Assembly (NCBI GenBank): GCA_963842085.1
Contig: CAWJET010000001.1
Location: forward strand, 2,560,001-2,624,000
DNA from: an uncultured delta proteobacterium
GTDB lineage: Bacteria; Desulfobacterota; Binatia; Binatales; Binataceae
DNA: 64,000 nucleotides
Direction: 5' to 3'
Below are positions 1-64,000 of the stretch, piece after piece. Below the pieces are notes generated by a model, which was given only the letters and a program-made list of their open reading frames with translations, did no database searches and was not told the DNA's origin. Each line of letters opens with the position of its first letter. Positions within the stretch are counted from its first letter, which is position 1. Both the position numbers and the translations under genes were made by a program.

Positions 1-153
1 GCAAGCAACCAGCACGGATTTGTCCACAATCTCCAAGCCTCGCTTTCGCTGGCGCTCGATGACGATGTCGCAGTGCTGCTTGCACAGTTCGATCTGGCGA
101 ACGTATCTGCCAGGCGCCATCAACCTTCTCGGCGATCGGTGTCGCGCGCTCCT

Positions 154-200
154 GGTCACCCTGATCTCAGGGTCGCCAGGGGCTCGTCCCCCATCGATGC
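154..200. repeat. Dispersed ~45-bp motif, copy 1 (GGTCA-hairpin-CGCCA..GGCTCGTCCCCCATCGA)
   Basis: GGTCACCCTGATCTCAGGGTCGCCAGGGGCTCGTCCCCCATCGA, with internal inverted repeat ACCCTGA/TCAGGGT. Related copies at ~293-328 and 2622-2665. Confidence 0.6.
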
Positions 201-553
201 CAAGAGTGGTGCTCACAGCAAGGATGGTCGCACTGTTGTACGGGTGGTGCGCCTAACTATTTCAGTGGAGATGGAACGTGGAGATGAGACGGGGTCACCC
301 GGATCTCCCCAGGCTCGCCCCCCTGGAGTGGTGCTGAATGAGGGATGGTGCATTGTCGGACAGCCAGCGCATCAACTATTCCAAGAAAGTAGGACCTGAA
401 GAGGAGGGTGAAGCATCAGAAGTTCGCCATGGGGCTTTAGCTAGTCAGGGGTTGCCGTGAGTGTTTGGGTACACGGTCTAGCGCGAAACGACCTTGAGTT
501 TAGTTCTTTTCAGGCTTTGCCAACCCAGCCGGGATTGCGGGAGTGGTGCGTCC

Positions 554-1735
554 CTATTGACGCCCGGTCGGCTTGCGGGAGGTGCCTGTAGGTACGGCTC
601 CTGCCAGGCCGAACCGGTTCAGCATTCGGTAAACCGTGTAGCGCGATACGCCCAACAGTTCGGCCGCGCGATGGCAATTGCCCTCGGTCGCCTGCAGCGC
701 GCGAATCAGCGCGAGCTTCGAGGTTTCGCGGATTACGGCGTCGAGCGAGTAGGGCCAATCCTTCGCGGCGCTATTGACCCCGCCCTCGGCCGGGTCGCAT
801 GCGCCATTTGGCAGCATCGTGTCGACTGGCACGCCCATCGCTTCGCCACCTGTATCGTCATGGCGGAAAGGCAGGTCGTCGAGATCTACCCGGTCGCTGT
901 CGGTCATCAGAACCGCGTTTTCGATCGCGTGCCCAAGCTCGCGGACGTTACCGAGCCATTGGTCGGCGCACAGCGCGTCCAATGCGCCCCGCGAAACGAA
1001 CTTCACATTCTTCTCGAACAGGCGGTTGAAATGCTCGATGAAATGGGCGACGAAAGCTGGGATTGCCTCGCGCCGCTCGCGCAGCGGTGGGACCAGGATA
1101 GAGGCTGCGTTGAGGCGGTAGTACAGGTCGTCTCGAAATCGACCCGCCTTCACCATCGCGCGTAGCTCGCGATTACTCGCCGCGACCAGCCGAATATCAA
1201 CCGGGTACGAACGCGACGAACCGACCGGCTGGATTTCGTGAGTCTCAACCGCCCGCAGCAGCTTGGGTTGCAGTCGCAGCGGGAGCTCTCCGATCTCGTC
1301 CAGGAACAGGGTTCCGCCATTGGCGGAGCGGAAATAGCCGAGCAAATCCTCCCGCGCATCGGTGAAGGCGCCGCGCACATGGCCGAAGAGCTGCGATTCG
1401 GCCAGCGACTCGACTAGGTTGGAGCAATTGAAGGTGACGAACGGGCCGCCCGCGGTCGAGCCCAACATATGCAATGCTCGAGCAACGAGTTCCTTACCGG
1501 TTCCGGATTCGCCGTGAATCAGGACAGTTGCTTTGTACGGACTCAAGCGTGAAATGGTTTTCAGCACTCTGCGCACTTGCGCCGACCTCACCACCATCCC
1601 GCCAACCCTCTCCGAGCCATGCGCAAGATGCTCCAGACTCAACCATTCGCACGCGGCAGCCGCCGGCTCGGCGCGAAGATTACTCATCGCAGCCGCGACC
1701 GGCGAGGCGTTCGCCGAGTACTCATGAAGGGGCAT
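554..1735 (-). CDS. Sigma-54-dependent enhancer-binding protein (AAA+ plus Fis-type HTH) without an N-terminal receiver
   Basis: Walker A GESGTGKE, SQLFGHVRGAFTDA (GAFTGA variant), LFLDEIGE, FRDDLYYRL, WLGNVREL, and C-terminal GNCHRAAELLGVSRYTVYRML HTH. Confidence 0.93.
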   Translation of the reverse strand: MPLHEYSANASPVAAAMSNLRAEPAAAACEWLSLEHLAHGSERVGGMVVRSAQVRRVLKTISRLSPYKATVLIHGESGTGKELVARALHMLGSTAGGPFVTFNCSNLVESLAESQLFGHVRGAFTDAREDLLGYFRSANGGTLFLDEIGELPLRLQPKLLRAVETHEIQPVGSSRSYPVDIRLVAASNRELRAMVKAGRFRDDLYYRLNAASILVPPLRERREAIPAFVAHFIEHFNRLFEKNVKFVSRGALDALCADQWLGNVRELGHAIENAVLMTDSDRVDLDDLPFRHDDTGGEAMGVPVDTMLPNGACDPAEGGVNSAAKDWPYSLDAVIRETSKLALIRALQATEGNCHRAAELLGVSRYTVYRMLNRFGLAGAVPTGTSRKPTGRQ

Positions 1736-2126
1736 CTTTGGTTCCTTCCCTAGCGCGTATATCGGTCTGCAGCTGTCAAACTATTCAATTCTGATTTTTA
1801 TCATCAGGATCAAGCCGAGGCAAGTTTACTTATGTTTTATTATCGCATCTTCTATCATGCCGAGCGGGGTGCATTCGCGACGCGATGATAGCCACCTTTG
1901 GCTATCCGCGATGCAACAAATCGCTCGAGTGCAACAAGATCAAAAGATTCAAATTCGTATCACAATGGCCGGAGCAGCCCGAAATAACCAATGAATCCGG
2001 TACAAATCTGACGGTTGTGTTCGAAAAGCACATTTCTTGGCCCCGCCTTTGCTACATCGCAAAAAAGAGTGTCTGTGAACGCCTGGGAACCAGGCGGGGA
2101 CAGGCTCATCCAAGGAGGAGCCAGTT

Positions 2127-2549
2127 ATGGCAGTGCGAGTGCTCATTGCGGACAGCTCGGGGATCGTGCGCGATACTATACGCAGTCATCTCGAGTGCGC
2201 CGGATGCCAGGTGGTAGCGGAAACCATGACCGTTGCACAGACAATTGACCTCGTTCGAACGACGCGTCCTGATGTGATCACTCTCGACATCGGGCTGCGC
2301 AGTGCCCAAGGTCTCGGCGCGTTATCGTTGTTCAGGACGATTCGTAGGACGTCGCCGGCGACATCGATCTTGGTCGTTGGCGCGGCACAATCATCGGACA
2401 ACCAGCGAATCTACCGGCGCAAGGGCGCGCTCGAATGTATCGCGGAGCCGCTCGACAATTTCGGGCTGAAGCGGATGTGGCGACGGCTGTCGGACACCTT
2501 TCCAGAGCTCAAACGCAGCAAAGAGGCCGCCCCCGAGCGCCGAATCTAA
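2127..2549 (+). CDS. Stand-alone response-regulator receiver domain, atypical
   Basis: VRVLIADSS..PDVITLDI receiver fold with RBS AGGAGGAG upstream. The second acidic residue and the conserved Lys-Pro (here EP) are altered. Confidence 0.8.
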   Translation: MAVRVLIADSSGIVRDTIRSHLECAGCQVVAETMTVAQTIDLVRTTRPDVITLDIGLRSAQGLGALSLFRTIRRTSPATSILVVGAAQSSDNQRIYRRKGALECIAEPLDNFGLKRMWRRLSDTFPELKRSKEAAPERRI

Positions 2550-2621
2550 CCGACCGTCAGCTTTTAAGTTGAGACCGGCTGACTGGCTGCGCATTGACTC
2601 ATTGCACGAACCCCGGAATTC

Positions 2622-2665
2622 GGTCACCCCGGAAACCTGGGCGCCAAAGGCTCGTCCCCCATCGA
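2622..2665. repeat. Dispersed ~45-bp motif, copy 2
   Basis: GGTCACCCCGGAAACCTGGGCGCCAAAGGCTCGTCCCCCATCGA. The 3' 17 nt are identical to copy 1 at 181-197. Confidence 0.6.
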
Positions 2666-2993
2666 CGTGCGGGACACCATCGCTGACAGGCGTGCGTCGT
2701 GGGCAGCACTGCAGCGGCGTCCGTGCACACTCCATCGCATCGGTGCAGCGCGCAATAACTATTTCAGGATGGGCACGCGCACATTGCGGGAGTACTGTTT
2801 TTTCGCGGCGCGACGGCGCAGGCCCTCCCATCGATTACGTGGATGCGCGCACTTCCCGGAGGGTGCCACTGTCGTACAGTGGTGCGGTAAGTATTTCAGC
2901 GAAGACAGGCAAGAACAGAAAAGGGTACCTCGTCCCCGACACTCTTGGTGCCAGCTATCCGCAGGTGCGATGATGACCTGATGCGCTGGGGCG

Positions 2994-3465
2994 CTAAGGG
3001 CTCTGGTGCCGTTGTCCGCTACCGAGCGGCCAGACCCTCTGGATCATGGCGAACAGAAAAGCCGTGGTTAGTCCGAATAGCAGCATACCATCTAGCGCCT
3101 CCAATACGCCCATTAACTGCCAGCGATCTTCAAGAAACCGGTTCGCGTGGCCATAGGTGGTCATCGCGCTGAGCGAGTAGAGCATCGCGGACCAGGTCGT
3201 CTGGCAGCGCGCCCAGAAACCGGTACGCGGCGGCCCAAATGACCCCCTCGATTCCGTGCAGAAGCGTGGCCAGCAAGGCTGTAACGCCCATGACCACTGC
3301 GAATCTGGGCATGACCCTGCTGCGATCCACGGACGCGCTCAGTGCACCGACAACTCTTTCACTGACGAGAGCGAGGCCGCATACGTGAATCACCACCGTC
3401 AGCACAATCAAAGGTAGGCTCCAAGCCCAGTCGCCGATCCATGTGCCGACGTTCGTTGGATTCAT
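2994..3465 (-). pseudogene. Small 2-TM potassium-channel-family (Ion_trans_2-like) membrane protein with a 1-bp frameshift
   Basis: ORFs 3130-3465 and 2994-3185 join into ...GALPDDRSAMLYSLSAMTTYGH...LMGVLEALDGMLLFG if one base near 3194 is removed. A pore-helix/filter-like TTYGH is present. Confidence 0.7.
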
Positions 3466-3626
3466 CTTTCCCCCTGATGGCTGGCGTTTCTCGCACCCGA
3501 AATCGTCCGAAGCATCTGCAATGGATTACAAGCCAGCCAACTTCACAACCGAAGCGCTGAAGCGCAGCGCCGAAGCAGCCCGCAGGTCTGGCCGAATCCG
3601 ATGCGTCCCTCCAGGCGACAAATGTG

Positions 3627-3850
3627 TCATAGGCTGGTCTTTGCTTCGATCTCAGCTTCGAAAGTCGCGAGTTCCTTCTCAAGCTTCTCCACGTGCTTCG
3701 CAGTTGATTCCAAGAGGTTGGAGCGGCCGAGCGAGATGTTCTCGCTTAAACTGGCCTCCCTGAACAATTCCTCGGCGCGGCGAAGAGCCTTCTTGGTATT
3801 GCGGATGCCATTTTCAGCTCCTCGATCGTGAGCTTCGTCGAATCAGCCAT
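3627..3850 (-). pseudogene. Small coiled-coil hypothetical protein (~74 aa), frameshifted in an A-run
   Basis: AAGGA RBS and ATG at 3850. Adding one A in the run at ~3811-3814 gives MADSTKLTIEELKNGIRNTKKALRRAEELF...KHVEKLEKELATFEAEIEAKTSL*. Confidence 0.5.
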
Positions 3851-4093
3851 CGTCTGGTTCCTTAGAGCGTAGGGTAAGGGAAATCAGGTTACAGGGATAT
3901 GCACATGAGCCAGCTGCGCGCTTACGGTGCAAACGCCGCCGGTCGGGCTGACGGCGCTCGGATGGTGGCGATCCCGTCTTGCGTCTCGTAGATGATGTCC
4001 TGAAATGCCATCTCCGTCTCCTTCGGCCGCGTCGCATCATCTCGCCGGTTACCTCGCGCTCGAACAGGCTGCGCTCGTCTCAGCGTTAGGCGA

Positions 4094-4324
4094 TCACTCT
4101 ACGATTTCAAGAGTAACCCTGCGGTTCTTCCGCGCTGCGACCGCGGTCAGAATCGTGCGAATCGATTTTGCGGTATGGCCCTGCTTGCCGATCACCCGTC
4201 CAAGGTCTTCCTTCGCAACCCGCAGCTCGAGCACCGAGGCGGTCTCGCCCTGCGTTTCCTTCACCTCCACCGCGTCAGGATTGTTTACCAATTGTTGTGC
4301 GATGAACTGAACGAGCTCCTTCAT
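4094..4324 (-). CDS. khpA: KH-domain RNA-binding protein KhpA (UPF0109)
   Basis: 76 aa, MKELVQFIAQQLVNNPDAVEV...DLGRVIGKQGHTAKSIRTIL, with the GxxG KH motif and a GGAG RBS. Confidence 0.9.
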   Translation of the reverse strand: MKELVQFIAQQLVNNPDAVEVKETQGETASVLELRVAKEDLGRVIGKQGHTAKSIRTILTAVAARKNRRVTLEIVE

Positions 4325-4628
4325 GGGGTAACTCCGTTGAAGAAGTCGAACGAAAGTTTTTACAGGCCGCCATTACCCAGCCTAGTCTTAAGTAGGTCTT
4401 ATAGATACGTGCCTATAGTTATTACAGCCCACCTTGAATTTAGGACACTGGATTCACCCTGCAGCTGCCGCACCGATGGCGCGATCGTGCAGGCGGCGCA
4501 TGACACGCTGGTCGCGTCCAATTCGCCCGAATTCGTTGCCGCGCGTTCCGCGCTTCGGGGAAGAAAGAAAAAGCCCCAGATTGCTACGGGGCTATGTGAC
4601 CGAATCGACGATCGGTTGAAATCGATTC

Positions 4629-5093
4629 TTACTTTATGAGCTTCTTGGTTTCCTTAATCGTAGCGGTTGCCTCGTCGGCCTTGCTCCTCAGCGCCTCAAG
4701 CAGTTCCGGTATATGCTGCAAGGCATTAATTCGAACCTGACGTGAAGCATCGAGCAGCCGAGTCGATCCGGGAATCGGAAGCGGATACCAATCGAAATCA
4801 CCACTACGCGGATCTCTTTTCCCTTCCCGGACCCGCACGGCAAGCGACCAATCGGTGCCGATCTTCGCAAAACCAAGTTCGGTATCCTGGTACATATATT
4901 CGCTGATTTTGATACTCGTGAGCGAATCGGGAACCCATACGTCAAACCCGAGATTCATCTTGGTGAGCTGGGTTTCCACCGACGCCAATACGGAGTTAAC
5001 CGTCTCGGTTCCCGCATTCAGCTCGCTCGCGCTTTTGTTGAGTTCGGAAAGCAGATTAGAAAAGTCGACGTCAGTCATTGGATTCAGGGCCAT
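4629..5093 (-). CDS. Hypothetical protein with N- and C-terminal coiled-coil helices
   Basis: 154-aa ORF with natural composition and heptad-like termini in an AT-richer stretch. No recognised motif. Confidence 0.7.
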   Translation of the reverse strand: MALNPMTDVDFSNLLSELNKSASELNAGTETVNSVLASVETQLTKMNLGFDVWVPDSLTSIKISEYMYQDTELGFAKIGTDWSLAVRVREGKRDPRSGDFDWYPLPIPGSTRLLDASRQVRINALQHIPELLEALRSKADEATATIKETKKLIK

Positions 5094-5292
5094 TCCGGCT
5101 GTTATGAGCAGCTTCCACCGCTCGATTTGTTTGCCGATCGGTCACAACCAGCAGGTTCAATTCTAGCGGCATCTCGCTCGAATCAAGCACGAATTCAAGC
5201 GAGGTGTTCAAACTCGGACGATAATTTCGTGATGCCCGGAGTGCTGCCAGTCGCGCTCGAGGGCACGGCAAGGTTGATCGTCGAGCCGTGCG

Positions 5293-5324
5293 TGCTGTGG
5301 TCGCAGTATGCTGTGGTCGCAGTA
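5293..5324. repeat. Perfect 16-bp tandem duplication
   Basis: TGCTGTGGTCGCAGTA twice, at 5293-5308 and 5309-5324. Confidence 0.9.
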
Positions 5325-5661
5325 TAAGGAAGCCGAATTTCGCGAGCAGATGAACCAGATCCGCCGCAATCAAACGGGAAACGACGAACTCTGGATCAAC
5401 GGCGAGAACCACAGCGGCCCCTTGTTGCCGGTTGCCGCCTCGATGTTGCAGGGGGCCTGTTCGATCGTTCGTGCGCTCGCGCTCGATGTGTTCGCTGCGT
5501 TGACAACCGCGATGCTGCGGCGCTGGGTTGTCGCGCGCCCGATTGTGGTAATCCACGCATGATTTCGGGACTGGCCTCTGCGGCGAGAGCCAGCCATGAT
5601 GTCGGCGAACGCGCCCGCGACGGGCGATGATGGAACGCAGCGCTCGGAATGGAGGCAATCA

Positions 5662-5904
5662 ATGAAAAGGTTCGCGACACTTTCAATTCTCGCTGTCGCC
5701 ACGGCGCTGACAATCTCGATTCTGACCGCCCGACCGGCGGGCTGCGCGGGGTTCTCCGATCCCGAACTCAAGGCCTTCGACCAGGCCACGATTGTTTATG
5801 TCGCGACCGTGCGCAAGGACGGCAATCAGCACGCGGGGATCGTCGTGGATATTCTCGTCTTCGGCGCGTCGCTATCAGCGTGCGCGCCCCTTACCGTCCA
5901 GTAG
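5662..5904 (+). pseudogene. Truncated secreted protein, pyridoxamine-5'-phosphate-oxidase-like N-terminus
   Basis: GGAGG RBS, signal peptide MKRFATLSILAVATAL..., then IVYVATVRKDGNQ (split-barrel FMN-binding start). Similarity ends abruptly near 5830. Confidence 0.45.
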
Positions 5905-6373
5905 GAAACCAGGCTGTCGCTGGCCAGCCCTCGCTAGTCGCGCAGTCGCGCATCGAACTCAGCGGAATTAGCTCTAACCGGAGTCTGTGCGACAGGATTT
6001 GGGAGCGGCAACAACGTCTGTCGTCGAGGGAGAACATCAAAGACGGTGATTGTCGGATTCGATTCGCGCAGCACCCCATAGTCCGCTGCGATCGTCGTTA
6101 ACGTCGCGCCGGTGCTCGTCAACACGTTCGCGGTGATCCTCTGAATCGCGTATGCAGCGGACACTTTTCGATGATTAGTGAAGCTTGAAATACCCGGACT
6201 TGCCTGCTCGAAGTCGTTCGCGACGCAGTACGCCTCTGCGTAAGGGCCGCCTAGGCATCACGATGACGTGGATTAGTTATCATCGCAGCCAGCGCCGAGC
6301 CTGAGGCGGACTCGCTGGCCTCGAGCCCGATGACAAGCCGGGCCAGCGCGATGTAGTGTTACGCTAGGCCGTA

Positions 6374-9343
6374 ATGAGTGGATATCCCGCCGCTGAGAAT
6401 CCTCCCGCCGCCGGTCGCTTGCAATACCGATTTACCTCTGCGCACCAGCGGCTTCGCGAAACCGGTGCGCTGGATCGAATCATTTGTATCGGCTTGTTAA
6501 TCGGCACGATGGCGCTGGTCGGATGGGTGCGGCTGTTGCCCCACGCTCTAGGCGGCGTCGAGAGACCGGCCGCGGTCCTTGCGCGCGAAATGATCGCCGC
6601 CGAAGCCTACGGGCAACTGCCGGCTGATTCGCCGCAGCGGCGCGCCCCGATCGATCAAACGGTGCGCGCGTGGATGAGGGATCATCCCGCCGAATTCCAG
6701 AAATTGGATCACGAGATCGTCGGCCTGCTCGCTTCGGAATTTCGCTATATGGGTGACGACGGCCGCAAACACGTCTTCCTGGGTGACTATGACAGCTACC
6801 ACTGGCTGCGAATGGCCCGCAATTATCTGCAAGCGGGAACGACCTGCGATCGCATCGTAGACGGCATCTGCCGCGACACCTACACCAACGCACCGGTAGG
6901 CCGGATCAACGTCTATAACCGCTCGCTGCATATCGCTGCGATTATCACACTCAACCGCCTAATCACTCTTTTCAGGCCCGGGTTTCCGATTCCCGCCGGC
7001 TCCTTCCTGGTGCAGGCGTTGATCGGGATGCTCGGGGTCATTCCCGCCTTCGCGATAGGGCGCCGGGTCGCGGGTAATCTCGGCGGTTTCTGTGCCTCGA
7101 TCGTGCTGGGACTCAACCCGCTCTTCCTGGGACGGAGTCTTGGAAGCGACGACGACGTCTGGAATGTCGTCCTCCCGCTCTTCACGGTCTGGGCGCTGAT
7201 CGAGGCGTCGGCCGCGCCGTCATATCGCCGGCAGATCGCTTACGCGACTCTCGGCGCGGTGTTCGTCGGCCTGCACGCCGCTTCATGGAGCGGATGGCCG
7301 TTCGCCTATGGTGTCCTGATGATCGCGCTGCTCGCGAATCTGCTCTTCGAGTCGATCAAGCTGGCGCTGCGCAGAGCACGATCGGAAATTTCATCCGGAG
7401 CCGGAGTCCGACGCGCGGCTCTGGTCGTCGCGGTCTTTTGCTTTTCGGCGTGGATTACGACCTCGCTAGCAGGCGCCTCGTACTTTGCGACCGCACGACG
7501 CATTGCACGACCGGTAGCCGCCGTACTGCGGATTCATCCGGGCGGAGCGGACGTGGCTGCGGGCTCGCGTCCGAGTCCGCCCGGCGAGAGCGTGTGGCCG
7601 CGTAGTTTTTCCTTCGTCGAGGAGCTCAAGAAGGGCGACGCGACCCAGTTCGCGCTCTGGATGGGCGGGGAATGGGTGTTGTTCGCGGGCTGCCTTGGCC
7701 TGCTCCTGTTGGCCCTCCCGCACCGACGATGGAGATGGTGGGACTTCGCCTTGCTGATCGGCGCTGCCGGTCTTTATCGGTATGGGCTGACCGCCTCGCT
7801 CACAGGCGATTGGCAACTTCCGGCGCTGATCGCTGCGCCCATCGCGGTGGCTGTTCTGATCGACCTGACGCCGAATGCCCGACCTCCGCAAGAGGATCGA
7901 AGCGCGGTTTTGATTGTAACAGTCTGGTTCTGCGCAGCGCTGTATCTGAGCTTCTCGGCCGTGCGTTTCATCACGCTCCTCGCCGTGCCCTTTGCGATCG
8001 CGTTCGGTGCGATTCCCGGCCGCGCGCATCTATGGATCAGCAGGCTCATCCGTGAACGCCAGCCGCGCTACCCGGGGCCGGTGAGCGCTGCGGTCTTCGT
8101 GCTGCTAGCCGCGTGGACAATTGTGCCGGCCAAAGCCGGCTACCTGGAGGCGCGCAACTATATGCCCGACATCAACCAGGCCTGGTGGACGACGCTGGAG
8201 GACTTGTGCGAGCAAAGCCCGCCCAACGCTATCATCAACGCGGATTGGATCTATGGATACTGGATCAAGTACGCGGCGGAGCGGCGCGTCGTGGCGGACG
8301 GGGGCTCGCTCTCGACGCACATTCCGTACTGGCTCTCGCGCGCGCTGCTGGCGCCGAATGACAATCAGGCGGTAGGCGTGTTGCGGATGCTCGATTGCGG
8401 ATCGGACGCGATGCCGCAGCCGGAGGGCCAACTGGGAGCCTACGGCAAATTGATTGCGCAGGGCCTCGACCCGATAGCGGCTCAATCGATGGTGCTGGAG
8501 ATCGCGGGTCTGGACTTCGCCGCCGCCAAGGCTCGCCTGGCGCGCAGCGGGTTGGGCGAGGCGGCACAGGCCAGCGTGCTGGCTTCCACCCATTGCGACG
8601 CGCCGCCCGCGTACCTGATTCTTTCCACCAAAATGCTGCGCTTGGGGTGGTCTCAGCTCGGTAACTGGGATTGGGACTTCCGCCGCGCCTATGCTTACGA
8701 GAACGAGCGATCGATACCGGCAGCCGCCGCGGTTGATGATCTTGCCGCTCGCTTCGGGATGCAGCCGGCGGACGCGCGCACGCTCTTTCAACAGGTGCAC
8801 GGCCCGCATTCGGACGAAGACGCACAACGATTCATCGCATCGGCGCAAGCCCTCCGTGCGGGATGGATGCCATGCGGCGGTCTCACCCGCGGCGAGCTGG
8901 TTTGCACCAGTAACCTGCCGCTATCGCAGCGCCCAACCATAACCGGCCTCGTCTATCGGCCCACCGACACTACGCTGAAAATTGGTTTTCTGTCCGACCA
9001 CGGCGAGGTTCAGCCGCGGGACGAGACGCCGGCGATCGTACTGATCGCGGGCGACAAGGAGATCGTTGAGCATACAGTGGATTCGCCGACCGACCCGGAC
9101 GTGGCGGTGATGGTCGACCTGGTGCATTCTAGGGCCCTAGTCGGCCCGTCGAATCTGATCCGCTCAACCTTCACGAGGCTGGTGCTGCTCGACGGCGACT
9201 ACAGCCCGCTCTTCACCAAAGTCTATAAAGCCACAGTGATCGGAGAGACTGTAACCGCGTGGAAGATCAACTGGCCGGACCTTGAAAGATCGAGCTCGGG
9301 CCCGAACCCGAAACAACCGTCCACGCCTTCACCCGGCGCGTAA
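6374..9343 (+). CDS. STT3/AglB/PglB-family oligosaccharyltransferase (GT66), divergent
   Basis: 989 aa with a multi-TM N-half. Motifs GDYDSYHWLR, RSLGSDDDVW (DxD), FVEEL (TIxE-like), AVRF, ADWIYGYWIK..RRVVADGGS (at the WWDYG position) and RMLDCG. Confidence 0.88.
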   Translation: MSGYPAAENPPAAGRLQYRFTSAHQRLRETGALDRIICIGLLIGTMALVGWVRLLPHALGGVERPAAVLAREMIAAEAYGQLPADSPQRRAPIDQTVRAWMRDHPAEFQKLDHEIVGLLASEFRYMGDDGRKHVFLGDYDSYHWLRMARNYLQAGTTCDRIVDGICRDTYTNAPVGRINVYNRSLHIAAIITLNRLITLFRPGFPIPAGSFLVQALIGMLGVIPAFAIGRRVAGNLGGFCASIVLGLNPLFLGRSLGSDDDVWNVVLPLFTVWALIEASAAPSYRRQIAYATLGAVFVGLHAASWSGWPFAYGVLMIALLANLLFESIKLALRRARSEISSGAGVRRAALVVAVFCFSAWITTSLAGASYFATARRIARPVAAVLRIHPGGADVAAGSRPSPPGESVWPRSFSFVEELKKGDATQFALWMGGEWVLFAGCLGLLLLALPHRRWRWWDFALLIGAAGLYRYGLTASLTGDWQLPALIAAPIAVAVLIDLTPNARPPQEDRSAVLIVTVWFCAALYLSFSAVRFITLLAVPFAIAFGAIPGRAHLWISRLIRERQPRYPGPVSAAVFVLLAAWTIVPAKAGYLEARNYMPDINQAWWTTLEDLCEQSPPNAIINADWIYGYWIKYAAERRVVADGGSLSTHIPYWLSRALLAPNDNQAVGVLRMLDCGSDAMPQPEGQLGAYGKLIAQGLDPIAAQSMVLEIAGLDFAAAKARLARSGLGEAAQASVLASTHCDAPPAYLILSTKMLRLGWSQLGNWDWDFRRAYAYENERSIPAAAAVDDLAARFGMQPADARTLFQQVHGPHSDEDAQRFIASAQALRAGWMPCGGLTRGELVCTSNLPLSQRPTITGLVYRPTDTTLKIGFLSDHGEVQPRDETPAIVLIAGDKEIVEHTVDSPTDPDVAVMVDLVHSRALVGPSNLIRSTFTRLVLLDGDYSPLFTKVYKATVIGETVTAWKINWPDLERSSSGPNPKQPSTPSPGA

Positions 9344-9380
9344 GCCGCGCACGCGAAATAGCCGCGCGCCGGCATTGCGG

Positions 9381-10676
9381 TCAAGCGCCGTTCAGCAATC
9401 CCTCACAGCAGGCGATCACGGCCACAGCCGCACCCGGGGCGGCGAAGTTTCGCATGCGATTCGATGCGGCCATCCAGACCTCGCGGTCACGCAACACCGA
9501 CGTGATGTGCGCAGCGAGCTTTTCCGGCTCCCAGGCCTCTTCAGTCACCCAACGGGTTCCGGTCCGGGCGGAAAATGCGCGCGCGGTGTAAAGCTGGTGA
9601 TTGTGAGCCACGGAAGCCATCGGAACTATAAGTGCTGGAAGCCGAAGGACCGCAAGTTCGGCAAGCGTGTTCGCTCCCGCGCACGAGATCGCGAAGTCCG
9701 CCCATCGGTAGGCTTCAGCCATGTCCTCGATATAGCGCGCGGTGCGCGCCTTCACGCCGCAGGCAGCGTACTGGGCGACCACCCCCTCTGGCCCGTCAAG
9801 GCCGGCCCGATACCCGGTCTGATGCAGCACCTCCAGCGCCGGGACGCTTTGCTGAAGGAGTTCGAGCAGCCGAGGCACCCGCTCGTTGAGAAAAGCCGAG
9901 CCCAGCGAGCCGCCGGTGACCAGAATCCGCGCGGGACGACCGCCGCCCGGAGCGATGCGCACCTCGAGCGCCAGCTTTATGATCTCGCCGCGAATGGGCG
10001 TGCCGGTCACCACTGTGCGCTCAGGCGGAAACCACTTGCCTGCCTCCTCGAACGTGACGCAGATCCGGTGGACCAGCCGGCCGAGGACCCGGTTGGTGAG
10101 CCCCGGAACTGGATTGGACTCGTGAACCACCGTGCGCAGGCCCAGCGAGCGCGCTGCCAGCAGGGTACCCGCGCAGGCGTAACCGCCGAAGCCGATCGCA
10201 AGCTCGATCCGTTCGGCCCTCAAGATCGCCCGCGCGCGAACGAAGCCGGAGCCGAGATTCGCCAGAGCGCGCGCCTTTCCCGAGATTCGCTCACGCAGCA
10301 TCGGAGAGGCCGCGATCGGTGCGAACCGGTATCCGCTCCGGCTGGCGGCCTGCGACTCGAGACTGCATTCGCGTCCGAAGATCAGGATCTGCGCGCGATC
10401 GCTCGCCGCGGCGTAGTTCTCGGCGAGCGCAAGTCCCGGGTAGGTGTGGCCGGCAGTGCCACCGACCGTGATTGCGATACGCCGAGGGCGGGCGACTCCG
10501 GACGAAGCGTGGTTGCGGTCGGCTCCGTTCGACGCGTGGGACACGCCGTAGCGGTGCGGCGAGTTCTCTGCGAACGACACCGCGCCGGACTGCCGCGCAG
10601 TCAGGGCACCACGCTGATCCTGAACGGAAACGTTACTCACGAAAGAAGACCGCGCCACCACGCGATCCGCGCGCAC
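9381..10676 (-). CDS. MurG-like GT28 UDP-GlcNAc:lipid-PP-sugar transferase paralog (true start possibly GTG at 10544)
   Basis: GGTAGH, GFGGY, HESNPVPGLTNR, TGTPIR, GGSLGS, HQTG, AYRWADFAISCAGANTLAEL. It lies outside any dcw cluster. Confidence 0.88.
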   Translation of the reverse strand: MRADRVVARSSFVSNVSVQDQRGALTARQSGAVSFAENSPHRYGVSHASNGADRNHASSGVARPRRIAITVGGTAGHTYPGLALAENYAAASDRAQILIFGRECSLESQAASRSGYRFAPIAASPMLRERISGKARALANLGSGFVRARAILRAERIELAIGFGGYACAGTLLAARSLGLRTVVHESNPVPGLTNRVLGRLVHRICVTFEEAGKWFPPERTVVTGTPIRGEIIKLALEVRIAPGGGRPARILVTGGSLGSAFLNERVPRLLELLQQSVPALEVLHQTGYRAGLDGPEGVVAQYAACGVKARTARYIEDMAEAYRWADFAISCAGANTLAELAVLRLPALIVPMASVAHNHQLYTARAFSARTGTRWVTEEAWEPEKLAAHITSVLRDREVWMAASNRMRNFAAPGAAVAVIACCEGLLNGA

Positions 10677-10822
10677 TCATCGCCGCACCCCATCTCCAAA
10701 ATCTCTCCCCCTCGCCGCCCACAATCCAAATCGAATCAAGGTTTTCTTTAGCAATAGAAACATATTGGAGCAATGAAACGGATTAGTGTTTTTCCCCAGA
10801 AGTTTCGATAGTCGTTAGGTTT

Positions 10823-11749
10823 CTAGCGCAATCGGTGCGGGCTGTTCCCGGGACCATACAGATAGCCCATCAGCTCGCCGGCGGCATGGAAGTGCAGAAT
10901 CACGACGATTAGCGGAAAGCTCTTTAAGGCCTGCCACCGATAAGCCGGCTTGCGGACGACCATCCGTGCAGCGATCCGCAGGCTGTCTTTAGCGACTCGC
11001 AGAGGCATCAAGAGGGCGCGCAAAACGTGGTATATGCACTGTGCGCGACCTAACTTGGCTTGGGCAAAGCCGGCACTGGTGCGACCGTCGTGATAGTGGA
11101 TTAGACAATTACCTAGCGCACCAAGCGGCAGCACGTGGACGACCACGAGGCGATCGTCGCTAATCAGGATTCGGCCAGAACCACGCAGGTCCCTCGTGTA
11201 ATCGCTCTCTACGACACCGTGGGGAGGCAGATCCTCGGGCAACGCCCAGCGCTTATACGAAATGTTAGCCTGACCGGCGATGGTGGGGCGCTCTCCGTTT
11301 GGTATAGGGGGCAGAAAGGCACCGCCGGAGATGAAGAAACTCGCTCGATCCCACAGACTGTCGACGGCGCCATTGTCAACCACGCCACCTATCACGGCCG
11401 CCTGAGGATTCTCCCGATGCGCGCGCAGCACCTGCTCGCACCAATCTGGCGCCACCCGGCAATGGTCTTCAGTGACGGCAACAACCTCGCCGCGGGCTTC
11501 GGCGAGACCGATAGCGCGTAATTGAAACACGGTGTCGCCGGGCCGGCGCAGCCATCGAACGCCTGCGTAACCGTGATTCTCGCACAAGCCCTGGCCGTGT
11601 CCATCGACCACGACTAGCTCCGCTCCCAGAGCCCGCGTCTGGGCATATACCGAATCCAAGACACCGCGCATCTCCAGCCATGGCTGGCTGGTGGCTATGA
11701 CTACAGACAGAGGAGGAACACACTCGGCGAGCGACCTATCATCCTGCAA
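10823..11749 (-). CDS. Family 2 glycosyltransferase
   Basis: LSVVIAT...ELVVVDG...LRAIGLAEARGEVVAVTEDHCRVAPDW (GT-A fold, EDH variant of DxD), with a hydrophobic C-terminus. Confidence 0.8.
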   Translation of the reverse strand: MQDDRSLAECVPPLSVVIATSQPWLEMRGVLDSVYAQTRALGAELVVVDGHGQGLCENHGYAGVRWLRRPGDTVFQLRAIGLAEARGEVVAVTEDHCRVAPDWCEQVLRAHRENPQAAVIGGVVDNGAVDSLWDRASFFISGGAFLPPIPNGERPTIAGQANISYKRWALPEDLPPHGVVESDYTRDLRGSGRILISDDRLVVVHVLPLGALGNCLIHYHDGRTSAGFAQAKLGRAQCIYHVLRALLMPLRVAKDSLRIAARMVVRKPAYRWQALKSFPLIVVILHFHAAGELMGYLYGPGNSPHRLR

Positions 11750-11929
11750 AGACCGCTCCTCTCACGGTTCGATTATTTGTCGGGGCTTCCGTTTGAATCT
11801 CCGATTCCAACTGGCCGTATAGACCGAACGGCCTTCCTCTGCAAGGCGTGCAGCCGGGTTTTAGTCCACTCTGTTTCCAGCGGCACCGCATAGGGCCGGT
11901 TTCGCGGCAGGCGTGCAAACAACGCGCGG

Positions 11930-11958
11930 TTGACACAACCGCCTGCGGACTCTATCAA
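11930..11958 (+). promoter_or_regulatory. Candidate sigma70 promoter for the ALG1-ALG2-ABC operon
   Basis: TTGACA (11930-11935), 17 nt spacer, TATCAA (11953-11958), ending ~60 nt upstream of ATG 12018. Confidence 0.55.
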
Positions 11959-12017
11959 CGTACAGTCAGCGAAACAGGCGTAGTTTTTTTCCCGCCTGAA
12001 GTCGCCGCCCCATCCGT

Positions 12018-13256
12018 ATGCGAGTAGTGATTGTCGTCCTCGGGGATTTCGGCCAAAGTCCCCGCATGCAGTATCACGCTCTGGCGTTAGCCGATTCGGG
12101 CAGAGATGTAGAGGTTATTGCATATACCGGCTCTGCGCCGTTTCGGGCGGTCAGTGAAAATCCGCGGATCACGATTCATCTGACGTACGCTCCGATCGCT
12201 GCCACGCGCCATTTGCCGGGGTTACTGTTCGTGGCCTGGCAATTCATGCGGCTCTGCGGTCAGGGTCTGGGCCTGCTGTGGAACCTTCTGCTGACCGTCG
12301 GCAAGCCTGACGTAGTACTGGTGCAGAATCCCCCAGCCGTCCCAACCTTGCTGATCGCGCTGGTCGCCGCGCGCCTTCGATCGGCGCGGCTCGTAATCGA
12401 CTGGCATAACTTCAGCCATGCGATGCTCGCGCTCAGGCTGGGATCGGATCACTATGCGGTGCGAATGTTGCGATGGCACGAGCGCGCGGTCGGGCGCCGC
12501 GCCGACGCGCATCTGTGCGTCTCGCGCGCGATGCAGTCCGAGCTTCGCGCGCACTGGCAGATTCCCGGCGCTGTCGTCCTGTACGATCGTCCCGCTGAAA
12601 TGTTCACGCCGACGCCGCCGGAGGCGCAGCCCGCGGTGCTCCGCCGCGTCCTGGCGGGCGTCGCTTCCGCCCAGGACGACGGCCGGCGGCCCGCGATTGT
12701 CGTATGCCCTACGAGCTGGACTTCGGATGAAGACATTTCGATTCTGATTCGGGCCGCGGCGCGCTGCGATGAAATGGTCCGAACCGGCAAGAGCTTCGCT
12801 GAACTGCTGATTCTTATCACCGGCCGTGGCGCGCTGCGCGATCAACACGAGGAGGAGATCCGGAAGTTGACGCTGCGAAGAATCCATCTGCACACGCTGT
12901 GGCTTGCGGCCGAAGATTACGCGCTATTGCTGGGCTGCGCCGACCTCGGCGTCTCGTGTCACAGGTCGGCCTCGGGAATCGACCTGCCGATGAAGATCGC
13001 GGATCTGTTCGGCGCGGGAGTGCCGGTCTGCGCGCTGGACTACGGTCCCGTTCTCGCCGAACAGGTGCGCCACGGCGCCAATGGCCTCCTGTTCGCCGAC
13101 GCCGAACAGCTAGCCACGCAGCTCTACGAATTGTTCGAGGGCTTTCCCGTCCATACGCCGCTGCTGGATCGCCTGCGTGACCAGGTCCGCGGCCAGCCCC
13201 GGATTTCCTGGCGCGACGGATGGAATACCGAGGCAGCTCATGTCTTTGCGGATTGA
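12018..13256 (+). CDS. ALG1-like chitobiosyl-PP-lipid beta-1,4-mannosyltransferase (GT33)
   Basis: VVLGDFGQSPRMQYHALALA, QNPPAVPT, IDWHNF, TSWTSDED, ITGRG, WLAAEDYALLLGCADLGV, SASGIDLPMKIADLFG. These correspond to eukaryotic ALG1 signature blocks. Confidence 0.9.
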   Translation: MRVVIVVLGDFGQSPRMQYHALALADSGRDVEVIAYTGSAPFRAVSENPRITIHLTYAPIAATRHLPGLLFVAWQFMRLCGQGLGLLWNLLLTVGKPDVVLVQNPPAVPTLLIALVAARLRSARLVIDWHNFSHAMLALRLGSDHYAVRMLRWHERAVGRRADAHLCVSRAMQSELRAHWQIPGAVVLYDRPAEMFTPTPPEAQPAVLRRVLAGVASAQDDGRRPAIVVCPTSWTSDEDISILIRAAARCDEMVRTGKSFAELLILITGRGALRDQHEEEIRKLTLRRIHLHTLWLAAEDYALLLGCADLGVSCHRSASGIDLPMKIADLFGAGVPVCALDYGPVLAEQVRHGANGLLFADAEQLATQLYELFEGFPVHTPLLDRLRDQVRGQPRISWRDGWNTEAAHVFAD

Positions 13257-13274
13257 CCGTCGCGACGGACCGTC

Positions 13275-14489
13275 ATGAGACAATCGCTGCGGATCGGTTT
13301 CGTCCATCCCCAGCTAGGCGTCGGAGGTGCCGAACGCCTGGTGCTCGACGCCGCAAGCTGTCTTCAGCAGGCTGGCCATCGCGTTACGATTTTCACCTCG
13401 CGTCACAATCGCGACCATAGTCTTGACGACGCGCGTCACGGCGCGGTCGAGGTCCGCACTTACGGGGACTTCCTGCCGCTTGACATCGCCGACCGCATGC
13501 TGGCGCCATTTAATGTTGGCCGGACCTGCTACGCCGCTTTCCGCCTGGCGATGAGCCGCGAGCACTTCGACGTGATCTTCACCGACCTGGTGTCACAATC
13601 GATTCCGATACTGCGGCTGATGACGCGGGCCAAAATCATCTTCTACTGTCATTTCCCCGACCGGTTGCTCGCTCCGCAACGCGGCGGTCTCTACCGCTGG
13701 TACCGCATCCCCATCGACTGGTCGGAACGAGTCGCCATCGGCATGGCGCATCTAGTGATCGCCAACAGCAGATTCACGGCCTCGATAATCGGTCGCACTT
13801 TCCCGCGGCTCGGCCCGCCACAGCTGCTCTATCCCGGGGTTGACGTCGCGAGCTTCGCGAGCAACGGCCGAATCGCTCACGACGACTCGATCATGCTGCT
13901 TGCGATCAACCGCTACGATCGCCGCAAGAACACCGGCCTCGCGATCGAGGCGCTGGCCGGGCTCGAGGCGCGGCTGCCGACCGAAATCTTCCGCCGCGTG
14001 CAACTGGTGATTGCCGGCGGCTTCGACGACCGCAGCCGCCAGAACCACGAAGTCCTGCGCGAGCTGCAAGTGCTGGCAAACCGGCCTGCTCTGACCGGCA
14101 AAGTGGTCTTTCTGCGCTCGCCCGACGACCGGCAGATTCAAGAGCTTCTTTCGCGCTGTCGATGCGTGGTTTATACCTCGGAGTATGAGCATTTCGGCTA
14201 CGTACCGTTGGAGGCTATGGCCGCCGCGCGGCCGGTGATATCGGTGAACACCGGCGGTCCGGCGGAGACGATTGTGGATGGCACCACCGGCCTGCTCTGC
14301 TCGGCCAGGCCGGCGGCTTTTGCCGACGCTCTCGCCGGCTTGGTGGCGGACCCCGACGGTGGCGATCGACTGGGCCGGGCCGGCCGGGCGCACGTGGCCG
14401 CAAAATTCTCGAAAGCGGTCTTCGGCGCGCAACTCGAACAGATCGTCGAGGAAGCGGTTGGCAACTCCCGTAATTCAGGACTTGAATAG
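13275..14489 (+). CDS. ALG2-like alpha-1,3/1,6-mannosyltransferase (GT4)
   Basis: FVHPQLGVGGAERLVLDAA, FYCHFPDRLL, YRIPIDWSE, INRYDRRKN, IAGGFDDR, EHFGYVPLEAM, VNTGGPAET. These correspond to eukaryotic ALG2 signature blocks. Confidence 0.9.
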   Translation: MRQSLRIGFVHPQLGVGGAERLVLDAASCLQQAGHRVTIFTSRHNRDHSLDDARHGAVEVRTYGDFLPLDIADRMLAPFNVGRTCYAAFRLAMSREHFDVIFTDLVSQSIPILRLMTRAKIIFYCHFPDRLLAPQRGGLYRWYRIPIDWSERVAIGMAHLVIANSRFTASIIGRTFPRLGPPQLLYPGVDVASFASNGRIAHDDSIMLLAINRYDRRKNTGLAIEALAGLEARLPTEIFRRVQLVIAGGFDDRSRQNHEVLRELQVLANRPALTGKVVFLRSPDDRQIQELLSRCRCVVYTSEYEHFGYVPLEAMAAARPVISVNTGGPAETIVDGTTGLLCSARPAAFADALAGLVADPDGGDRLGRAGRAHVAAKFSKAVFGAQLEQIVEEAVGNSRNSGLE

Positions 14490-16335
14490 CCGCGCATCAC
14501 ACGGTCGGAGCTCCCGCTTCCCAGCCATCCGAGTTTTGGCCAGCTGCTTCGCGATGCTTCCCGGCGCAATCCGATGGCGCTGGGCGATACTCGCGCCGAT
14601 TGCATTCCTGCGCGGCACGCTCGAGGCCATAGCGGCCGGGGCGGTGTTCGCGCTGATCAAGATCATCAGCGATCCGCCCGCGATCGCTCACCTGCCAGTC
14701 GTCTCAAGGGTCGCATCGATGCTGCCCTGGCGCGGCGCCCCGGCCCAGATCGTCGCGCTGACCGGACTGGTCGCGCTTTTTTACCTGTTCAAGAACCTGT
14801 TTGCCCTCGGCATGGAATACTTCACCCACAAGGTCGTGGGTGAATCGGTGTTGGCGCTCAAAAGTACGATGATGAGGGGCTATCTCGCGATGCCCTACCC
14901 GTTTTATCTGCGCCGCAACTCCGCGGATCTGATCTGGAACGTCGACGCCGCGGTGAACCGGGTCTGCGAAGAAGGAATGTTGCCGGCGGTCGCCGTGGTG
15001 TCGGAAGTTCTGGCCGCTGCGAGCATCGCCGCGGTGCTGGTGTACACCGCGCCAAAGATTACCCTGATCGCCGGATGCCTGCTGGGCGGCGGACTCGCCT
15101 TGCTGCTGCGACTCACGCGCGCGATGGCGCATCGCTATGGATCCGAGAGGGACCGGCTGTCACGCGGCATTCTGCGCGATCTCCAGCAAGCCTTCGGCGG
15201 AGTCAAGGAGATCAAGGTGCTCGGCCGCGAACAGTTTTTTGTCGGGGCGCTCGAGCAGAAACTGCGCGGCATCCTCAAACTCGGATACCTCGCCAAAACC
15301 CTCGAGACCAGCGCGCCGTTGTTCACTGAGACCCTGTTCGTGGGCGGGGCGCTGGTCGTGATCGCGCTGCTGAGCGCAAGGGGCGCGGTCCGCAGCGAAG
15401 GGCTGCCGCTGCTGGCGCTGTTCTCCTATGCCGCGTTCCGGATCGTTCCGTCCGTCAACCGGATCGGGTGGCGGATCAATCAGATCCGCGGCGTGGCGGT
15501 ATCGGCCAGCAATCTCTACGACGACTATCTGCTCATAGCCGGTGTCGAGCGCGGCAACGCCGACGTTGATGACGGTCATGCAGTGATGCTCCACAGCGCA
15601 ATCGAATTCGAGCGCGTTTCGTTTACGTACCCGGAGGCCGGGCAATCGGCGCTGCATGAGATCTCGCTTACGATTCGCCGCGGCGAATCAATCGGCGTCG
15701 TGGGACCTACTGGCGCGGGCAAGAGCACGTTCGCCGACCTCCTGGTGGGATTGCTCACTCCCTCCTCGGGCCTCGTTCTGATCGACGGCCGAGACCTGTC
15801 TGATCGGCGGTTGGCCTGGAAGCATCGGATCGGCTACGTGCCGCAATCAATCTTTCTCCTCGACGACAGCCTGACCCGCAACATTGCGTTTGGCTTTGCC
15901 GACGCCGAGATCAAGCTTGACCGCGTGCGCGCCGTGGTCCGAATGGTGCAACTCGATCAGTTGGTCGCCACGCTGCCGGCGGGCCTCGACACCGTGGTCG
16001 GTGAGCGCGGCGTTCGCTTCTCCGGCGGCGAACGGCAACGCGTCGGGATCGCCCGCGCGCTCTATCACGATCCCGACCTGCTGGTATTCGATGAGGCCAC
16101 CTCCGCCCTCGACCAGGCCACCGAGGCCGACGTGACGAACGCGATTGAGACGCTGCAAGGCCGCAAGACAATGCTGGTCATCGCCCATCGCCTGGCTACG
16201 GTAAAGCATTGCGATCGGCTGGTCTTCATCGCCGACGGACGGATCCGCGCGTGCGGCAGCTACGATGAATTGATGCGCGACGTCGACGAATTCCGCCGAA
16301 TGGCGGCGGCAGGCGAAACGCGCTCGGCAGGCTGA
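14482..16335 (+). CDS. ABC exporter (fused TMD+NBD), PglK/WlaB-like lipid-linked-oligosaccharide flippase; start uncertain (14482 or 14554)
   Basis: TM half with YLAMPYPFYLRRNSADL, Walker A GPTGAGKST, FSGGERQRVGIARALYHDP, VFDEATSALD and IAHRL. It lies inside a GT operon. Confidence 0.85.
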   Translation: MNSRASHGRSSRFPAIRVLASCFAMLPGAIRWRWAILAPIAFLRGTLEAIAAGAVFALIKIISDPPAIAHLPVVSRVASMLPWRGAPAQIVALTGLVALFYLFKNLFALGMEYFTHKVVGESVLALKSTMMRGYLAMPYPFYLRRNSADLIWNVDAAVNRVCEEGMLPAVAVVSEVLAAASIAAVLVYTAPKITLIAGCLLGGGLALLLRLTRAMAHRYGSERDRLSRGILRDLQQAFGGVKEIKVLGREQFFVGALEQKLRGILKLGYLAKTLETSAPLFTETLFVGGALVVIALLSARGAVRSEGLPLLALFSYAAFRIVPSVNRIGWRINQIRGVAVSASNLYDDYLLIAGVERGNADVDDGHAVMLHSAIEFERVSFTYPEAGQSALHEISLTIRRGESIGVVGPTGAGKSTFADLLVGLLTPSSGLVLIDGRDLSDRRLAWKHRIGYVPQSIFLLDDSLTRNIAFGFADAEIKLDRVRAVVRMVQLDQLVATLPAGLDTVVGERGVRFSGGERQRVGIARALYHDPDLLVFDEATSALDQATEADVTNAIETLQGRKTMLVIAHRLATVKHCDRLVFIADGRIRACGSYDELMRDVDEFRRMAAAGETRSAG

Positions 16336-16347
16336 GCAAGCGAAGCG

Positions 16348-17192
16348 ATGGATTTTGGATCTTCGTTAAGTTGGCGCCGTTACTCGCGCGGACTCGGTTC
16401 GAACGCGAAGACCTGGCCCGCTGGCCCGACGCATTCGCTGAGCGCCAGCGTTGTCCCAGCCGAGGTTGGCTCCCACGTCGATACATACGCCGCCACTGAG
16501 ATCCAACAAGCGGAACAGCGCGAGCAACTCGGGCTCCCAGGTTCGGATCAGGAATAGGGTGCTACCGATCGCGACGTCGCGCAAGTCAATCCGGAGGCGA
16601 AAATGATCGGCGGCGATAACCGCCCGCGGGTAAATACGCCGGCGGAAAGGGGTGATCCAATGTCGCCGAGCGATCGGCGCTGGGAGAGCGAAAAGAGACC
16701 ACCTGGCTGTGGCTTAATTCACACAACTGGGGAGACAACCGGATCGTGTCGGAACGCAAAGCTGGCGAACAATATGAGTCAGTAGCAGTCAAAGTGGGCG
16801 ACGAGATCCTGTCGGCGCTGCCGGCCGGCGCGATCAAGCTGGTGAAGGTCGACGCGCAGGGCTACGACCTGTTCGTGGTGAAAGGTTTACGCGACTCGCT
16901 GATGCGCAGTCCCGACGCGGTCCTGGCCGTGGAAGTCGCGCCAGGGCACTTACGTGAAGCGGGCACCTGCCCGGGCGCGTTCGTCGCATACCTGGTCGAG
17001 CAGGGTTTCCGCGGCTGGGAGCTACACCCTCATCGCGCATTTCCGGTCCTTGCACCCCAAGACTACGAACTCAGCGACGACGGCGGGGAAACGAACCTGG
17101 TGTTGTCTCGCCGGCCAGAAGCGCTCGCCCGCGCGATTGGCAGGATGTTTCCCGGCTTGACCGGATCTTCAGCTCCGCGCATCGAGCGCTAG
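16348..17192 (+). pseudogene. FkbM-family methyltransferase disrupted by an internal inversion/deletion
   Basis: The C-half on + reads LWLNSHNWGDNRIV..IKLVKVDAQGYDLFVVKG. The N-half on - (~16380-16705) reads WEPE..CIDVGANLGW then, after a 1-nt shift, TTLALSECVGPAGQVFAFEP. Confidence 0.8.
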
Positions 17193-18118
17193 CCCCGCTC
17201 TGCGGCCTTCGGCGCAATGCGGTTTGGCTCCGGCCTTGACAGTCGCTGCCTGGCCAGGCCGAGGTACAGTTTCGCCAACAGCCGCATTCGCTGCGCGAAG
17301 GGAACAATCGGGACATCGCCCAGGATCTCATCCCGCAAGTCCCACCAATCCGCCCAAAGATCATGGAATATGGGATGGGCCGTCGGGAGCAAACGGTAAG
17401 CGTCCTCGGGCCGCCAAAACCAGGGCTTACCCAGGTGGCTGAAGTGAACCAGCATCGCCATCCGCCGAGCGCGCTCGGCATCTCCGAAGTAAAACGGACC
17501 GGTGGCGGAGCACCACTCCGAATTCAAACAGCCATACTCGTCGGCGAGGAAATGAATCTCATCGTCGAACTCCAGATTGATGATATTCATGTCATACAGG
17601 CGCTTCTCAAAGGCGGAAGCGAAGTGCCGTTGAACCCGATCCCAATTGCCCATTGATGGGGTTACGACCAGCAACAGGCTGGTCGCCTTAAACTGTCGCG
17701 TCCAGTAGGCGCGCGGAGCCGCGATGGTCTGCGCAAAAGGCAAGGTGAAAAGATGGTCGAGATTCTGGAGCGGAAGTGAGTCCGAGTCGATGAAGACCAC
17801 CCGCTCGTACTCCACGAGCTGAAAAATCCGCAGCTTGGTAAGACAATCGCGGTAGTACTTGCCGCGGGTGAACCGCAGCGGTTCCACCTCTCTTAGAATG
17901 AAGTTCGCGTGGCGGGCCCTGGTTACCATGGCCGGCGACACGCCGTGGTAGATGAAGACGAACCCGATATCGCGGCCGGCGCCAGTTCTGCGCAGCGCCG
18001 TCGCGGCAATGATCGCGCCTGCGGCGTACGCGTCGTCGGTCGCATAAAAGACGTATGCAAACCGGTTCACGGCCGCTCGTGATCCGCCTAATTCCTCACT
18101 CGTGCTCAAGGTCTGCAC
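17189..18118 (-). CDS. Family 8 glycosyltransferase (glycogenin-like, resembling fungal GNT1)
   Basis: FAYVFYATDDAY, TKLRIFQLVEYERVVFIDSD, NLDHLF, AAPRAYW, YDMNIIN, VHFSHLGKPW. Confidence 0.85.
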   Translation of the reverse strand: MQTLSTSEELGGSRAAVNRFAYVFYATDDAYAAGAIIAATALRRTGAGRDIGFVFIYHGVSPAMVTRARHANFILREVEPLRFTRGKYYRDCLTKLRIFQLVEYERVVFIDSDSLPLQNLDHLFTLPFAQTIAAPRAYWTRQFKATSLLLVVTPSMGNWDRVQRHFASAFEKRLYDMNIINLEFDDEIHFLADEYGCLNSEWCSATGPFYFGDAERARRMAMLVHFSHLGKPWFWRPEDAYRLLPTAHPIFHDLWADWWDLRDEILGDVPIVPFAQRMRLLAKLYLGLARQRLSRPEPNRIAPKAAERG

Positions 18119-25643: not shown

Positions 25644-27851
25644 TTGCCCGAACAGAACCCGATCAGAGTTGCGGTTATCGGCGGTGGGTGCGCCGCGATT
25701 GCGGCAGCTTTCGAGTTAAGCCGTCCCGCACACAAAGGCAAATACCAGGTAACCATTTATCAGCTCGGTTGGCGGCTAGGAGGGAAAGGAGCTTCGGGCC
25801 GCGGCCCGGCGGATCGAATAGAAGAGCACGGCCTCCATCTGTGGATGGGATCCTATGAGAATGCATTTCGGCTGATACGCGAGTGCTATGCGGAACTCAA
25901 GCGGGATCGAACTAAGTGCAGAATCGCGGACTGGCGCGATGCATTTTCTCCGGCGCCTTTCATTGGCCTGGCGGAGCGAGCACGCGACGGCTCCTATTGG
26001 AACTTTCTTTCGTACTTTCCGCCGGGGGATGGTCTTCCGGGCGATCCCCTTAGCGAAAATGATCCTTTCACTGTAACGTCCTATCTAGCGCGCACCGCCA
26101 GCATACTGCGTACGCTGCTGCTTGCCGTGCAAGCGGGGCGGAGCAGTAGGAGTGCGCCGAACGTAGGGCGCGGAACCTCGAATAGCCAGCGCTCCCATAA
26201 GTCAGGTCTTAACGCGGGCGAAGTATCCGGCGATCCTTCCCAGCGTGTCGCGCGTCTCCTCGGTCTGGGCGGGATTGCGACCACGGCCGGACTTATCGAG
26301 GCCGTCGAAATGCTCGAGATGTTGTTCGCGCCGCGCTCGAGCTACCCGGCTAATGGAATCGTGCAGCTCCTTGACCTGATCGCGGCTAGCGCCCGCCGCC
26401 AACTCGAGGCTTTGATCGAGAACGATCCCGAGCTGCTGGTGCTATGGCAGGGAATCGATCTGGCGATGGCATCGATGCGGGGAATTCTTCGCTTCGGACT
26501 GGTTTCAGACCCGCGGGGTTTCGACGCGATCAACGATTACGACTTTCGCGAATGGCTGCGAATCAACGGCGCGTCGGAGCGCTCGATCGAGTCACCCTTT
26601 ATCCGCGGCGCATACGATCTGGTGTTCGCGTACGAAGATGGAGACTATCAGCAACCGAAACACGGGGCAGGCGTTGCGCTGCGCGGCGCATTGCGCATGC
26701 TGTTCAGCTCGCGCGGCGCGATCTTCTGGAGAATGAACGCCGGCATGGGAGATACGGTCTTCGCGCCCATGTACGAGGTGCTTAAGAAGCGCGGAGTCGT
26801 CTTCAGATTTTTCCATCGCCTGGAGAGAGTAAGACTCGCGGATCCCGCCGACCTTGCCGAGGGTGAGCGCGCTTACGTCAAGGCGTTGGAATTCGACGTG
26901 CAGGCCAAGGTCAAGGAGGGAAAGGAGTATGCGCCGTTGATTGATGTGGGCGGGCTGCCATGCTGGCCGTCGAAGCCGGATTGGTCGCAACTGATTGACG
27001 GGCGCAGGTTCGACCGCGAAGGGTGGGACTTCGAATCGCATTGGGACAAGAGAAAAGCCGGTACCGAGGTATTGCGCGTGATCGATGATTTCGATTTCGT
27101 CGTGCTAGGTGTCGGGCTGGGAGCTATTCCATACGTATGCCAGGACTTTATCGAGCGCGATCAGCGATGGTCCGACATGGTTACGCATTTGAAGACCGTT
27201 AATACACAGGCGTTTCAGATCTGGCTGCGCGATGACATGGAACAACTGGGATGGAATGATCCTCCGCTAGCCCTGTCGGCGTTCGTGCAGCCATTTGAAA
27301 CCTGGGCCGACATGAGCCACTTGATAGGAGAGGAAGGATGGAAGGTCCGGCCGGGAGCTATTGCGTACTTCTGCAGCGCGCTGAAGGACCCTGTCTCGCC
27401 GCGAGCAACATCGGATGCCAGTTACGCCAAGCGACGACGGCAGGAAGTTCGCGAAAAGGCGATTCGCTATCTTAATAATGACATCGTACAGCTATGGCCT
27501 AAGGCGGTAAGGCGTCGCGGCGAATTCAGGTGGGATATATTGATGGACCCAAAAGAGAAGGCGCCTGGTCGTCAAGCGCGTGGCAAGAATGAGGCGCGCT
27601 TCGATTCTCAGCATTGGACGGCAAACGTGAATCCGAGCGACCGGTACGTCCTTTCGCTGCCAGGGACGCAGAAGTACCGCATCTCGCCACTGGACAACAC
27701 CTACGACAATCTGACAATAGCTGGTGATTGGACGACGTGCGGGTTGGATGCGGGATGCGTTGAAGCGGCAGTGATTTCCGGCCGGTTGGCGGCACACGCG
27801 ATTGCATCTTCGCCGCCGCTCGAAGATATAGTCGCGTATGACCATCCTTGA
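25644..27851 (+). CDS. FAD/NAD(P)-binding oxidoreductase of the phytoene-desaturase/HpnE superfamily
   Basis: VIGGGCAAIAAAFEL, RLGGKGASGR, EEHGLHLWMGSYENAF, C-terminal AGDWT..GCVEAAVISGRLAA. AGGAG RBS before TTG 25644. Confidence 0.82.
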   Translation: MPEQNPIRVAVIGGGCAAIAAAFELSRPAHKGKYQVTIYQLGWRLGGKGASGRGPADRIEEHGLHLWMGSYENAFRLIRECYAELKRDRTKCRIADWRDAFSPAPFIGLAERARDGSYWNFLSYFPPGDGLPGDPLSENDPFTVTSYLARTASILRTLLLAVQAGRSSRSAPNVGRGTSNSQRSHKSGLNAGEVSGDPSQRVARLLGLGGIATTAGLIEAVEMLEMLFAPRSSYPANGIVQLLDLIAASARRQLEALIENDPELLVLWQGIDLAMASMRGILRFGLVSDPRGFDAINDYDFREWLRINGASERSIESPFIRGAYDLVFAYEDGDYQQPKHGAGVALRGALRMLFSSRGAIFWRMNAGMGDTVFAPMYEVLKKRGVVFRFFHRLERVRLADPADLAEGERAYVKALEFDVQAKVKEGKEYAPLIDVGGLPCWPSKPDWSQLIDGRRFDREGWDFESHWDKRKAGTEVLRVIDDFDFVVLGVGLGAIPYVCQDFIERDQRWSDMVTHLKTVNTQAFQIWLRDDMEQLGWNDPPLALSAFVQPFETWADMSHLIGEEGWKVRPGAIAYFCSALKDPVSPRATSDASYAKRRRQEVREKAIRYLNNDIVQLWPKAVRRRGEFRWDILMDPKEKAPGRQARGKNEARFDSQHWTANVNPSDRYVLSLPGTQKYRISPLDNTYDNLTIAGDWTTCGLDAGCVEAAVISGRLAAHAIASSPPLEDIVAYDHP

Positions 27852-27865
27852 GAGGTGGGGCGAAC

Positions 27866-28591
27866 ATGAGCGAGCGGAAACGTCTTCATCGCGATGATCC
27901 GGCCAGAATTTCGCCGATCCGTGATTTCTCGAAACTCTACCACCGGCCCAATTTGGTGAACGGCACCAATCCTGCCAAGCCGGTTCCTTCCGAAGGGCCG
28001 CGCCGCGCTCCGGCGGGCGGCCCTCTGGCAGAAGGCGTCGGACTAGCCTATAGCGTCATCGAAAAGTATATCGCGGAAGGGCGGCGAACGGCCGAAGGGT
28101 TTAGCAGTCAGCCTTACACAACTCGCGCGGCGACCGATAACCTGCAGGACATTCTCGAACGGATTCTGCGTTTCCAGGCCGAGATAGTTCCGCTCTTCAT
28201 CGAGACGCTGGCCACAGTGGTGAGAGTCGATCCGTCGCGAAACGGTTATGCAGCAGCGCCCGATGTCTGGCCGCGGCCAAACGGCGCGCCAATTAACGCG
28301 ACAATGCCGGTATCTATCGAAGTAGTCTCAGTCCGACCGGTCCAGGTGTCGGTTGAAGTTCGGCCGAATTCCGAACCGCAGTCCCTCGTCGCGCTCGGCT
28401 TGAACGCGGTCGATCCCAGGAAACCCGCGCTGACGGAGGTCAGTTTCGTGCCTGACGACGAGGTTCGAGGACGGGCCAGACTACGTATTCGAATACCAGA
28501 CCGTCAACCACCTGGTACCTATTCTGGAGTGATTGTGAACCGGGACAGTGGCGAGACTCGGGGGACACTGAGCATTCGAATTGCTGGCTAG
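27866..28591 (+). CDS. Hypothetical protein
   Basis: Operon-spaced ORF with a GAGGT RBS. The C-terminus is beta-rich (IPDRQPPGTYSGVIV). Confidence 0.75.
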   Translation: MSERKRLHRDDPARISPIRDFSKLYHRPNLVNGTNPAKPVPSEGPRRAPAGGPLAEGVGLAYSVIEKYIAEGRRTAEGFSSQPYTTRAATDNLQDILERILRFQAEIVPLFIETLATVVRVDPSRNGYAAAPDVWPRPNGAPINATMPVSIEVVSVRPVQVSVEVRPNSEPQSLVALGLNAVDPRKPALTEVSFVPDDEVRGRARLRIRIPDRQPPGTYSGVIVNRDSGETRGTLSIRIAG

Positions 28592-28615
28592 TAAAGTGTA
28601 CTGACCATAGGACTT

Positions 28616-29644
28616 ATGAGTACTACGTTTCCCCTGGTTCCGATGATGCTGCGCGAGTACGGGGACCTGACTCGCGCCGCCCTTGGCAAGTATCTACCGT
28701 CCAGAGAACCGCGCCGCTACCTATACGATCTACTCAGTGACTATCCGCAACGCGGTGGCAAAATGATGCGTCCGAGCATGTGTATCGCGGCAGCGCGCCT
28801 TTTCGGCGCACCGCTCGAGGACGCGATGAGCACGGCAGTCGCGATCGAGTTGCTGCATAACGCGTTGCTCATACATGACGACATCGAAGACGACAGCGAG
28901 AAGCGCCGCGGCCGTCCGACTCTGCATCGCTTGCACGGTGTGCCGCTTGCGCTGAACGCCGGCGACACGTTGACGCTCATGAGCCTCAGGCCCTTGCTCG
29001 AGAATCGCAGCCGGATCGGCGAACGCCTGACGCTCAGGATCATCGAGGAGACCGAGCGAATGGCCCGTGAATGTGCGGAAGGTCAGGCCATGGAACTCGG
29101 ATGGCGCCGGTACAACATGAGCGAAATCGGTGACGCTGACTACCTGGAAATGGTCCTCAAGAAAACCTGCTGGCTGGCGACGATTTATCCGATTCGCGTC
29201 GGCGCTCTGATCGGAAGCCGCGACTCGGTGGATTTGGAGCCGTTCGTGCGCTACGGATTTTTTCTCGGCGCTGCCTTCCAAATCCAGGATGACCTGCTCA
29301 ACCTGGTCGGTGATGAGGCATATGGCAAGGAGATCGACGGCGATATCTGGGAAGGTAAGCGAACGTTGATGCTGATTCACGCGATCCGGGAATCGACGCC
29401 GGAGCAACGCGCGCGATTGTCCGCGATGCTGTGCAGGCCGAGAGAAGAACGCAAGCCTTCGGAAGTCAAATGGATACGCGGACTGATGGAAAAGTATGGA
29501 TGCACTGAGTATGCCCGCAAGATAGCACATGGGTTGGCGGGGGCCGCCTTGCACGAATACTCACTGCTGAGCGCCGGACTGCCTGACTCTCGCGACAAGA
29601 GGTTCCTGGAACAGATAGTCACATGGGTGATCCAACGGAACTAG
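28616..29644 (+). CDS. Trans-polyprenyl diphosphate synthase (GGPP-synthase-like)
   Basis: RGGKMMRP, FARM IHDDIEDDSEKRRGRPT, NAGD, GQAME, KKT, SARM FQIQDDLLN, DIWEGKRT. Confidence 0.92.
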   Translation: MSTTFPLVPMMLREYGDLTRAALGKYLPSREPRRYLYDLLSDYPQRGGKMMRPSMCIAAARLFGAPLEDAMSTAVAIELLHNALLIHDDIEDDSEKRRGRPTLHRLHGVPLALNAGDTLTLMSLRPLLENRSRIGERLTLRIIEETERMARECAEGQAMELGWRRYNMSEIGDADYLEMVLKKTCWLATIYPIRVGALIGSRDSVDLEPFVRYGFFLGAAFQIQDDLLNLVGDEAYGKEIDGDIWEGKRTLMLIHAIRESTPEQRARLSAMLCRPREERKPSEVKWIRGLMEKYGCTEYARKIAHGLAGAALHEYSLLSAGLPDSRDKRFLEQIVTWVIQRN

Positions 29645-29654
29645 AGGGGACATC

Positions 29655-31868
29655 ATGCCGAAGGTTACTCTTCCTAAATTCAACTCGGCTCTGGGCGAGC
29701 TGCTGGCGCTGCCGGCGCATCTCGAGCAGAGGTACAGCGACGTAGTCACACAGATATATCCGCTGAAAGCCAGCCTGAATCGGCTCCAGGAATTTTGTGA
29801 CGCTTACCTTAATCTGGACGAGGACTCGCCGGTGTCCTTCAAGGCTGCAGTTCCATGGGTCTTGATGCAGGTGTGCGATTACGGAGCGATGGCCTCCACA
29901 TCCAGGAACGTAGGCTGGTTTTCCCAGCACGAGCTGGCATTCGGCGTACCGATTCGATGGTATAAGAAAGAGAGAGGTAAGTGGGTATTCGTCGATTGGG
30001 CAATGGTATTCCCGTTTATCTTTGTGGACAATCCCCTTTCCATGTCAGGCGGCCGCAAGATCTATGGATGGTCGAAGTCTGGAATTCAGATCGACACTAC
30101 CGCGCCGATTTTCGAACCGGGTAACCTGCGCCGCCTGGTTAGCATCAGCCTCGTTACGTCAGGTTCTAATTACGGCGACCTGGCGGACACCGAAGAGTTT
30201 CTTCAGATCTTTCAACGCCGGCCTTTCGTGTCGGCCAGTTCGGCAGCTTCGGATCTGTTCAGCATCATTCCAAGAGCTATAGCCAGTTCTATGACGGCCG
30301 CATATAGCATTTTCGAAACCACAGGCTTGTTCCCTTTCGGTTACTCCGATCGCGATCTTCAATCTCTACAGGAGATGATGTCGCGCTTTTATGGAATGTT
30401 GAGTACCTTCGGACCAGAGTCGTTTCGCGCACCGGGGACAAAGGGGCCAGCGCAGCAAGCTTCGGACCGGAGCTCGGGTGCTTCCAAGTTCAACATCGTC
30501 ACCATGAAACAGGTCCGCGACGTGCGTTGCTCATCTGCCGCGTGCTTTCAGGCAATCGTCGGATCGAAAATGCAAATCGAAAGAAGCACCGACGGCGGCT
30601 ATCTTTTCGATCCTCTCTCGGGAGACGTCTCTGGCGGAATTTATATCAACCTGCTCGACACCAAGGTTCAGCCAATCGTGCGTACATTGGGACTTGAGAC
30701 TTCTGAATACTCGAGTGTCGGGGGCAAGCCGGCAGCAACGCTGAGGCCATTGATGCCGTTCTGGCTGAAGATGGACTTGGGTTACGGCCTGGCGGACTCC
30801 CAGTGCTGGCGTACTGACACAACCACCTGGACAGTCGGCGACGCACTCCACCATATACCGCGCAGGGAGATTCCGTATCTCGCGGTGGGAAGCGGTGCAG
30901 GTGAGGAGGTGGGGGGGCCCTACCATTTCCCGCGCATCACACTTCGCGTGATGCCGCTTAGAGCCGAAAAGAAGAAATTACAGAGCTTGCTCGATGGCTA
31001 TTTGAAAAACGACTTCTTTGAATTCGAGGTAACGGGCCAGATTAAAGCGCGCGGAGTACATTCTGTCGTATGTCTGATCGGCGCCAACTTCAAAGAGATG
31101 AGCGCGGCTTCCAATCCCGACACTGACTATTCGGATCGCGAACTATTCTTCGCCGTGCCGGTATTCTGGTGGGAGAAGAGCAAGCCTCGCTCCAAGCATC
31201 CGGCGTTGATTCCACTGTACACTTTCATGGGTACCGATTGGAACGCCGTCACGGCGTACGAGGTATATGGCCAAGTGGCGCTCAAGTCGATTTTCGTTAA
31301 TCCGGATACTTCGTGGCTGACGGATCCGGCAAGCGCGCATAAGTCCGAAACTCCGCTACTGACTGTCAAGACCGAGCTCTTTCCAGAGCCTGGCAAGAGC
31401 CAGGAGGCCCAGGAGATGACAGTGCTCGAAGTCTTATCCGCCCCGGGGGCCGCATCCCGCGGTTCAATCGCGACTTACCTGGACCAGCTGGGTCTGAGTC
31501 ACTTCCTGACCGGGAATCAGTTTCACAGCATCGCGCTGAAGCAAGTCATGGACGCGAAAGACTGTGCCCTTGCGAACTATCAGGCGCTAGTAGGACTCCG
31601 GCGTCAATTCAAAGGAATCAAAGACCAGGGAAACCCGGCGACGGGCATGCTCCCGCTAATCTTAATCAACGTCTTCGAATATCCGACTTTCCCGATAGTC
31701 GGAACGCTGGGATTGATATCGGAAAAGTGCGATAGGACCGGGCCATACCCCATAGACACGTTGAAACCGATCGATCCGTTCTGGGTCTCGGGTGCTATGG
31801 ACGGCGATGCGGGAATCGAGATGTGTTGGCGCGTCGGAACCGATTGGCAGCGGAACCCGAGCTTTTGA
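29655..31868 (+). CDS. Large protein with two acetoacetate-decarboxylase-like domains
   Basis: Repeated blocks ELAFGVP..FIFVDNPLSMSGGRKIYGWSK..MKQVRD..ACFQAIV and ELFFAVP..AYEVYG..LKQVMD..ANYQALV. Confidence 0.65.
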   Translation: MPKVTLPKFNSALGELLALPAHLEQRYSDVVTQIYPLKASLNRLQEFCDAYLNLDEDSPVSFKAAVPWVLMQVCDYGAMASTSRNVGWFSQHELAFGVPIRWYKKERGKWVFVDWAMVFPFIFVDNPLSMSGGRKIYGWSKSGIQIDTTAPIFEPGNLRRLVSISLVTSGSNYGDLADTEEFLQIFQRRPFVSASSAASDLFSIIPRAIASSMTAAYSIFETTGLFPFGYSDRDLQSLQEMMSRFYGMLSTFGPESFRAPGTKGPAQQASDRSSGASKFNIVTMKQVRDVRCSSAACFQAIVGSKMQIERSTDGGYLFDPLSGDVSGGIYINLLDTKVQPIVRTLGLETSEYSSVGGKPAATLRPLMPFWLKMDLGYGLADSQCWRTDTTTWTVGDALHHIPRREIPYLAVGSGAGEEVGGPYHFPRITLRVMPLRAEKKKLQSLLDGYLKNDFFEFEVTGQIKARGVHSVVCLIGANFKEMSAASNPDTDYSDRELFFAVPVFWWEKSKPRSKHPALIPLYTFMGTDWNAVTAYEVYGQVALKSIFVNPDTSWLTDPASAHKSETPLLTVKTELFPEPGKSQEAQEMTVLEVLSAPGAASRGSIATYLDQLGLSHFLTGNQFHSIALKQVMDAKDCALANYQALVGLRRQFKGIKDQGNPATGMLPLILINVFEYPTFPIVGTLGLISEKCDRTGPYPIDTLKPIDPFWVSGAMDGDAGIEMCWRVGTDWQRNPSF

Positions 31869-31986
31869 TGCGGCAATCGCGGACGACAATTAAGCAGCCG
31901 GACGTAAACGCGGTCTTCCAAAGTAAGAGAAGAAAGCGTGGTGGGGAAACCTGGGAGAAGATTGAATACTGTGTACTTACCCGGTT

Positions 31987-32988
31987 TCAGCAATAGCCAA
32001 CTTGGCGATACCATTTAATAGCATCGATTATTGTTTCAGTAAGGGGCCGTGGCGTGATGCCAAGCTCATCAAGCTCTCGGCCGGGAACCATGTAATCGAA
32101 TAACCTGGCCATCATCATTCCGCCGGCGGGTAGCCGCGTTTGCTCACCGATCGTTCCCAACATCAGTTCCATCGCGTATGCTCCCGCGAGCGCAAAGCTG
32201 GCCGCGGTAGAGATCCTTGGAGGCGGCACACCGCCAAGCTCGCAAATCAGCGAATACAACTCGCCGGTGGAGATATTGTGGCCGCTCATCTGTATCGGCT
32301 CGCCGTAGCGTTCCGCAGCAAGGGCAGCGACAATCGCGGCGGCCACATCGCGCACGTCGACCACATTCAACCTCTGCCTGATTGATGAAGGTATCTCACC
32401 GCGCAGCAGTAACGGTATCGTACATAGTTGACGGTCGTGCATATCCCACGGGCCGAGACAGTAGGTGGGATTCGCCATAACTACTCGAAGCCCGCGCCGG
32501 CTCGACGCGAGAATCTGCGCTTCGATTAGTTCCTTCACCTCGAAGTAGGGATGCGCGAGCCGCATCATCTGATGCTCGAGCCGCTGCGCACTCGTGCCTG
32601 GACGGGCGAGTGTTACGAACGAGCCGACGTAAACGAGCCGCGCGTTGTGTTTGCACACCGCATCAAGGAGCAGTCGCGTCCGCCGCTCGGCGTGCGCGAC
32701 AGGATCCTTTCCGGCTTCGCTCACTGGAGAGAACACACTGAGCGGATAAGGGGCTGCGGCGTCGACGACCAAGTCCTGGCCTGCTATCCATTTGTCGAAC
32801 TGACCGGGTGTTTCTGTATCCCCTGATGAATAGCGGACGGGCAAGCCGAGTACATTTGCGGGTGGAACGCTTCGGCGTCCGCACGCGGTGACCTCATATT
32901 TCCGCTCCAGCAAGGCGCGAACGATTGCGTTGCCCAGGTGCCCGGAGGCGCCTACGACGACCGCTTTGATGGCTGACCGTCGAGCCAC
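31987..32988 (-). CDS. NAD-dependent epimerase/dehydratase (HpnA/dihydroflavonol-reductase-like extended SDR)
   Basis: VVGASGHLG, YFEVK (YxxxK), NPTYCLGPWD, LNVVDVRDVA. Confidence 0.85.
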   Translation of the reverse strand: MARRSAIKAVVVGASGHLGNAIVRALLERKYEVTACGRRSVPPANVLGLPVRYSSGDTETPGQFDKWIAGQDLVVDAAAPYPLSVFSPVSEAGKDPVAHAERRTRLLLDAVCKHNARLVYVGSFVTLARPGTSAQRLEHQMMRLAHPYFEVKELIEAQILASSRRGLRVVMANPTYCLGPWDMHDRQLCTIPLLLRGEIPSSIRQRLNVVDVRDVAAAIVAALAAERYGEPIQMSGHNISTGELYSLICELGGVPPPRISTAASFALAGAYAMELMLGTIGEQTRLPAGGMMMARLFDYMVPGRELDELGITPRPLTETIIDAIKWYRQVGYC

Positions 32989-33008
32989 GACTTATGAGCC
33001 AGTGGGCT

Positions 33009-36000
33009 TCAACGAGCGAGCGAAGGCGTCGCACGCTTGGGAGCAGGAGTAGAGGTCGAGGTCGATTTGAGCTCGGCCAGAATAGCTTTGGCAGTTTTCA
33101 GCTCCGGCCAATCGAATCCTTCAGTGAACCAGTCGTGAATGGGCTGCAGAATACCAAGTGCCTCTGCTTGCCTGCCGCTGTTCATGAGCATTCGGCTCAA
33201 GCTGGTTGCCGCCCGCAGTTCGAGCGTCTTCGCGCCGCGCGCGCGGGCAATCTCAATAGCTTTGCGAAAGCTTTGTTCGGCCTCAGATTCAGCTTCTCGA
33301 ACATTCGCCGGGTTCGATGAAGCACACGCCTGTCTCAGCTTCAGTTCTCCATTGATCCTGCATAATTCGGACTCTACGTATCGCTCGTCGTTGCGCTCCA
33401 TCACCTCCCGAGCTTCGGCGAGCAATACTAAAGCCATATCTACTTGTCCGAGGCTGCCTAATGATTCTGCTATCGCCGATCGAGCCCAAGTGTGCGCCAG
33501 CTCATATCCTGCTGCGGAAAACCCACCGGGGGTGCCACCTCCTGCGGTCATCAGATCTATTCTTCCTCGTGCGGCCGCACTCATCGTGCGATAGGCGATC
33601 AGCGATGCTTCAAAAAAAGCGAACCCATACTCTTTAGTGAGGGTGAGTCCTTCGGCTATTACTTTGTCGGCGGCTCCATAGTCATGACGCATGGTGCAGT
33701 ACATGGCGATCATGGTGAGACACCAAGTTAGAGTGAACGGATATCCCAGCTCACGGGCAAGGACGATTGCCTCCTGCGCCTTTCTTTCAGCTTGATCGGG
33801 ACAACCAAGCATCCACAGCGTCATCGTATCGAAACAGAGGCAACTAACGCACGGGTCCTGGCCGAATTGGAACGCCAGCGTTCGGTGCTTTTGCTGATCG
33901 TACAGCCCGATACCCCGCCGGAGACTCGCGTGCGCCTCGGCAAATTGGCCCTTAAAGAATCGACTACAACCCGAGGCCCAGTCTGCCTGGACCAGCATGC
34001 CGTCATTTTGCAGGCGCGGCGCCAGGTGAGTCATCTCATCGGCGTAACCGCATGCCATTGCGTGCTCACCGCGAACGAGATGGAAGCTCCACAGGCCGAA
34101 TAGCACCGAAAATAGCCTTGAATCATCACCCAAACTCTGGCATAGCTCCCGAGCACGCCTATAAGCGCTTCCCATCTCAGGAGCATACCAACCCTTGGTG
34201 GCGAGCAGCGCGACACCAAAGTCGATTTGTATGTCCAGTTCGCGCCGCACGCGCTCTTGAGAGTAGGGCAATCCTTTGAGCAGCTCCAGGGCATTCTGGA
34301 AAGAACGAAGCGCTCCTTCATACGCGCTTTGCTTCAGTGCCTGAGCCGCAGCGAGCGCAAGGTACTGAACGGTCTTGTCAGCATCGGCAGCCCGGCCCGC
34401 TTGCCACAAGTGATGCGCCAGATCGCCCGCCTGGTCCTCGAGAGCATCGGCGTGCACGCGCTCGATAGCGTTGGCCACATTGAGATGGAGCCGTTGACGA
34501 CGCGGGGCGGACAGATCACTCAGGACTGCCTGGCGAATCAGCTCATGGGAGAACTGAAAGCTCGCCTCCGGATAGCCCAAGGTCGAGTAAATCAATCCTG
34601 CCTTTTCTGCTTCTTCGACGTAATCGAGCAGCGAGTCCGCGTCCAGGTTGGTTGAGGCTTCAAGGAGTTCGAAGGTGAACGAACGTCCTATGACCGCGGC
34701 GGGTCCCAGGATTTTTCGCGCTTGATCGCTAAGCCACGCGAGCCGCCGTCCTATAACCAGGCGCAGGCTTTGTGGCACGTCGATCGCCGCAAGATTGAGA
34801 TCACGGCGAAACTCCCCGTTGCTATCCAGAAGCCTGCCGCGCTCGATGAGATGGTGGAAAAGCTCCTCGACGAAGAAAGGATTCCCATCGGTGCCCAAGT
34901 AGATAAGGTTCACGATCGCGGGCGGCGGTTCTTTTCCACTTAGGGCGCGGATCATCTCGGCGACCGAATCCTGCGGCAGGCCTCGCAGACTGATCCGCTC
35001 GAGCATATGGATGCGCAGCAACTCGTCGAGGGTCTGCGTGAGGGGACCGGCGGAATCGAACTCGTTGTCGCGAAAGGTGCCCAGAATCAGCACAGGAATT
35101 TTGGAGATCGAGCGCGCAATATGATTCAGCAGCGACAGAGTTCCCTCGTCGGCCCAATGCAAATCTTCGAAGAGCAGAAGGATCGGACGAGTCGCCGCGG
35201 TCCGGCCGAGAAGTTCCACAACCGCATTGAAAAGGATCCTTCGCGATTGCTCCGGCGAAATTTCCAGCGGCGGCGGAACGTCCGGGAAGAGGCGGCGTAG
35301 CTGAGGCATCAAGCGAGCCATCTCGCCCGCGTCATTTCCGAGCGCAGTTCGGAAGGCTTCCTGGCTCGGCGATTGAGCCATCGCGGACTCGAGGATCTCA
35401 ACGAACGGGTTGAAGGGGAGGGAGTTTTCGCGATCGTAGCAACTGCCGACCAGCGTGATGAATCCTCGATCCGCAGCCTCTGCCGCAAACTCGGCGGCGA
35501 TCCGAGTTTTGCCCACGCCAAGCACGCCTCCGATCATCGCCACACCGCCCTTGCCGCCAAGCGCGCGTTCAAGCAGCCGGCGAAGTACGGAGCGTTCCGC
35601 TTCTCGGCCGACGAAAGTAGTGCGATCGGCGAGCGACTGGACGAGGCTGTTTTGAGGCCGCGAAAAAATCGGTGCAGTGACTTCCGCGACCGCGGAAGGC
35701 TTGATGCCCTCGTCGAGGGAGAACTGCCACGTTATCGGGGCGTGAGGATTTGCAAGATAGCAACTGAAGGATCCGGTCCTGATCGATCTGTCCAGCTGCT
35801 CGCCCAGTTGGCCATTATGCTCGGAAATTTTCTGCAGCGCAGACTTGATCGCGCGAGTGACGTTGAGCCGCGCACGCTCGGCCGCAGATCCCGCGCGCCG
35901 GTCGCGTCCGCCGAGACCGACCGCACGGGCTATCTCGCGCAGGAGAAAATCAATCTCGCTCTCAACCCGAGCGGCACGCGCCTCGTCGCCACGTTCCCGC

Positions 36001-36392
36001 AGGACCTCCAATTCCTCTCGGAGTTCGACGATTCTGCGCTGGTATTCCTGTTTGGCTTTGGCATCCAGCATCTCGCCCGCGTCGCCGAGTCCACCGACGC
36101 TGACGGTGGCGCCGCCAAGCAGCGAAGCTTTGTCTGTACCCTCGAGTTCGGCGGCGGCGCCCGCGCCGGGGCCGTTAAGGAGGTCCAGTGAATGGAATTC
36201 TTCGCCGGGATGCTGCAGCAGACGCTGAATGTAGCCGAGTCCCTTGATGTTCTTCAGTGAGAAGCTGGCATTGGCGTAGCCGAGGGTCCAATACTCGCCG
36301 TTGCAGGCGAACACCCCCGTCTGCGCGGCGGCAACTGGCTGCGACCTGGGATGGCTTCGATGCTCGGCTGAGCCGCCATCATTTTGTGCCAA
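33009..36392 (-). CDS. AAA-ATPase/TPR regulator with an N-terminal putative DNA-binding domain
   Basis: FVGREAE, Walker A GVLGVGKT, Walker B LLFEDLHWAD, GNPFFVEE, FSHELIR, TPR-like C-terminus ending ELRAATSLSR..FTEGFD. Confidence 0.85.
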   Translation of the reverse strand: MAQNDGGSAEHRSHPRSQPVAAAQTGVFACNGEYWTLGYANASFSLKNIKGLGYIQRLLQHPGEEFHSLDLLNGPGAGAAAELEGTDKASLLGGATVSVGGLGDAGEMLDAKAKQEYQRRIVELREELEVLRERGDEARAARVESEIDFLLREIARAVGLGGRDRRAGSAAERARLNVTRAIKSALQKISEHNGQLGEQLDRSIRTGSFSCYLANPHAPITWQFSLDEGIKPSAVAEVTAPIFSRPQNSLVQSLADRTTFVGREAERSVLRRLLERALGGKGGVAMIGGVLGVGKTRIAAEFAAEAADRGFITLVGSCYDRENSLPFNPFVEILESAMAQSPSQEAFRTALGNDAGEMARLMPQLRRLFPDVPPPLEISPEQSRRILFNAVVELLGRTAATRPILLLFEDLHWADEGTLSLLNHIARSISKIPVLILGTFRDNEFDSAGPLTQTLDELLRIHMLERISLRGLPQDSVAEMIRALSGKEPPPAIVNLIYLGTDGNPFFVEELFHHLIERGRLLDSNGEFRRDLNLAAIDVPQSLRLVIGRRLAWLSDQARKILGPAAVIGRSFTFELLEASTNLDADSLLDYVEEAEKAGLIYSTLGYPEASFQFSHELIRQAVLSDLSAPRRQRLHLNVANAIERVHADALEDQAGDLAHHLWQAGRAADADKTVQYLALAAAQALKQSAYEGALRSFQNALELLKGLPYSQERVRRELDIQIDFGVALLATKGWYAPEMGSAYRRARELCQSLGDDSRLFSVLFGLWSFHLVRGEHAMACGYADEMTHLAPRLQNDGMLVQADWASGCSRFFKGQFAEAHASLRRGIGLYDQQKHRTLAFQFGQDPCVSCLCFDTMTLWMLGCPDQAERKAQEAIVLARELGYPFTLTWCLTMIAMYCTMRHDYGAADKVIAEGLTLTKEYGFAFFEASLIAYRTMSAAARGRIDLMTAGGGTPGGFSAAGYELAHTWARSAIAESLGSLGQVDMALVLLAEAREVMERNDERYVESELCRINGELKLRQACASSNPANVREAESEAEQSFRKAIEIARARGAKTLELRAATSLSRMLMNSGRQAEALGILQPIHDWFTEGFDWPELKTAKAILAELKSTSTSTPAPKRATPSLAR

Positions 36393-36625
36393 TCACATCC
36401 CCTCGATCGATTCGCCGCATGGTTCCTGATTCGACCCGGTGCGAATCCAGCCGATGCGCGTCGATGCCGCCCCCTTTGCGACAGGACCTTAGGCCGACGC
36501 TACCATCCGTTTACACTAGTGTAAATCCACCGGCGCAAACAGTATTTTGAAGTTGGCTGCCCGAGTGCAAGTAACTGCCCCTAGCGGCGCGATAATACAT
36601 CGAAGAGAGACCGCCGAGAGGTACT

Positions 36626-37357
36626 ATGGACCCCAACGGAAAAGTAGCGTTAATCACAGGCGGCGCGCGGATCGGACAGGTTGTCGCCGGTGCGCTGGCA
36701 AGCCGTGGATGCTCGCTGGCGTTAACCTACCGCGACTCGCGCGACGCCGCTCAAGCGACCGCGGCGGCGGCAAGAGCGGCGGGCGTCAAGGCCACGGTGA
36801 TTCGCGCGGACGCGACCGATGAGACGGAGATCACCGCGGCGGTGAACGAAACGGTGAAGTCGCTTGGACGTCTCGACATTCTGATCAACATGGCGGCCAT
36901 ATATGAAAAGACGCCGAATCCGAGCGGCGCACTCTGGTCCACTATCCAGGACGCGAACGCGAAGAGCGCCTTCCTTTACTCGATTCATTCCGCGCCCGTC
37001 ATGAAACAAAACGGCGCCGGGCGAATAGTAAACTTCTCGGACTGGCTGCCGGTAACCGGCCGTCCCCACTACAAGGATTACGTTCCGTACTATGTATCGA
37101 AGGCCTCAGTCGCCGCGCTGACCGAGGCTTTGGCGCTGCAACTCGCGCCCGAGATTCTGGTCAACGCGATCGCGCCGGGTCCGATCCTTGCGCCACCCAA
37201 CCTGACGGCCGAAGAAAATGCGCAGGTGATCGAGGCGACGCCGCTGGCGCGATGGGGAGGCGCGGAGGAGATCGCGAAGACGGTAATGTTCTTCGTCGAC
37301 ACCGATTTCGTGACCGGCGAATTTATACGGGTCGACGGCGGTCGTCATCTGTTCTGA
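36626..37357 (+). CDS. Short-chain dehydrogenase, pteridine-reductase-like
   Basis: ITGGARIG, INMAA, YYVSK (YxxxK), VNAIAPGPIL, VDGGRHL. Confidence 0.88.
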   Translation: MDPNGKVALITGGARIGQVVAGALASRGCSLALTYRDSRDAAQATAAAARAAGVKATVIRADATDETEITAAVNETVKSLGRLDILINMAAIYEKTPNPSGALWSTIQDANAKSAFLYSIHSAPVMKQNGAGRIVNFSDWLPVTGRPHYKDYVPYYVSKASVAALTEALALQLAPEILVNAIAPGPILAPPNLTAEENAQVIEATPLARWGGAEEIAKTVMFFVDTDFVTGEFIRVDGGRHLF

Positions 37358-37370
37358 GCAGCTTGCAAGA

Positions 37371-38504
37371 CTAACCCCAAATTTCCCTGGCGACATCGAC
37401 CACCAACTCGAGCTTGGCGCGCTGGTCCGCCGCCGAAATGCGATTGCCGGGCGCGGTGCTCGCAAATCCGCATTGCGGACTAATCGAGAGTTGGTCAAGT
37501 CCGATGAATCTGGACGCCTCGTCGATTCGACGCTTGAGTGAATCCTTCGATTCGAGTTCGGGAAATTTGCTCGAGACAAGTCCGAGCACCACGGTTTTGT
37601 TTTTTGGGACCAGCCGCAGCGGCTCAAAGGTTCCGGCACGCGGAGTGTCGTATTCAAGGAAATAGGAATCGACGTTGATTTTGTTGAATAGCGTATCCGC
37701 CACCAGGTCATAACCGCCTTCGGCGCTCCAATGACTCTGATTGTTGCCGCGGCAAATATGCATCGCGAGATGCAAGGTGGCCGGGCGTCCCGCAAACGCG
37801 CGATTCATCACGTGCGGATAGGTATCGAGCAACAGCGTGCGCGCGTCATCGCCGCGCTTTCGCAAAGGCTCCCAGATTCGCTTGTCGCTCAGCGACGCCA
37901 GCGTGGTCTCATCGATCTGCACGTACCTGCAACCGGCGTCGGCAAGCACTTTCAATTCCCGGTGGAACGCGTCGACGATGTCGTCCCAGAAAAGATCGAT
38001 GTCGGGATACACATCGCTGCTGATATTCTGGCGGCCCGCGCGGAAATGGATGATGGTTGGCGATGGAATCGTAATTTTCGGCGTACGCGAGGTGGCCGCG
38101 CGAAGGAATTTGAAGTCATCCACGTGGATCGGACCGTGCCAGCGCATCCGCGCCTGCACGCGCGGAACCAGCAGCGGGAGCTTATGGCCTTCGCGGTCGA
38201 TGAAATAGACTTCGTCAATCGACGATGGATCGTAGGCTACCGTGCCGCCGCCGAGGCCGCGGAAATAGAAGTCCGAGTAGAAAATCTCGCGACGGTATTC
38301 ACCGTCGGTAATTGACTGAAGGCCGACGCTTTCCTGAAAGGCGACTGCCTCGCGAATGAAAGAGTCCTCGACGGCGCGCAACTCTTCGGCTGAGATTTTG
38401 CCGGCGGCGCGATCGCTGCGCACCTTCAGCAATTCGGGCGGCCGCAGCAGACTGCCGACGTGGTCAGCGCGAAACGGAGGATCGTGCGGTGAATTGCCTT
38501 CCAT
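37371..38504 (-). CDS. Cobalamin-independent methionine synthase II-like protein (single-barrel MetE/YxjH type)
   Basis: RADHVGSLLRP, ITDGEYRR, and Zn ligands HICRGN, FLEYD, SPQCGFAS. Confidence 0.9.
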   Translation of the reverse strand: MEGNSPHDPPFRADHVGSLLRPPELLKVRSDRAAGKISAEELRAVEDSFIREAVAFQESVGLQSITDGEYRREIFYSDFYFRGLGGGTVAYDPSSIDEVYFIDREGHKLPLLVPRVQARMRWHGPIHVDDFKFLRAATSRTPKITIPSPTIIHFRAGRQNISSDVYPDIDLFWDDIVDAFHRELKVLADAGCRYVQIDETTLASLSDKRIWEPLRKRGDDARTLLLDTYPHVMNRAFAGRPATLHLAMHICRGNNQSHWSAEGGYDLVADTLFNKINVDSYFLEYDTPRAGTFEPLRLVPKNKTVVLGLVSSKFPELESKDSLKRRIDEASRFIGLDQLSISPQCGFASTAPGNRISAADQRAKLELVVDVAREIWG

Positions 38505-38530
38505 TGAAGCCTCCTGATTGCGAAGGGCCG

Positions 38531-39886
38531 CTAGCCGAGTGCGGCAACCCGCGCGACGACTCGATCGACGAAAGCGCCGGCGGATCCAAGGTACGAGTTG
38601 GGATTGGTAAGGCGATCGATCTCGGCGTCGGTCAGATGCGGCCGCAACTCGCGATCGTCGCGCAGAATCGTTGCGAGCGGCACGCCCTCGGCAATCGACC
38701 GGTTGCAGGCGCGAGCGACTGCGGCCTCGGCGGCGGCACGACCGAGCGGGGCAACGAGCGCAGTCGCAATCGCTTCGGCCATGATCAATCCGCCAGTCAG
38801 TTCGAGGTTGCGGCGCATGCGCTCAGTGTCAACCGTCATTCCTTCCGCAATTGAACGAGCGTGGGCCAATGCGCTCGCGGTGAGGGCTACGCATTGCGGC
38901 AGCGCGAGCGATTCGCTTTGCCACGGCCCGGTCGCGCGCTCGTGATCCGCGATCATCGCCCCAAGCATCACCGGCACCAATGCGTGCACAGTGCGCGTTG
39001 CAGCAAGGATGTATTCGCTGGCGATTGGATTGCGCTTTTGCGGCATCGTTGACGACCCGCCCCGGCCTTCGTCGTGCGGCTCGGATACCTCGCCGACTTC
39101 GGTTTGCATCATCAAGGTTATGTCGAGCGCGAATTTCGACAAGCTTCCGCAAATCAACGCCAACAGCGCGGCAGTCTCGGCAAAGCCGTCGCGCCGAGAA
39201 TGCCACGGCAAATCCGGAACGCCGAGCGCGAGTTCGCGCGCAAGCGCTTCGACGACGGCGGGTCCATCCGCACCGAGCGCCGCCAGCGTTCCCGCTGCGC
39301 CACCGAGCTGGACCACGAGGACTCGCGGTACAGCCTGAGCCAATCGCTCGAGGTGAATGACCAATGGCGACGCCCACACCGCGCATTTGAGGCCGAACCT
39401 AGTAGGGACAGCGTGCTGAAGATGGGTGCGGCCGGCCATCGGCGCGTTGCGAAAACGCACGGCTCGATCGGCGAGAGCGCGTGCGAGCGCAATCAAGTCA
39501 CGGCGCACAATGGCGAACGCGCGCTGCAGTTGCAGGACAAGCGCGGTGTCGAGAATATCCTGAGTGGTCGCGCCGAGATGGATGTAACGCGCGGCTTCGG
39601 CGCCCGCGACCCGGCCGAGTTCGTTGACCAGCGCGACGACAGGGTAGCCGACGCGACGCGTGCTATCCGCGATGTAGTCGAGCCGCAAGTTCTCGACTCG
39701 GGCGGCGCGGCCGATGGCGTCGGCGACAGGCGCGGGAATCAAGCCATGCTTCGATTCGGCCCGGGCCAAGGCGGCCTCGACATCGAGCATGAACTGCAGG
39801 TGAGCCTGGTCGGAGAACAGCGCGCGGATTTCGTCGGTGCCGTAGAGCGCGCCAAAAATTTGAGAGTCGGCAGGATGAATGCTCAT
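38531..39886 (-). CDS. pcaB: 3-carboxy-cis,cis-muconate cycloisomerase
   Basis: HLGATTQDILDTA, GRTHLQHA, QLGGAAGTL, GGSSTMPQKRNP, DHERATGPW. It follows pcaHG. Confidence 0.9.
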   Translation of the reverse strand: MSIHPADSQIFGALYGTDEIRALFSDQAHLQFMLDVEAALARAESKHGLIPAPVADAIGRAARVENLRLDYIADSTRRVGYPVVALVNELGRVAGAEAARYIHLGATTQDILDTALVLQLQRAFAIVRRDLIALARALADRAVRFRNAPMAGRTHLQHAVPTRFGLKCAVWASPLVIHLERLAQAVPRVLVVQLGGAAGTLAALGADGPAVVEALARELALGVPDLPWHSRRDGFAETAALLALICGSLSKFALDITLMMQTEVGEVSEPHDEGRGGSSTMPQKRNPIASEYILAATRTVHALVPVMLGAMIADHERATGPWQSESLALPQCVALTASALAHARSIAEGMTVDTERMRRNLELTGGLIMAEAIATALVAPLGRAAAEAAVARACNRSIAEGVPLATILRDDRELRPHLTDAEIDRLTNPNSYLGSAGAFVDRVVARVAALG

Positions 39887-40449
39887 AAGTCGAAGAACAC
39901 CGTCTCGTGCTCTCCCTGCAATACGATGTCGAACAGCAACACATCCGGTCGCTCTGCGTTTCGTGCGACAAGTGTTGAGCGTCGCTCGGGAGTGACGATG
40001 TTCAACAGGGCGTCGGCGGCGTTCATCGGCTCGCCGGGAAAGTAGATTCGCGTGATTAGCCGCTTCAGCAAGCCGCGCGCGAAAATCGATACGTTGATGT
40101 GCGGTGCTTGAAGGACGTTCCCGGGACCCGGAACGGAGCCTGGCTTGATCGTGTAAAAGCGAAAGCGCCCGCGCTCGTCGGTCGCAGCGCGGCCAAATCC
40201 GTGAAAATCGGGGTCGAGCAGTTTTTCCTGCGAGTCGTCCGGATGGTCATAGCGGCCGTCGGCGTTGGCCTGCCAGAGCTCGATCATGGCGTCGCTCACA
40301 GGGGTAGCATCGCCGTCGAGCACGCGGCCTTCGATCGTGATGCGCTCGCCACGAGATTTGGGCGTTGCCAGTGACTCCAGTCCGGGGCGGATCAGTGCGG
40401 GCTTGAAGAAAGGGCCGATCGTCTGCGATGGCGTTTGCAACTGACGCAT
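39883..40449 (-). CDS. pcaG: Protocatechuate 3,4-dioxygenase alpha subunit
   Basis: TPSQTIGPFF, IELWQANADG, GFGR, QAPHINVSIFARGLL..TRIYF, GEHETVFFD. Confidence 0.93.
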   Translation of the reverse strand: MRQLQTPSQTIGPFFKPALIRPGLESLATPKSRGERITIEGRVLDGDATPVSDAMIELWQANADGRYDHPDDSQEKLLDPDFHGFGRAATDERGRFRFYTIKPGSVPGPGNVLQAPHINVSIFARGLLKRLITRIYFPGEPMNAADALLNIVTPERRSTLVARNAERPDVLLFDIVLQGEHETVFFDL

Positions 40450-40450
40450 T

Positions 40451-41155
40451 TCAGCCTGGCGTCGAAGTGGCCTCACGGCCGCGCAGTACAAAGTCAAATC
40501 GATAACCGAGTGCATATTCCGGAATAGTAACTTCGATATCAAATGTTGCTATCAGCCGCTCGCGCGCGGCGCGGTCGGGGACGCTGTTGAAGATCGGGTC
40601 AATAGCCAGAAGCGGATCCCCGGGAAAGTACATCTGAGTAATCAGGCGAGTCGCAAAGCTCGGACCGAAAAGGCTGAAGTGAATATGATTCGGGCGCCAT
40701 GCATTGTGATGATTGCGCCACGGATATGCACCCGGCTTGACGGTCATGAAGCGATACGCGCCGCGCTGGTCGGTAATCACCCTTCCGATGCCGGCAAAAT
40801 GCGGATCGAGCGGCGCCTCGTGCCGGTCCTCGGCGTGGGCATAACGGCCGGCGGCATTGGCCTGCCAAATTTCGATCAAGGTGTGAGGAATCGCGCGGCC
40901 GTCTTCGTCGAGCACGCGGCCGGCCACGACGATCCGCTCGCCCAGCGCCTCGCCGCCGTTGAAGTGCGTCATGTCGTCCTCGCCTGAGGCAAGTGTCTCG
41001 TGTGTGAAGCGAGGTCCGGTGATTTCCGACAGCGTGTGTTCGAGCCGCACCGGCGCGTGCCGCGGCGCGCGTTTGTGGGTGCTCGCATAGGAAGGATGGT
41101 CGTACGGCGGATGAACCGCCGAGGTCTCGCGCCGATAGCCGGCCGGCACTTTCAT
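40451..41155 (-). CDS. pcaH: Protocatechuate 3,4-dioxygenase beta subunit
   Basis: TLSEITGP, WQANAAGRY, and iron-ligand motifs PGAYPWRN and WRPNHIHFS. Confidence 0.95.
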   Translation of the reverse strand: MKVPAGYRRETSAVHPPYDHPSYASTHKRAPRHAPVRLEHTLSEITGPRFTHETLASGEDDMTHFNGGEALGERIVVAGRVLDEDGRAIPHTLIEIWQANAAGRYAHAEDRHEAPLDPHFAGIGRVITDQRGAYRFMTVKPGAYPWRNHHNAWRPNHIHFSLFGPSFATRLITQMYFPGDPLLAIDPIFNSVPDRAARERLIATFDIEVTIPEYALGYRFDFVLRGREATSTPG

Positions 41156-41541
41156 CGCGGGCTCTCTTTCGCCATTTCCTCGAACACGGATTTTGCGATT
41201 CGGAACGCAGAGTTAGCCGCGGGCACGCCAGCATAGACTGCGACTTGTAACAGCACTTCCTTGACCTCGTCCGCAGTCACGCCTGTATTGCGAGTCGCGC
41301 GAACGTGCAGGTTCAGTTCTTCATGACGGCCGCCGGCCGCCAGCAGGGCTATCGTGATGAGGCTGCGCGTTCGATGGTCAAGTCCGGGCCGCGTCCATAT
41401 ATCACCCCATGCGTGGCGTGTGACGAGCTGCTGGAAATCCTCGTCAAAACTCGTCGCGTTCTCCAGTGAACGATTCACATGCGCGTCGCCCAGGATGCGA
41501 CGCCGAACCGCCAGGCCCGCATCGTATGCCGGATCTTTCAT
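41152..41541 (-). CDS. pcaC: 4-carboxymuconolactone decarboxylase
   Basis: GLAVRRRILGDAHV, AWGDIWTRPGL, EVLLQVAVYAGVPAANSAF. Confidence 0.92.
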   Translation of the reverse strand: MKDPAYDAGLAVRRRILGDAHVNRSLENATSFDEDFQQLVTRHAWGDIWTRPGLDHRTRSLITIALLAAGGRHEELNLHVRATRNTGVTADEVKEVLLQVAVYAGVPAANSAFRIAKSVFEEMAKESPR

Positions 41542-41693
41542 GACGTCACTCCCCGATGGTCGAGGTTCGAATTCCAGAATCGAGCCAGTTGAAAGCTACC
41601 GCGCCGCAGGCGGCAACGTCAAAAGGGAATCGACGGCGCGATTCAATTTGTAGTATTGCGCACTAGAGGGCGCGAATCGGGAGGTACACCGCC

Positions 41694-42560
41694 ATGCGGC
41701 GCGAAGACTTTTCTTTCAACAGCGAGGACGGACTCGAAATAGCCTACTATCGATGGCGAGCTCCCGGACGGGCTGTCGGAATCGTGCAGATCGCCCACGG
41801 TATGGGAGAGCATTCGCTCCGCTATGCGCACGTCGCGGAGTTTCTCAACCAGGCCGGATTTCATGTCTATACCAACGACCATCGCGGGCACGGGCGCAGC
41901 GTGAAAGGTCCCGAGTCGCTTGGTGATTTCGGCGCCGGGGGATGGAACGGATTAGTCGCCGACATGCTGACGCTGACCCGGCTCGCACGCACACGCGAAG
42001 GTCGTCTGCCGGTGGTCCTGCTCGGCCACAGCATGGGTTCGTTCGCCGCGCAGCAGTACGTGCTCGACAACAGCGCGCTTATTGCGGGCCTGGTGCTCTC
42101 CGGGTCGGCGGCGGTGGACAAGCTGGCGATCGATCCGTCGCGGGAGGCGGATCTCACGGCGTTCAATCGTGCGTTCGAGCAGGCGCGGACGCCTCACGAT
42201 TGGCTGAGCCGCGACCCGACGGTGGTGGACGCGTATGAGGCGGATCCGCTTTGCGGATTCGGAATCAACAAGAAGGCGATGGAAACGATGGCGGCGGCCG
42301 CAGCCCGGTTAACTGAGCCAGCCGCGCTCGCGCAGATTCGCAAGGATCTGCCGGTCTACATTTTCGCTGGCGACAAGGACCCGATTAACCACGACCTCGA
42401 ATGGCTGAAGCCGCTCGCCGAGCGATATCGCGCGGCGGGAATCGCGAACGTCAGCGAGAAGTATTATCCCGATGGCCGGCACGAGATGCTGAACGAAACC
42501 AATCGCGACGAGGTGATGCGCGACCTCTTGAGCTGGCTGCAGAAGGCGATCGCGGCGTAG
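41694..42560 (+). CDS. Alpha/beta hydrolase, lysophospholipase-like
   Basis: HGMGEH, DHRGHG, GHSMG nucleophile, GDKDP, RHEMLNE. Confidence 0.9.
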   Translation: MRREDFSFNSEDGLEIAYYRWRAPGRAVGIVQIAHGMGEHSLRYAHVAEFLNQAGFHVYTNDHRGHGRSVKGPESLGDFGAGGWNGLVADMLTLTRLARTREGRLPVVLLGHSMGSFAAQQYVLDNSALIAGLVLSGSAAVDKLAIDPSREADLTAFNRAFEQARTPHDWLSRDPTVVDAYEADPLCGFGINKKAMETMAAAAARLTEPAALAQIRKDLPVYIFAGDKDPINHDLEWLKPLAERYRAAGIANVSEKYYPDGRHEMLNETNRDEVMRDLLSWLQKAIAA

Positions 42561-42563
42561 CGA

Positions 42564-43784
42564 TCAGCCGGCGGCGATGCGGCGCTTCACCATGTCGTCG
42601 ATCGCGCGGTCATCGTAACCGAGCGCACGCAGAACCTCGCGCGTGTTTGCGCCGAGCTCCGGCGCGGGCGCCGGCGTTCGCTTGTCGGTTCCCGCCACAA
42701 AAACCGGGCTGTTGATCGTTTCGATCGTCCCGTGCTTCGGATAGTCGAGTTCCACAAAGGCTCCGGCGGCGCGCATCTGCGGATCGCTCACAACGTCCTC
42801 GAGTGCCGGCAGGAGCGACCACTTGATGTCGTACTCTTTGAACCCTTTGCGCCAATCCGCCAGATCCCTGGATTCGAACTGCGATTGCAGAATCGCGAAC
42901 AGCTCGGCGGCATGTTCGGTTCGGCTCGCGTCGGTCGAAAACATCGGGTCGGTCGCGAGCTCCCGCGCACCGAACATCCTGCATAAGCGCGGAAACTCAT
43001 GCGCGGGATCGAGTTGGATGAGCAGGAACACCTTCGCGTCGCGCGTCACGTATGCTGCCGAGAGTGGATTTATCGGATGCGATCCCGGAACCGGCTGCGG
43101 GAAGGTCGCGCCCAGCATGCGCGCCTGCAGGTCGCAGCTATGGGTCCAGGCGCCGCTCGCCATCAGCGAGGTGCCGACTTTCGATCCGCGTCCGGTGCGT
43201 TCGCGGTTGTACAGCCCGAGCATGATCGCGCCGAACAGCGCCATCGCGGTCGGATGGTCGCCGATTCCCGGCCGCGGACCCGACGGCGAGCCGTCGCGTC
43301 CTGTCACGCTGGTCATCAGACCCGAGCGCGCCCAATAGGCCAGCGCGTCGAACGCGGGCAGGTCCGCATCGTCGCCACTTTCGCCGTAGCCGGTGATGTG
43401 GGCGAAAATGAGCCGTTCGTTGACGGCGTGCAATTCGTCCCAGGTCAGATGGAACTTCGTCAGTAGTTGGTTCTGGTAGTTGGTAACGAAAACGTCGGCA
43501 GTTTTGACGAGCCGGAGGAGAGCCTCATGGCCTTCCGGACTGGCGAGATCGAGGGCGACGCTTTTTTTGTTCCGCCCGGTCAGGATCCAGGCGTAATTCA
43601 GCTCCGACTTCGGAGTGCCGGGCAGGTGCGGAAAGAGTCGCCACAGATCCCCTCCGTCCGGGCGCTCGATCTTGAAGACTTCGGCTCCAAAGTCCGACAT
43701 GACGGTGGCCGAGGCCGGCCCCGCGATGTAGGTACCGCAGTCGATCACCCTGATTCCCGACAAGATTCCGTTTTGCATCGCCAA
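42564..43784 (-). CDS. Family III CoA-transferase (CaiB/BaiF)
   Basis: GIRVID..IAGP..DFGAEVFKIE, RNKKSVALDL, ITGYG, catalytic GD, APELG. Confidence 0.92.
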   Translation of the reverse strand: MAMQNGILSGIRVIDCGTYIAGPASATVMSDFGAEVFKIERPDGGDLWRLFPHLPGTPKSELNYAWILTGRNKKSVALDLASPEGHEALLRLVKTADVFVTNYQNQLLTKFHLTWDELHAVNERLIFAHITGYGESGDDADLPAFDALAYWARSGLMTSVTGRDGSPSGPRPGIGDHPTAMALFGAIMLGLYNRERTGRGSKVGTSLMASGAWTHSCDLQARMLGATFPQPVPGSHPINPLSAAYVTRDAKVFLLIQLDPAHEFPRLCRMFGARELATDPMFSTDASRTEHAAELFAILQSQFESRDLADWRKGFKEYDIKWSLLPALEDVVSDPQMRAAGAFVELDYPKHGTIETINSPVFVAGTDKRTPAPAPELGANTREVLRALGYDDRAIDDMVKRRIAAG

Positions 43785-43997
43785 CCACCCGACGAACGAG
43801 ATTGCAGACTGTGGTCGTTAGTATAGCGGTTGGCATTCGGCAATCCCTCCGGCGCTGGCGGTGGCAAAAGAAAAGTGCTCCGGCATTTCTCTTATGCGTT
43901 GGGGGATCTGAAGTTCGGAACTCGGTAATCGTGAAATGCGACAGCTGTGCGACGCGGTTACCGGCTTGTTTTGCGACGGATTCGCAGTGACAACAAC

Positions 43998-44321
43998 CTA
44001 AAGCACTGCGACTAGAGCGAGCACTATAGCGGTCGGCGTCACGACACGTTCGGGACCAGCTTCACGATTGTGATTCTCGACACTCGTAGCGTTCGCAGCC
44101 GTGGAGCTGGACGCCAAAAGCCCGCGAATACTGGCATAGCCCGCCATGCCGGCGACGAGAAGAACCATCAGCGCCAGGCTGCATACCACCGCCATGTATC
44201 TTTCGATTTCCAGGGTCGGACGTACGCTTAGAGTTGACGGGGACGGTCGTGCCTGGCGACGATTACTGGACGCCACTGAGAGCGTCTGCGCTTGAATGCC
44301 TGACTTGCTCGGCACATTCAT
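43998..44321 (-). CDS. Hypothetical membrane protein
   Basis: 107 aa with two hydrophobic segments, downstream of a sigma54-like site. Confidence 0.5.
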   Translation of the reverse strand: MNVPSKSGIQAQTLSVASSNRRQARPSPSTLSVRPTLEIERYMAVVCSLALMVLLVAGMAGYASIRGLLASSSTAANATSVENHNREAGPERVVTPTAIVLALVAVL

Positions 44322-44405
44322 TCGTTAAGTTCTCTCTTTTTGACCTGCATCGTGCCCGTGGAAGTGTCCTGCCACTCGCCTGAGCCCGCCAAACCGAGGG
44401 TGAAC

Positions 44406-44420
44406 GCAAGTTCCGTACCG
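44406..44420 (-). promoter_or_regulatory. Candidate sigma-54 promoter
   Basis: Minus strand reads CGGTAC-GGAAC-TTGC (GG-N10-GC), ~85 nt upstream of ATG 44321. Confidence 0.45.
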
Positions 44421-44526
44421 GTGATGTGTTTGGCCAAAAAGGGCCGTGGCGATTGCGATTCACCGCAAGAGCCAGTGGTAGATGTCGCAGTAATGCCACT
44501 CGAGGAGCGCGATGACAAAAAAGTGA

Positions 44527-45921
44527 CTATCGGGAGGCGCCGCGCGAATCAAATCGTCGACTGGCTTCGACCCCCGTTCTGCGCAAACGGTTGTAGGTGC
44601 GGCTTCCTGTCACACAAATCACCAGCCAGCACCCCCCAAGCGCGAATCCCCCGATGATCGCGCTCAGCGCCAATCCCGAATAAATACCCGCCAATGCTAT
44701 CAGCGCCACGATATAGAGCGCTCCCACCACGCTTAGCGTTTGCAGACGCCAGCTCCCGGTCTCGGCCGCAAGCATGTAACTGACCATCCCATAGGCCGCG
44801 GTCGACGCGGTCAGGGCGGCACTGGGAAAGCCTGCAAATCCGTTTACCAGCACCGGTTGGGGTTGATGGGCGTAGAGCTTCGCAAACATCGCTTGCAGGC
44901 TGTAGGCGAGCACATATGCGCCGCCGAGAAACAGCACGGCCCCGATTGACAGACTCGCGTCACGGCGGCGCGCGTAGCTGATTGCTCCAGCTCCCACGAC
45001 GAAGACCAACCAGAGCGGATTGGCCAGCATGGCAACCACGCTCACGGCTGAGTCGAGGCGCGCAGTGCGTTGAGCGGCGACGAACATCGCCACCGTTCTG
45101 TCCAACCCGCCCAACGGACCTTGCTCGGAGATGGCATCCACGATGCCACCGAAGAGCCACGCCAGCGCTACCAACGCAATCAAACCCGCCGTCAGATGAA
45201 GCCCAAGATAACCGCGCGGCGAGAAGCGGGCGCGGACGAAATCCACAAACGGCGTCAGGTCGAAGCCATAGCGCCCGGTTAGATGTCGATTCCATGCGGC
45301 GATGATCTCGGGTTGGCGCCGGGCAATCGAGCGCCACAGGCCGGCCATCATGGCGGTCAGGATCGCTACCGCAACAATTCCCGCGCTGAGCGACCTGAGC
45401 CATTTCTCGACCAGTCTCCAGTCAGAACCCAGCATGTAGCCAAGGCCGACCGCGACCGCGGCCCACAGCATCCCTCCGATTACCACGATCGGCGCGAAGT
45501 TGCGGATTCGCATCCCGGACAGGCCTGCCGCGAACGGAACGAAAGCGCGCCCCACCGCGACGAAGCGGCCGACCAACACCGTCGCGCCACCGAAGTGCTC
45601 GAAATAGTATTCGAGGCGCTCGCGATGCTTCTCATATTGCAGTTGCGCGAATGCCCATCGCGTCAACACGACCTGCCCTTTTGTGTGACCGATCGTATAT
45701 CCCGTCAGGTCGCCAATCATCGCGGCGATTGCCACGACTGCGAATGCTGTCCACGGTGAGAAGAAATTATCGGCGGCCATGGCGCCCGCAATCAGCGCCA
45801 TCATCTCGCCGGGGAAAATCAACCCTAAACCGGCCGACGACTCCAGCACGATCACGATAAAGACTACGAGCAGCGACCAGGGCCCGGCCCGACCAAGGAA
45901 GCTTGCAACCGCGGCGATCAT
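44527..45921 (-). CDS. DedA/VTT-domain membrane protein fused to a degenerate PAP2-like domain
   Basis: LESSAGLGLIFPGE, GDLTGYTIG, GRFVAVGRAFVPFAAG. The C-half has GFPSA in place of SFPSGH. Confidence 0.85.
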   Translation of the reverse strand: MIAAVASFLGRAGPWSLLVVFIVIVLESSAGLGLIFPGEMMALIAGAMAADNFFSPWTAFAVVAIAAMIGDLTGYTIGHTKGQVVLTRWAFAQLQYEKHRERLEYYFEHFGGATVLVGRFVAVGRAFVPFAAGLSGMRIRNFAPIVVIGGMLWAAVAVGLGYMLGSDWRLVEKWLRSLSAGIVAVAILTAMMAGLWRSIARRQPEIIAAWNRHLTGRYGFDLTPFVDFVRARFSPRGYLGLHLTAGLIALVALAWLFGGIVDAISEQGPLGGLDRTVAMFVAAQRTARLDSAVSVVAMLANPLWLVFVVGAGAISYARRRDASLSIGAVLFLGGAYVLAYSLQAMFAKLYAHQPQPVLVNGFAGFPSAALTASTAAYGMVSYMLAAETGSWRLQTLSVVGALYIVALIALAGIYSGLALSAIIGGFALGGCWLVICVTGSRTYNRLRRTGVEASRRFDSRGASR

Positions 45922-46044
45922 CGATCGTAGTTAAACATGAAGCGGCCGAATAACTCACGCGATCGTGGGTTGCGCAGGTGCGGCGCGACTGAAACAATGC
46001 ATCGGTTGCCGCCCGATCCATCGTGGCGGCCTCTGCACCTGCCG

Positions 46045-47097
46045 ATGCGCCGCCTCGAGACATTCTTCATCGTTATAGCGATCGCGTTTTACGCCTGGTT
46101 CCTGACCCATTACGGGCCGCGGCAGGTGATTGGCTACGTGCGAATGGCGGGATGGGGCCTGGCGCTGACGATTTCGCTGGAGGCGCTCGCGCGAATCGCA
46201 AACACGCTCGGCTGGCGGGTGACGATTGAGCACTATCCGCCGCACCTCAGGTTCATCGAGTTGTTTGCGGCGCGAATTGGCGGCGAGGCGGTCGACTACG
46301 TGACGCCGTCGGCGCAGCTCGGCGGGCAGATCGTGATGGCGGTGGATGTGCGCGAGAAGTTGCGCATGCCGGTGGGGCTGGCGACGGTAGTCGTCGCGGC
46401 GCTGGCCGAAGCGGTCGGGCAGATCGTGTTTCTTTCGAGCGCGCTGGTGATTTCGCTGCGCCTGATACCGGTGGCGGCCAAACTCTACTGGACGATAGTG
46501 GGCGGGTTCGCGCTGGCGGTGGCGCTGGCGGGCGGGTTCTTTTTCGTGCAGATGAAGCGGCCGTTTTCTCATCTGTGGCGTGCCGCGACCAGGTTGGATA
46601 TAGCGCGAATCAACACCGAGGAAATCCGCGAGTCGGCCGAGGACGCCGACGCGATGCTGCTCGACTTTTACGCGCGCCATCGCCTCCGGCTTGCCGCGTC
46701 GTGCCTGTGCTATGCGGTCGCGTGGAGTCTGGGGCCGCTCGAAATTTATATCCTGCTGCGGCTGCTACATCAGGCGGCGTCGCTGCAGACGGCGCTGCTG
46801 GTCGAGGCGGTCGGGCTGCTGATCGAACGCGCGACCTTTCTGATTCCAGCCAAGCTGGTAAGCCAGGAGGGCGGCAAGGCGCTGATCCTGGGACTGCTCG
46901 GTTATCCGCCGGGAATCGGCTTCGCGGCGGGGTTTCTGCGCCGGATCAAGGAAATGGTATGGGTGTTGTTCGGGCTGGTGGCCCTGATGATACATCGGAT
47001 GGTCGTGGAGCAGCGCGGCGATATGACGGGCGCCGCGGTTGCCGGGCGCGACTCTGTGATGAAAATGCAACGAGCACAAGGAGAGCAATCGCTATGA
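46045..47097 (+). CDS. Lysylphosphatidylglycerol-synthase TM-domain (UPF0104, flippase-like) protein
   Basis: Multi-TM with ARIGGEAVDYVTPSAQLGG, FLIPAKLVSQEGG and RRIKE. Confidence 0.8.
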   Translation: MRRLETFFIVIAIAFYAWFLTHYGPRQVIGYVRMAGWGLALTISLEALARIANTLGWRVTIEHYPPHLRFIELFAARIGGEAVDYVTPSAQLGGQIVMAVDVREKLRMPVGLATVVVAALAEAVGQIVFLSSALVISLRLIPVAAKLYWTIVGGFALAVALAGGFFFVQMKRPFSHLWRAATRLDIARINTEEIRESAEDADAMLLDFYARHRLRLAASCLCYAVAWSLGPLEIYILLRLLHQAASLQTALLVEAVGLLIERATFLIPAKLVSQEGGKALILGLLGYPPGIGFAAGFLRRIKEMVWVLFGLVALMIHRMVVEQRGDMTGAAVAGRDSVMKMQRAQGEQSL

Positions 47098-47894
47098 AGA
47101 AATTAACCGCCTTGGTTGCGGGAATGACGCTCGCAATGACCGCGCTGCCCGCGGCCGCCGGGGTCGTCATCACGCAGAAGCAGCACGTGACGAGTGGAAC
47201 CAACTCTCGCGACGCCGAGCAAACGATTTACGTTCAGGACAACAAGCAGAAGATGGTGACTGAGCGTCACACGATTATCACTGACCTCGACAAGGGCATG
47301 ATGTACGTGCTCGATCCGAAGACGAAGAGTTACTTCGAGATAGAGTTTCCGCCCAAGGGCCAAATGGCCGCGATGATGGCGGCGAGCACGAACGCCGCGA
47401 TGAACTTCAAGAAGGCCGGAACCACGCACGAGGTCGCCGGCTACAAGTGCGCCGACTATAACGGCGGCGGGCACATGATGGCGGGCGATTATACGGTCAA
47501 GGAATGCTTCTCGACCGACGCGCCTGGCGCCGAGGAGTATGCGGCGTTCGAGAAAAAGATGGCTGATGCGCTCAAGGGCGCAGCCACCGGTCAGTCCAAC
47601 GGCGAGATTCCGGGCGGAGTCCCACTCGCGCTGGATTCGTCGATGAAGATGGGGAACGTCAACATTCCGGGGATGGCGCCGGAGCAGGCGGCCAAGATTA
47701 ACGAAATGATGGCGAAGCGCCCGCCGGTCGTGACCAAAACGATGGTCGAGAAGATCGAATCGAAGAAGCTGGCGGCCAGCGATTTCACGGTTCCCGAGGG
47801 CTACACCAAGCGCGAACTGCCGGGACCGAGCTCGATGCGGATGCCGCCAATGAAGATGGCGCCAGGGGCTGGCGCGTCGCCGGCAGCACATTAG
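47094..47894 (+). CDS. Secreted DUF4412-like protein
   Basis: AAGGAG RBS, signal peptide MKKLTALVAGMTLAMTALPAAA, IITDLDKG, VAGYKC, DFTVPEGY. Confidence 0.75.
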   Translation: MKKLTALVAGMTLAMTALPAAAGVVITQKQHVTSGTNSRDAEQTIYVQDNKQKMVTERHTIITDLDKGMMYVLDPKTKSYFEIEFPPKGQMAAMMAASTNAAMNFKKAGTTHEVAGYKCADYNGGGHMMAGDYTVKECFSTDAPGAEEYAAFEKKMADALKGAATGQSNGEIPGGVPLALDSSMKMGNVNIPGMAPEQAAKINEMMAKRPPVVTKTMVEKIESKKLAASDFTVPEGYTKRELPGPSSMRMPPMKMAPGAGASPAAH

Positions 47895-48003
47895 GGCGTC
47901 CAGCGGCGATTCGCGCATTCATGCGAGCGTCGCGCGGAGTAGAAGATAAAACAAGAGCGGGGTCCATCGGGGCCCCGCTCGTCGTTTCAGCTCGGCGCGA
48001 AAA

Positions 48004-48645
48004 CTACATCGCCTTTGACGCCGACGACTGCTGTTTGGGTGCGTTAAGCGCGGCGCACGCATCCCAGATCCACTTCGCGGTCGAGAGCTCGTCTTCGGCA
48101 AACAACCGCAATGCTTCCTTGGTCGAGAGATCTTGCTTCAGCAGCTCCGCGAACTCGCAGATGGGTTTGATCGCATCCTCAGGCTTGCCCACGTCCTTGG
48201 TGAAGCGAAGCAGTTTTTCGTTGTCGGCAATCGACGGGTTGCCGAAATAGGCAGTCAACTTGCGGCCGTCTTCGGTGGTCGTCGCGCGCGTCTCGCCGCC
48301 GAGTTCCGCCAGGCGCTGCGCAAAAATCCGCGAATGATAGGCTTCGCGCTCGGCCACCATCCGAATGCCGGTGCGGATGCAATCGGTGGTGCAGACTTCC
48401 GCCCATGCCGCGAATGCTTCGCCGCCGTTGGCCTCGCCCGCGCGAACCTTGTCGAGAAAACTGACGACTGCCGCGCGTTCGGATTTGTAAGTACGGCCAA
48501 ACGCCTTGAAACCGCCGCTGGCATTGCCGTTGGTCGTCGGCGTGCCGGCTTCGAGCCACGCCATCTCGGCCTCGAAAGTTGACTGCGAAATAATCCCGCT
48601 GCGATAGGCTCGCAGCAGTTGTTTGAATTCAAAATCGCGGCTCAT
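48004..48645 (-). CDS. Ferritin-like hypothetical protein with a short N-terminal SHOCT-like segment
   Basis: GGAGG RBS, LLRAYRSGIISQSTFE, and helical E/ExxH pattern (AGEANG, EREAYH, AEDELST). Confidence 0.65.
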   Translation of the reverse strand: MSRDFEFKQLLRAYRSGIISQSTFEAEMAWLEAGTPTTNGNASGGFKAFGRTYKSERAAVVSFLDKVRAGEANGGEAFAAWAEVCTTDCIRTGIRMVAEREAYHSRIFAQRLAELGGETRATTTEDGRKLTAYFGNPSIADNEKLLRFTKDVGKPEDAIKPICEFAELLKQDLSTKEALRLFAEDELSTAKWIWDACAALNAPKQQSSASKAM

Positions 48646-48680
48646 CGGGTGTACCTCCAGCTTGCTTGGACGCGTTTCCT

Positions 48681-48698
48681 ACTAAACGAGCGTTCAGT
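48681..48698. promoter_or_regulatory. Palindromic operator-like site (TetR-type)
   Basis: ACTAAACGAGCGTTCAGT, a near-perfect palindrome between divergent genes. Confidence 0.5.
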
Positions 48699-48853
48699 GG
48701 TCGAGACCGAAAGCATAAGGCGGCGTTCGCGGAATTGTCAAATTGCGGGTTGTGCCGGCTCTGAGTGCTGGCATCGATGCGAATATTGCCGCATGATTCG
48801 CGATGCCGCGGCTTTGCGAGGGACTCGCGCCGCAGTCATTCGAGGGACTGGCG

Positions 48854-49813
48854 ATGGGCGGATTCAAGCGCAGTTTCGTGCGGACCAACGCGATCATAAT
48901 GCACGTGGTGGAGAGTGGGGAGGGCTTCCCGGTTGTGTTTTGTCACGGCTTTCCCGAGATGTGGTACTCGTGGCGGCATCAGATGAAGGCGCTGGCCGAG
49001 GCCGGCTTCCGCGCGATCGCGCCCGACCAGCGCGGCTACGGCGAGACCTCCACTCCGGTGCGGATCGACGCATACACGCAGCGCAAACTGGTCGGCGACA
49101 TCGTCGGCATGCTCGACGTGTTCAGAATCGACAAATGCGTGATCGTGGGGCACGATTGGGGCGGTATGGTCGCGTGGAATACGGCGATGCTGGCGCCCGA
49201 CCGCGTCGAGCGCGTGATCGGCATCAACACGCCGTTCATCCCGCGCTCCCCGATCAAGCCAACCGATGCGATGCGCGCGATGGCGGCCGGCGGCTTCCAC
49301 TACATTCTCTATTTTCAAACGCCCGCGGCGAGAGCGGAACTCGAGCGCGACGTGGCGCGATCGCTCCGTGCTTTTTTCCAGGATCCGCCCGAAGTCGATC
49401 CAGCCGAGCTTCGCAAGGCGCCGCCGGGAGTGTTCGGACGCGCAGGCGGCGGACTGCTGGAACGATTCGCGGATCGCCCGCATGGGAAATTTCTCACCGA
49501 CGAGGACTTCGAGGTCTTCGTGCGCGCGTTCAAGAAGAGCGGCTTTCGCGGCGGCCTGAACTGGTATCGATGCATCGATCGCAACTGGGAGGAAAGCGCG
49601 GGCCAGATCGATCGCGTCGAGCAGCCGGCGCTGATGATCACCGCCGAGCTCGACGTCGTGCTGCGTCCCGAGATGGCCGAGGGAATGAAGACGTGGGTGC
49701 CGAACCTGCGCAAGACGGTGCTGATCAACGGCTCGGGCCATTGGACGCAGCAGGAGAAGCCGGCCGAGGTGAACGCGGCGATTCTGGATTTTATTTCCGA
49801 TATGAAAAAGTAG
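48854..49813 (+). CDS. Epoxide hydrolase-like alpha/beta hydrolase
   Basis: HGFPEMWYSWRHQ, GHDWGG, YILYFQ, LNWYR, GHWTQQE. Confidence 0.92.
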   Translation: MGGFKRSFVRTNAIIMHVVESGEGFPVVFCHGFPEMWYSWRHQMKALAEAGFRAIAPDQRGYGETSTPVRIDAYTQRKLVGDIVGMLDVFRIDKCVIVGHDWGGMVAWNTAMLAPDRVERVIGINTPFIPRSPIKPTDAMRAMAAGGFHYILYFQTPAARAELERDVARSLRAFFQDPPEVDPAELRKAPPGVFGRAGGGLLERFADRPHGKFLTDEDFEVFVRAFKKSGFRGGLNWYRCIDRNWEESAGQIDRVEQPALMITAELDVVLRPEMAEGMKTWVPNLRKTVLINGSGHWTQQEKPAEVNAAILDFISDMKK

Positions 49814-49816
49814 CCT

Positions 49817-50662
49817 CTACTCGAGCGGCGGCGGAGAAACGCGCTCGCCGTTTTTCAGAATCAGGTACTGGCGATCGGGCGCGTCGCAGGCGGTGTCGGT
49901 CTGCACGACTCGCGCGCCGTCGGGCGCGTACTGCAGAATGTACGACTTGCGCACGCCGGTGGTGAGGTTGGGGCCGGTGCGATGCGGCATCAGCGACGAG
50001 AATACGACGACGCTGCCCTCGCGGACCGGAACGGCGAGCGCCTCCGGGCCGTCCTCCTCTCGACATACATAGCCGAGCTTCGACAGGCGATGCGCGAGCG
50101 TCCCGCGCAGATGGCCACCCGCAATCACCCACGGGCAACCGTTGTCGAGCGTCGCGTCGTTCAGAGCGACCCAGCAGGTCAGGTACGCCTGCGGTTCGAT
50201 GTAGGTGTAGCCGTTGTCCTGATGCCACGGGAACGGCTTCGGATACTCGGGCTTCTTGTACACGGCCTGGTCCCAGTAAAGGCGCACGTCGGGGCCGATG
50301 AGATCGTGGCATAAATCCTGGAAGACGCGGCTCGCCGAGAACTCGCGGCATACAGCGGAAAGTCGGACGAGATGCACGGTGAAGCTGATTCCGTCGGCCT
50401 GCGCGATGAACATCCGGCCGTCGGGACGCGAGCGCAAGAACTCTTCAGTCTTCGCCTCGAAGGGATCGATCGCATCGCGCACGCGCTCGATGTCCGCGGG
50501 ATCGAGCGCATTTTCGAGCACGAAGAAGCCGCGCTCGTTGAATGATTGCGCTTGCGCGTCAGTGATCAGGCGAAACGGCCCGCGCACCGGCGTCCAGGTG
50601 AATCCGTGATTCAGCGGATGCAGCGCAGGGGCGGCGGTGTTAGTTGATGCGAGTGAGCTCAC
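49817..50662 (-). CDS. Phytanoyl-CoA dioxygenase (PhyH) family Fe(II)/2OG enzyme
   Basis: FPWHQDNGY (HxD), CWVALNDATLDNGC, PHRTGPN..R. Confidence 0.9.
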   Translation of the reverse strand: MSSLASTNTAAPALHPLNHGFTWTPVRGPFRLITDAQAQSFNERGFFVLENALDPADIERVRDAIDPFEAKTEEFLRSRPDGRMFIAQADGISFTVHLVRLSAVCREFSASRVFQDLCHDLIGPDVRLYWDQAVYKKPEYPKPFPWHQDNGYTYIEPQAYLTCWVALNDATLDNGCPWVIAGGHLRGTLAHRLSKLGYVCREEDGPEALAVPVREGSVVVFSSLMPHRTGPNLTTGVRKSYILQYAPDGARVVQTDTACDAPDRQYLILKNGERVSPPPLE

Positions 50663-50828
50663 GTTCCTCAGCCAGCGTGCGATTCGCAGCCAGGACGAGC
50701 GCGACTGCTTCTTTCAGATTTGCGCGAGTCTCACCCAGCGTACGCCCTTGCGTATTTGTTCCGGGTAGTTCCTCGACAAATCCTACATATCCGCCTCGAA
50801 CCTTTTTGAATACCGCAGTCAGTTTCAT
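50640..50828 (-). CDS. HicB-like antitoxin domain protein (no HicA adjacent)
   Basis: MKLTAVF..GYVGFVEELPGTNTQGRTLGETRANLKEAVALVL. Confidence 0.8.
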   Translation of the reverse strand: MKLTAVFKKVRGGYVGFVEELPGTNTQGRTLGETRANLKEAVALVLAANRTLAEERELTRIN

Positions 50829-50871
50829 TCTTCGGCCTCGAGCGAGCGCTCGGCATCATATCAGGTCTGAG

Positions 50872-52983
50872 TCACTTTGTGTTGACGCCGGTGGATTCGG
50901 CGACCAGTTCCGCGAGGTCGCGCACGCGCATTGTCTCTTCGAGCGAGCGCGACTTCACTGCGTCTTCCATCATCGTCATGCAGAACGGGCATCCGACCGC
51001 GACGCACTTCGGCTTGGCTTCCTGCAATTGATCGAAGCGCTTCTGATTGATTCGCGTGCCCTCGTGTTCCTCTTTCCAGAAACATCCGCCGCCTGCGCCG
51101 CAGCAGAACGTGCGATTCTTCGATTGCTCGACCTCCGCCACTTCGGCGCCGGGAATCGCGCCGAGTGCGCTGCGAGCGCTGTCCCATTTGCGATTGTGCC
51201 GCGCCATGTAGCATGGGTCGTGATAGGTGATGCGCTCGCTGATCTTGCCGCGCGGCTTCAGACGTCCCGCCTGGATTAGCTCGTCAATAAACTCCGCTTC
51301 GTGCAACACAGTATAGTTGCCGCCGAAGTCTGGATACTCATTCTTCAAATTATGAAAGCAATGCGGGCATTGAGTGACTATTCGCCGCGGCTTGTAGCGA
51401 TTGAGCGTCTCGACATTTTGCGCGGCGACGGTTGCATACAGGTATTCGTTGCCGAGCCGGCGGGCCGGGTCGCCGGTGCAGGTCTCCTCACGCCCGAGGA
51501 TCGCGAACTTGACGCCGGCTTGCTTCATCAAGCCCGAGAACGACTTGCTGACGCGCTGATTGCGCTCGTCGTACGAGCCGGCGCATCCCACCCAATACAG
51601 CACGTCGAGCTCTGACGGATCTTCGAGCTCGGCGATCTCAGGAATCGCGAGTCCCTGCGCCCATTCGGCGCGCTTTTCCTGCGCGAGTCCCCACGGATTT
51701 CCCTGGTTCTCGATTCCCTTGAACGCTCCCGTCAGCTCGGTCGGGAATCTAGACTCCATCAGTACGTCGTAGCGCCGCATATCGACGATTCGCTGAATGT
51801 GCTCGATGCCGACCGGGCATCCTTCTTCGCACCATCCGCACGAGGTGCATCCCCACACCGCTTCTTCGGTCGCGACCTGCGTGATCATGTCGGGTCCGTT
51901 CCACGCGGGCGCCGCGGCGCTTTGGTTGTCGCCGGTCTTGGCGTTGGCCTTGGCCGCGAGCAGGAACGGCGCCTTGTCGAGCAGATGCTCGCGCTGTTCG
52001 ATCACGAGATACTTGGGATTGAGCACCTTGCCGGTGCTGACGGTGGGACAGTTGATCGTGCAGCGGCCGCATTCGAGGCACGAGCCCATGTCGAGGAGTT
52101 GCTTCCAGGTGTATTGCTCGACCTGCGAGACGCCGAACGTCTCGGCGTTTTCGAAGTCCTTGATCGGTGCGAGCCGCCCGCGCGGACCCATGTTGCGGAA
52201 GAAGAGATTCAGCGGGCCGAAGATCAGATGACGCAGCTTGGTGAACGGAAAACAAAACAGAAGCGCGTACACGATCAGCACGTGCACCAGCCACAGCCAT
52301 CGGTGGTACGTCACGCCGGCGCCGAGCGCGCCTTCGATATGACCCACGACCCGTCCAACATATGCCCACTCGGTGAACGCGGGATGCGCGGCGTTGATGC
52401 GCGCGCCCTCGAGCATCAGGCCCGTGAGCGCGGTCAGCACCATCATCGACATCGGGAACCAGTAGCCAAGCCGGTTTTCGAGGTTGTCGCGCATCTTGTC
52501 GGCGGGCGGCTCATTGAGCACGGTGGGTTTGCGAAGAGAGCGCCGCGCACCCTCCATCAGCACGCCCAGGATCAGCAAAAGGAAGAAGGTGTCCATCGCG
52601 GCTTTGAAAATGAGATAGAAGTCGCCGTAGTAGAAGTAGAAGTCGAGGCCGAACAGATCGAACAGGTCGCGCACGTCGCTGTTGATCGCGACGATCGTCG
52701 TGCCGATGAGTAGACCAACGAACGCGACGTAGAACGCGTAATGCATCCAGCCCCAAGTCTCGCGAATCACGTTGCCCTGGCCGAACGAATCGCGCAGCGC
52801 CAGCAGCAGGCGCTCGACCGGATGGTCAAGGCGATCGTCGGACACTCCGAGGCTCACCAGCCGGTACCACCTGATGCCGGCGTAGATGAACGCGGCGATC
52901 AGCAGCCCGAGCAGCCCATACATCAGCACGATGAACGGCACGGGGACGTTCCACAGGATCTGGCGGGTAACTTGCTCGTTCAT
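50872..52983 (-). CDS. Membrane Fe-S oxidoreductase (FadF/HdrD-GlpC-like)
   Basis: TM N-half, CLECGRCTINCP and CTSCGWCEEGCP ferredoxin motifs, and CCG domains (WVGC, CPHC, HDPC, CCGAGG, CPFC). Confidence 0.92.
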   Translation of the reverse strand: MNEQVTRQILWNVPVPFIVLMYGLLGLLIAAFIYAGIRWYRLVSLGVSDDRLDHPVERLLLALRDSFGQGNVIRETWGWMHYAFYVAFVGLLIGTTIVAINSDVRDLFDLFGLDFYFYYGDFYLIFKAAMDTFFLLLILGVLMEGARRSLRKPTVLNEPPADKMRDNLENRLGYWFPMSMMVLTALTGLMLEGARINAAHPAFTEWAYVGRVVGHIEGALGAGVTYHRWLWLVHVLIVYALLFCFPFTKLRHLIFGPLNLFFRNMGPRGRLAPIKDFENAETFGVSQVEQYTWKQLLDMGSCLECGRCTINCPTVSTGKVLNPKYLVIEQREHLLDKAPFLLAAKANAKTGDNQSAAAPAWNGPDMITQVATEEAVWGCTSCGWCEEGCPVGIEHIQRIVDMRRYDVLMESRFPTELTGAFKGIENQGNPWGLAQEKRAEWAQGLAIPEIAELEDPSELDVLYWVGCAGSYDERNQRVSKSFSGLMKQAGVKFAILGREETCTGDPARRLGNEYLYATVAAQNVETLNRYKPRRIVTQCPHCFHNLKNEYPDFGGNYTVLHEAEFIDELIQAGRLKPRGKISERITYHDPCYMARHNRKWDSARSALGAIPGAEVAEVEQSKNRTFCCGAGGGCFWKEEHEGTRINQKRFDQLQEAKPKCVAVGCPFCMTMMEDAVKSRSLEETMRVRDLAELVAESTGVNTK

Positions 52984-53076
52984 TTGCGCTCCGGTGGCGA
53001 GGGTGCCTGTATGAGAGTCTTAAATCAGACGATGGAGGATGAATTCAATCCATCGAGACCGCGAGGCGGCAGCGGT

Positions 53077-54393
53077 CTAAAACCCCAAGACGCGACGACT
53101 CGCCGGGAACTTGGTCGCGAGCTGCTGGGGATAGTTGTCCTTCATTTGCTGCGCCACCTGCTTGAACGCCTCGACGTTCTGGTTGCTCGGCGGCAGCGGG
53201 GCGGGCAAGGTCGTCGACGGCTCGACGATCGCGGTTGGAGCCGGCGGCGCGGGGCGATCGGGCTGCGGCGCTGCTGAATCGAGGATATCGGCGACGCTGC
53301 CAACGAGCGCGTGTCTGTCGACCTCGGGCGAATAGCCGCCGCCCATACCGAACTTTTGCCCGAGAAACTTGAGAATCGAAGTGTGATCGAAGTTTGCGTT
53401 GCAGACCGAACCGGCGGAAACAAATGGCGACACAATCACCGCCGGCACGCGAACTCCAGTCGTCGGGAATGGCGCGTACTGTCCCGCCGGCGGCGTGGTT
53501 TCAACCGGCAATGGCTGCACGTGGTCGAAGAATCCGCCGTGCTCGTCATACGTGACGATCAGAATCGAGTTGTTCCAATGACGGCTGCGCAACAGCGCGC
53601 TGTACACATCGAGCATCAGGCGCTGACCGCCCGTGACCGATGACGGCGAATGATCGTCCGTTCCTTCGGCCTCAGCGTGAGGCGCGTCCGTGTATATGGG
53701 TTCGACGAAAATCACTTGCGGGAAGGTATCGTCGCTTTCCAGCTCCATGTCGGTCGCGAACCGGTCGAACTCGCGGAATTTGTCGCTGGTCGCGATTTCG
53801 GGCAGCCATCGCGGCATGATGCTGAAGAACGGGAAGAAACCCTGGTGATATACACGCCAGCTCACACTATGCGCGTTCAACCAGTCGTAGACGAGCACAT
53901 GATTCGGAAGGACCGGGACGTTGCCGTCAATCAGCGAATATCCCGCCATCGCCATCAGCCGGTTTGGCTGCGTGCTCGCGGGCAGCGGCGAGAACCAATG
54001 GTCGCAAATGCGGAAGTTGCGCGCGAAAAAATCCAGGATCGGAATTTTATCCGGCGTCTGATAGCGCATTACCTCTGAGTCGCCGCTGGCGCTCGCAATA
54101 AACCCGTCGAGCGGAAATCCGTTTGCGCCGACCTGGCCTAGTTGCGTCGCTATGTCGGGGCGCTCGTGCGGCGGATCGGGGATGCGCGGTTCCAGCAGCG
54201 GCCCGGGCTGATACAGAAACCCCTGCCACTTGTTTGCTACCGCATTCAGCCAGGCCTGATCGTCGCGCACGCCGTCGACGTTGATATTGCCGCCGCACGC
54301 GGGCAATCGCAGGTATCCCAGCATGTGATCGAAGGAGCGGTTCTCCATCAGCAAAATGATGACCGTCTGAATCTGCGCGAGGTCCGTTGGCAT
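53077..54393 (-). CDS. Phosphoesterase / non-specific phospholipase C family protein
   Basis: LMENRSFDHMLG, STQPNR, TYDEHGGFFDHV, GVRVPA, FDHTSILK. Confidence 0.9.
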   Translation of the reverse strand: MPTDLAQIQTVIILLMENRSFDHMLGYLRLPACGGNINVDGVRDDQAWLNAVANKWQGFLYQPGPLLEPRIPDPPHERPDIATQLGQVGANGFPLDGFIASASGDSEVMRYQTPDKIPILDFFARNFRICDHWFSPLPASTQPNRLMAMAGYSLIDGNVPVLPNHVLVYDWLNAHSVSWRVYHQGFFPFFSIMPRWLPEIATSDKFREFDRFATDMELESDDTFPQVIFVEPIYTDAPHAEAEGTDDHSPSSVTGGQRLMLDVYSALLRSRHWNNSILIVTYDEHGGFFDHVQPLPVETTPPAGQYAPFPTTGVRVPAVIVSPFVSAGSVCNANFDHTSILKFLGQKFGMGGGYSPEVDRHALVGSVADILDSAAPQPDRPAPPAPTAIVEPSTTLPAPLPPSNQNVEAFKQVAQQMKDNYPQQLATKFPASRRVLGF

Positions 54394-54506
54394 AATATTT
54401 CCCCACTGCGGGAAGGTTTACGAACAGAGAGAGGTTAAGAAAAGGGCGAGCGTTGAGATAGATCCCAGCAACCGGCCCCGCTCACTCCTCGCATGGAGCG
54501 GGCGAG

Positions 54507-54587
54507 GAAGAACTGGTACCGGCTTCGCTGGCGCGAAGCTGTCCGAGATCCTTCCTCAGCTCGCGATGCTCGCATCGTCAGGATGAC
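54507..54587. repeat. REP-like palindromic element, copy 1
   Basis: The 41-bp core GGTACCGGCTTCGCTGGCGCGAAGCTGTCCGAGATCCTTCC (54515-54555) is identical to 56016-56056. The element ends in TCAGGATGAC. Confidence 0.8.
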
Positions 54588-54594
54588 GGATCGG

Positions 54595-55977
54595 TTAGTC
54601 GTGAATCGCGAGGCGATCCTGCTCGACGTCTTCGAACCACGACGCCAGTGCGTTGGTCATCCTGGATACGCGGTCGGGTTCGCGCGCGGCGAGATCCATC
54701 CGCTCGAAGGGATCGTTGATGATGTCGAAGAGTTGCGCGGGCGGCGGCGCGGGTTTGATGCGCCCGGGCTCGGGGGCATGCGAGATGTCGTGGAAATTTT
54801 CCGGGTTGTATTTGGCCTGGATGTCCATCGCGAGGTCGTCGTTCGACACCTGCATCAACTCGCGAATCGCCGGCCGCACGAGCTTCCATCGGCCGTCGCG
54901 CATCGCGGCGTTGCATTCACCGTCGGGCGTGTAGCGATTCCACTGCCAGAAGCGCTCAGTCGGCGCTTTGCCACGCTCGCCTCGCAGCGTTGGCATCACG
55001 TTGATTCCGTCGAGCTTGAGCTCGCGCGGCGGCTCGGCGCCGGCAATCGCGAGAAGCGTCGGCAGCCAATCGGTGAAATGAATCATGTCGTGGACCTGGC
55101 GGCGGCCGTCGAGCGCGGCCGGCCAGCGGATCACCATCGGGAGGCGGATTCCGCCCTCGTACACGAGCGTCTTGGCGCCGGCGAAGCCGCAATTGAAGCG
55201 GTCGGTGCACATCTCGCCCATCCCGCCGAACTGCGGCCCATTGTCGCTCGAGAACATCACGATCGTGTTGTCGGCCAGGCCGGAACGGTCGAGCGCGTCG
55301 AGCACGCGCGCAATCCCGCGATCCATGCATTCGATCATCGCGTAGATTTGGTTGACCGCGGGCGTGAAGTTGCCGCTCGCTTTGTACGGCGCGGCGTCGG
55401 CCTCGGGCGCCTCGAAGGGAAAATGCGGCGCGTTGTACGCGAGGTAGAGAAAAAACGGTGCGCCGCGATGGCGCCGGACGAACTCCGTCGCTTCCTCGGT
55501 GAACACATCGGTCAGATAGCGGCCGTCGCCGCGCGACACTGAACCGTTGCGATCTAGATTCCACTGATAGTACGGCTGCCAGCCGCCGGAAAATCCGGCG
55601 AACTCGTCGAAGCCGCGCCGGTTGGGATGGTAGCGCGGATCGTACGCGCCGTTGTGCCATTTGCCGACGAGGCCAGTTGTGTAGCCCGCCCGTTTCAGGA
55701 GTTCGGCGACGGTCAATTCGCGCAGCGCAAGACGATCGAGGCCGCGCGTTTCGAGCGTGTCGATGACGCCGGTGCGATGCGGGTAGCGGCCGGTCATCAG
55801 CGAGGCTCGTGCCGGCGCGCAAACGGGAGAGGCAGAGTAGTGCTGGGTCAGGCAGACGCCTTCGCTCACGAGATGGTCGAGCGTCGGCGTGCGCGAGGCG
55901 CCGTAGTTGAAGCATCCGAAGTCGCCGTAACCCATGTCGTCGGCGAGAATCAGGATGATATTCGGCTGGGCGGTCAT
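54595..55977 (-). CDS. Arylsulfatase (formylglycine-dependent)
   Basis: PNIILILADDMG, VCAPARASLMTGRY (CxPxR), GKWH, APHFP, SDNG, YEGGIR. Confidence 0.95.
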   Translation of the reverse strand: MTAQPNIILILADDMGYGDFGCFNYGASRTPTLDHLVSEGVCLTQHYSASPVCAPARASLMTGRYPHRTGVIDTLETRGLDRLALRELTVAELLKRAGYTTGLVGKWHNGAYDPRYHPNRRGFDEFAGFSGGWQPYYQWNLDRNGSVSRGDGRYLTDVFTEEATEFVRRHRGAPFFLYLAYNAPHFPFEAPEADAAPYKASGNFTPAVNQIYAMIECMDRGIARVLDALDRSGLADNTIVMFSSDNGPQFGGMGEMCTDRFNCGFAGAKTLVYEGGIRLPMVIRWPAALDGRRQVHDMIHFTDWLPTLLAIAGAEPPRELKLDGINVMPTLRGERGKAPTERFWQWNRYTPDGECNAAMRDGRWKLVRPAIRELMQVSNDDLAMDIQAKYNPENFHDISHAPEPGRIKPAPPPAQLFDIINDPFERMDLAAREPDRVSRMTNALASWFEDVEQDRLAIHD

Positions 55978-56007
55978 TCGATGAGCCTCAACCGAATTCG
56001 TATCACA

Positions 56008-56165
56008 GAAGAACCGGTACCGGCTTCGCTGGCGCGAAGCTGTCCGAGATCCTTCCGCTCCGCTCGCGTTGCTCGCTTCGGTCAGGATGACAGACTTGCC
56101 GCTCGCGTTGCTCGCTTCGGTCAGGATGACACGAGTCTCGGGCCGCTCGTCCGGGGCAGGATGAC
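56008..56165. repeat. REP-like palindromic element, copy 2 with an iterated 3' module
   Basis: Same core as 54507-54587, followed by CCGCTCGCGTTGCTCGCTTCGGTCAGGATGAC twice and a third CAGGATGAC. Confidence 0.8.
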
Positions 56166-56178
56166 AAGCCGGAGCGCG

Positions 56179-57942
<1,764 letters not shown>

Positions 57943-58355
57943 TCGTTTTTGCTTCCGTTCTGCGCGGGCGTTGGCCGCCGATGCGATGTGCGAAAATTGG
58001 CGCGCAATGCCGTCGTCATTGCGACCGCAAGCCGGGAATCAAGTAGCCTCATTTATACAGACGAAAATACAAAGGCAAGTGAGCGACACCAAAGATCCAA
58101 TCTAAAGATCGATTCCATGGGAGTCAACCAAACCTCACCGGCCCGCGCGATCAACCGGCGAATCACGCTCTCCCGAGACGCGATTTCGCGCTCGTCGGTA
58201 ACAGTTACAACTATTATACGCATCATTTACCGGTTTGGCTGCATCGCGGCCGATTTTTTCCTCCGAGCCAACCCGGACTGCTCGAAAAATTCAAGCTGGA
58301 AATCGCGGGCGTGCCTCTCTATTCTCGACGCTCCTCCGCTCCTTTGAGCTAAATC

Positions 58356-59375
58356 ATGGCAATCCACGTGATAATCCTGGCGCTCAGCTTCGCGATAATC
58401 CTCGTCGGCTCGGAACTCTTCACCAACGGGGTCGAATGGGCGGGCCATCGACTGCATATTGCCGAGGCCGCGGTCGGAAGCCTGCTCGCCGCGGTCGGAA
58501 CCGCACTGCCGGAGACGTTCATCCCGGCGGTGGCGCTGCTCAGCGGCCGCGATGCCGCGGCCGCCCACACAGCGGTCGGACTTGGCGCGATTGTCGGCGC
58601 ACCGCTGATGCTCTCTACGGTGGCGCTGTTCGTGATGGGCATCGCGGCGCTCGCATTTCGCCGGCGTCGCGGGCGGATTGTGATGAGCGTCGTGCGCGAG
58701 GACGCGCGCCGCGACCTCGCATTCTTCTTCCCGGTTTTCCTGTGCATCGTGATCGCGGGCACACTCGAGATGAGCCCCATCCTTCGCCACGTCTTCGCGG
58801 TCGCATTGTTGATAGTGTACGCGAGCTATGCCGTCGTGATGCTGCGGCTAAGGCGTGCGGTCGGCGCGGAGGTAGAGCACGGACTCTACTTTGAGTCGAT
58901 TTTGCGCAGGGATCCGCTCCATCCGCACGCATCGGTCATCGCCATTCAAGTAATCGTCGGCGTACTCGCGATCCTGGTCGGCGCCGTCCAGTTCGTCGAT
59001 CAGATCATCCTGGTCTCCGCGCATGCGCATCTGAATCCCGGCGTGCTCTCGCTGATCTTGAGCCCGCTCGCAACCGAGCTGCCCGAGAAGTACAACTCCG
59101 TCGTCTGGATTCGGCAGAGCAAGGACCATCTGGCCCTTGCCAATATCACGGGCGCGATGGTCTTCCAGTCGTGCATCCCGGTGGCACTTGGCCTCGCGTA
59201 TTCGCCGTGGCATCTGACCAATCCCGAGCTGCTGGCGGGATCCATCGCGCTCGCCTCGGTGGTGATTCTCTACATCAACCTGCGCGACTCGGAACTCGGC
59301 ACTTCGACCCTGATGATCGGCGGAGCCGCGTACGCGATCTTTCTGATTGGCCTCAGCTACCTCGGCGTGTTCTGA
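58356..59375 (+). CDS. Sodium:calcium antiporter (CaCA) family protein
   Basis: Alpha repeats AVGTALPE and PLATELPE, with ~10 TM segments. Confidence 0.88.
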   Translation: MAIHVIILALSFAIILVGSELFTNGVEWAGHRLHIAEAAVGSLLAAVGTALPETFIPAVALLSGRDAAAAHTAVGLGAIVGAPLMLSTVALFVMGIAALAFRRRRGRIVMSVVREDARRDLAFFFPVFLCIVIAGTLEMSPILRHVFAVALLIVYASYAVVMLRLRRAVGAEVEHGLYFESILRRDPLHPHASVIAIQVIVGVLAILVGAVQFVDQIILVSAHAHLNPGVLSLILSPLATELPEKYNSVVWIRQSKDHLALANITGAMVFQSCIPVALGLAYSPWHLTNPELLAGSIALASVVILYINLRDSELGTSTLMIGGAAYAIFLIGLSYLGVF

Positions 59376-59438
59376 ATTTATTCGCGCGGGCGCGTTGTCT
59401 GAGGCGGGCGCGCGGGTGCACAATCGGGGCTGATCGCG

Positions 59439-61775
59439 ATGACCACCTACCAGGAAATTTCTGCGCAGTTTTACAGCAACCGCCTGTTGTTCGGCGATCC
59501 CGCCGACCCGGGCGTGGTCGCGGTCGAGATCGCATCGAAGACCGAAATCGACGTGTACCGGCGCGTGTCGGGCAAGCTTAGGCGCGAGCGCCGTCCGATT
59601 CGGCTGTTTGCGCTGGTCGAGAATATGTCGTTGCTCGAAGGCTTCAGGGTGCCGCATGAGACGCGCGTGCTCGACGGCGATTTCCGTTACCGGGTGCTCG
59701 TCACCTTCAGCTCGATCGACGCTCTGGAAGCCGCCCGGCGCCATCTCAGGAATGTGACCGGCAAGGCGCCTAACGCCCCCGACGCGCCATATCTGGTGCT
59801 GGCCGATCCGGTCGAGCAGCATCTGATTCTGTCCGGGACGACGTTTTTCATCGGGATGGACTTCGCGGAACTGCGCCGCCTCCAGCTCGACATCGAGACC
59901 TATATCTCGCCCGGGTTTGAGTTTCCGTCGGCGGCGCGCGAGGGCGATCGCGTTATCGCGATTTCGCTCACCGACTCGACCGGTTTCGAGCGCCTGCTGA
60001 AGGGCACCGAGATGGACGAGCGCGCGATGCTTGAGGAGATGGTGGCCATTATCCAGGAACGCGATCCCGACGTCGTCGAGGGTCACAACCTGTTTCGCTT
60101 CGATCTCGAATACCTGGAGGCTCGCGCGCGCCGCCACCGGGTGAAGCTCAAGATGGGTCGCGACGGCAGCGAGCTGCGTGCGCGTCCGTCGCGCATGCAG
60201 ATTGCGGAGCGCTCGATCGCCTACCGCCGCTACGACATCCCCGGCCGCAACATCATCGACACGTGGATCCTAGCACAGCGTTACGACATTTCGAGCCGCG
60301 AACTAGAGAGCCTGGGACTGAAGCAGCTCGCGCAACATTTCGGGCTGGCACGCAAGGAGCGTGTTTATATCGACGCGTCGAAAATCAGCCACTACTTCGA
60401 GCACGAACCCGAAAAGCTCTACGAATACGCGCTCGACGACGCTCGCGAGACGTGCGCGCTCGCCGAGACCCTCTCTCCCAGCTACTTCGTGCAGGCGCAG
60501 ATATTTCCGTACTCGTACCAGAGCGCGGTGCTGCGCGGTAACGCGACCAAGATTGACGCGCTCATGATGCGCGCGTACCTGGCCGCCGGGCATTCAATTC
60601 CCGAGCCCTCGCAACCCGCGCCGGTCGCGGGCGGCTACACAGAGGTTCGCCGATGCGGCGTCGCGCACGGTGTCCTGCACTGCGACGTGACGTCGCTGTA
60701 TCCGTCGTTGATGCTGCAATATCGGCATGCGCCCGCCGCGGATCGGCTGGGCGTCTTCCTCAAGCTGCTCGGCGATCTACGCAGCTTCCGCGTGCAGGCC
60801 AAGGCGCTCGCGCGCGAACTGCAGGGGACCGAGAGCCGCAATGCCAACGCCCTGCAGCAGACGTTCAAGATTTTAATCAATTCATTTTATGGCTATCTGG
60901 GATTTTCGCTCGGGCACTTCAATGATTTCGGCGAGGCGAACGCGTTGACGAAGCGTGGACGCGAGCTGATTCAGCGCGCGGTCGCGGAACTCGAGCAGCG
61001 CGGCGCGCAGGTAATCGAGGTCGATACCGACGGAATCTATTTCGTGCCGCCTCCCGACGCCGCCAGCGAGGAAGGCGCTGAGAGGCTTCTGGAGCAGGTC
61101 GGTTCGATCATGCCCGAAGGAATCCGGCTGGAGATCGACGGCCGTTACGCCGCGATGTTCTCCTACAAAATGAAAAATTACGTCCTGCTGGATGACGCGG
61201 GAAAGATGACGATTCGCGGTTCGGGGCTGCGCTCGCGAGGACTCGAACGCTTCCAGCGCCGCTTCATGGAGGAGATGTTCCGCCTGCTGCTCGAAGATCG
61301 CCGCGGCGAAATTGAGAAACTCCACGGCGACTATCGCGCGCGACTCGCTCGCCACGAAATCGGAATCGCCGACCTGATGAAAACCGAGACGCTGCAGGAT
61401 TCGCTCGACACTTATCGCAGCAAAATAGGCGACAACAGTCGCAACCTCGCGGCCGCCTACGAGCTCGCGCTCAAAGCCGAGCGGCCGTATCTCGCGGGCG
61501 ATCAGATTTCATATTACGTCACGGGGCGGCGCGCGAGTGCGAGCGTGAACGCGTTCGCGAAAATGGCGGCTGAGTACGATCCAAACGACCCCGACGAAAA
61601 CGTCGAGTATTACCAAACCAAGCTCGCCGACCTATACGAAAAATTCCGGATATTCGTCGACCGCCCCGGCCTGTTCGCGCCGGTAGCAGAAGACGACGAC
61701 AATCCGGCTCAGCTCTCGCTGTTCGGCGCCCCGCCACTCAAATCCGAAGAACCAAACGCAGAGCCCGAGGCATGA
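59439..61775 (+). CDS. polB: Family B DNA polymerase with 3'-5' exonuclease
   Basis: ExoI DIET, ExoII GHNLFRFD, ExoIII YALDD, motif A DVTSLYPS, motif B KILINSFYG, motif C EVDTDG. Confidence 0.92.
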   Translation: MTTYQEISAQFYSNRLLFGDPADPGVVAVEIASKTEIDVYRRVSGKLRRERRPIRLFALVENMSLLEGFRVPHETRVLDGDFRYRVLVTFSSIDALEAARRHLRNVTGKAPNAPDAPYLVLADPVEQHLILSGTTFFIGMDFAELRRLQLDIETYISPGFEFPSAAREGDRVIAISLTDSTGFERLLKGTEMDERAMLEEMVAIIQERDPDVVEGHNLFRFDLEYLEARARRHRVKLKMGRDGSELRARPSRMQIAERSIAYRRYDIPGRNIIDTWILAQRYDISSRELESLGLKQLAQHFGLARKERVYIDASKISHYFEHEPEKLYEYALDDARETCALAETLSPSYFVQAQIFPYSYQSAVLRGNATKIDALMMRAYLAAGHSIPEPSQPAPVAGGYTEVRRCGVAHGVLHCDVTSLYPSLMLQYRHAPAADRLGVFLKLLGDLRSFRVQAKALARELQGTESRNANALQQTFKILINSFYGYLGFSLGHFNDFGEANALTKRGRELIQRAVAELEQRGAQVIEVDTDGIYFVPPPDAASEEGAERLLEQVGSIMPEGIRLEIDGRYAAMFSYKMKNYVLLDDAGKMTIRGSGLRSRGLERFQRRFMEEMFRLLLEDRRGEIEKLHGDYRARLARHEIGIADLMKTETLQDSLDTYRSKIGDNSRNLAAAYELALKAERPYLAGDQISYYVTGRRASASVNAFAKMAAEYDPNDPDENVEYYQTKLADLYEKFRIFVDRPGLFAPVAEDDDNPAQLSLFGAPPLKSEEPNAEPEA

Positions 61776-61829
61776 AAGCTAGCCGCGGCTGCCGGATTGA
61801 TCGATACTTCCCGTCTGCGGAGGAAAACG

Positions 61830-62903
61830 ATGGCCGACGAAAAGCAGCAGCTCGACTGGGACAAGATCAAGAAATTCTCGATGCAGGTATCGAATGACAT
61901 CGGCGCCGCGATGCTCGGTGCGCTGAGCTATATCGGCGACCGCCTCGGGATTTTCGGCGCACTGGCGCAAGCGGGCGCCGTCACCAGTGCGGGACTCGCG
62001 GAGCGGACGGGACTCAGCGAGCGCTATCTGCGCGAATGGCTGAGCGCGATGACCGCCGCCGGATACGTGAACTACGACGCCGCGGCGAAGACCTACACGA
62101 TGCCGGCTGAGCATGCGATGGTGCTGGCGCGCGACGACTCTCCGTTCTTCGCCGGCGGCTTCATCGAAATGATCGTTCCCAACATGTCGATTGCGCCGAA
62201 GGTGATGGAGTCGTTCAAGGACGGGCGCGGCGTATCGCAGAGCGAATATCCCCCCGAGACGTGGGAGGCGATGGAGCGTTCGTCGGCCTCGATGTTCCGG
62301 GATCGGTTGGTCCGCAAATGGTTGCCGGCCATGCCGCAGGTGGTCGCGAAGCTGACCGAAGGCGGCTCGTCGCTGGACGTTGGCTGTGGCAGCGGACGCG
62401 CGGCGATCGCGATAGCATCGGCGTTTCCCAGGGCCAAGGTTTTCGGCTTCGACGCGCACCTCGGCTCGGTGGAGCGCGCGCGGGCAAACGCGAACGCCGC
62501 CGGTCTGGGTGACCGAATCAAGTTTGACCTGGTTGATTGCACCAGGCTGCCGGCCGCGCAGTTCGATTTCATCTCGACCTTCGACGTCGTGCACGATTCG
62601 GTCCATCCTGACGCCCTGCTGAAGTCGATTCGCGGTGCGCTCAAGCCCGACGGCACCTACCTGATGGTCGAGGTGAACGTGTCGTCGAATCTCGAAGACA
62701 ACATCAATCCGATGGGTCGGATGATGTATTCGATCAGCACGCTGTACTGCATGACAGTGTCGCTCGCGCACGGCGGCGCGGGAATCGGCGCGTGCATGGG
62801 CGAGGCCAAGGCGCGCGAGCTGGTCGCGGCGGCGGGCTTCAAGCACTTTCGCCGCATCCCGATCGACGATTTGTTTTCGGCGCTCTACGAAATCCGGGTG
62901 TAG
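61830..62903 (+). CDS. Class I SAM-dependent methyltransferase with N-terminal wHTH (Rv2258c-like)
   Basis: IGDRLGIF, LAERTGLSERYLREWL, LDVGCGSG, FDVVHD, STLYCMTVSL. Confidence 0.9.
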   Translation: MADEKQQLDWDKIKKFSMQVSNDIGAAMLGALSYIGDRLGIFGALAQAGAVTSAGLAERTGLSERYLREWLSAMTAAGYVNYDAAAKTYTMPAEHAMVLARDDSPFFAGGFIEMIVPNMSIAPKVMESFKDGRGVSQSEYPPETWEAMERSSASMFRDRLVRKWLPAMPQVVAKLTEGGSSLDVGCGSGRAAIAIASAFPRAKVFGFDAHLGSVERARANANAAGLGDRIKFDLVDCTRLPAAQFDFISTFDVVHDSVHPDALLKSIRGALKPDGTYLMVEVNVSSNLEDNINPMGRMMYSISTLYCMTVSLAHGGAGIGACMGEAKARELVAAAGFKHFRRIPIDDLFSALYEIRV

Positions 62904-62913
62904 TTGCAGCCAA

Positions 62914-64000
62914 TCATTGAAGGCGCCGCTGGAAGGCGTCCTGTAGCGCAGGCAGGATCGTTTGCCAATCGGCGACCAGCCCGATGTTCGCACGCTCGAA
63001 GATCAGCGCGTCGGCGTCGTTGTTGATCGCGACGACGGTCTGCGCGCGCTTGAGACCGCACGTGTGATTAGGCGCGCCGCGCACCCCAATCGCGATATAC
63101 AAGCGCGGATCGATCGATTTGCCGGTCAGCCCGACCTGCAACTGCCGCGGCACCCATCCCAGGTCCGTCACCCGGCGTGTCGCACACATCGCGGCGCCGA
63201 GCACTCGCGCGAACGCCGCGACTCTCGCGACTCCGTCAGGGCCGCCGACGCCAGTGCCGACGCCGACGACGACTTCAGCGCCTTCGAGCGGTGTAATGGT
63301 GGGGTCGAGAGTCGAGTGCGCCTTTATGAGCCGGCTTTTCGGCGCGCTCACCTCGACGCGCGCGATCTGGATCTCAGCTTGCTTCACTGCCGATGGCGCC
63401 GCGAGTTCGAGCACACCCGGCCGCACCGTCGCCATCTGCGGAAAAGTTTTCGAGTAAATCGGCGCGACGATGTTGCCGCCGAAAGCCGGCTTGAGCGCAA
63501 CCATCCGATTCTCCGCGTCGAGCTCGATCTCGATCGCATCGCCCGTGAGCCCCAGGCCAAGCCGCGCCGCCAGCCGCGGTCCCCAGTCGCGCCCACGCTC
63601 GGTCGCACCGAGCAAAATTCCCCACGGCGTGTGAATCGAAACGAGCTGCGCAACAGCCTCGGCGGCCGTCTCGGGCGTGTACGAAAGCAGGGCCGGATGC
63701 TCGATCGTCAGCACCTGGTCGGCGCCGAAACTCGCCAGCAGTCCAGCGTGACGCGCGATGGCGCCGTCAAATCCCACTGCGACCATCGCGCCGCCGAGTC
63801 GCGACGCTAGCTCGTCGCCGCGCGAAAGCAGCTCGAGTGTGCCGCGCGTGATGCGGCCCTCAAGAGCCGTCTCGCACACGATCCATATGTCGCGACCGCG
63901 CTTGCCCACGCGTCGCACCGCACCGATCGGGCGACGATTGTGTACGCGCGGGTTGAGCGCGCCGAGCGTCTCGAGCGCCGACATCGTCTCGGCGGCGGCG
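62914..64000 (-). CDS. Electron transfer flavoprotein alpha domain (5'-partial, probably an ETF beta-alpha fusion)
   Basis: GRDWGPRLAARLG, PAFGGN, PQMATVRPG, ATRRVTD, QVGLTG, YIAIGVRGAPNH, AINND. The frame is open to the window edge. Confidence 0.88.
   Translation of the reverse strand, partial: AAAETMSALETLGALNPRVHNRRPIGAVRRVGKRGRDIWIVCETALEGRITRGTLELLSRGDELASRLGGAMVAVGFDGAIARHAGLLASFGADQVLTIEHPALLSYTPETAAEAVAQLVSIHTPWGILLGATERGRDWGPRLAARLGLGLTGDAIEIELDAENRMVALKPAFGGNIVAPIYSKTFPQMATVRPGVLELAAPSAVKQAEIQIARVEVSAPKSRLIKAHSTLDPTITPLEGAEVVVGVGTGVGGPDGVARVAAFARVLGAAMCATRRVTDLGWVPRQLQVGLTGKSIDPRLYIAIGVRGAPNHTCGLKRAQTVVAINNDADALIFERANIGLVADWQTILPALQDAFQRRLQ

Follow-up and report, generated by a model that had tools for sequence, protein, structure and literature searches.

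In eukaryotes, the cytosolic part of the lipid-linked oligosaccharide (LLO) used for N-glycosylation is built by ALG7, ALG13/14, ALG1, ALG2 and ALG11, and the product is then flipped and transferred to protein by STT3. In Campylobacter, the pgl locus (PglC/A/J/H/I, PglK, PglB) uses bacillosamine/GalNAc enzymes, starting from an initiator of the PglC type. In the archaeal chitobiose-core system of Sulfolobus (Agl24 and AglB), a GT28-superfamily enzyme makes chitobiose-PP-lipid and an STT3-family oligosaccharyltransferase (OST) follows.

Bacterial homologs of ALG1 and ALG2, from Binatia, Polyangia, Gammaproteobacteria, Deltaproteobacteria and Methylomirabilota, have been assayed by Xu et al. 2025 (bioRxiv 10.1101/2025.10.15.682550), where the enzymes are treated singly and argued to reflect a bacterial ancestry of the eukaryotic genes; in the available preprint text, the terms 'gene cluster', 'operon' and 'STT3' have no occurrences. 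As reported there, the ALG1 homologs from Gammaproteobacteria, Polyangia and Binatia rescue a yeast alg1 deletion and form Man1GlcNAc2-PP-phytanyl, which is taken by human ALG2; the other two of the five, from Deltaproteobacteria and Methylomirabilota, are inactive. Bacterial ALG2 homologs give Man2- and Man3-GlcNAc2, with an inactive homolog from Methylomirabilota and one from Deltaproteobacteria showing weak activity and no complementation. The same preprint defines two ALG2 motifs, a G-rich loop (G-I-G-G-A-E-R) and an EX7E motif in which Val is kept (E-H-F-G-I-V-P-L-E), both required for activity. Reliable ALG1 homologs are described as confined to bacteria, and the archaeal ALG2 homologs tested as inactive (bioRxiv 10.1101/2025.10.15.682550; Kifer et al.).

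The DNA analysed here, hereafter the window, is a stretch of 64,000 nucleotides from a relative of Candidatus Binatus, a soil-dwelling member of the Binatia, a class without cultured strains. A single gene cluster within it combines an OST, a lipid-sugar exporter and near relatives of the enzymes initiating the eukaryotic N-glycan. The gene list of the original prediction (OST, MurG paralog, glycosyltransferases, ABC exporter, GT8 and GT2) was recovered by ORF, Pfam and NCBIfam analysis at the coordinates given below, and all nine enzyme genes, core and accessory, are full-length open frames. Synteny was evaluated on 80 ALG1-anchored loci from several phyla, and co-occurrence on a sample of 201 genomes of the class. 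The cluster is best read as a native bacterial system for N-linked protein glycosylation, whose LLO would begin like the eukaryotic one; a probability of about 0.65 is assigned to this reading. No published description of such a cluster, with OST and exporter, was found in the literature searched. The earlier statement that no bacterial system of this composition had been characterised is partly overtaken, since the ALG1 and ALG2 enzymes of such bacteria were characterised in 2025 in vitro and in yeast (bioRxiv 10.1101/2025.10.15.682550).

With the eukaryotic pathway the locus shares the predicted order of chemistry: initiation by a PF00953-family protein, addition of the second GlcNAc by a GT28 enzyme, ALG1, ALG2 with both motifs, flipping and STT3. 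It differs in that the genes of the window all lie in one cluster, the GT28 protein is single-chain and far nearer to MurG, whereas eukaryotic ALG13/14 is split, and the cluster is devoid of ALG11. In addition, flipping would be carried out by an ABC exporter instead of RFT1, the luminal ALG3/9/12/6/8/10 steps are not evident, the OST is single-subunit with ~250 extra residues, and the carrier is presumably undecaprenol. The Campylobacter system is similar in its one-locus bacterial design, cytoplasmic LLO assembly, candidate ABC flippase resembling PglK (243 bits on its model, far under the cut-off) and single-subunit OST, PglB being the closest fold. Here, however, ALG1/ALG2-type mannosyltransferases and a MurG paralog stand in place of enzymes for bacillosamine and GalNAc (30 bits for the PglJ model, against a cut-off of 500), initiation is assigned to a WecA/ALG7-family enzyme and not to one of the PglC type, and the OST measures ~990 aa against the 713 of PglB. 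The archaeal system is alike in coupling a GT28-superfamily route to chitobiose-PP-lipid with an STT3-family OST, but the window GT28 is probably MurG-like and not Agl24-like. Finally, families, taxa and ALG2 motif type are those of the homologs of Xu et al. 2025 (bioRxiv 10.1101/2025.10.15.682550), to which the context of OST, MurG paralog, initiator and exporter is added here.

Sugar transferases, exporter and accessory genes

The predicted likeness to ALG1 is supported for a GT-B transferase of 412 aa (12018..13256, plus strand). Its homologs are named 'beta-1,4-mannosyltransferase' by JGI, the best hits, from Candidatus Binatus, being 91-92% identical, and among named Atlas clusters those nearest to it carry the eukaryotic name 'Chitobiosyldiphosphodolichol beta-mannosyltransferase' (scores 0.98-1.00). 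No relative was found among solved structures. The protein is a putative GDP-Man:GlcNAc2-PP-polyprenol beta-1,4-mannosyltransferase; the Binatia enzyme assayed in the preprint (BiALG1; bioRxiv 10.1101/2025.10.15.682550) is not implied to be close to it.

The adjacent gene (13275..14489, plus strand) encodes a GT4 protein of 404 aa, matching Glycos_transf_1 (E 9.4e-30) and Glyco_transf_4. Both signature blocks anticipated for ALG2 are present, as GVGGAER (residues 15-21) and EHFGYVPLE. By regular expression, the two motifs occur together in 23 of 31 loci with an ALG2 call, and the G-rich loop in one of the 49 loci lacking the call. An alpha-1,3/alpha-1,6-mannosyltransferase giving Man3GlcNAc2-PP-lipid is therefore the predicted function.

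A GT28 protein with both Pfam domains of the family is encoded at 9381..10676 (minus strand; the start is ambiguous, with several GTG codons between 10676 and 10544). It scores 230 bits on TIGR01133, under the equivalog cut-off of 250.25; the canonical, dcw-linked murG of the same genome is another gene, located elsewhere beside mraY, scoring 277 bits and 30% identical to the paralog. By score and location, then, this protein classes as a GT28 member and not as the housekeeping MurG, as originally proposed. ALG1-adjacent paralogs form a single cross-phylum clade (27 of 29; SH-aLRT 99), outside which the six canonical MurG of the tree are placed, and a canonical MurG is additionally present in all five paralog-bearing genomes tested. 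When compared with solved structures, the paralog profile matched MurG at E 6.4e-91, and no ALG13 chain was among its matches at E<=0.01. The profile thus resembles true MurG very closely, and it is the gene context that suggests a UDP-GlcNAc:GlcNAc-PP-polyprenol beta-1,4-GlcNAc transferase building the chitobiose core.

The exporter (about 14554..16335, plus strand) is a half-transporter of the MsbA/PglK type with fused transmembrane and ATPase domains (ABC_tran, E 1.4e-29; ABC_membrane, E 1.2e-6), scoring far under the equivalog cut-offs of both MsbA (266 bits vs 602) and PglK (243 vs 1000). Its frame is open from 14272 and ATG 14554 is the first ATG past the ALG2 stop, so that the start is ambiguous. 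It is a candidate flippase for the lipid-linked oligosaccharide.

Two further GT4 genes are located on the minus strand. GT4a (18106..19323, 405 aa), of a family here called GT4x, matches Glycos_transf_1 (E 1.8e-15) and has WbaZ-1 as best solved relative (E 4.9e-8). GT4b (19320..21200, starting at GTG 21200 or ATG 21140) is fused to a class-I methyltransferase domain (Methyltransf_11, E 2.6e-6; Glycos_transf_1, E 3.7e-12); its GT domain and GT4a share 61% identity, the two being paralogs, and the fusion is found in other Binatia as well, as proteins of 591-602 aa (P0143-P0152). The two had been proposed to be ALG11-like. ALG11_N (PF15924) was not matched by either at E<=0.01, nor anywhere in the genome at E<=1, and both homolog names and Atlas clusters are generic; by these tests neither is ALG11-like.

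Accessory genes include a GT2 of 308 aa (10823..11749, minus strand; Glycos_transf_2, E 1.5e-10) and a retaining GT8 glycosyltransferase of 309 aa (17189..18118, minus strand; Glyco_transf_8, E 1.8e-8). In tblastn searches of the 80 loci, GT2 was found at 84-85% identity in three loci of the nearest Binatus relatives (L008-L010), as a 25% partial match in L027, and otherwise not at all; GT8 gave one partial match, in L011. As for the methyltransferases listed in the original prediction, the fused domain is intact, but an FkbM-type gene is broken. Its N-terminal half survives as an inverted, frameshifted remnant (16366..16713, minus strand), in which the SAM-binding stretch DVGANLG is continued in a different frame, as seen in stop-to-stop frames. 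The C-terminal half (16656..17192, plus strand, ORF from GTG 16746) matches TIGR01444 fkbM_fam at E 0.0022, over profile positions 87-138 of 143 only. One relative (L009) carries an intact FkbM gene of 300 aa after the ABC gene (Methyltransf_21, E 2.2e-12), and the gene at 16656..17192 is probably a pseudogene.

The absence from the window of a WecA/ALG7-type initiator and of a gene for GDP-mannose synthesis, already pointed out, was confirmed: neither a WecA/ALG7-type nor a ManC-type gene is present within it, and two WecA-like and two ManC-like genes are located elsewhere in the genome.

Distribution of the gene set

OST, MurG paralog, ALG1, ALG2 and ABC exporter recur together across phyla, and the co-conservation sought for the original prediction is thus observed. 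The set was found in Binatia, Rokubacteria/Methylomirabilota, Acidobacteriota, Verrucomicrobiia, Polyangia, Phycisphaeraceae and proteobacterial MAGs. Within the 80 ALG1 loci, the ABC exporter is present in 47, the MurG paralog in 44, an STT3-type OST of any lineage in 39, GT4x in 35 (mostly beside the ABC gene), ALG2 in 31 and a WecA/ALG7-type initiator in 24; OST-bearing loci also contain the MurG paralog in 36 of 39 cases. Rokubacteria loci have the entire set packed in ~10 kb, in the order ABC-GT4x-WecA-MurGp-ALG1-OST-ALG2. In 12 of the 80 loci ALG1 stands alone, with no other gene of the set, OST included, within reach, and in Vicinamibacterales loci of the ABC-GT4x-WecA-ALG1 type OST, MurG paralog and ALG2 were not found within 10 kb, so that the link between ALG1 and an OST is not universal. 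At genome level, ALG1 was detected in 27 of 201 genomes and STT3, above cut-off, in 43; STT3 is present in 25 of the 27 ALG1 genomes, or 24 of 26 when the unpublished genome G383 is left out.

These data bear on whether the locus may be an ordinary exopolysaccharide- or LPS-type cluster, its ALG likeness reflecting generic GT-B similarity and its STT3-like gene being an unrelated neighbour. GT4a, GT2 and GT8 are indeed generic, and the NCBIfam matches of the GT4s and of GT2 are limited to weak, EPS-type ones. Against this stand the eukaryotic ALG1 clusters and beta-1,4-mannosyltransferase names nearest to the window ALG1, the exact ALG2 motifs, the ALG activities shown in homologs (bioRxiv 10.1101/2025.10.15.682550), and the position of the OST beside ALG1 in three distinct OST lineages and several phyla, AglB_L1 and AglB_core domains being present in the OST of the Polyangia loci. 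The STT3 family, moreover, was absent from all ten bacterial genomes in a set of 14 controls. On these enzyme and synteny data the exopolysaccharide/LPS reading is already disfavoured, and is held to be very improbable.

The oligosaccharyltransferase

The OST gene (6374..9343, plus strand; 989 aa, 'OSTa' type) is the sole STT3 gene detected in a search of the window genome. Its assignment to the STT3/PglB/AglB family, as originally proposed, is in agreement with a Pfam STT3 match (E 2.8e-26) and with structure comparison. An AF2 model (pLDDT 79.6, pTM 0.79) has the GT-C fold, with a multi-span membrane part and a periplasmic C-terminal domain, and solved OSTs are its nearest structures: the best Foldseek match is 5ogl_A (E 9e-15, TMt 0.64) and the top 19 are all PglB, STT3 or AglB. 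Similarly, 19 of the 20 PDB matches of the family profile at E<=1 are OST chains.

STT3-type OSTs carry their catalytic acids in external loops 1, 2 and 5, as a DxD, a second D motif and the Glu of TIxE/SVSE, and bind the Ser/Thr at position +2 of the sequon through a WWDYG motif. In an alignment of 18 sequences, D140 (GDYDSYHW), D259 (SDDDVW), E417 (SFVEEL), R531 and W625 are invariant; the acidic motifs align with YDNEA of STT3 and, in a low-scoring stretch, with YDTDM/TIMEV of PglB, and R531 with LRF of PglB. The WWD position of the window OST reads DWI (residues 624-626, in DWIYGYW; codons GAT TGG ATC). At family level the motif is kept, as WWD in 12 of the 18 sequences and as xWD in four, with one LWE and one DWI; N or Q already replaces the first W in the nearest relatives of the window OST. 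The DWI allele recurs unchanged in soil metagenome contigs from two studies, so that it persists in nature. Since WWD reads DWI, the acceptor rule, or the activity, of this enzyme may differ from that of its relatives.

The same residues raise the question of whether the LLO, made as proposed, has a main fate other than N-glycosylation, being mostly hydrolysed by the STT3-family enzyme to free periplasmic oligosaccharide, or passed by it to a non-protein acceptor, or else retained on the lipid or used for a surface polymer. Besides DWI and the N or Q of the nearest relatives, the 12 lone ALG1 loci are in line with such a fate, as is the release of free oligosaccharide by Campylobacter PglB. 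On the other hand, the characterised STT3, PglB and AglB enzymes, to our knowledge, all N-glycosylate proteins; WWD or xWD is retained together with all catalytic residues at family level, which favours peptide binding; and OST and ALG1 go together in 25 of 27 genomes. A non-protein main fate is accordingly regarded as unlikely.

Proposed pathway and genomic setting

With family identities, co-conservation and conservation of catalytic motifs established at the level of sequence, N-glycosylation by this cluster may be outlined as follows. A WecA/ALG7-family enzyme, encoded outside the window here and inside the cluster in many relatives, would load HexNAc-1-P, presumably GlcNAc-1-P, onto polyprenyl phosphate; the MurG paralog would add the second GlcNAc, giving chitobiose-PP-lipid. 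The ALG1 homolog would then add the beta-1,4-mannose and the ALG2 homolog would complete Man3GlcNAc2-PP-lipid, two steps demonstrated by others on homologs and predicted here by analogy. The glycan would be extended or decorated by GT4x enzymes, in the window lineage perhaps by GT2, GT8 and the methyltransferase domain too, moved to the periplasmic face by the MsbA/PglK-type exporter, and transferred en bloc by the OST onto asparagine of exported proteins. The initial steps, the extensions, the flipping, the acceptor and the lipid carrier are those suggested by gene families and context. A core of the chitobiose-trimannosyl type is the best reading, Man3GlcNAc2 with further additions being the most arguable structure. 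The Man5GlcNAc2 of the original prediction is unsupported, because the two GT4s are not ALG11-like; its more general part, a chitobiose-core oligomannose transferred en bloc, agrees with the co-conserved core set and with the likeness to ALG1 and ALG2.

The copy of the cluster in the window genome could be a horizontally acquired, decaying island that has lost protein glycosylation, the systems of relatives being functional. To its right are a piece of an IS110 transposase, other transposase remnants and a tRNA-Thr; its flanks are non-syntenic with congeners, other genomic positions being occupied in G295 and G359, and its distribution is patchy, with three of ten genomes of the genus, the window genome counted. 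DWI, the inverted and frameshifted FkbM gene and the bordering insertion-sequence remnants may thus be signs of decay. Yet each of the nine enzyme genes, core or accessory, is open and full-length, the proteins are 71-93% identical to those of relatives with none truncated, the catalytic residues of the OST are intact, and the DWI allele recurs in the soil contigs of two studies. Loss of function in this genome is therefore considered improbable, and a working N-glycosylation system remains the preferred reading.

It may be proposed, tentatively and with the odds against it, that uncultured soil bacteria, Binatia and Rokubacteria among them, natively make N-glycoproteins with the eukaryotic Man3GlcNAc2 core through one operon lineage, and that this lineage was the source of ALG1 and ALG2 in the eukaryotic stem. 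The operon would be made up of a WecA-type initiator, the MurG paralog, ALG1, ALG2, an ABC flippase and an STT3-family OST, with polyprenyl-PP as the carrier. If so, bacteria would already have possessed the cytosolic half of the ER pathway, as a functioning module, when eukaryotes arose.

Gene content and genomic setting of the cluster

The source genome (4.93 Mb, two contigs, marker-gene completeness 100%) belongs, by best protein matches, to Candidatus Binatus / Binatia. Analysis of its ORFs with Pfam and NCBIfam models revealed that the region between 6.4 and 21.2 kb of the window contains nine intact enzyme genes and a broken one. The intact genes encode a 989-aa STT3-family oligosaccharyltransferase (OST; 6374-9343, plus strand), a MurG paralog carrying both GT28 domains and scoring 230 bits against TIGR01133 (cut-off 250.25), a GT2 glycosyltransferase, an ALG1-like GT-B enzyme, an ALG2-like GT4, an ABC half-transporter, a GT8 glycosyltransferase, a GT4 enzyme (GT4a) and a methyltransferase fused to a second GT4 (GT4b); the GT domain of this fusion and GT4a share 61% identity. 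The transporter scores 266 bits with the MsbA model and 243 bits with the PglK model, both far under the equivalog cut-offs. The broken gene codes for a FkbM-type methyltransferase: 16366-16713 holds the N-terminal half, in inverted orientation and with a frameshift, and 16656-17192 the C-terminal half, on the opposite strand. An intact 300-aa FkbM gene is found at the corresponding place, after the ABC gene, in the close relative L009 (5522-6424). All labels of the original prediction are retained but one, ALG11, discussed below. In L008, also a close relative, an intact IS110 transposase (DEDD_Tnp_IS110 and Transposase_20 domains; L008:16289-17758) is located between the ABC gene and GT4a, in the same variable stretch which holds the broken FkbM gene and GT8 in the window.

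As originally stated, neither an initiator nor a GDP-mannose gene is present in the window. Two WecA-like genes (617 and 638 aa), one of them about 40% identical to the initiators borne by the clusters of relatives, and two ManC-like genes are found elsewhere in the genome.

To the right of the cluster (21108-21479 and 23107-23962) are located the C-terminal fragment of an IS110-family transposase, further transposase/HTH remnants and a tRNA-Thr (23887-23962). In the congener G379, synteny with the window extends over this tRNA and the genes on its right, and the left flank is found 2.4 Mb away. The cluster may represent a tRNA-associated island; its flanks are non-syntenic in congeners, so that no empty site can be defined, and the cluster occupies other places in both congeners carrying it. 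Within the gene-poor left flank, two stretches recur in congeners with 79-90% identity: one (4097-4342) as a single copy in each of the five congeners searched, the other (5517-5837) at unrelated positions, no genome having more than two copies. They resemble repeats dispersed over the genome or mobile elements of small size.

Conservation of the cluster across genomes

Contigs from one genome per species were searched by alignment with ALG1 homologs, and the best 80 loci of 155 relatives were retained. Every tblastn hit in these loci was assigned to its best-scoring family, after adding as queries two extra OST types and a WecA-type gene, found by ORF clustering and Pfam. The OST, the MurG paralog, the ABC exporter and ALG2 recur beside ALG1 in genomes and MAGs of several phyla. 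Counts over the 80 loci, which are lower bounds because many loci end at contig ends, are given here with those for the 37 loci extending 10 kb in both directions: any STT3-type OST, 39 and 17; MurG paralog, 44 and 17; ABC exporter, 47 and 27; GT4x, the family of GT4a and GT4b, 35 and 20; ALG2, 31 and 15; initiator of the WecA/ALG7 family (PF00953), 24 and 14. A MurG paralog accompanies the OST in 36 of the 39 OST loci.

By type, these OSTs divide into 23 of the window kind, 14 of 755 aa and two of 878 aa. The 755-aa lineage (e.g. L083:2575-4842) combines STT3 with an AglB_core-like domain and is found in Rokubacteria, Bryobacterales and Vicinamibacteraceae. The 878-aa lineage (e.g. L050:11276-13912), from Polyangia, contains AglB_core and an archaeal-style AglB_L1 domain.

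Gene order varies among taxa. The layout is OST, MurG paralog, ALG1, ALG2, ABC, GT4x in Binatia, at times preceded by WecA; ABC, GT4x, WecA, MurG paralog, ALG1, OST, ALG2 in Rokubacteria; MurG paralog, ALG1, ABC, OST in Bryobacterales; MurG paralog, WecA, ALG1, OST in Polyangia; and ALG1, ALG2, GT4x, ABC, MurG paralog, OST in one gammaproteobacterial MAG. Two groups of loci speak against the general pattern. In a further Acidobacteriota layout (ABC, GT4x, WecA, ALG1; mostly Vicinamibacterales), OST, MurG paralog and ALG2 were not found within 10 kb. In addition, 12 loci, mostly from Vicinamibacterales, contain a lone ALG1 amid CO-dehydrogenase and aldehyde-dehydrogenase genes. In many Vicinamibacterales (L038, L045, L046, L053, L058, L061 and others) the lone ALG1 lies between genes for CO-dehydrogenase-type molybdoenzymes and an aldehyde dehydrogenase gene, and no other tracked cluster gene was found within 10 kb.

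At the genome level, among 201 sampled genomes from the class, 27 contained ALG1 (26 of the 164 high-quality ones) and 43 contained STT3 over its cut-off. STT3 was present in 25 of the 27 ALG1 genomes (the exceptions being G043 and G306), or 24 of 26 leaving out the unpublished G383, versus 18 of the other 174; in these counts, related genomes are not independent. The cluster is patchy, occurring in three of ten genomes of the genus, the window's included. A phylum-wide sample revealed it in 3 of 201 genomes, all of the window's class, with no match among the listed genomes outside it.

Two further features were observed in these loci. In five loci from Rokubacteria/Methylomirabilia (L025, L028, L031 at 14953-20322, L032 and L057), ALG2 is followed by a gene for a giant protein of about 1800 aa whose domains include InlB B-repeat and Big_2 and which is a candidate substrate, as a surface glycoprotein. 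Three loci contain a radical-SAM/SPASM-cupin fusion within the cluster (L027:7063-8931, L041:6775-8643 and L024:127-2115), located in the first two between the MurG paralog and ALG1.

Candidate enzymes of glycan assembly

The ALG1-like protein has 2816 homologs at E<=0.001 among 8000 candidates scored, and the sole function-specific name attached to them is 'beta-1,4-mannosyltransferase' (JGI). Among the named clusters of the ESM Atlas, it lies closest to those of eukaryotic 'Chitobiosyldiphosphodolichol beta-mannosyltransferase' (scores 0.98-1.00, which do not represent an alignment); this nearness to eukaryotic ALG1 is taken as a lead. Neither the single protein nor its family profile matched any solved structure. 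In the literature, ALG1 was left unplaced and its origin termed unknown in 2016 (Lombard 2016, PMC4973528), matches are reported in bacteria only (Kifer et al., bioRxiv 10.1101/2024.10.30.621208), and work of 2024-25, taking the genes one by one, assigned it a bacterial origin. According to Xu et al. (bioRxiv 10.1101/2025.10.15.682550), ALG1 homologs from Gammaproteobacteria, Polyangia and Binatia, the last possibly different from that of the window, complement a yeast alg1 deletion and produce Man1GlcNAc2-PP-phytanyl, which is extended by human ALG2; homologs from Deltaproteobacteria and Methylomirabilota were inactive.

The ALG2-like protein contains the motifs GVGGAER and EHFGYVPLE. The ALG2 signature described in the same text consists of GIGGAER and EHFGIVPLE, both required according to mutagenesis (bioRxiv 10.1101/2025.10.15.682550). 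A regular expression search of the 31 loci with an ALG2 call detected both motifs in 23; the G-loop was detected in one of the 49 loci lacking such a call. Among bacterial ALG2 homologs, the text reports yeast complementation and Man3GlcNAc2 synthesis for two, weak activity for one more and no activity for a fourth (bioRxiv 10.1101/2025.10.15.682550). In one Binataceae MAG, both the MurG paralog (L011:6645-8000) and ALG2 (11264-12479) are in two pieces, by frameshifts or assembly errors.

The MurG paralog is distinct from the canonical murG, which scores 277 bits and is located on the other contig, 3 kb from mraY. The two are 30% identical, while paralogs of other phyla share 40-45% identity with that of the window. 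Each of five other cluster-bearing genomes contains both a canonical MurG (261-356 bits) and a paralog (216-250 bits). In a quick maximum-likelihood tree (IQ-TREE), one clade (SH-aLRT 99) unites 27 of the 29 paralogs adjacent to ALG1, with all six canonical MurG outside; two Polyangia paralogs lie apart, on a long branch. A special link to ALG13/14 was not seen: the family profile matched the MurG structure 3s2u with E 6.4e-91 and no ALG13 chain among solved structures at E<=0.01. The paralog would add the second GlcNAc to GlcNAc-PP-lipid. Since the family is still very MurG-like and lacks an ALG13 match, we infer this chitobiose-forming role from the acceptor required by ALG1 and from the constant adjacency of the two genes, not from sequence.

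GT4a and GT4b had been proposed to be ALG11-like. The Pfam model ALG11_N matches neither of them, nor anything else in the whole genome at E<=1; the best 120 homologs of GT4a bear generic names only, and its Atlas neighbours are generic GT4 clusters, bacterial and archaeal. The best solved relative of the GT4x profile is WbaZ-1 (E 4.9e-8), and its comparison with the ALG1 profile by hhalign gave a probability of 1%. The ALG11 identity was rejected on the absence of ALG11_N, the generic names and neighbours and the match to WbaZ-1, and a Man5 product is therefore unsupported. The same genome also contains a third GT4x gene (C2:1339030-1340208), a paralog sharing about 35% identity with GT4a. 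Its distance of about 10 kb to the second WecA-like gene (C2:1329293-1329913) suggests a second glycan locus.

The oligosaccharyltransferase and the proposed pathway

The cluster OST is the only STT3 gene of its genome; among control genomes, the STT3 Pfam family was detected in four archaea and in none of ten bacteria. When 18 homologs from such clusters, sharing 25-83% identity with the window protein, were aligned, the invariant residues were D140 (GDYDSYHW), D259 (SDDDVW), E417 (VEEL), R531 and the central W of the WWDYG block. Solved structures yielded no match to the single protein, and were reached by the family profile alone: 19 of the 20 distinct PDB sequences matched at E<=1 are OST chains, with E-values of 1.1e-7 for STT3, 1.8e-7 for PglB and 4e-6 for AglB, and in these alignments the cluster motifs fall on known OST motifs. 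An AlphaFold model (pLDDT 79.6, pTM 0.79) retrieved PglB, STT3A/B and AglB as its top 19 Foldseek matches (best 5ogl_A, E 9e-15, target TM 0.64). This large, uncharacterised family comprises 1251 representatives (50% clustering) at E<=1e-30; the best 150 all have E<=1.2e-168, and most cover nearly the full profile.

The WWD block, which we take from the PglB literature to bind the +2 Ser/Thr of the sequon, is changed in the window. Residues 624-626 (8243-8251; codons GAT TGG ATC) read DWI, while the same position is WWD in 12 of the 18 sequences and xWD in four more, the closest relatives having NWD, QWD and WWD. An assembly error is excluded by public soil-metagenome contigs from two studies which carry the DWI allele, two of them with zero differences over 8000-8500 and a third with zero differences over 8170-8377. 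In the same metagenomes, co-occurring strains have QWD and more distant ones WWD. DWI is thus a real allele.

Taken together, the data argue for a candidate system of bacterial N-linked glycosylation in which the early enzymes are of eukaryotic type, a reading to which we assign a probability of roughly two in three. Weighing most against it are the lack of an observed product and the inferred role of the MurG paralog; in addition, the sequon-binding motif of the OST is changed in this strain, in a cluster with some signs of decay. The original interpretation is supported up to a lipid-linked glycan of chitobiose-trimannosyl type with some further outer part, its exporter and the OST, and not as far as Man5, for which ALG11 support is missing.

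A full-text literature search, mostly covering sources other than subscription journals, found no description of the cluster, the sole directly relevant text being that of Xu et al. In its accessible part (bioRxiv 10.1101/2025.10.15.682550) the terms 'gene cluster', 'operon' and 'STT3' do not occur, nor do operon, gene cluster, synteny or STT3 in that of Kifer et al. (bioRxiv 10.1101/2024.10.30.621208).

For glycoengineering, the cluster would offer an OST evolved with its glycan, and bacterial enzymes assembling the trimannosyl-chitobiose core of that glycan on a bacterial carrier. To our knowledge, engineered E. coli systems lack such core-building enzymes and a co-evolved OST. A conserved cluster in which ALG1 and ALG2 occur with an initiator, a flippase, an OST and a candidate for chitobiose formation would place them in a complete bacterial N-glycosylation pathway, and would open an evolutionary argument on the origin of eukaryotic N-glycosylation to bench tests. 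Bacterial N-glycosylation would also reach past the Campylobacter-type pgl systems, into abundant soil phyla.

What the first reader, a model, noticed from the sequence alone, without database searches (positions are those of the whole stretch)
12018..14489. Adjacent ALG1- and ALG2-like genes with eukaryote-type signature blocks in an intron-free bacterial operon
Seen: the ALG1-type blocks (LGDxGxSPRMQYHA, QNPP, IDWHN, TSWTxDED, SGxDLPMK) and ALG2-type blocks (HPxLGVGGAERLVLDAA, FYCHFPD, INRYxRxKN, AGGxDxR, EHFGxVPLEAM) run collinearly through both proteins. The genes are 18 bp apart, in pathway order, GC-rich like their neighbours, and behind a TTGACA-17-TATCAA promoter. The ALG1-like protein lacks an N-terminal TM anchor. 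Inference: either an old eukaryote-to-bacterium transfer or a prokaryotic sister lineage of the eukaryotic enzymes, which bears on where the eukaryotic pathway came from.
Basis: partly seen in the sequence, partly recalled or inferred. Interest (0 to 1): 0.8.

Follow-up and report, generated by a model that had tools for sequence, protein, structure and literature searches.

The report
Bacterial ALG1/ALG2 genes beside an oligosaccharyltransferase
A soil bacterium carries close relatives of the two eukaryotic enzymes that build the mannose core of N-linked sugars, set in a gene cluster with a sugar-to-protein transferase, which suggests that some bacteria make a eukaryote-like protein glycan.

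Summary
Two ORFs (12018-13256, 13275-14489, + strand, 18 bp apart) carry all ten motif blocks. The ALG1-like protein is 39-50% identical (E 1e-77 to 1e-99) to named eukaryotic ALG1 proteins. In trees all eukaryotic rows form one clan (bootstrap 100 / SH-aLRT 99), and no bacterial row falls inside it. The contig is 3.2 Mb and the gene order recurs in independent assemblies, so this is neither a generic GT4 pair nor a chimera.

The core idea is already public. A 2025 bioRxiv preprint shows functional bacterial ALG1/ALG2 homologs, including one from Binatia.

What I did not find in print is the context. The pair sits in a ~15-kb cluster with the genome's only STT3-family oligosaccharyltransferase, a MurG paralog, an MsbA/PglK-like ABC exporter and tailoring transferases. 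This module recurs in Binatia-type genomes. In Rokubacteria, ALG1 is followed directly by an archaeal-type AglB, with a WecA-like initiating enzyme next to the MurG paralog. In 121 Binatia-class genomes, ALG1 and STT3 co-occur in 15, occur alone in 3, and are not found in 103.

Likely function: lipid-linked Man3GlcNAc2-type glycan assembly, flipping, and transfer to protein.

Caveat: this genome's STT3 has DWIYG in place of WWDYG.

The parts
6374..9343 (+). STT3-family oligosaccharyltransferase-like membrane protein (989 aa), the only STT3 in the genome. Its WWDYG motif reads DWIYG.
   Evidence: Pfam PF02516 at 93.4 bits (cut-off 24.5); PF21436 core at 22.2 bits (cut-off 23). It is the single STT3 match in the genome. 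A profile of 17 relatives hits 15 PDB sequences, 14 of them titled as oligosaccharyltransferases (AglB, PglB, STT3, STT3A) and one as a putative uncharacterized protein (3vu1). D140, D259 and E417 are invariant, D261 nearly so, and WWDYGYW is present in most relatives. The DWI codons were checked. There are at least 9 hydrophobic segments between residues 36 and 586, followed by a ~400-aa soluble tail.
9381..10676 (-). MurG paralog (GT28, fused N+C domains). Candidate second-GlcNAc transferase, the step done by Alg13/14 in eukaryotes.
   Evidence: PF03033 + PF04101. TIGR01133 scores 230 bits, below the 250 cut-off. The canonical murG (277 bits) lies near mraY on contig 2. It is 29% identical to the genome's own MurG. 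A MurG-like gene is found in 35 of 80 ALG1 loci, and in 26 it is divergent within 700 bp of the ALG1 start.
10823..11749 (-). GT2 glycosyltransferase, a lineage-specific insert between the MurG paralog and ALG1.
   Evidence: PF00535. Found in 3 of 80 loci, all close relatives: L008, L009, L010.
11930..11958 (+). TTGACA-17-TATCAA string upstream of the ALG1-like gene.
   Evidence: Read directly. Not listed by the consensus scan, and promoter-like sites in the region are not above the shuffle expectation.
12018..13256 (+). ALG1-like (GT33-type) beta-1,4-mannosyltransferase candidate, 412 aa, without an N-terminal TM anchor.
13275..14489 (+). ALG2-like (GT4) alpha-1,3/alpha-1,6-mannosyltransferase candidate, 404 aa.
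   Evidence: Generic GT4 Pfam domains. JGI names its homologs alpha-1,3/alpha-1,6-mannosyltransferase. It has the G-loop GVGGAER and the EX7E motif EHFGYVPLE with the valine that the preprint found to matter.
14554..16335 (+). ABC exporter (half-transporter, MsbA/PglK-like), candidate flippase for the lipid-linked oligosaccharide. The longest ORF starts at 14272 inside ALG2; the first in-frame ATG after the ALG2 stop is at 14554.
   Evidence: PF00664 + PF00005. MsbA 266 bits and PglK 243 bits, both below their cut-offs. An ABC homolog is present in 31 of 80 loci.
17189..18118 (-). GT8 glycosyltransferase (tailoring).
   Evidence: PF01501. Found in 1 of 80 loci.
18106..19323 (-). GT4 glycosyltransferase of prokaryotic type, not ALG11-like.
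   Evidence: PF00534. The nearest atlas clusters are bacterial and archaeal GT4s only. A homolog is present in 17 of 80 loci.
19320..21200 (-). Methyltransferase-GT4 fusion (626 aa).
   Evidence: PF08241/PF13489 + PF00534.

Best explanation
The two genes encode bacterial members of the ALG1 (beta-1,4-mannosyltransferase) and ALG2 (alpha-1,3/alpha-1,6-mannosyltransferase) families. They belong to a ~15-kb accessory cluster (6.4-21.2 kb) of a Binatia genome that looks like a protein N-glycosylation system built around a eukaryote-type glycan core.

Proposed pathway (every step is inferred from homology and gene linkage; none is shown for this organism):
1. A WecA/MraY-family phosphotransferase makes GlcNAc-PP-polyprenol. 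In this genome it is encoded elsewhere, inside an EPS locus. In Rokubacteria, Myxococcota and many Binatia-type genomes it is encoded inside the cluster.
2. The MurG paralog adds the second GlcNAc.
3. ALG1-like adds the beta-1,4-mannose.
4. [quoted passage not shown]
5. The GT2, GT8, GT4 and methyltransferase-GT4 enzymes decorate the glycan in a lineage-specific way.
6. The MsbA/PglK-like ABC exporter flips it to the periplasmic face.
7. The STT3-family enzyme transfers it to asparagine of exported proteins.

On origin: the bacterial ALG1 proteins are a deep, multi-phylum radiation lying outside a single eukaryotic clan. They are therefore a sister or ancestral lineage of eukaryotic ALG1, not a recent import from eukaryotes.
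For: Family assignment:
- ALG1-like is 39-50% identical, E 1e-77 to 1e-99, to proteins named from Globisporangium, Piptocephalis, Anaeramoeba, Chloropicon, Pneumocystis, Blyttiomyces, Ramazzottius, Mesostigma and Cyanophora, plus a eukprot transcript.
- The five signature blocks are shared with 18 of 18 eukaryote-clan rows at their core residues.
- The nearest atlas clusters include eukaryotic chitobiosyldiphosphodolichol beta-mannosyltransferase.
- JGI names match the ALG1 and ALG2 activities.
- The preprint 10.1101/2025.10.15.682550 (Results and Discussion read) reports that a Binatia ALG1 homolog complements yeast alg1-delta and makes Man-GlcNAc2-PP-phytanyl. It also reports that bacterial ALG2 homologs carrying GIGGAER and EHFGIVPLE make Man3GlcNAc2. 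Both motifs are present here.

Trees:
- Eukaryotes form one clan: FastTree, 161 rows, support 99. IQ-TREE LG+C20, 58 rows: SH-aLRT 99 in the quick tree and 100/99 in the careful tree.

Linkage:
- The genome has one STT3, and it lies 2.7 kb upstream of ALG1.
- Of 80 ALG1 loci, 29 hold an STT3 gene, 35 a MurG paralog, 29 an ALG2 and 31 the ABC exporter. Among the 40 loci not labelled Acidobacteriota the figures are 29, 35, 27 and 27.
- In 7 of 8 Rokubacteria/Methylomirabilota loci a different STT3 gene lies close to ALG1. In L028 it follows ALG1 directly and scores 458.9 bits on the archaeal AglB model TIGR04154 (cut-off 450).
- A WecA-like gene sits in the cluster in 15 of 80 loci.
- Across 121 Binatia-class genomes: ALG1 in 17, STT3 in 16, both in 15, neither found in 103.

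STT3 catalytic motifs are conserved in the family (motif roles from review PMC7226087, passages read).
Against: - No biochemical, glycan or expression data exist for this organism.
- The identity between this ALG1 and the Binatia enzyme assayed in the preprint is unknown, because its accession is in supplementary tables that were closed. The preprint also found two bacterial ALG1 homologs (DeALG1, MeALG1) inactive and one ALG2 homolog (MeALG2) with no reported activity, so homology does not guarantee activity.
- This genome's STT3 reads DWIYG where 16 of 17 aligned relatives keep the aspartate of WWD. The codons are confirmed in contigs from two studies. That aspartate helps bind the +2 Ser/Thr of the sequon, so this copy may have altered specificity or be inactive. 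Its PF21436 score falls just below the cut-off.
- No initiating phosphotransferase is in the window. The nearest homolog sits in an EPS-type locus about 940 kb away.
- In 40 of 40 Acidobacteriota loci, ALG1 stands without STT3 or a MurG paralog. Three of five non-Binatia genomes searched have no STT3 match, and a fourth has only a match below the Pfam cut-off. The enzyme family is therefore not tied to protein glycosylation everywhere.
- The MurG paralog resembles MurG (E 4e-43 to solved MurG). No Alg13 chain appeared among its PDB hits at E <= 0.001.
- The position of the eukaryote clan within the bacterial radiation is weakly supported (89/64, 67/64, 32/55) and differs between methods.
- Kin genomes are not independent, so the co-occurrence counts overstate the support.
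Confidence: 0.6

Rival explanations
1. The cluster builds a lipid-linked glycan that ends up on a non-protein acceptor (envelope polysaccharide, glycolipid or EPS). The STT3 homolog in this genome is inactive or has another role, so there is no N-glycosylation here.
For: - The WWD motif is degenerate (DWIYG) in this genome only, and PF21436 scores below its cut-off.
- ALG1-like genes occur without any STT3 in Acidobacteriota, Polyangia and Betaproteobacteria genomes.
- The genome's WecA-like enzyme sits in a Wza/Wzc EPS locus.
- Several relatives' STT3 frames carry an internal TGA or are split.
Against: - The three acidic catalytic motifs are intact in the window's STT3.
- ALG1 and STT3 co-occur in 15 of the 18 class genomes that have either one.
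- Two unrelated STT3 lineages are each linked to ALG1.
- From recall, STT3-family enzymes are known only as protein N-glycosylating enzymes.
Confidence: 0.22
2. The bacterial ALG1/ALG2 genes descend from an ancient transfer out of a stem (pre-LECA) eukaryote and then spread among soil bacteria by horizontal transfer.
For: - Bacterial distribution is rare and patchy. 216 candidate stretches encoding a relative were found in a collection of 185,579 species genomes. The gene was found in 17 of 121 class genomes and 2 of 6 genomes of the same genus, and in 3 of 151 genomes of the phylum sample.
- ALG1 is held to be universal in eukaryotes (Lombard 2016, PMC4973528, passages read).
- The trees are unrooted.
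Against: - The midpoint root falls inside the bacteria in both the FastTree and the quick IQ-TREE tree. Bacterial diversity is at least as deep as eukaryotic diversity.
- The partners in the cluster are of bacterial type (fused MurG, WecA-like, ABC exporter), not Alg13/14 or Rft1.
- The preprint finds no reliable archaeal ALG1 and argues for a bacterial origin.
Confidence: 0.15
3. The genes are ordinary GT4 glycosyltransferases of an EPS/LPS cluster and the resemblance to ALG1/ALG2 is superficial. Alternatively, the region is eukaryotic contamination or an assembly chimera.
For: - Pfam and NCBIfam return only generic GT4/GT1 families.
- No solved structure matches ALG1-like by sequence.
- Loose contig ends cluster in the intergenic region at 11.79-11.99 kb in soil runs.
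Against: - There are full-length matches at E 1e-77 to 1e-99 to named eukaryotic ALG1 proteins, with shared signature blocks.
- The contig is 3.24 Mb, and GC equals that of the neighbours.
- The GT2-ALG1-ALG2-ABC order is the same in L008, L009 and L010, and the wider module recurs in more than 20 assemblies.
- Contigs from two studies bridge the gene junctions.
Confidence: 0.03

Closest known systems
Bacterial ALG1/ALG2 homologs of Xu et al., bioRxiv 10.1101/2025.10.15.682550 (GaALG1/2, PoALG1/2, BiALG1, DeALG1/2, MeALG1/2)
   Same: - Same protein families, and the same phyla (Binatia, Methylomirabilota, Polyangia, 'Deltaproteobacteria').
- Same G-loop and EX7E motifs.
- One representative in my ALG1 search, P0347 = MDH5324852.1, carries the accession next to their GaALG2 (MDH5324851.1). 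I infer that ALG1 and ALG2 are neighbours in that genome too.
   Different: - The main text of the preprint does not contain 'operon', 'gene cluster', 'STT3' or 'PglB'. It treats the enzymes singly and gives a tree for ALG2 only.
- Here the pair is placed in a conserved cluster with an oligosaccharyltransferase, a MurG paralog, a WecA-like enzyme and a flippase, and an ALG1 tree is given.
- Whether the window's proteins are among those they assayed is unknown, because their supplementary tables were closed.
Eukaryotic ALG1 (GT33) and ALG2 (GT4), cytosolic-face ER mannosyltransferases
   Same: - 39-50% identity for ALG1, with shared signature blocks.
- Shared ALG2 motifs.
- The same pathway order, ALG1 then ALG2.
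   Different: - No N-terminal membrane anchor.
- Intron-free, 18 bp apart in an operon-like array.
- No ALG11-like partner: the cluster's other GT4 is of prokaryotic type.
- The carrier lipid is presumably a bacterial polyprenol rather than dolichol (inference).
Campylobacter pgl locus (PglB oligosaccharyltransferase, PglK ABC flippase, PglC/A/J/H/I transferases); recalled, apart from the NCBIfam PglK and PglJ models hit
   Same: A bacterial cluster combining an STT3-family transferase, an ABC flippase and cytoplasmic glycosyltransferases acting on a polyprenol-PP-linked glycan.
   Different: - The glycan core is predicted to be GlcNAc2Man3, not a bacillosamine-based heptasaccharide.
- No aminotransferase or acetyltransferase genes for bacillosamine were seen in the cluster.
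- The STT3 is a divergent ~990-aa form, with only weak profile matches to solved AglB (E 1e-6) and PglB (E 1e-5).
- The initiating enzyme belongs to the WecA/MraY family.
Archaeal N-glycosylation with a chitobiose core (AglB plus the MurG-like Agl24; Meyer et al. 2022, PMC8993221; search listing and abstract seen only)
   Same: A fused MurG-like enzyme proposed to make GlcNAc2-PP-lipid. In Rokubacteria the linked transferase is an archaeal-type AglB.
   Different: The preprint reports no reliable archaeal ALG1 and no active archaeal ALG2. Here ALG1 and ALG2 are present and the host is a bacterium.
Engineered E. coli Man3GlcNAc2 pathway (host WecA + yeast Alg13/14, Alg1, Alg2 + PglB); recalled. 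Related papers were seen only as search listings.
   Same: The same logical parts list: WecA-type initiation, a second GlcNAc transferase, ALG1, ALG2, a flippase and a single-subunit oligosaccharyltransferase.
   Different: That system is synthetic. This one would be a natural counterpart made entirely of bacterial genes.

Membership tests
ALG1 / GT33 chitobiosyldiphosphodolichol beta-mannosyltransferase | Full-length sequence kinship with eukaryotic ALG1 orthologs, closer than to other GT-B families | tested here: met
   39-50% identity, E 1e-77 to 1e-99, to 10 proteins of named eukaryotes or eukaryote transcriptomes. The nearest NCBIfam model (WcaI) reaches only E 2e-8. There is no PDB sequence match.
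ALG1 / GT33 chitobiosyldiphosphodolichol beta-mannosyltransferase | Conserved blocks SPRMQYHA, QNPP, (I/V)DWHN, TSWTxDED, SGxDLPMK | tested here: met
   Core residues are identical in 16-18 of 18 eukaryote-clan rows and in bacterial rows from four other lineages. They are invariant in 18 bacterial homologs.
ALG1 / GT33 chitobiosyldiphosphodolichol beta-mannosyltransferase | N-terminal transmembrane anchor (eukaryotic form) | tested here: not met
   The protein starts 7 residues before the first block, with no hydrophobic segment before residue 99. Several eukaryote-clan rows start 39-73 residues earlier. This is a feature of localisation, not of catalysis.
ALG1 / GT33 chitobiosyldiphosphodolichol beta-mannosyltransferase | Beta-1,4-mannosyl transfer from GDP-Man to GlcNAc2-PP-lipid | not testable with these tools
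   The preprint reports this for a Binatia homolog (BiALG1). Its identity to this protein is unknown.
ALG2 / GT4 alpha-1,3/alpha-1,6-mannosyltransferase | N-terminal G-rich loop G-I-G-G-A-E-R, and the EX7E motif E-H-F-G-I-V-P-L-E with its valine | tested here: met
   GVGGAER and EHFGYVPLE are in the translation. The motif definitions and the mutagenesis come from the preprint.
ALG2 / GT4 alpha-1,3/alpha-1,6-mannosyltransferase | Phylogenetic grouping with eukaryotic ALG2 rather than with ALG11 or other GT4s | not tested
   No eukaryotic ALG2 sequences were retrieved. The only support is the JGI names of homologs and the preprint's ALG2 tree. NCBIfam gives only weak generic GT4 hits.
STT3 / AglB / PglB oligosaccharyltransferase | STT3 membrane domain | tested here: met
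   PF02516 at 93.4 bits against a cut-off of 24.5. A profile of 17 relatives hits 15 PDB sequences, 14 titled as oligosaccharyltransferases and one as a putative uncharacterized protein. At least 9 hydrophobic segments plus a C-terminal soluble domain. No structure model could be made.
STT3 / AglB / PglB oligosaccharyltransferase | Acidic catalytic residues: Asp in the first loop, the DxD/DxE/DxH motif, and Glu in loop 5 | tested here: met
   D140 (LGDYDSY), D259 and E417 (VxEL) are invariant and D261 (SDxDVWN) nearly invariant in 17 sequences. The SDNDVWN stretch aligns to the NDHHIWE stretch of A. fulgidus AglB that holds D161/H163 (residue roles from PMC7226087). The assignment of D140 and E417 rests on motif position, not on a structure.
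STT3 / AglB / PglB oligosaccharyltransferase | WWDYG sequon-binding motif | tested here: not met
   The window reads DWIYG. In the 17-row alignment 11 rows read WWD, 16 keep the aspartate, and all keep the second Trp. The family meets the feature; this copy does not.
STT3 / AglB / PglB oligosaccharyltransferase | C-terminal STT3/PglB/AglB core domain | tested here: inconclusive
   PF21436 scores 22.2 bits against a cut-off of 23 in the window. Most listed homologs carry PF21436.
Campylobacter-type pgl N-glycosylation locus | Oligosaccharyltransferase, ABC flippase, glycosyltransferases and the initiating phosphotransferase all in one cluster | tested here: inconclusive
   The transferase, the ABC exporter and 7 glycosyltransferases are present. 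The initiating WecA-like gene is not in the window but is in the cluster in 15 of 80 related loci.
Campylobacter-type pgl N-glycosylation locus | Bacillosamine synthesis genes (PglD/E/F type) | tested here: not met
   No aminotransferase, dehydratase or acetyltransferase domain was found among the scanned ORFs between 6.4 and 21.2 kb.

The most novel reading that the evidence does not exclude
Some soil bacteria (Binatia, Rokubacteria/Methylomirabilota) naturally run an N-glycosylation pathway whose lipid-linked donor carries the eukaryotic Man3GlcNAc2 core. It would be made by an operon-encoded WecA-like enzyme, a MurG paralog, ALG1 and ALG2, flipped by an ABC exporter, and transferred by an STT3/AglB enzyme. 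If so, this bacterial module is the surviving relative of the donor from which the proto-eukaryote took the mannosylation half of its dolichol pathway. The Rokubacteria version, which pairs bacterial ALG1/ALG2 with an archaeal-type AglB, would be a living example of the same bacterial-archaeal mosaic seen in the eukaryotic ER.
Probability: 0.3. Interest if true: 0.9.

Novelty: new variant of a known kind. Interest (0 to 1): 0.68.

Why it matters
Lombard (2016) could not find prokaryotic relatives of ALG1 and suggested it might be a eukaryotic invention. A 2025 preprint then showed active bacterial homologs.

The context found here adds what those enzymes may be for in bacteria. They are linked to an oligosaccharyltransferase, a flippase, a chitobiose-forming candidate and, in other lineages, the initiating enzyme. 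That is the full logic of the cytosolic half of the eukaryotic pathway, in an operon-like cluster.

If confirmed, this would do three things:
- give a natural bacterial source of eukaryote-core N-glycans, of interest for glycoengineering;
- give a concrete donor-pathway candidate for eukaryogenesis models;
- provide two independent pairings of ALG1 with different STT3 lineages to compare.

It is directly testable by expression in E. coli or yeast, because the assays already exist.

Tried and rejected
- PDB sequence search for ALG1-like found nothing. For ALG2-like it found only generic GT4 enzymes.
- The conserved extra GT4 (18106-19323) was tested as a possible ALG11 counterpart. Its nearest atlas clusters are bacterial and archaeal GT4s, so that idea was dropped.
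- I tried to define island borders by looking for the window's flanks in five genomes of the same genus. The matches scatter over different contigs even in the genome that has the cluster, so no borders could be drawn.
- Sequencing runs: no RNA holder was listed, so nothing can be said about expression. Seven soil DNA runs from two studies hold 74-90% of the sampled words.
- Contigs laid on 6000-17000 are short and no listed piece spans the whole stretch. The loose ends at 11.79-11.99 kb were read as strain variation upstream of ALG1, not as chimerism. The GT2-ALG1 junction is the same in L008, L009 and L010.
- Rooting the ALG1 tree with an outgroup was considered and not attempted. Only the best 150 representatives were available, and distant GT4s would be long-branch outgroups on an unresolved backbone.
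- No eukaryotic ALG2 sequences could be obtained, so there is no ALG2 tree.
- Literature searches for this context returned the preprint and Lombard 2016 but nothing on such clusters: Binatota + glycosylation, 0 papers; Alg1/Alg2/gene cluster/Man3GlcNAc2; Binatia/Methylomirabilota/STT3; PglB/AglB/STT3/Deltaproteobacteria; Rokubacteria/AglB. The library lacks most subscription journals, and the preprint's supplementary tables were closed. They may list accessions that bear on identity with the assayed proteins.
- Rows dropped: 10 of 150 representatives were left out of the FastTree by a 370-620 aa length filter. The 58-row trees used 18 eukaryote-clan and 40 bacterial rows of my own choice. L014 was replaced by L015 in the STT3 alignment because its frame holds a stop.

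Full report
**What is there.** The window lies at 2,560,001-2,624,000 of a 3.24-Mb contig. The genome has 2 contigs, totals 4.93 Mb, and is scored 100% complete with 1.07% contamination. Homologs at 84-92% identity are named Candidatus Binatus or Binatales.

The two ORFs are exactly as described: 12018-13256 and 13275-14489, + strand, 18 bp apart. All ten motif blocks are present. GC is 0.637, like the neighbouring 8-16 kb at 0.617-0.647.

The TTGACA-17-TATCAA string is at 11930-11958. Its second hexamer lacks the final T, the consensus scan does not list it, and promoter-like sites in 6000-21500 number 4 against 3.6 +/- 1.8 in shuffles. I give it no weight.

**Are they ALG1 and ALG2?** Pfam and NCBIfam return only generic GT4/GT1 families. 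Neither scan returned an ALG1- or ALG2-specific family, so this is not evidence against.

A full scan of 1.84 billion representatives found 996 proteins at E <= 1e-30. Twenty of the best 150 were looked up by exact sequence:
- Ten are eukaryotic: Globisporangium, Piptocephalis, Anaeramoeba, Chloropicon, Pneumocystis, Blyttiomyces, Ramazzottius, Mesostigma, Cyanophora and one eukprot transcript.
- One is from a Gammaproteobacteria MAG.
- One carries only a JGI function name.
- Eight carry no name.

The ten eukaryotic proteins are 39-50% identical to the window's protein, with E from 1e-77 to 1e-99.

The five ALG1 blocks are shared. In 18 rows of the eukaryote clan, S-P-R, DWHN, TSWT and D-L-P are identical in 18 of 18. 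The protein-language-model atlas also puts eukaryotic chitobiosyldiphosphodolichol beta-mannosyltransferase clusters among the nearest. JGI names the homologs beta-1,4-mannosyltransferase and alpha-1,3/alpha-1,6-mannosyltransferase.

The ALG1-like protein has no N-terminal anchor. For ALG2, the two motifs shown by mutagenesis to matter (GIGGAER, and EHFGIVPLE with its valine) are present as GVGGAER and EHFGYVPLE. I could not get eukaryotic ALG2 sequences, so there is no ALG2 tree here.

**Trees.**
- FastTree on 161 rows: 140 of the 150 representatives (10 dropped by a length filter) plus the window and 20 labelled bacterial loci. A 65-row clan (support 99) holds all ten named eukaryotes. It holds none of the 21 rows from the window and labelled loci, nor the Gammaproteobacteria protein.
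- IQ-TREE under LG+C20+F+G4 on 58 rows of my choice: the 18 eukaryote-clan rows form one clan, with SH-aLRT 99 in the quick tree and UFBoot 100 / SH-aLRT 99 in the careful tree.
- The clan attaches beside an unnamed sequence (P0033) that is 55-57% identical to the window's protein, and near the Binatus clade. Support there is 89/64, 67/64 and 32/55. FastTree instead puts a group with the Gammaproteobacteria protein nearest. The attachment point is therefore unresolved.
- The midpoint root falls among the bacteria in the FastTree and quick IQ-TREE trees.

Conclusion: the genes are not nested in crown eukaryotes, so they are not a recent import. The direction of an ancient transfer cannot be settled here.

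**Prior art.** Lombard 2016 (PMC4973528, passages read) could not find prokaryotic relatives of Alg1 and suggested a eukaryotic innovation.

The bioRxiv preprint 10.1101/2025.10.15.682550 (abstract, Results and Discussion read) reports:
- 204 bacterial ALG1 homologs found by BLAST;
- complementation of yeast alg1-delta and in vitro Man-GlcNAc2 synthesis by homologs from Gammaproteobacteria, Polyangia and Binatia;
- Man3GlcNAc2 synthesis by bacterial ALG2 homologs.

Two ALG1 homologs (DeALG1, MeALG1) were inactive, and one ALG2 homolog (MeALG2) had no reported activity.

The preprint's main text contains none of 'operon', 'gene cluster', 'STT3' or 'PglB'. Five literature searches found nothing on the context below.

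**The neighbourhood.** Between 6.4 and 21.2 kb lie:
- an STT3-family protein (6374-9343, +; PF02516 at 93.4 bits);
- a MurG paralog (9381-10676, -);
- a GT2 (10823-11749, -);
- ALG1-like and ALG2-like;
- an MsbA/PglK-like ABC half-transporter (to 16335, +);
- a GT8, a GT4 and a methyltransferase-GT4 fusion on the - strand.

The genome has one STT3, and this is it. Its canonical murG (277 bits) lies near mraY on the other contig. The window's copy scores 230 bits, below the cut-off, and is 29% identical to the canonical one.

No initiating phosphotransferase is in the window. Besides mraY, the genome has two other PF00953 genes. One of them, about 940 kb away, sits in a Wza/Wzc-type EPS locus.

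**Conservation of the module.** A scan of one genome per prokaryotic species found 216 stretches encoding an ALG1 relative, and the best 80 loci were kept. Many of these loci are cut by contig ends.

By tblastn with the window's proteins (E < 1e-10), plus an HMM of STT3 relatives:

| Gene | All 80 loci | 40 loci not labelled Acidobacteriota |
|---|---|---|
| MurG paralog | 35 | 35 |
| ABC exporter | 31 | 27 |
| ALG2-like | 29 | 27 |
| STT3 | 29 | 29 |

ALG2 lies directly downstream of ALG1 in 21 loci. The MurG paralog is divergent within 700 bp of ALG1 in 26.

The 40 Acidobacteriota loci have ALG1 without STT3 or a MurG paralog. In one example the neighbours are an NDH2-like oxidoreductase, a LysR regulator and a histidine kinase.

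I searched five genomes from outside the Binatia-type group for STT3:
- The Polyangia genome, the Betaproteobacteria genome and one Acidobacteriota genome have no STT3 match.
- A second Acidobacteriota genome has only a match below the Pfam cut-off.
- The Rokubacteria genome has one.

**Rokubacteria/Methylomirabilota.** In 7 of 8 loci a different STT3 gene lies close to ALG1. In L028 it follows ALG1 directly. It carries PF02516 and the AglB core domain, and it passes the archaeal AglB model TIGR04154 (458.9 bits, cut-off 450). On the other side, the MurG paralog is followed by a WecA-like gene (TIGR02380, 114.6 bits, below its cut-off).

Homologs of that WecA-like gene lie inside 15 of the 80 loci. 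In Myxococcota they sit directly upstream of ALG1, and in several Binatia-type loci next to STT3. The ALG1 core is thus joined to two unrelated STT3 lineages.

**Co-occurrence.** In a sample of 121 genomes of the class:
- ALG1 in 17, STT3 in 16;
- both in 15, often on the same contig within a few kb;
- ALG1 alone in 2, STT3 alone in 1;
- neither found in 103.

Only 2 of 6 genomes of the genus have the cluster. In a 151-genome sample of the phylum only 3 genomes have ALG1, all in this class. The cluster is therefore accessory and patchy. Related genomes are not independent, so these counts overstate the support.

**The STT3 protein.** In 17 aligned relatives, the Asp of LGDYDSY (D140), the first Asp of SDxDVWN (D259) and the Glu of VxEL (E417) are invariant, and D261 is nearly so. 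A profile of these sequences hits 15 PDB sequences, 14 titled as oligosaccharyltransferases (AglB, PglB, yeast and human STT3) and one as a putative uncharacterized protein. The SDNDVWN stretch aligns to the AglB stretch that holds its metal-binding Asp and His (residue roles from PMC7226087).

Eleven of the 17 aligned sequences read WWD in the WWDYGYW motif, and 16 keep its aspartate. The window alone replaces that aspartate: its motif reads DWIYGYW. The same letters stand in contigs of soil runs from two studies. This aspartate helps bind the +2 Ser/Thr of the sequon. This copy may therefore have a changed acceptor preference or be decaying.

**Chimerism.** Short contigs from four soil DNA runs (two studies) cover the 11-kb stretch, in 28 to 30 of 30 bins per run. 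They bridge the STT3/MurG-like, ALG1/ALG2 and ALG2/ABC junctions. Loose ends cluster at 11.79-11.99 kb, upstream of ALG1, which fits strain variation there. The GT2-ALG1-ALG2-ABC order recurs in L008, L009 and L010.

**Verdict.** The added value is the conserved linkage to an oligosaccharyltransferase, a chitobiose-forming candidate, a flippase and (elsewhere) the initiating enzyme. This points to a natural bacterial pathway with a eukaryote-type Man3GlcNAc2 core. All pathway steps are inferred, and none is shown for this organism.

Noticed in passing
window 8243-8257 (STT3 residues 624-628): The sequon-binding WWDYG motif reads DWIYG in this genome. Close relatives read NWDYG, QWDYG or WWDYG, and more distant ones mostly WWDYG. 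The first Trp is already variable within the genus.
   Followed up: partly
L028 11217-13469 (+), and L025, L031, L032, L035, L036, L085: Rokubacteria/Methylomirabilota carry an archaeal-type AglB close to their ALG1-like gene; in L028 it lies directly downstream (TIGR04154 above its cut-off). This looks like an archaeal transferase recruited into a bacterial ALG1/ALG2 cluster.
   Followed up: partly
L073 and the other 39 Acidobacteriota-labelled loci: ALG1-like genes at 43-48% identity stand alone, without STT3, a MurG paralog or (38 of 40) ALG2. In L073 the gene lies between an NDH2-like oxidoreductase and a LysR regulator. Their role is unexplained.
   Followed up: partly
window 23887-23962 (+): A tRNA-Thr (TGT) lies 2.7 kb beyond the end of the glycosylation cluster. 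The cluster's GC (0.62-0.65) is a little above the immediate flanks (0.57-0.59). Together with the patchy distribution in the genus, this hints at an island, but no borders could be drawn.
   Followed up: partly
window ~3960-4340 and ~5510-5840: Short stretches of the left flank match several different contigs in genomes of the same genus at 80-94% identity, higher than the neighbouring genes. They may be repeats or mobile-element remnants. The region 1.7-5.1 kb has no ORF of 180 aa or more.
   Followed up: no
window 25590-31868 (+): A run of + strand genes: a 753-aa flavin amine-oxidase-like protein, a 247-aa ORF without a family, a polyprenyl synthetase (PF00348, 197 bits) and a 737-aa ORF without a family. 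This may be an isoprenoid or pigment pathway. Any link to the glycan carrier lipid is speculative.
   Followed up: no
L091 (own genome, contig 1, 1,614,000-1,633,999): The genome's non-MraY WecA-like gene is a 638-aa form whose C-terminal half matches EPS sugar-transferase models. It sits in a Wza/Wzc-type polysaccharide export locus with four GT4s, a GT2 and a methyltransferase.
   Followed up: partly
P0347 (MDH5324852.1, Gammaproteobacteria MAG): This ALG1-like representative bears the accession next to the GaALG2 protein assayed in the preprint (MDH5324851.1). I infer that the ALG1 and ALG2 genes are adjacent in that phylum too. It has the longest branch in the ALG1 tree (1.8).
   Followed up: no
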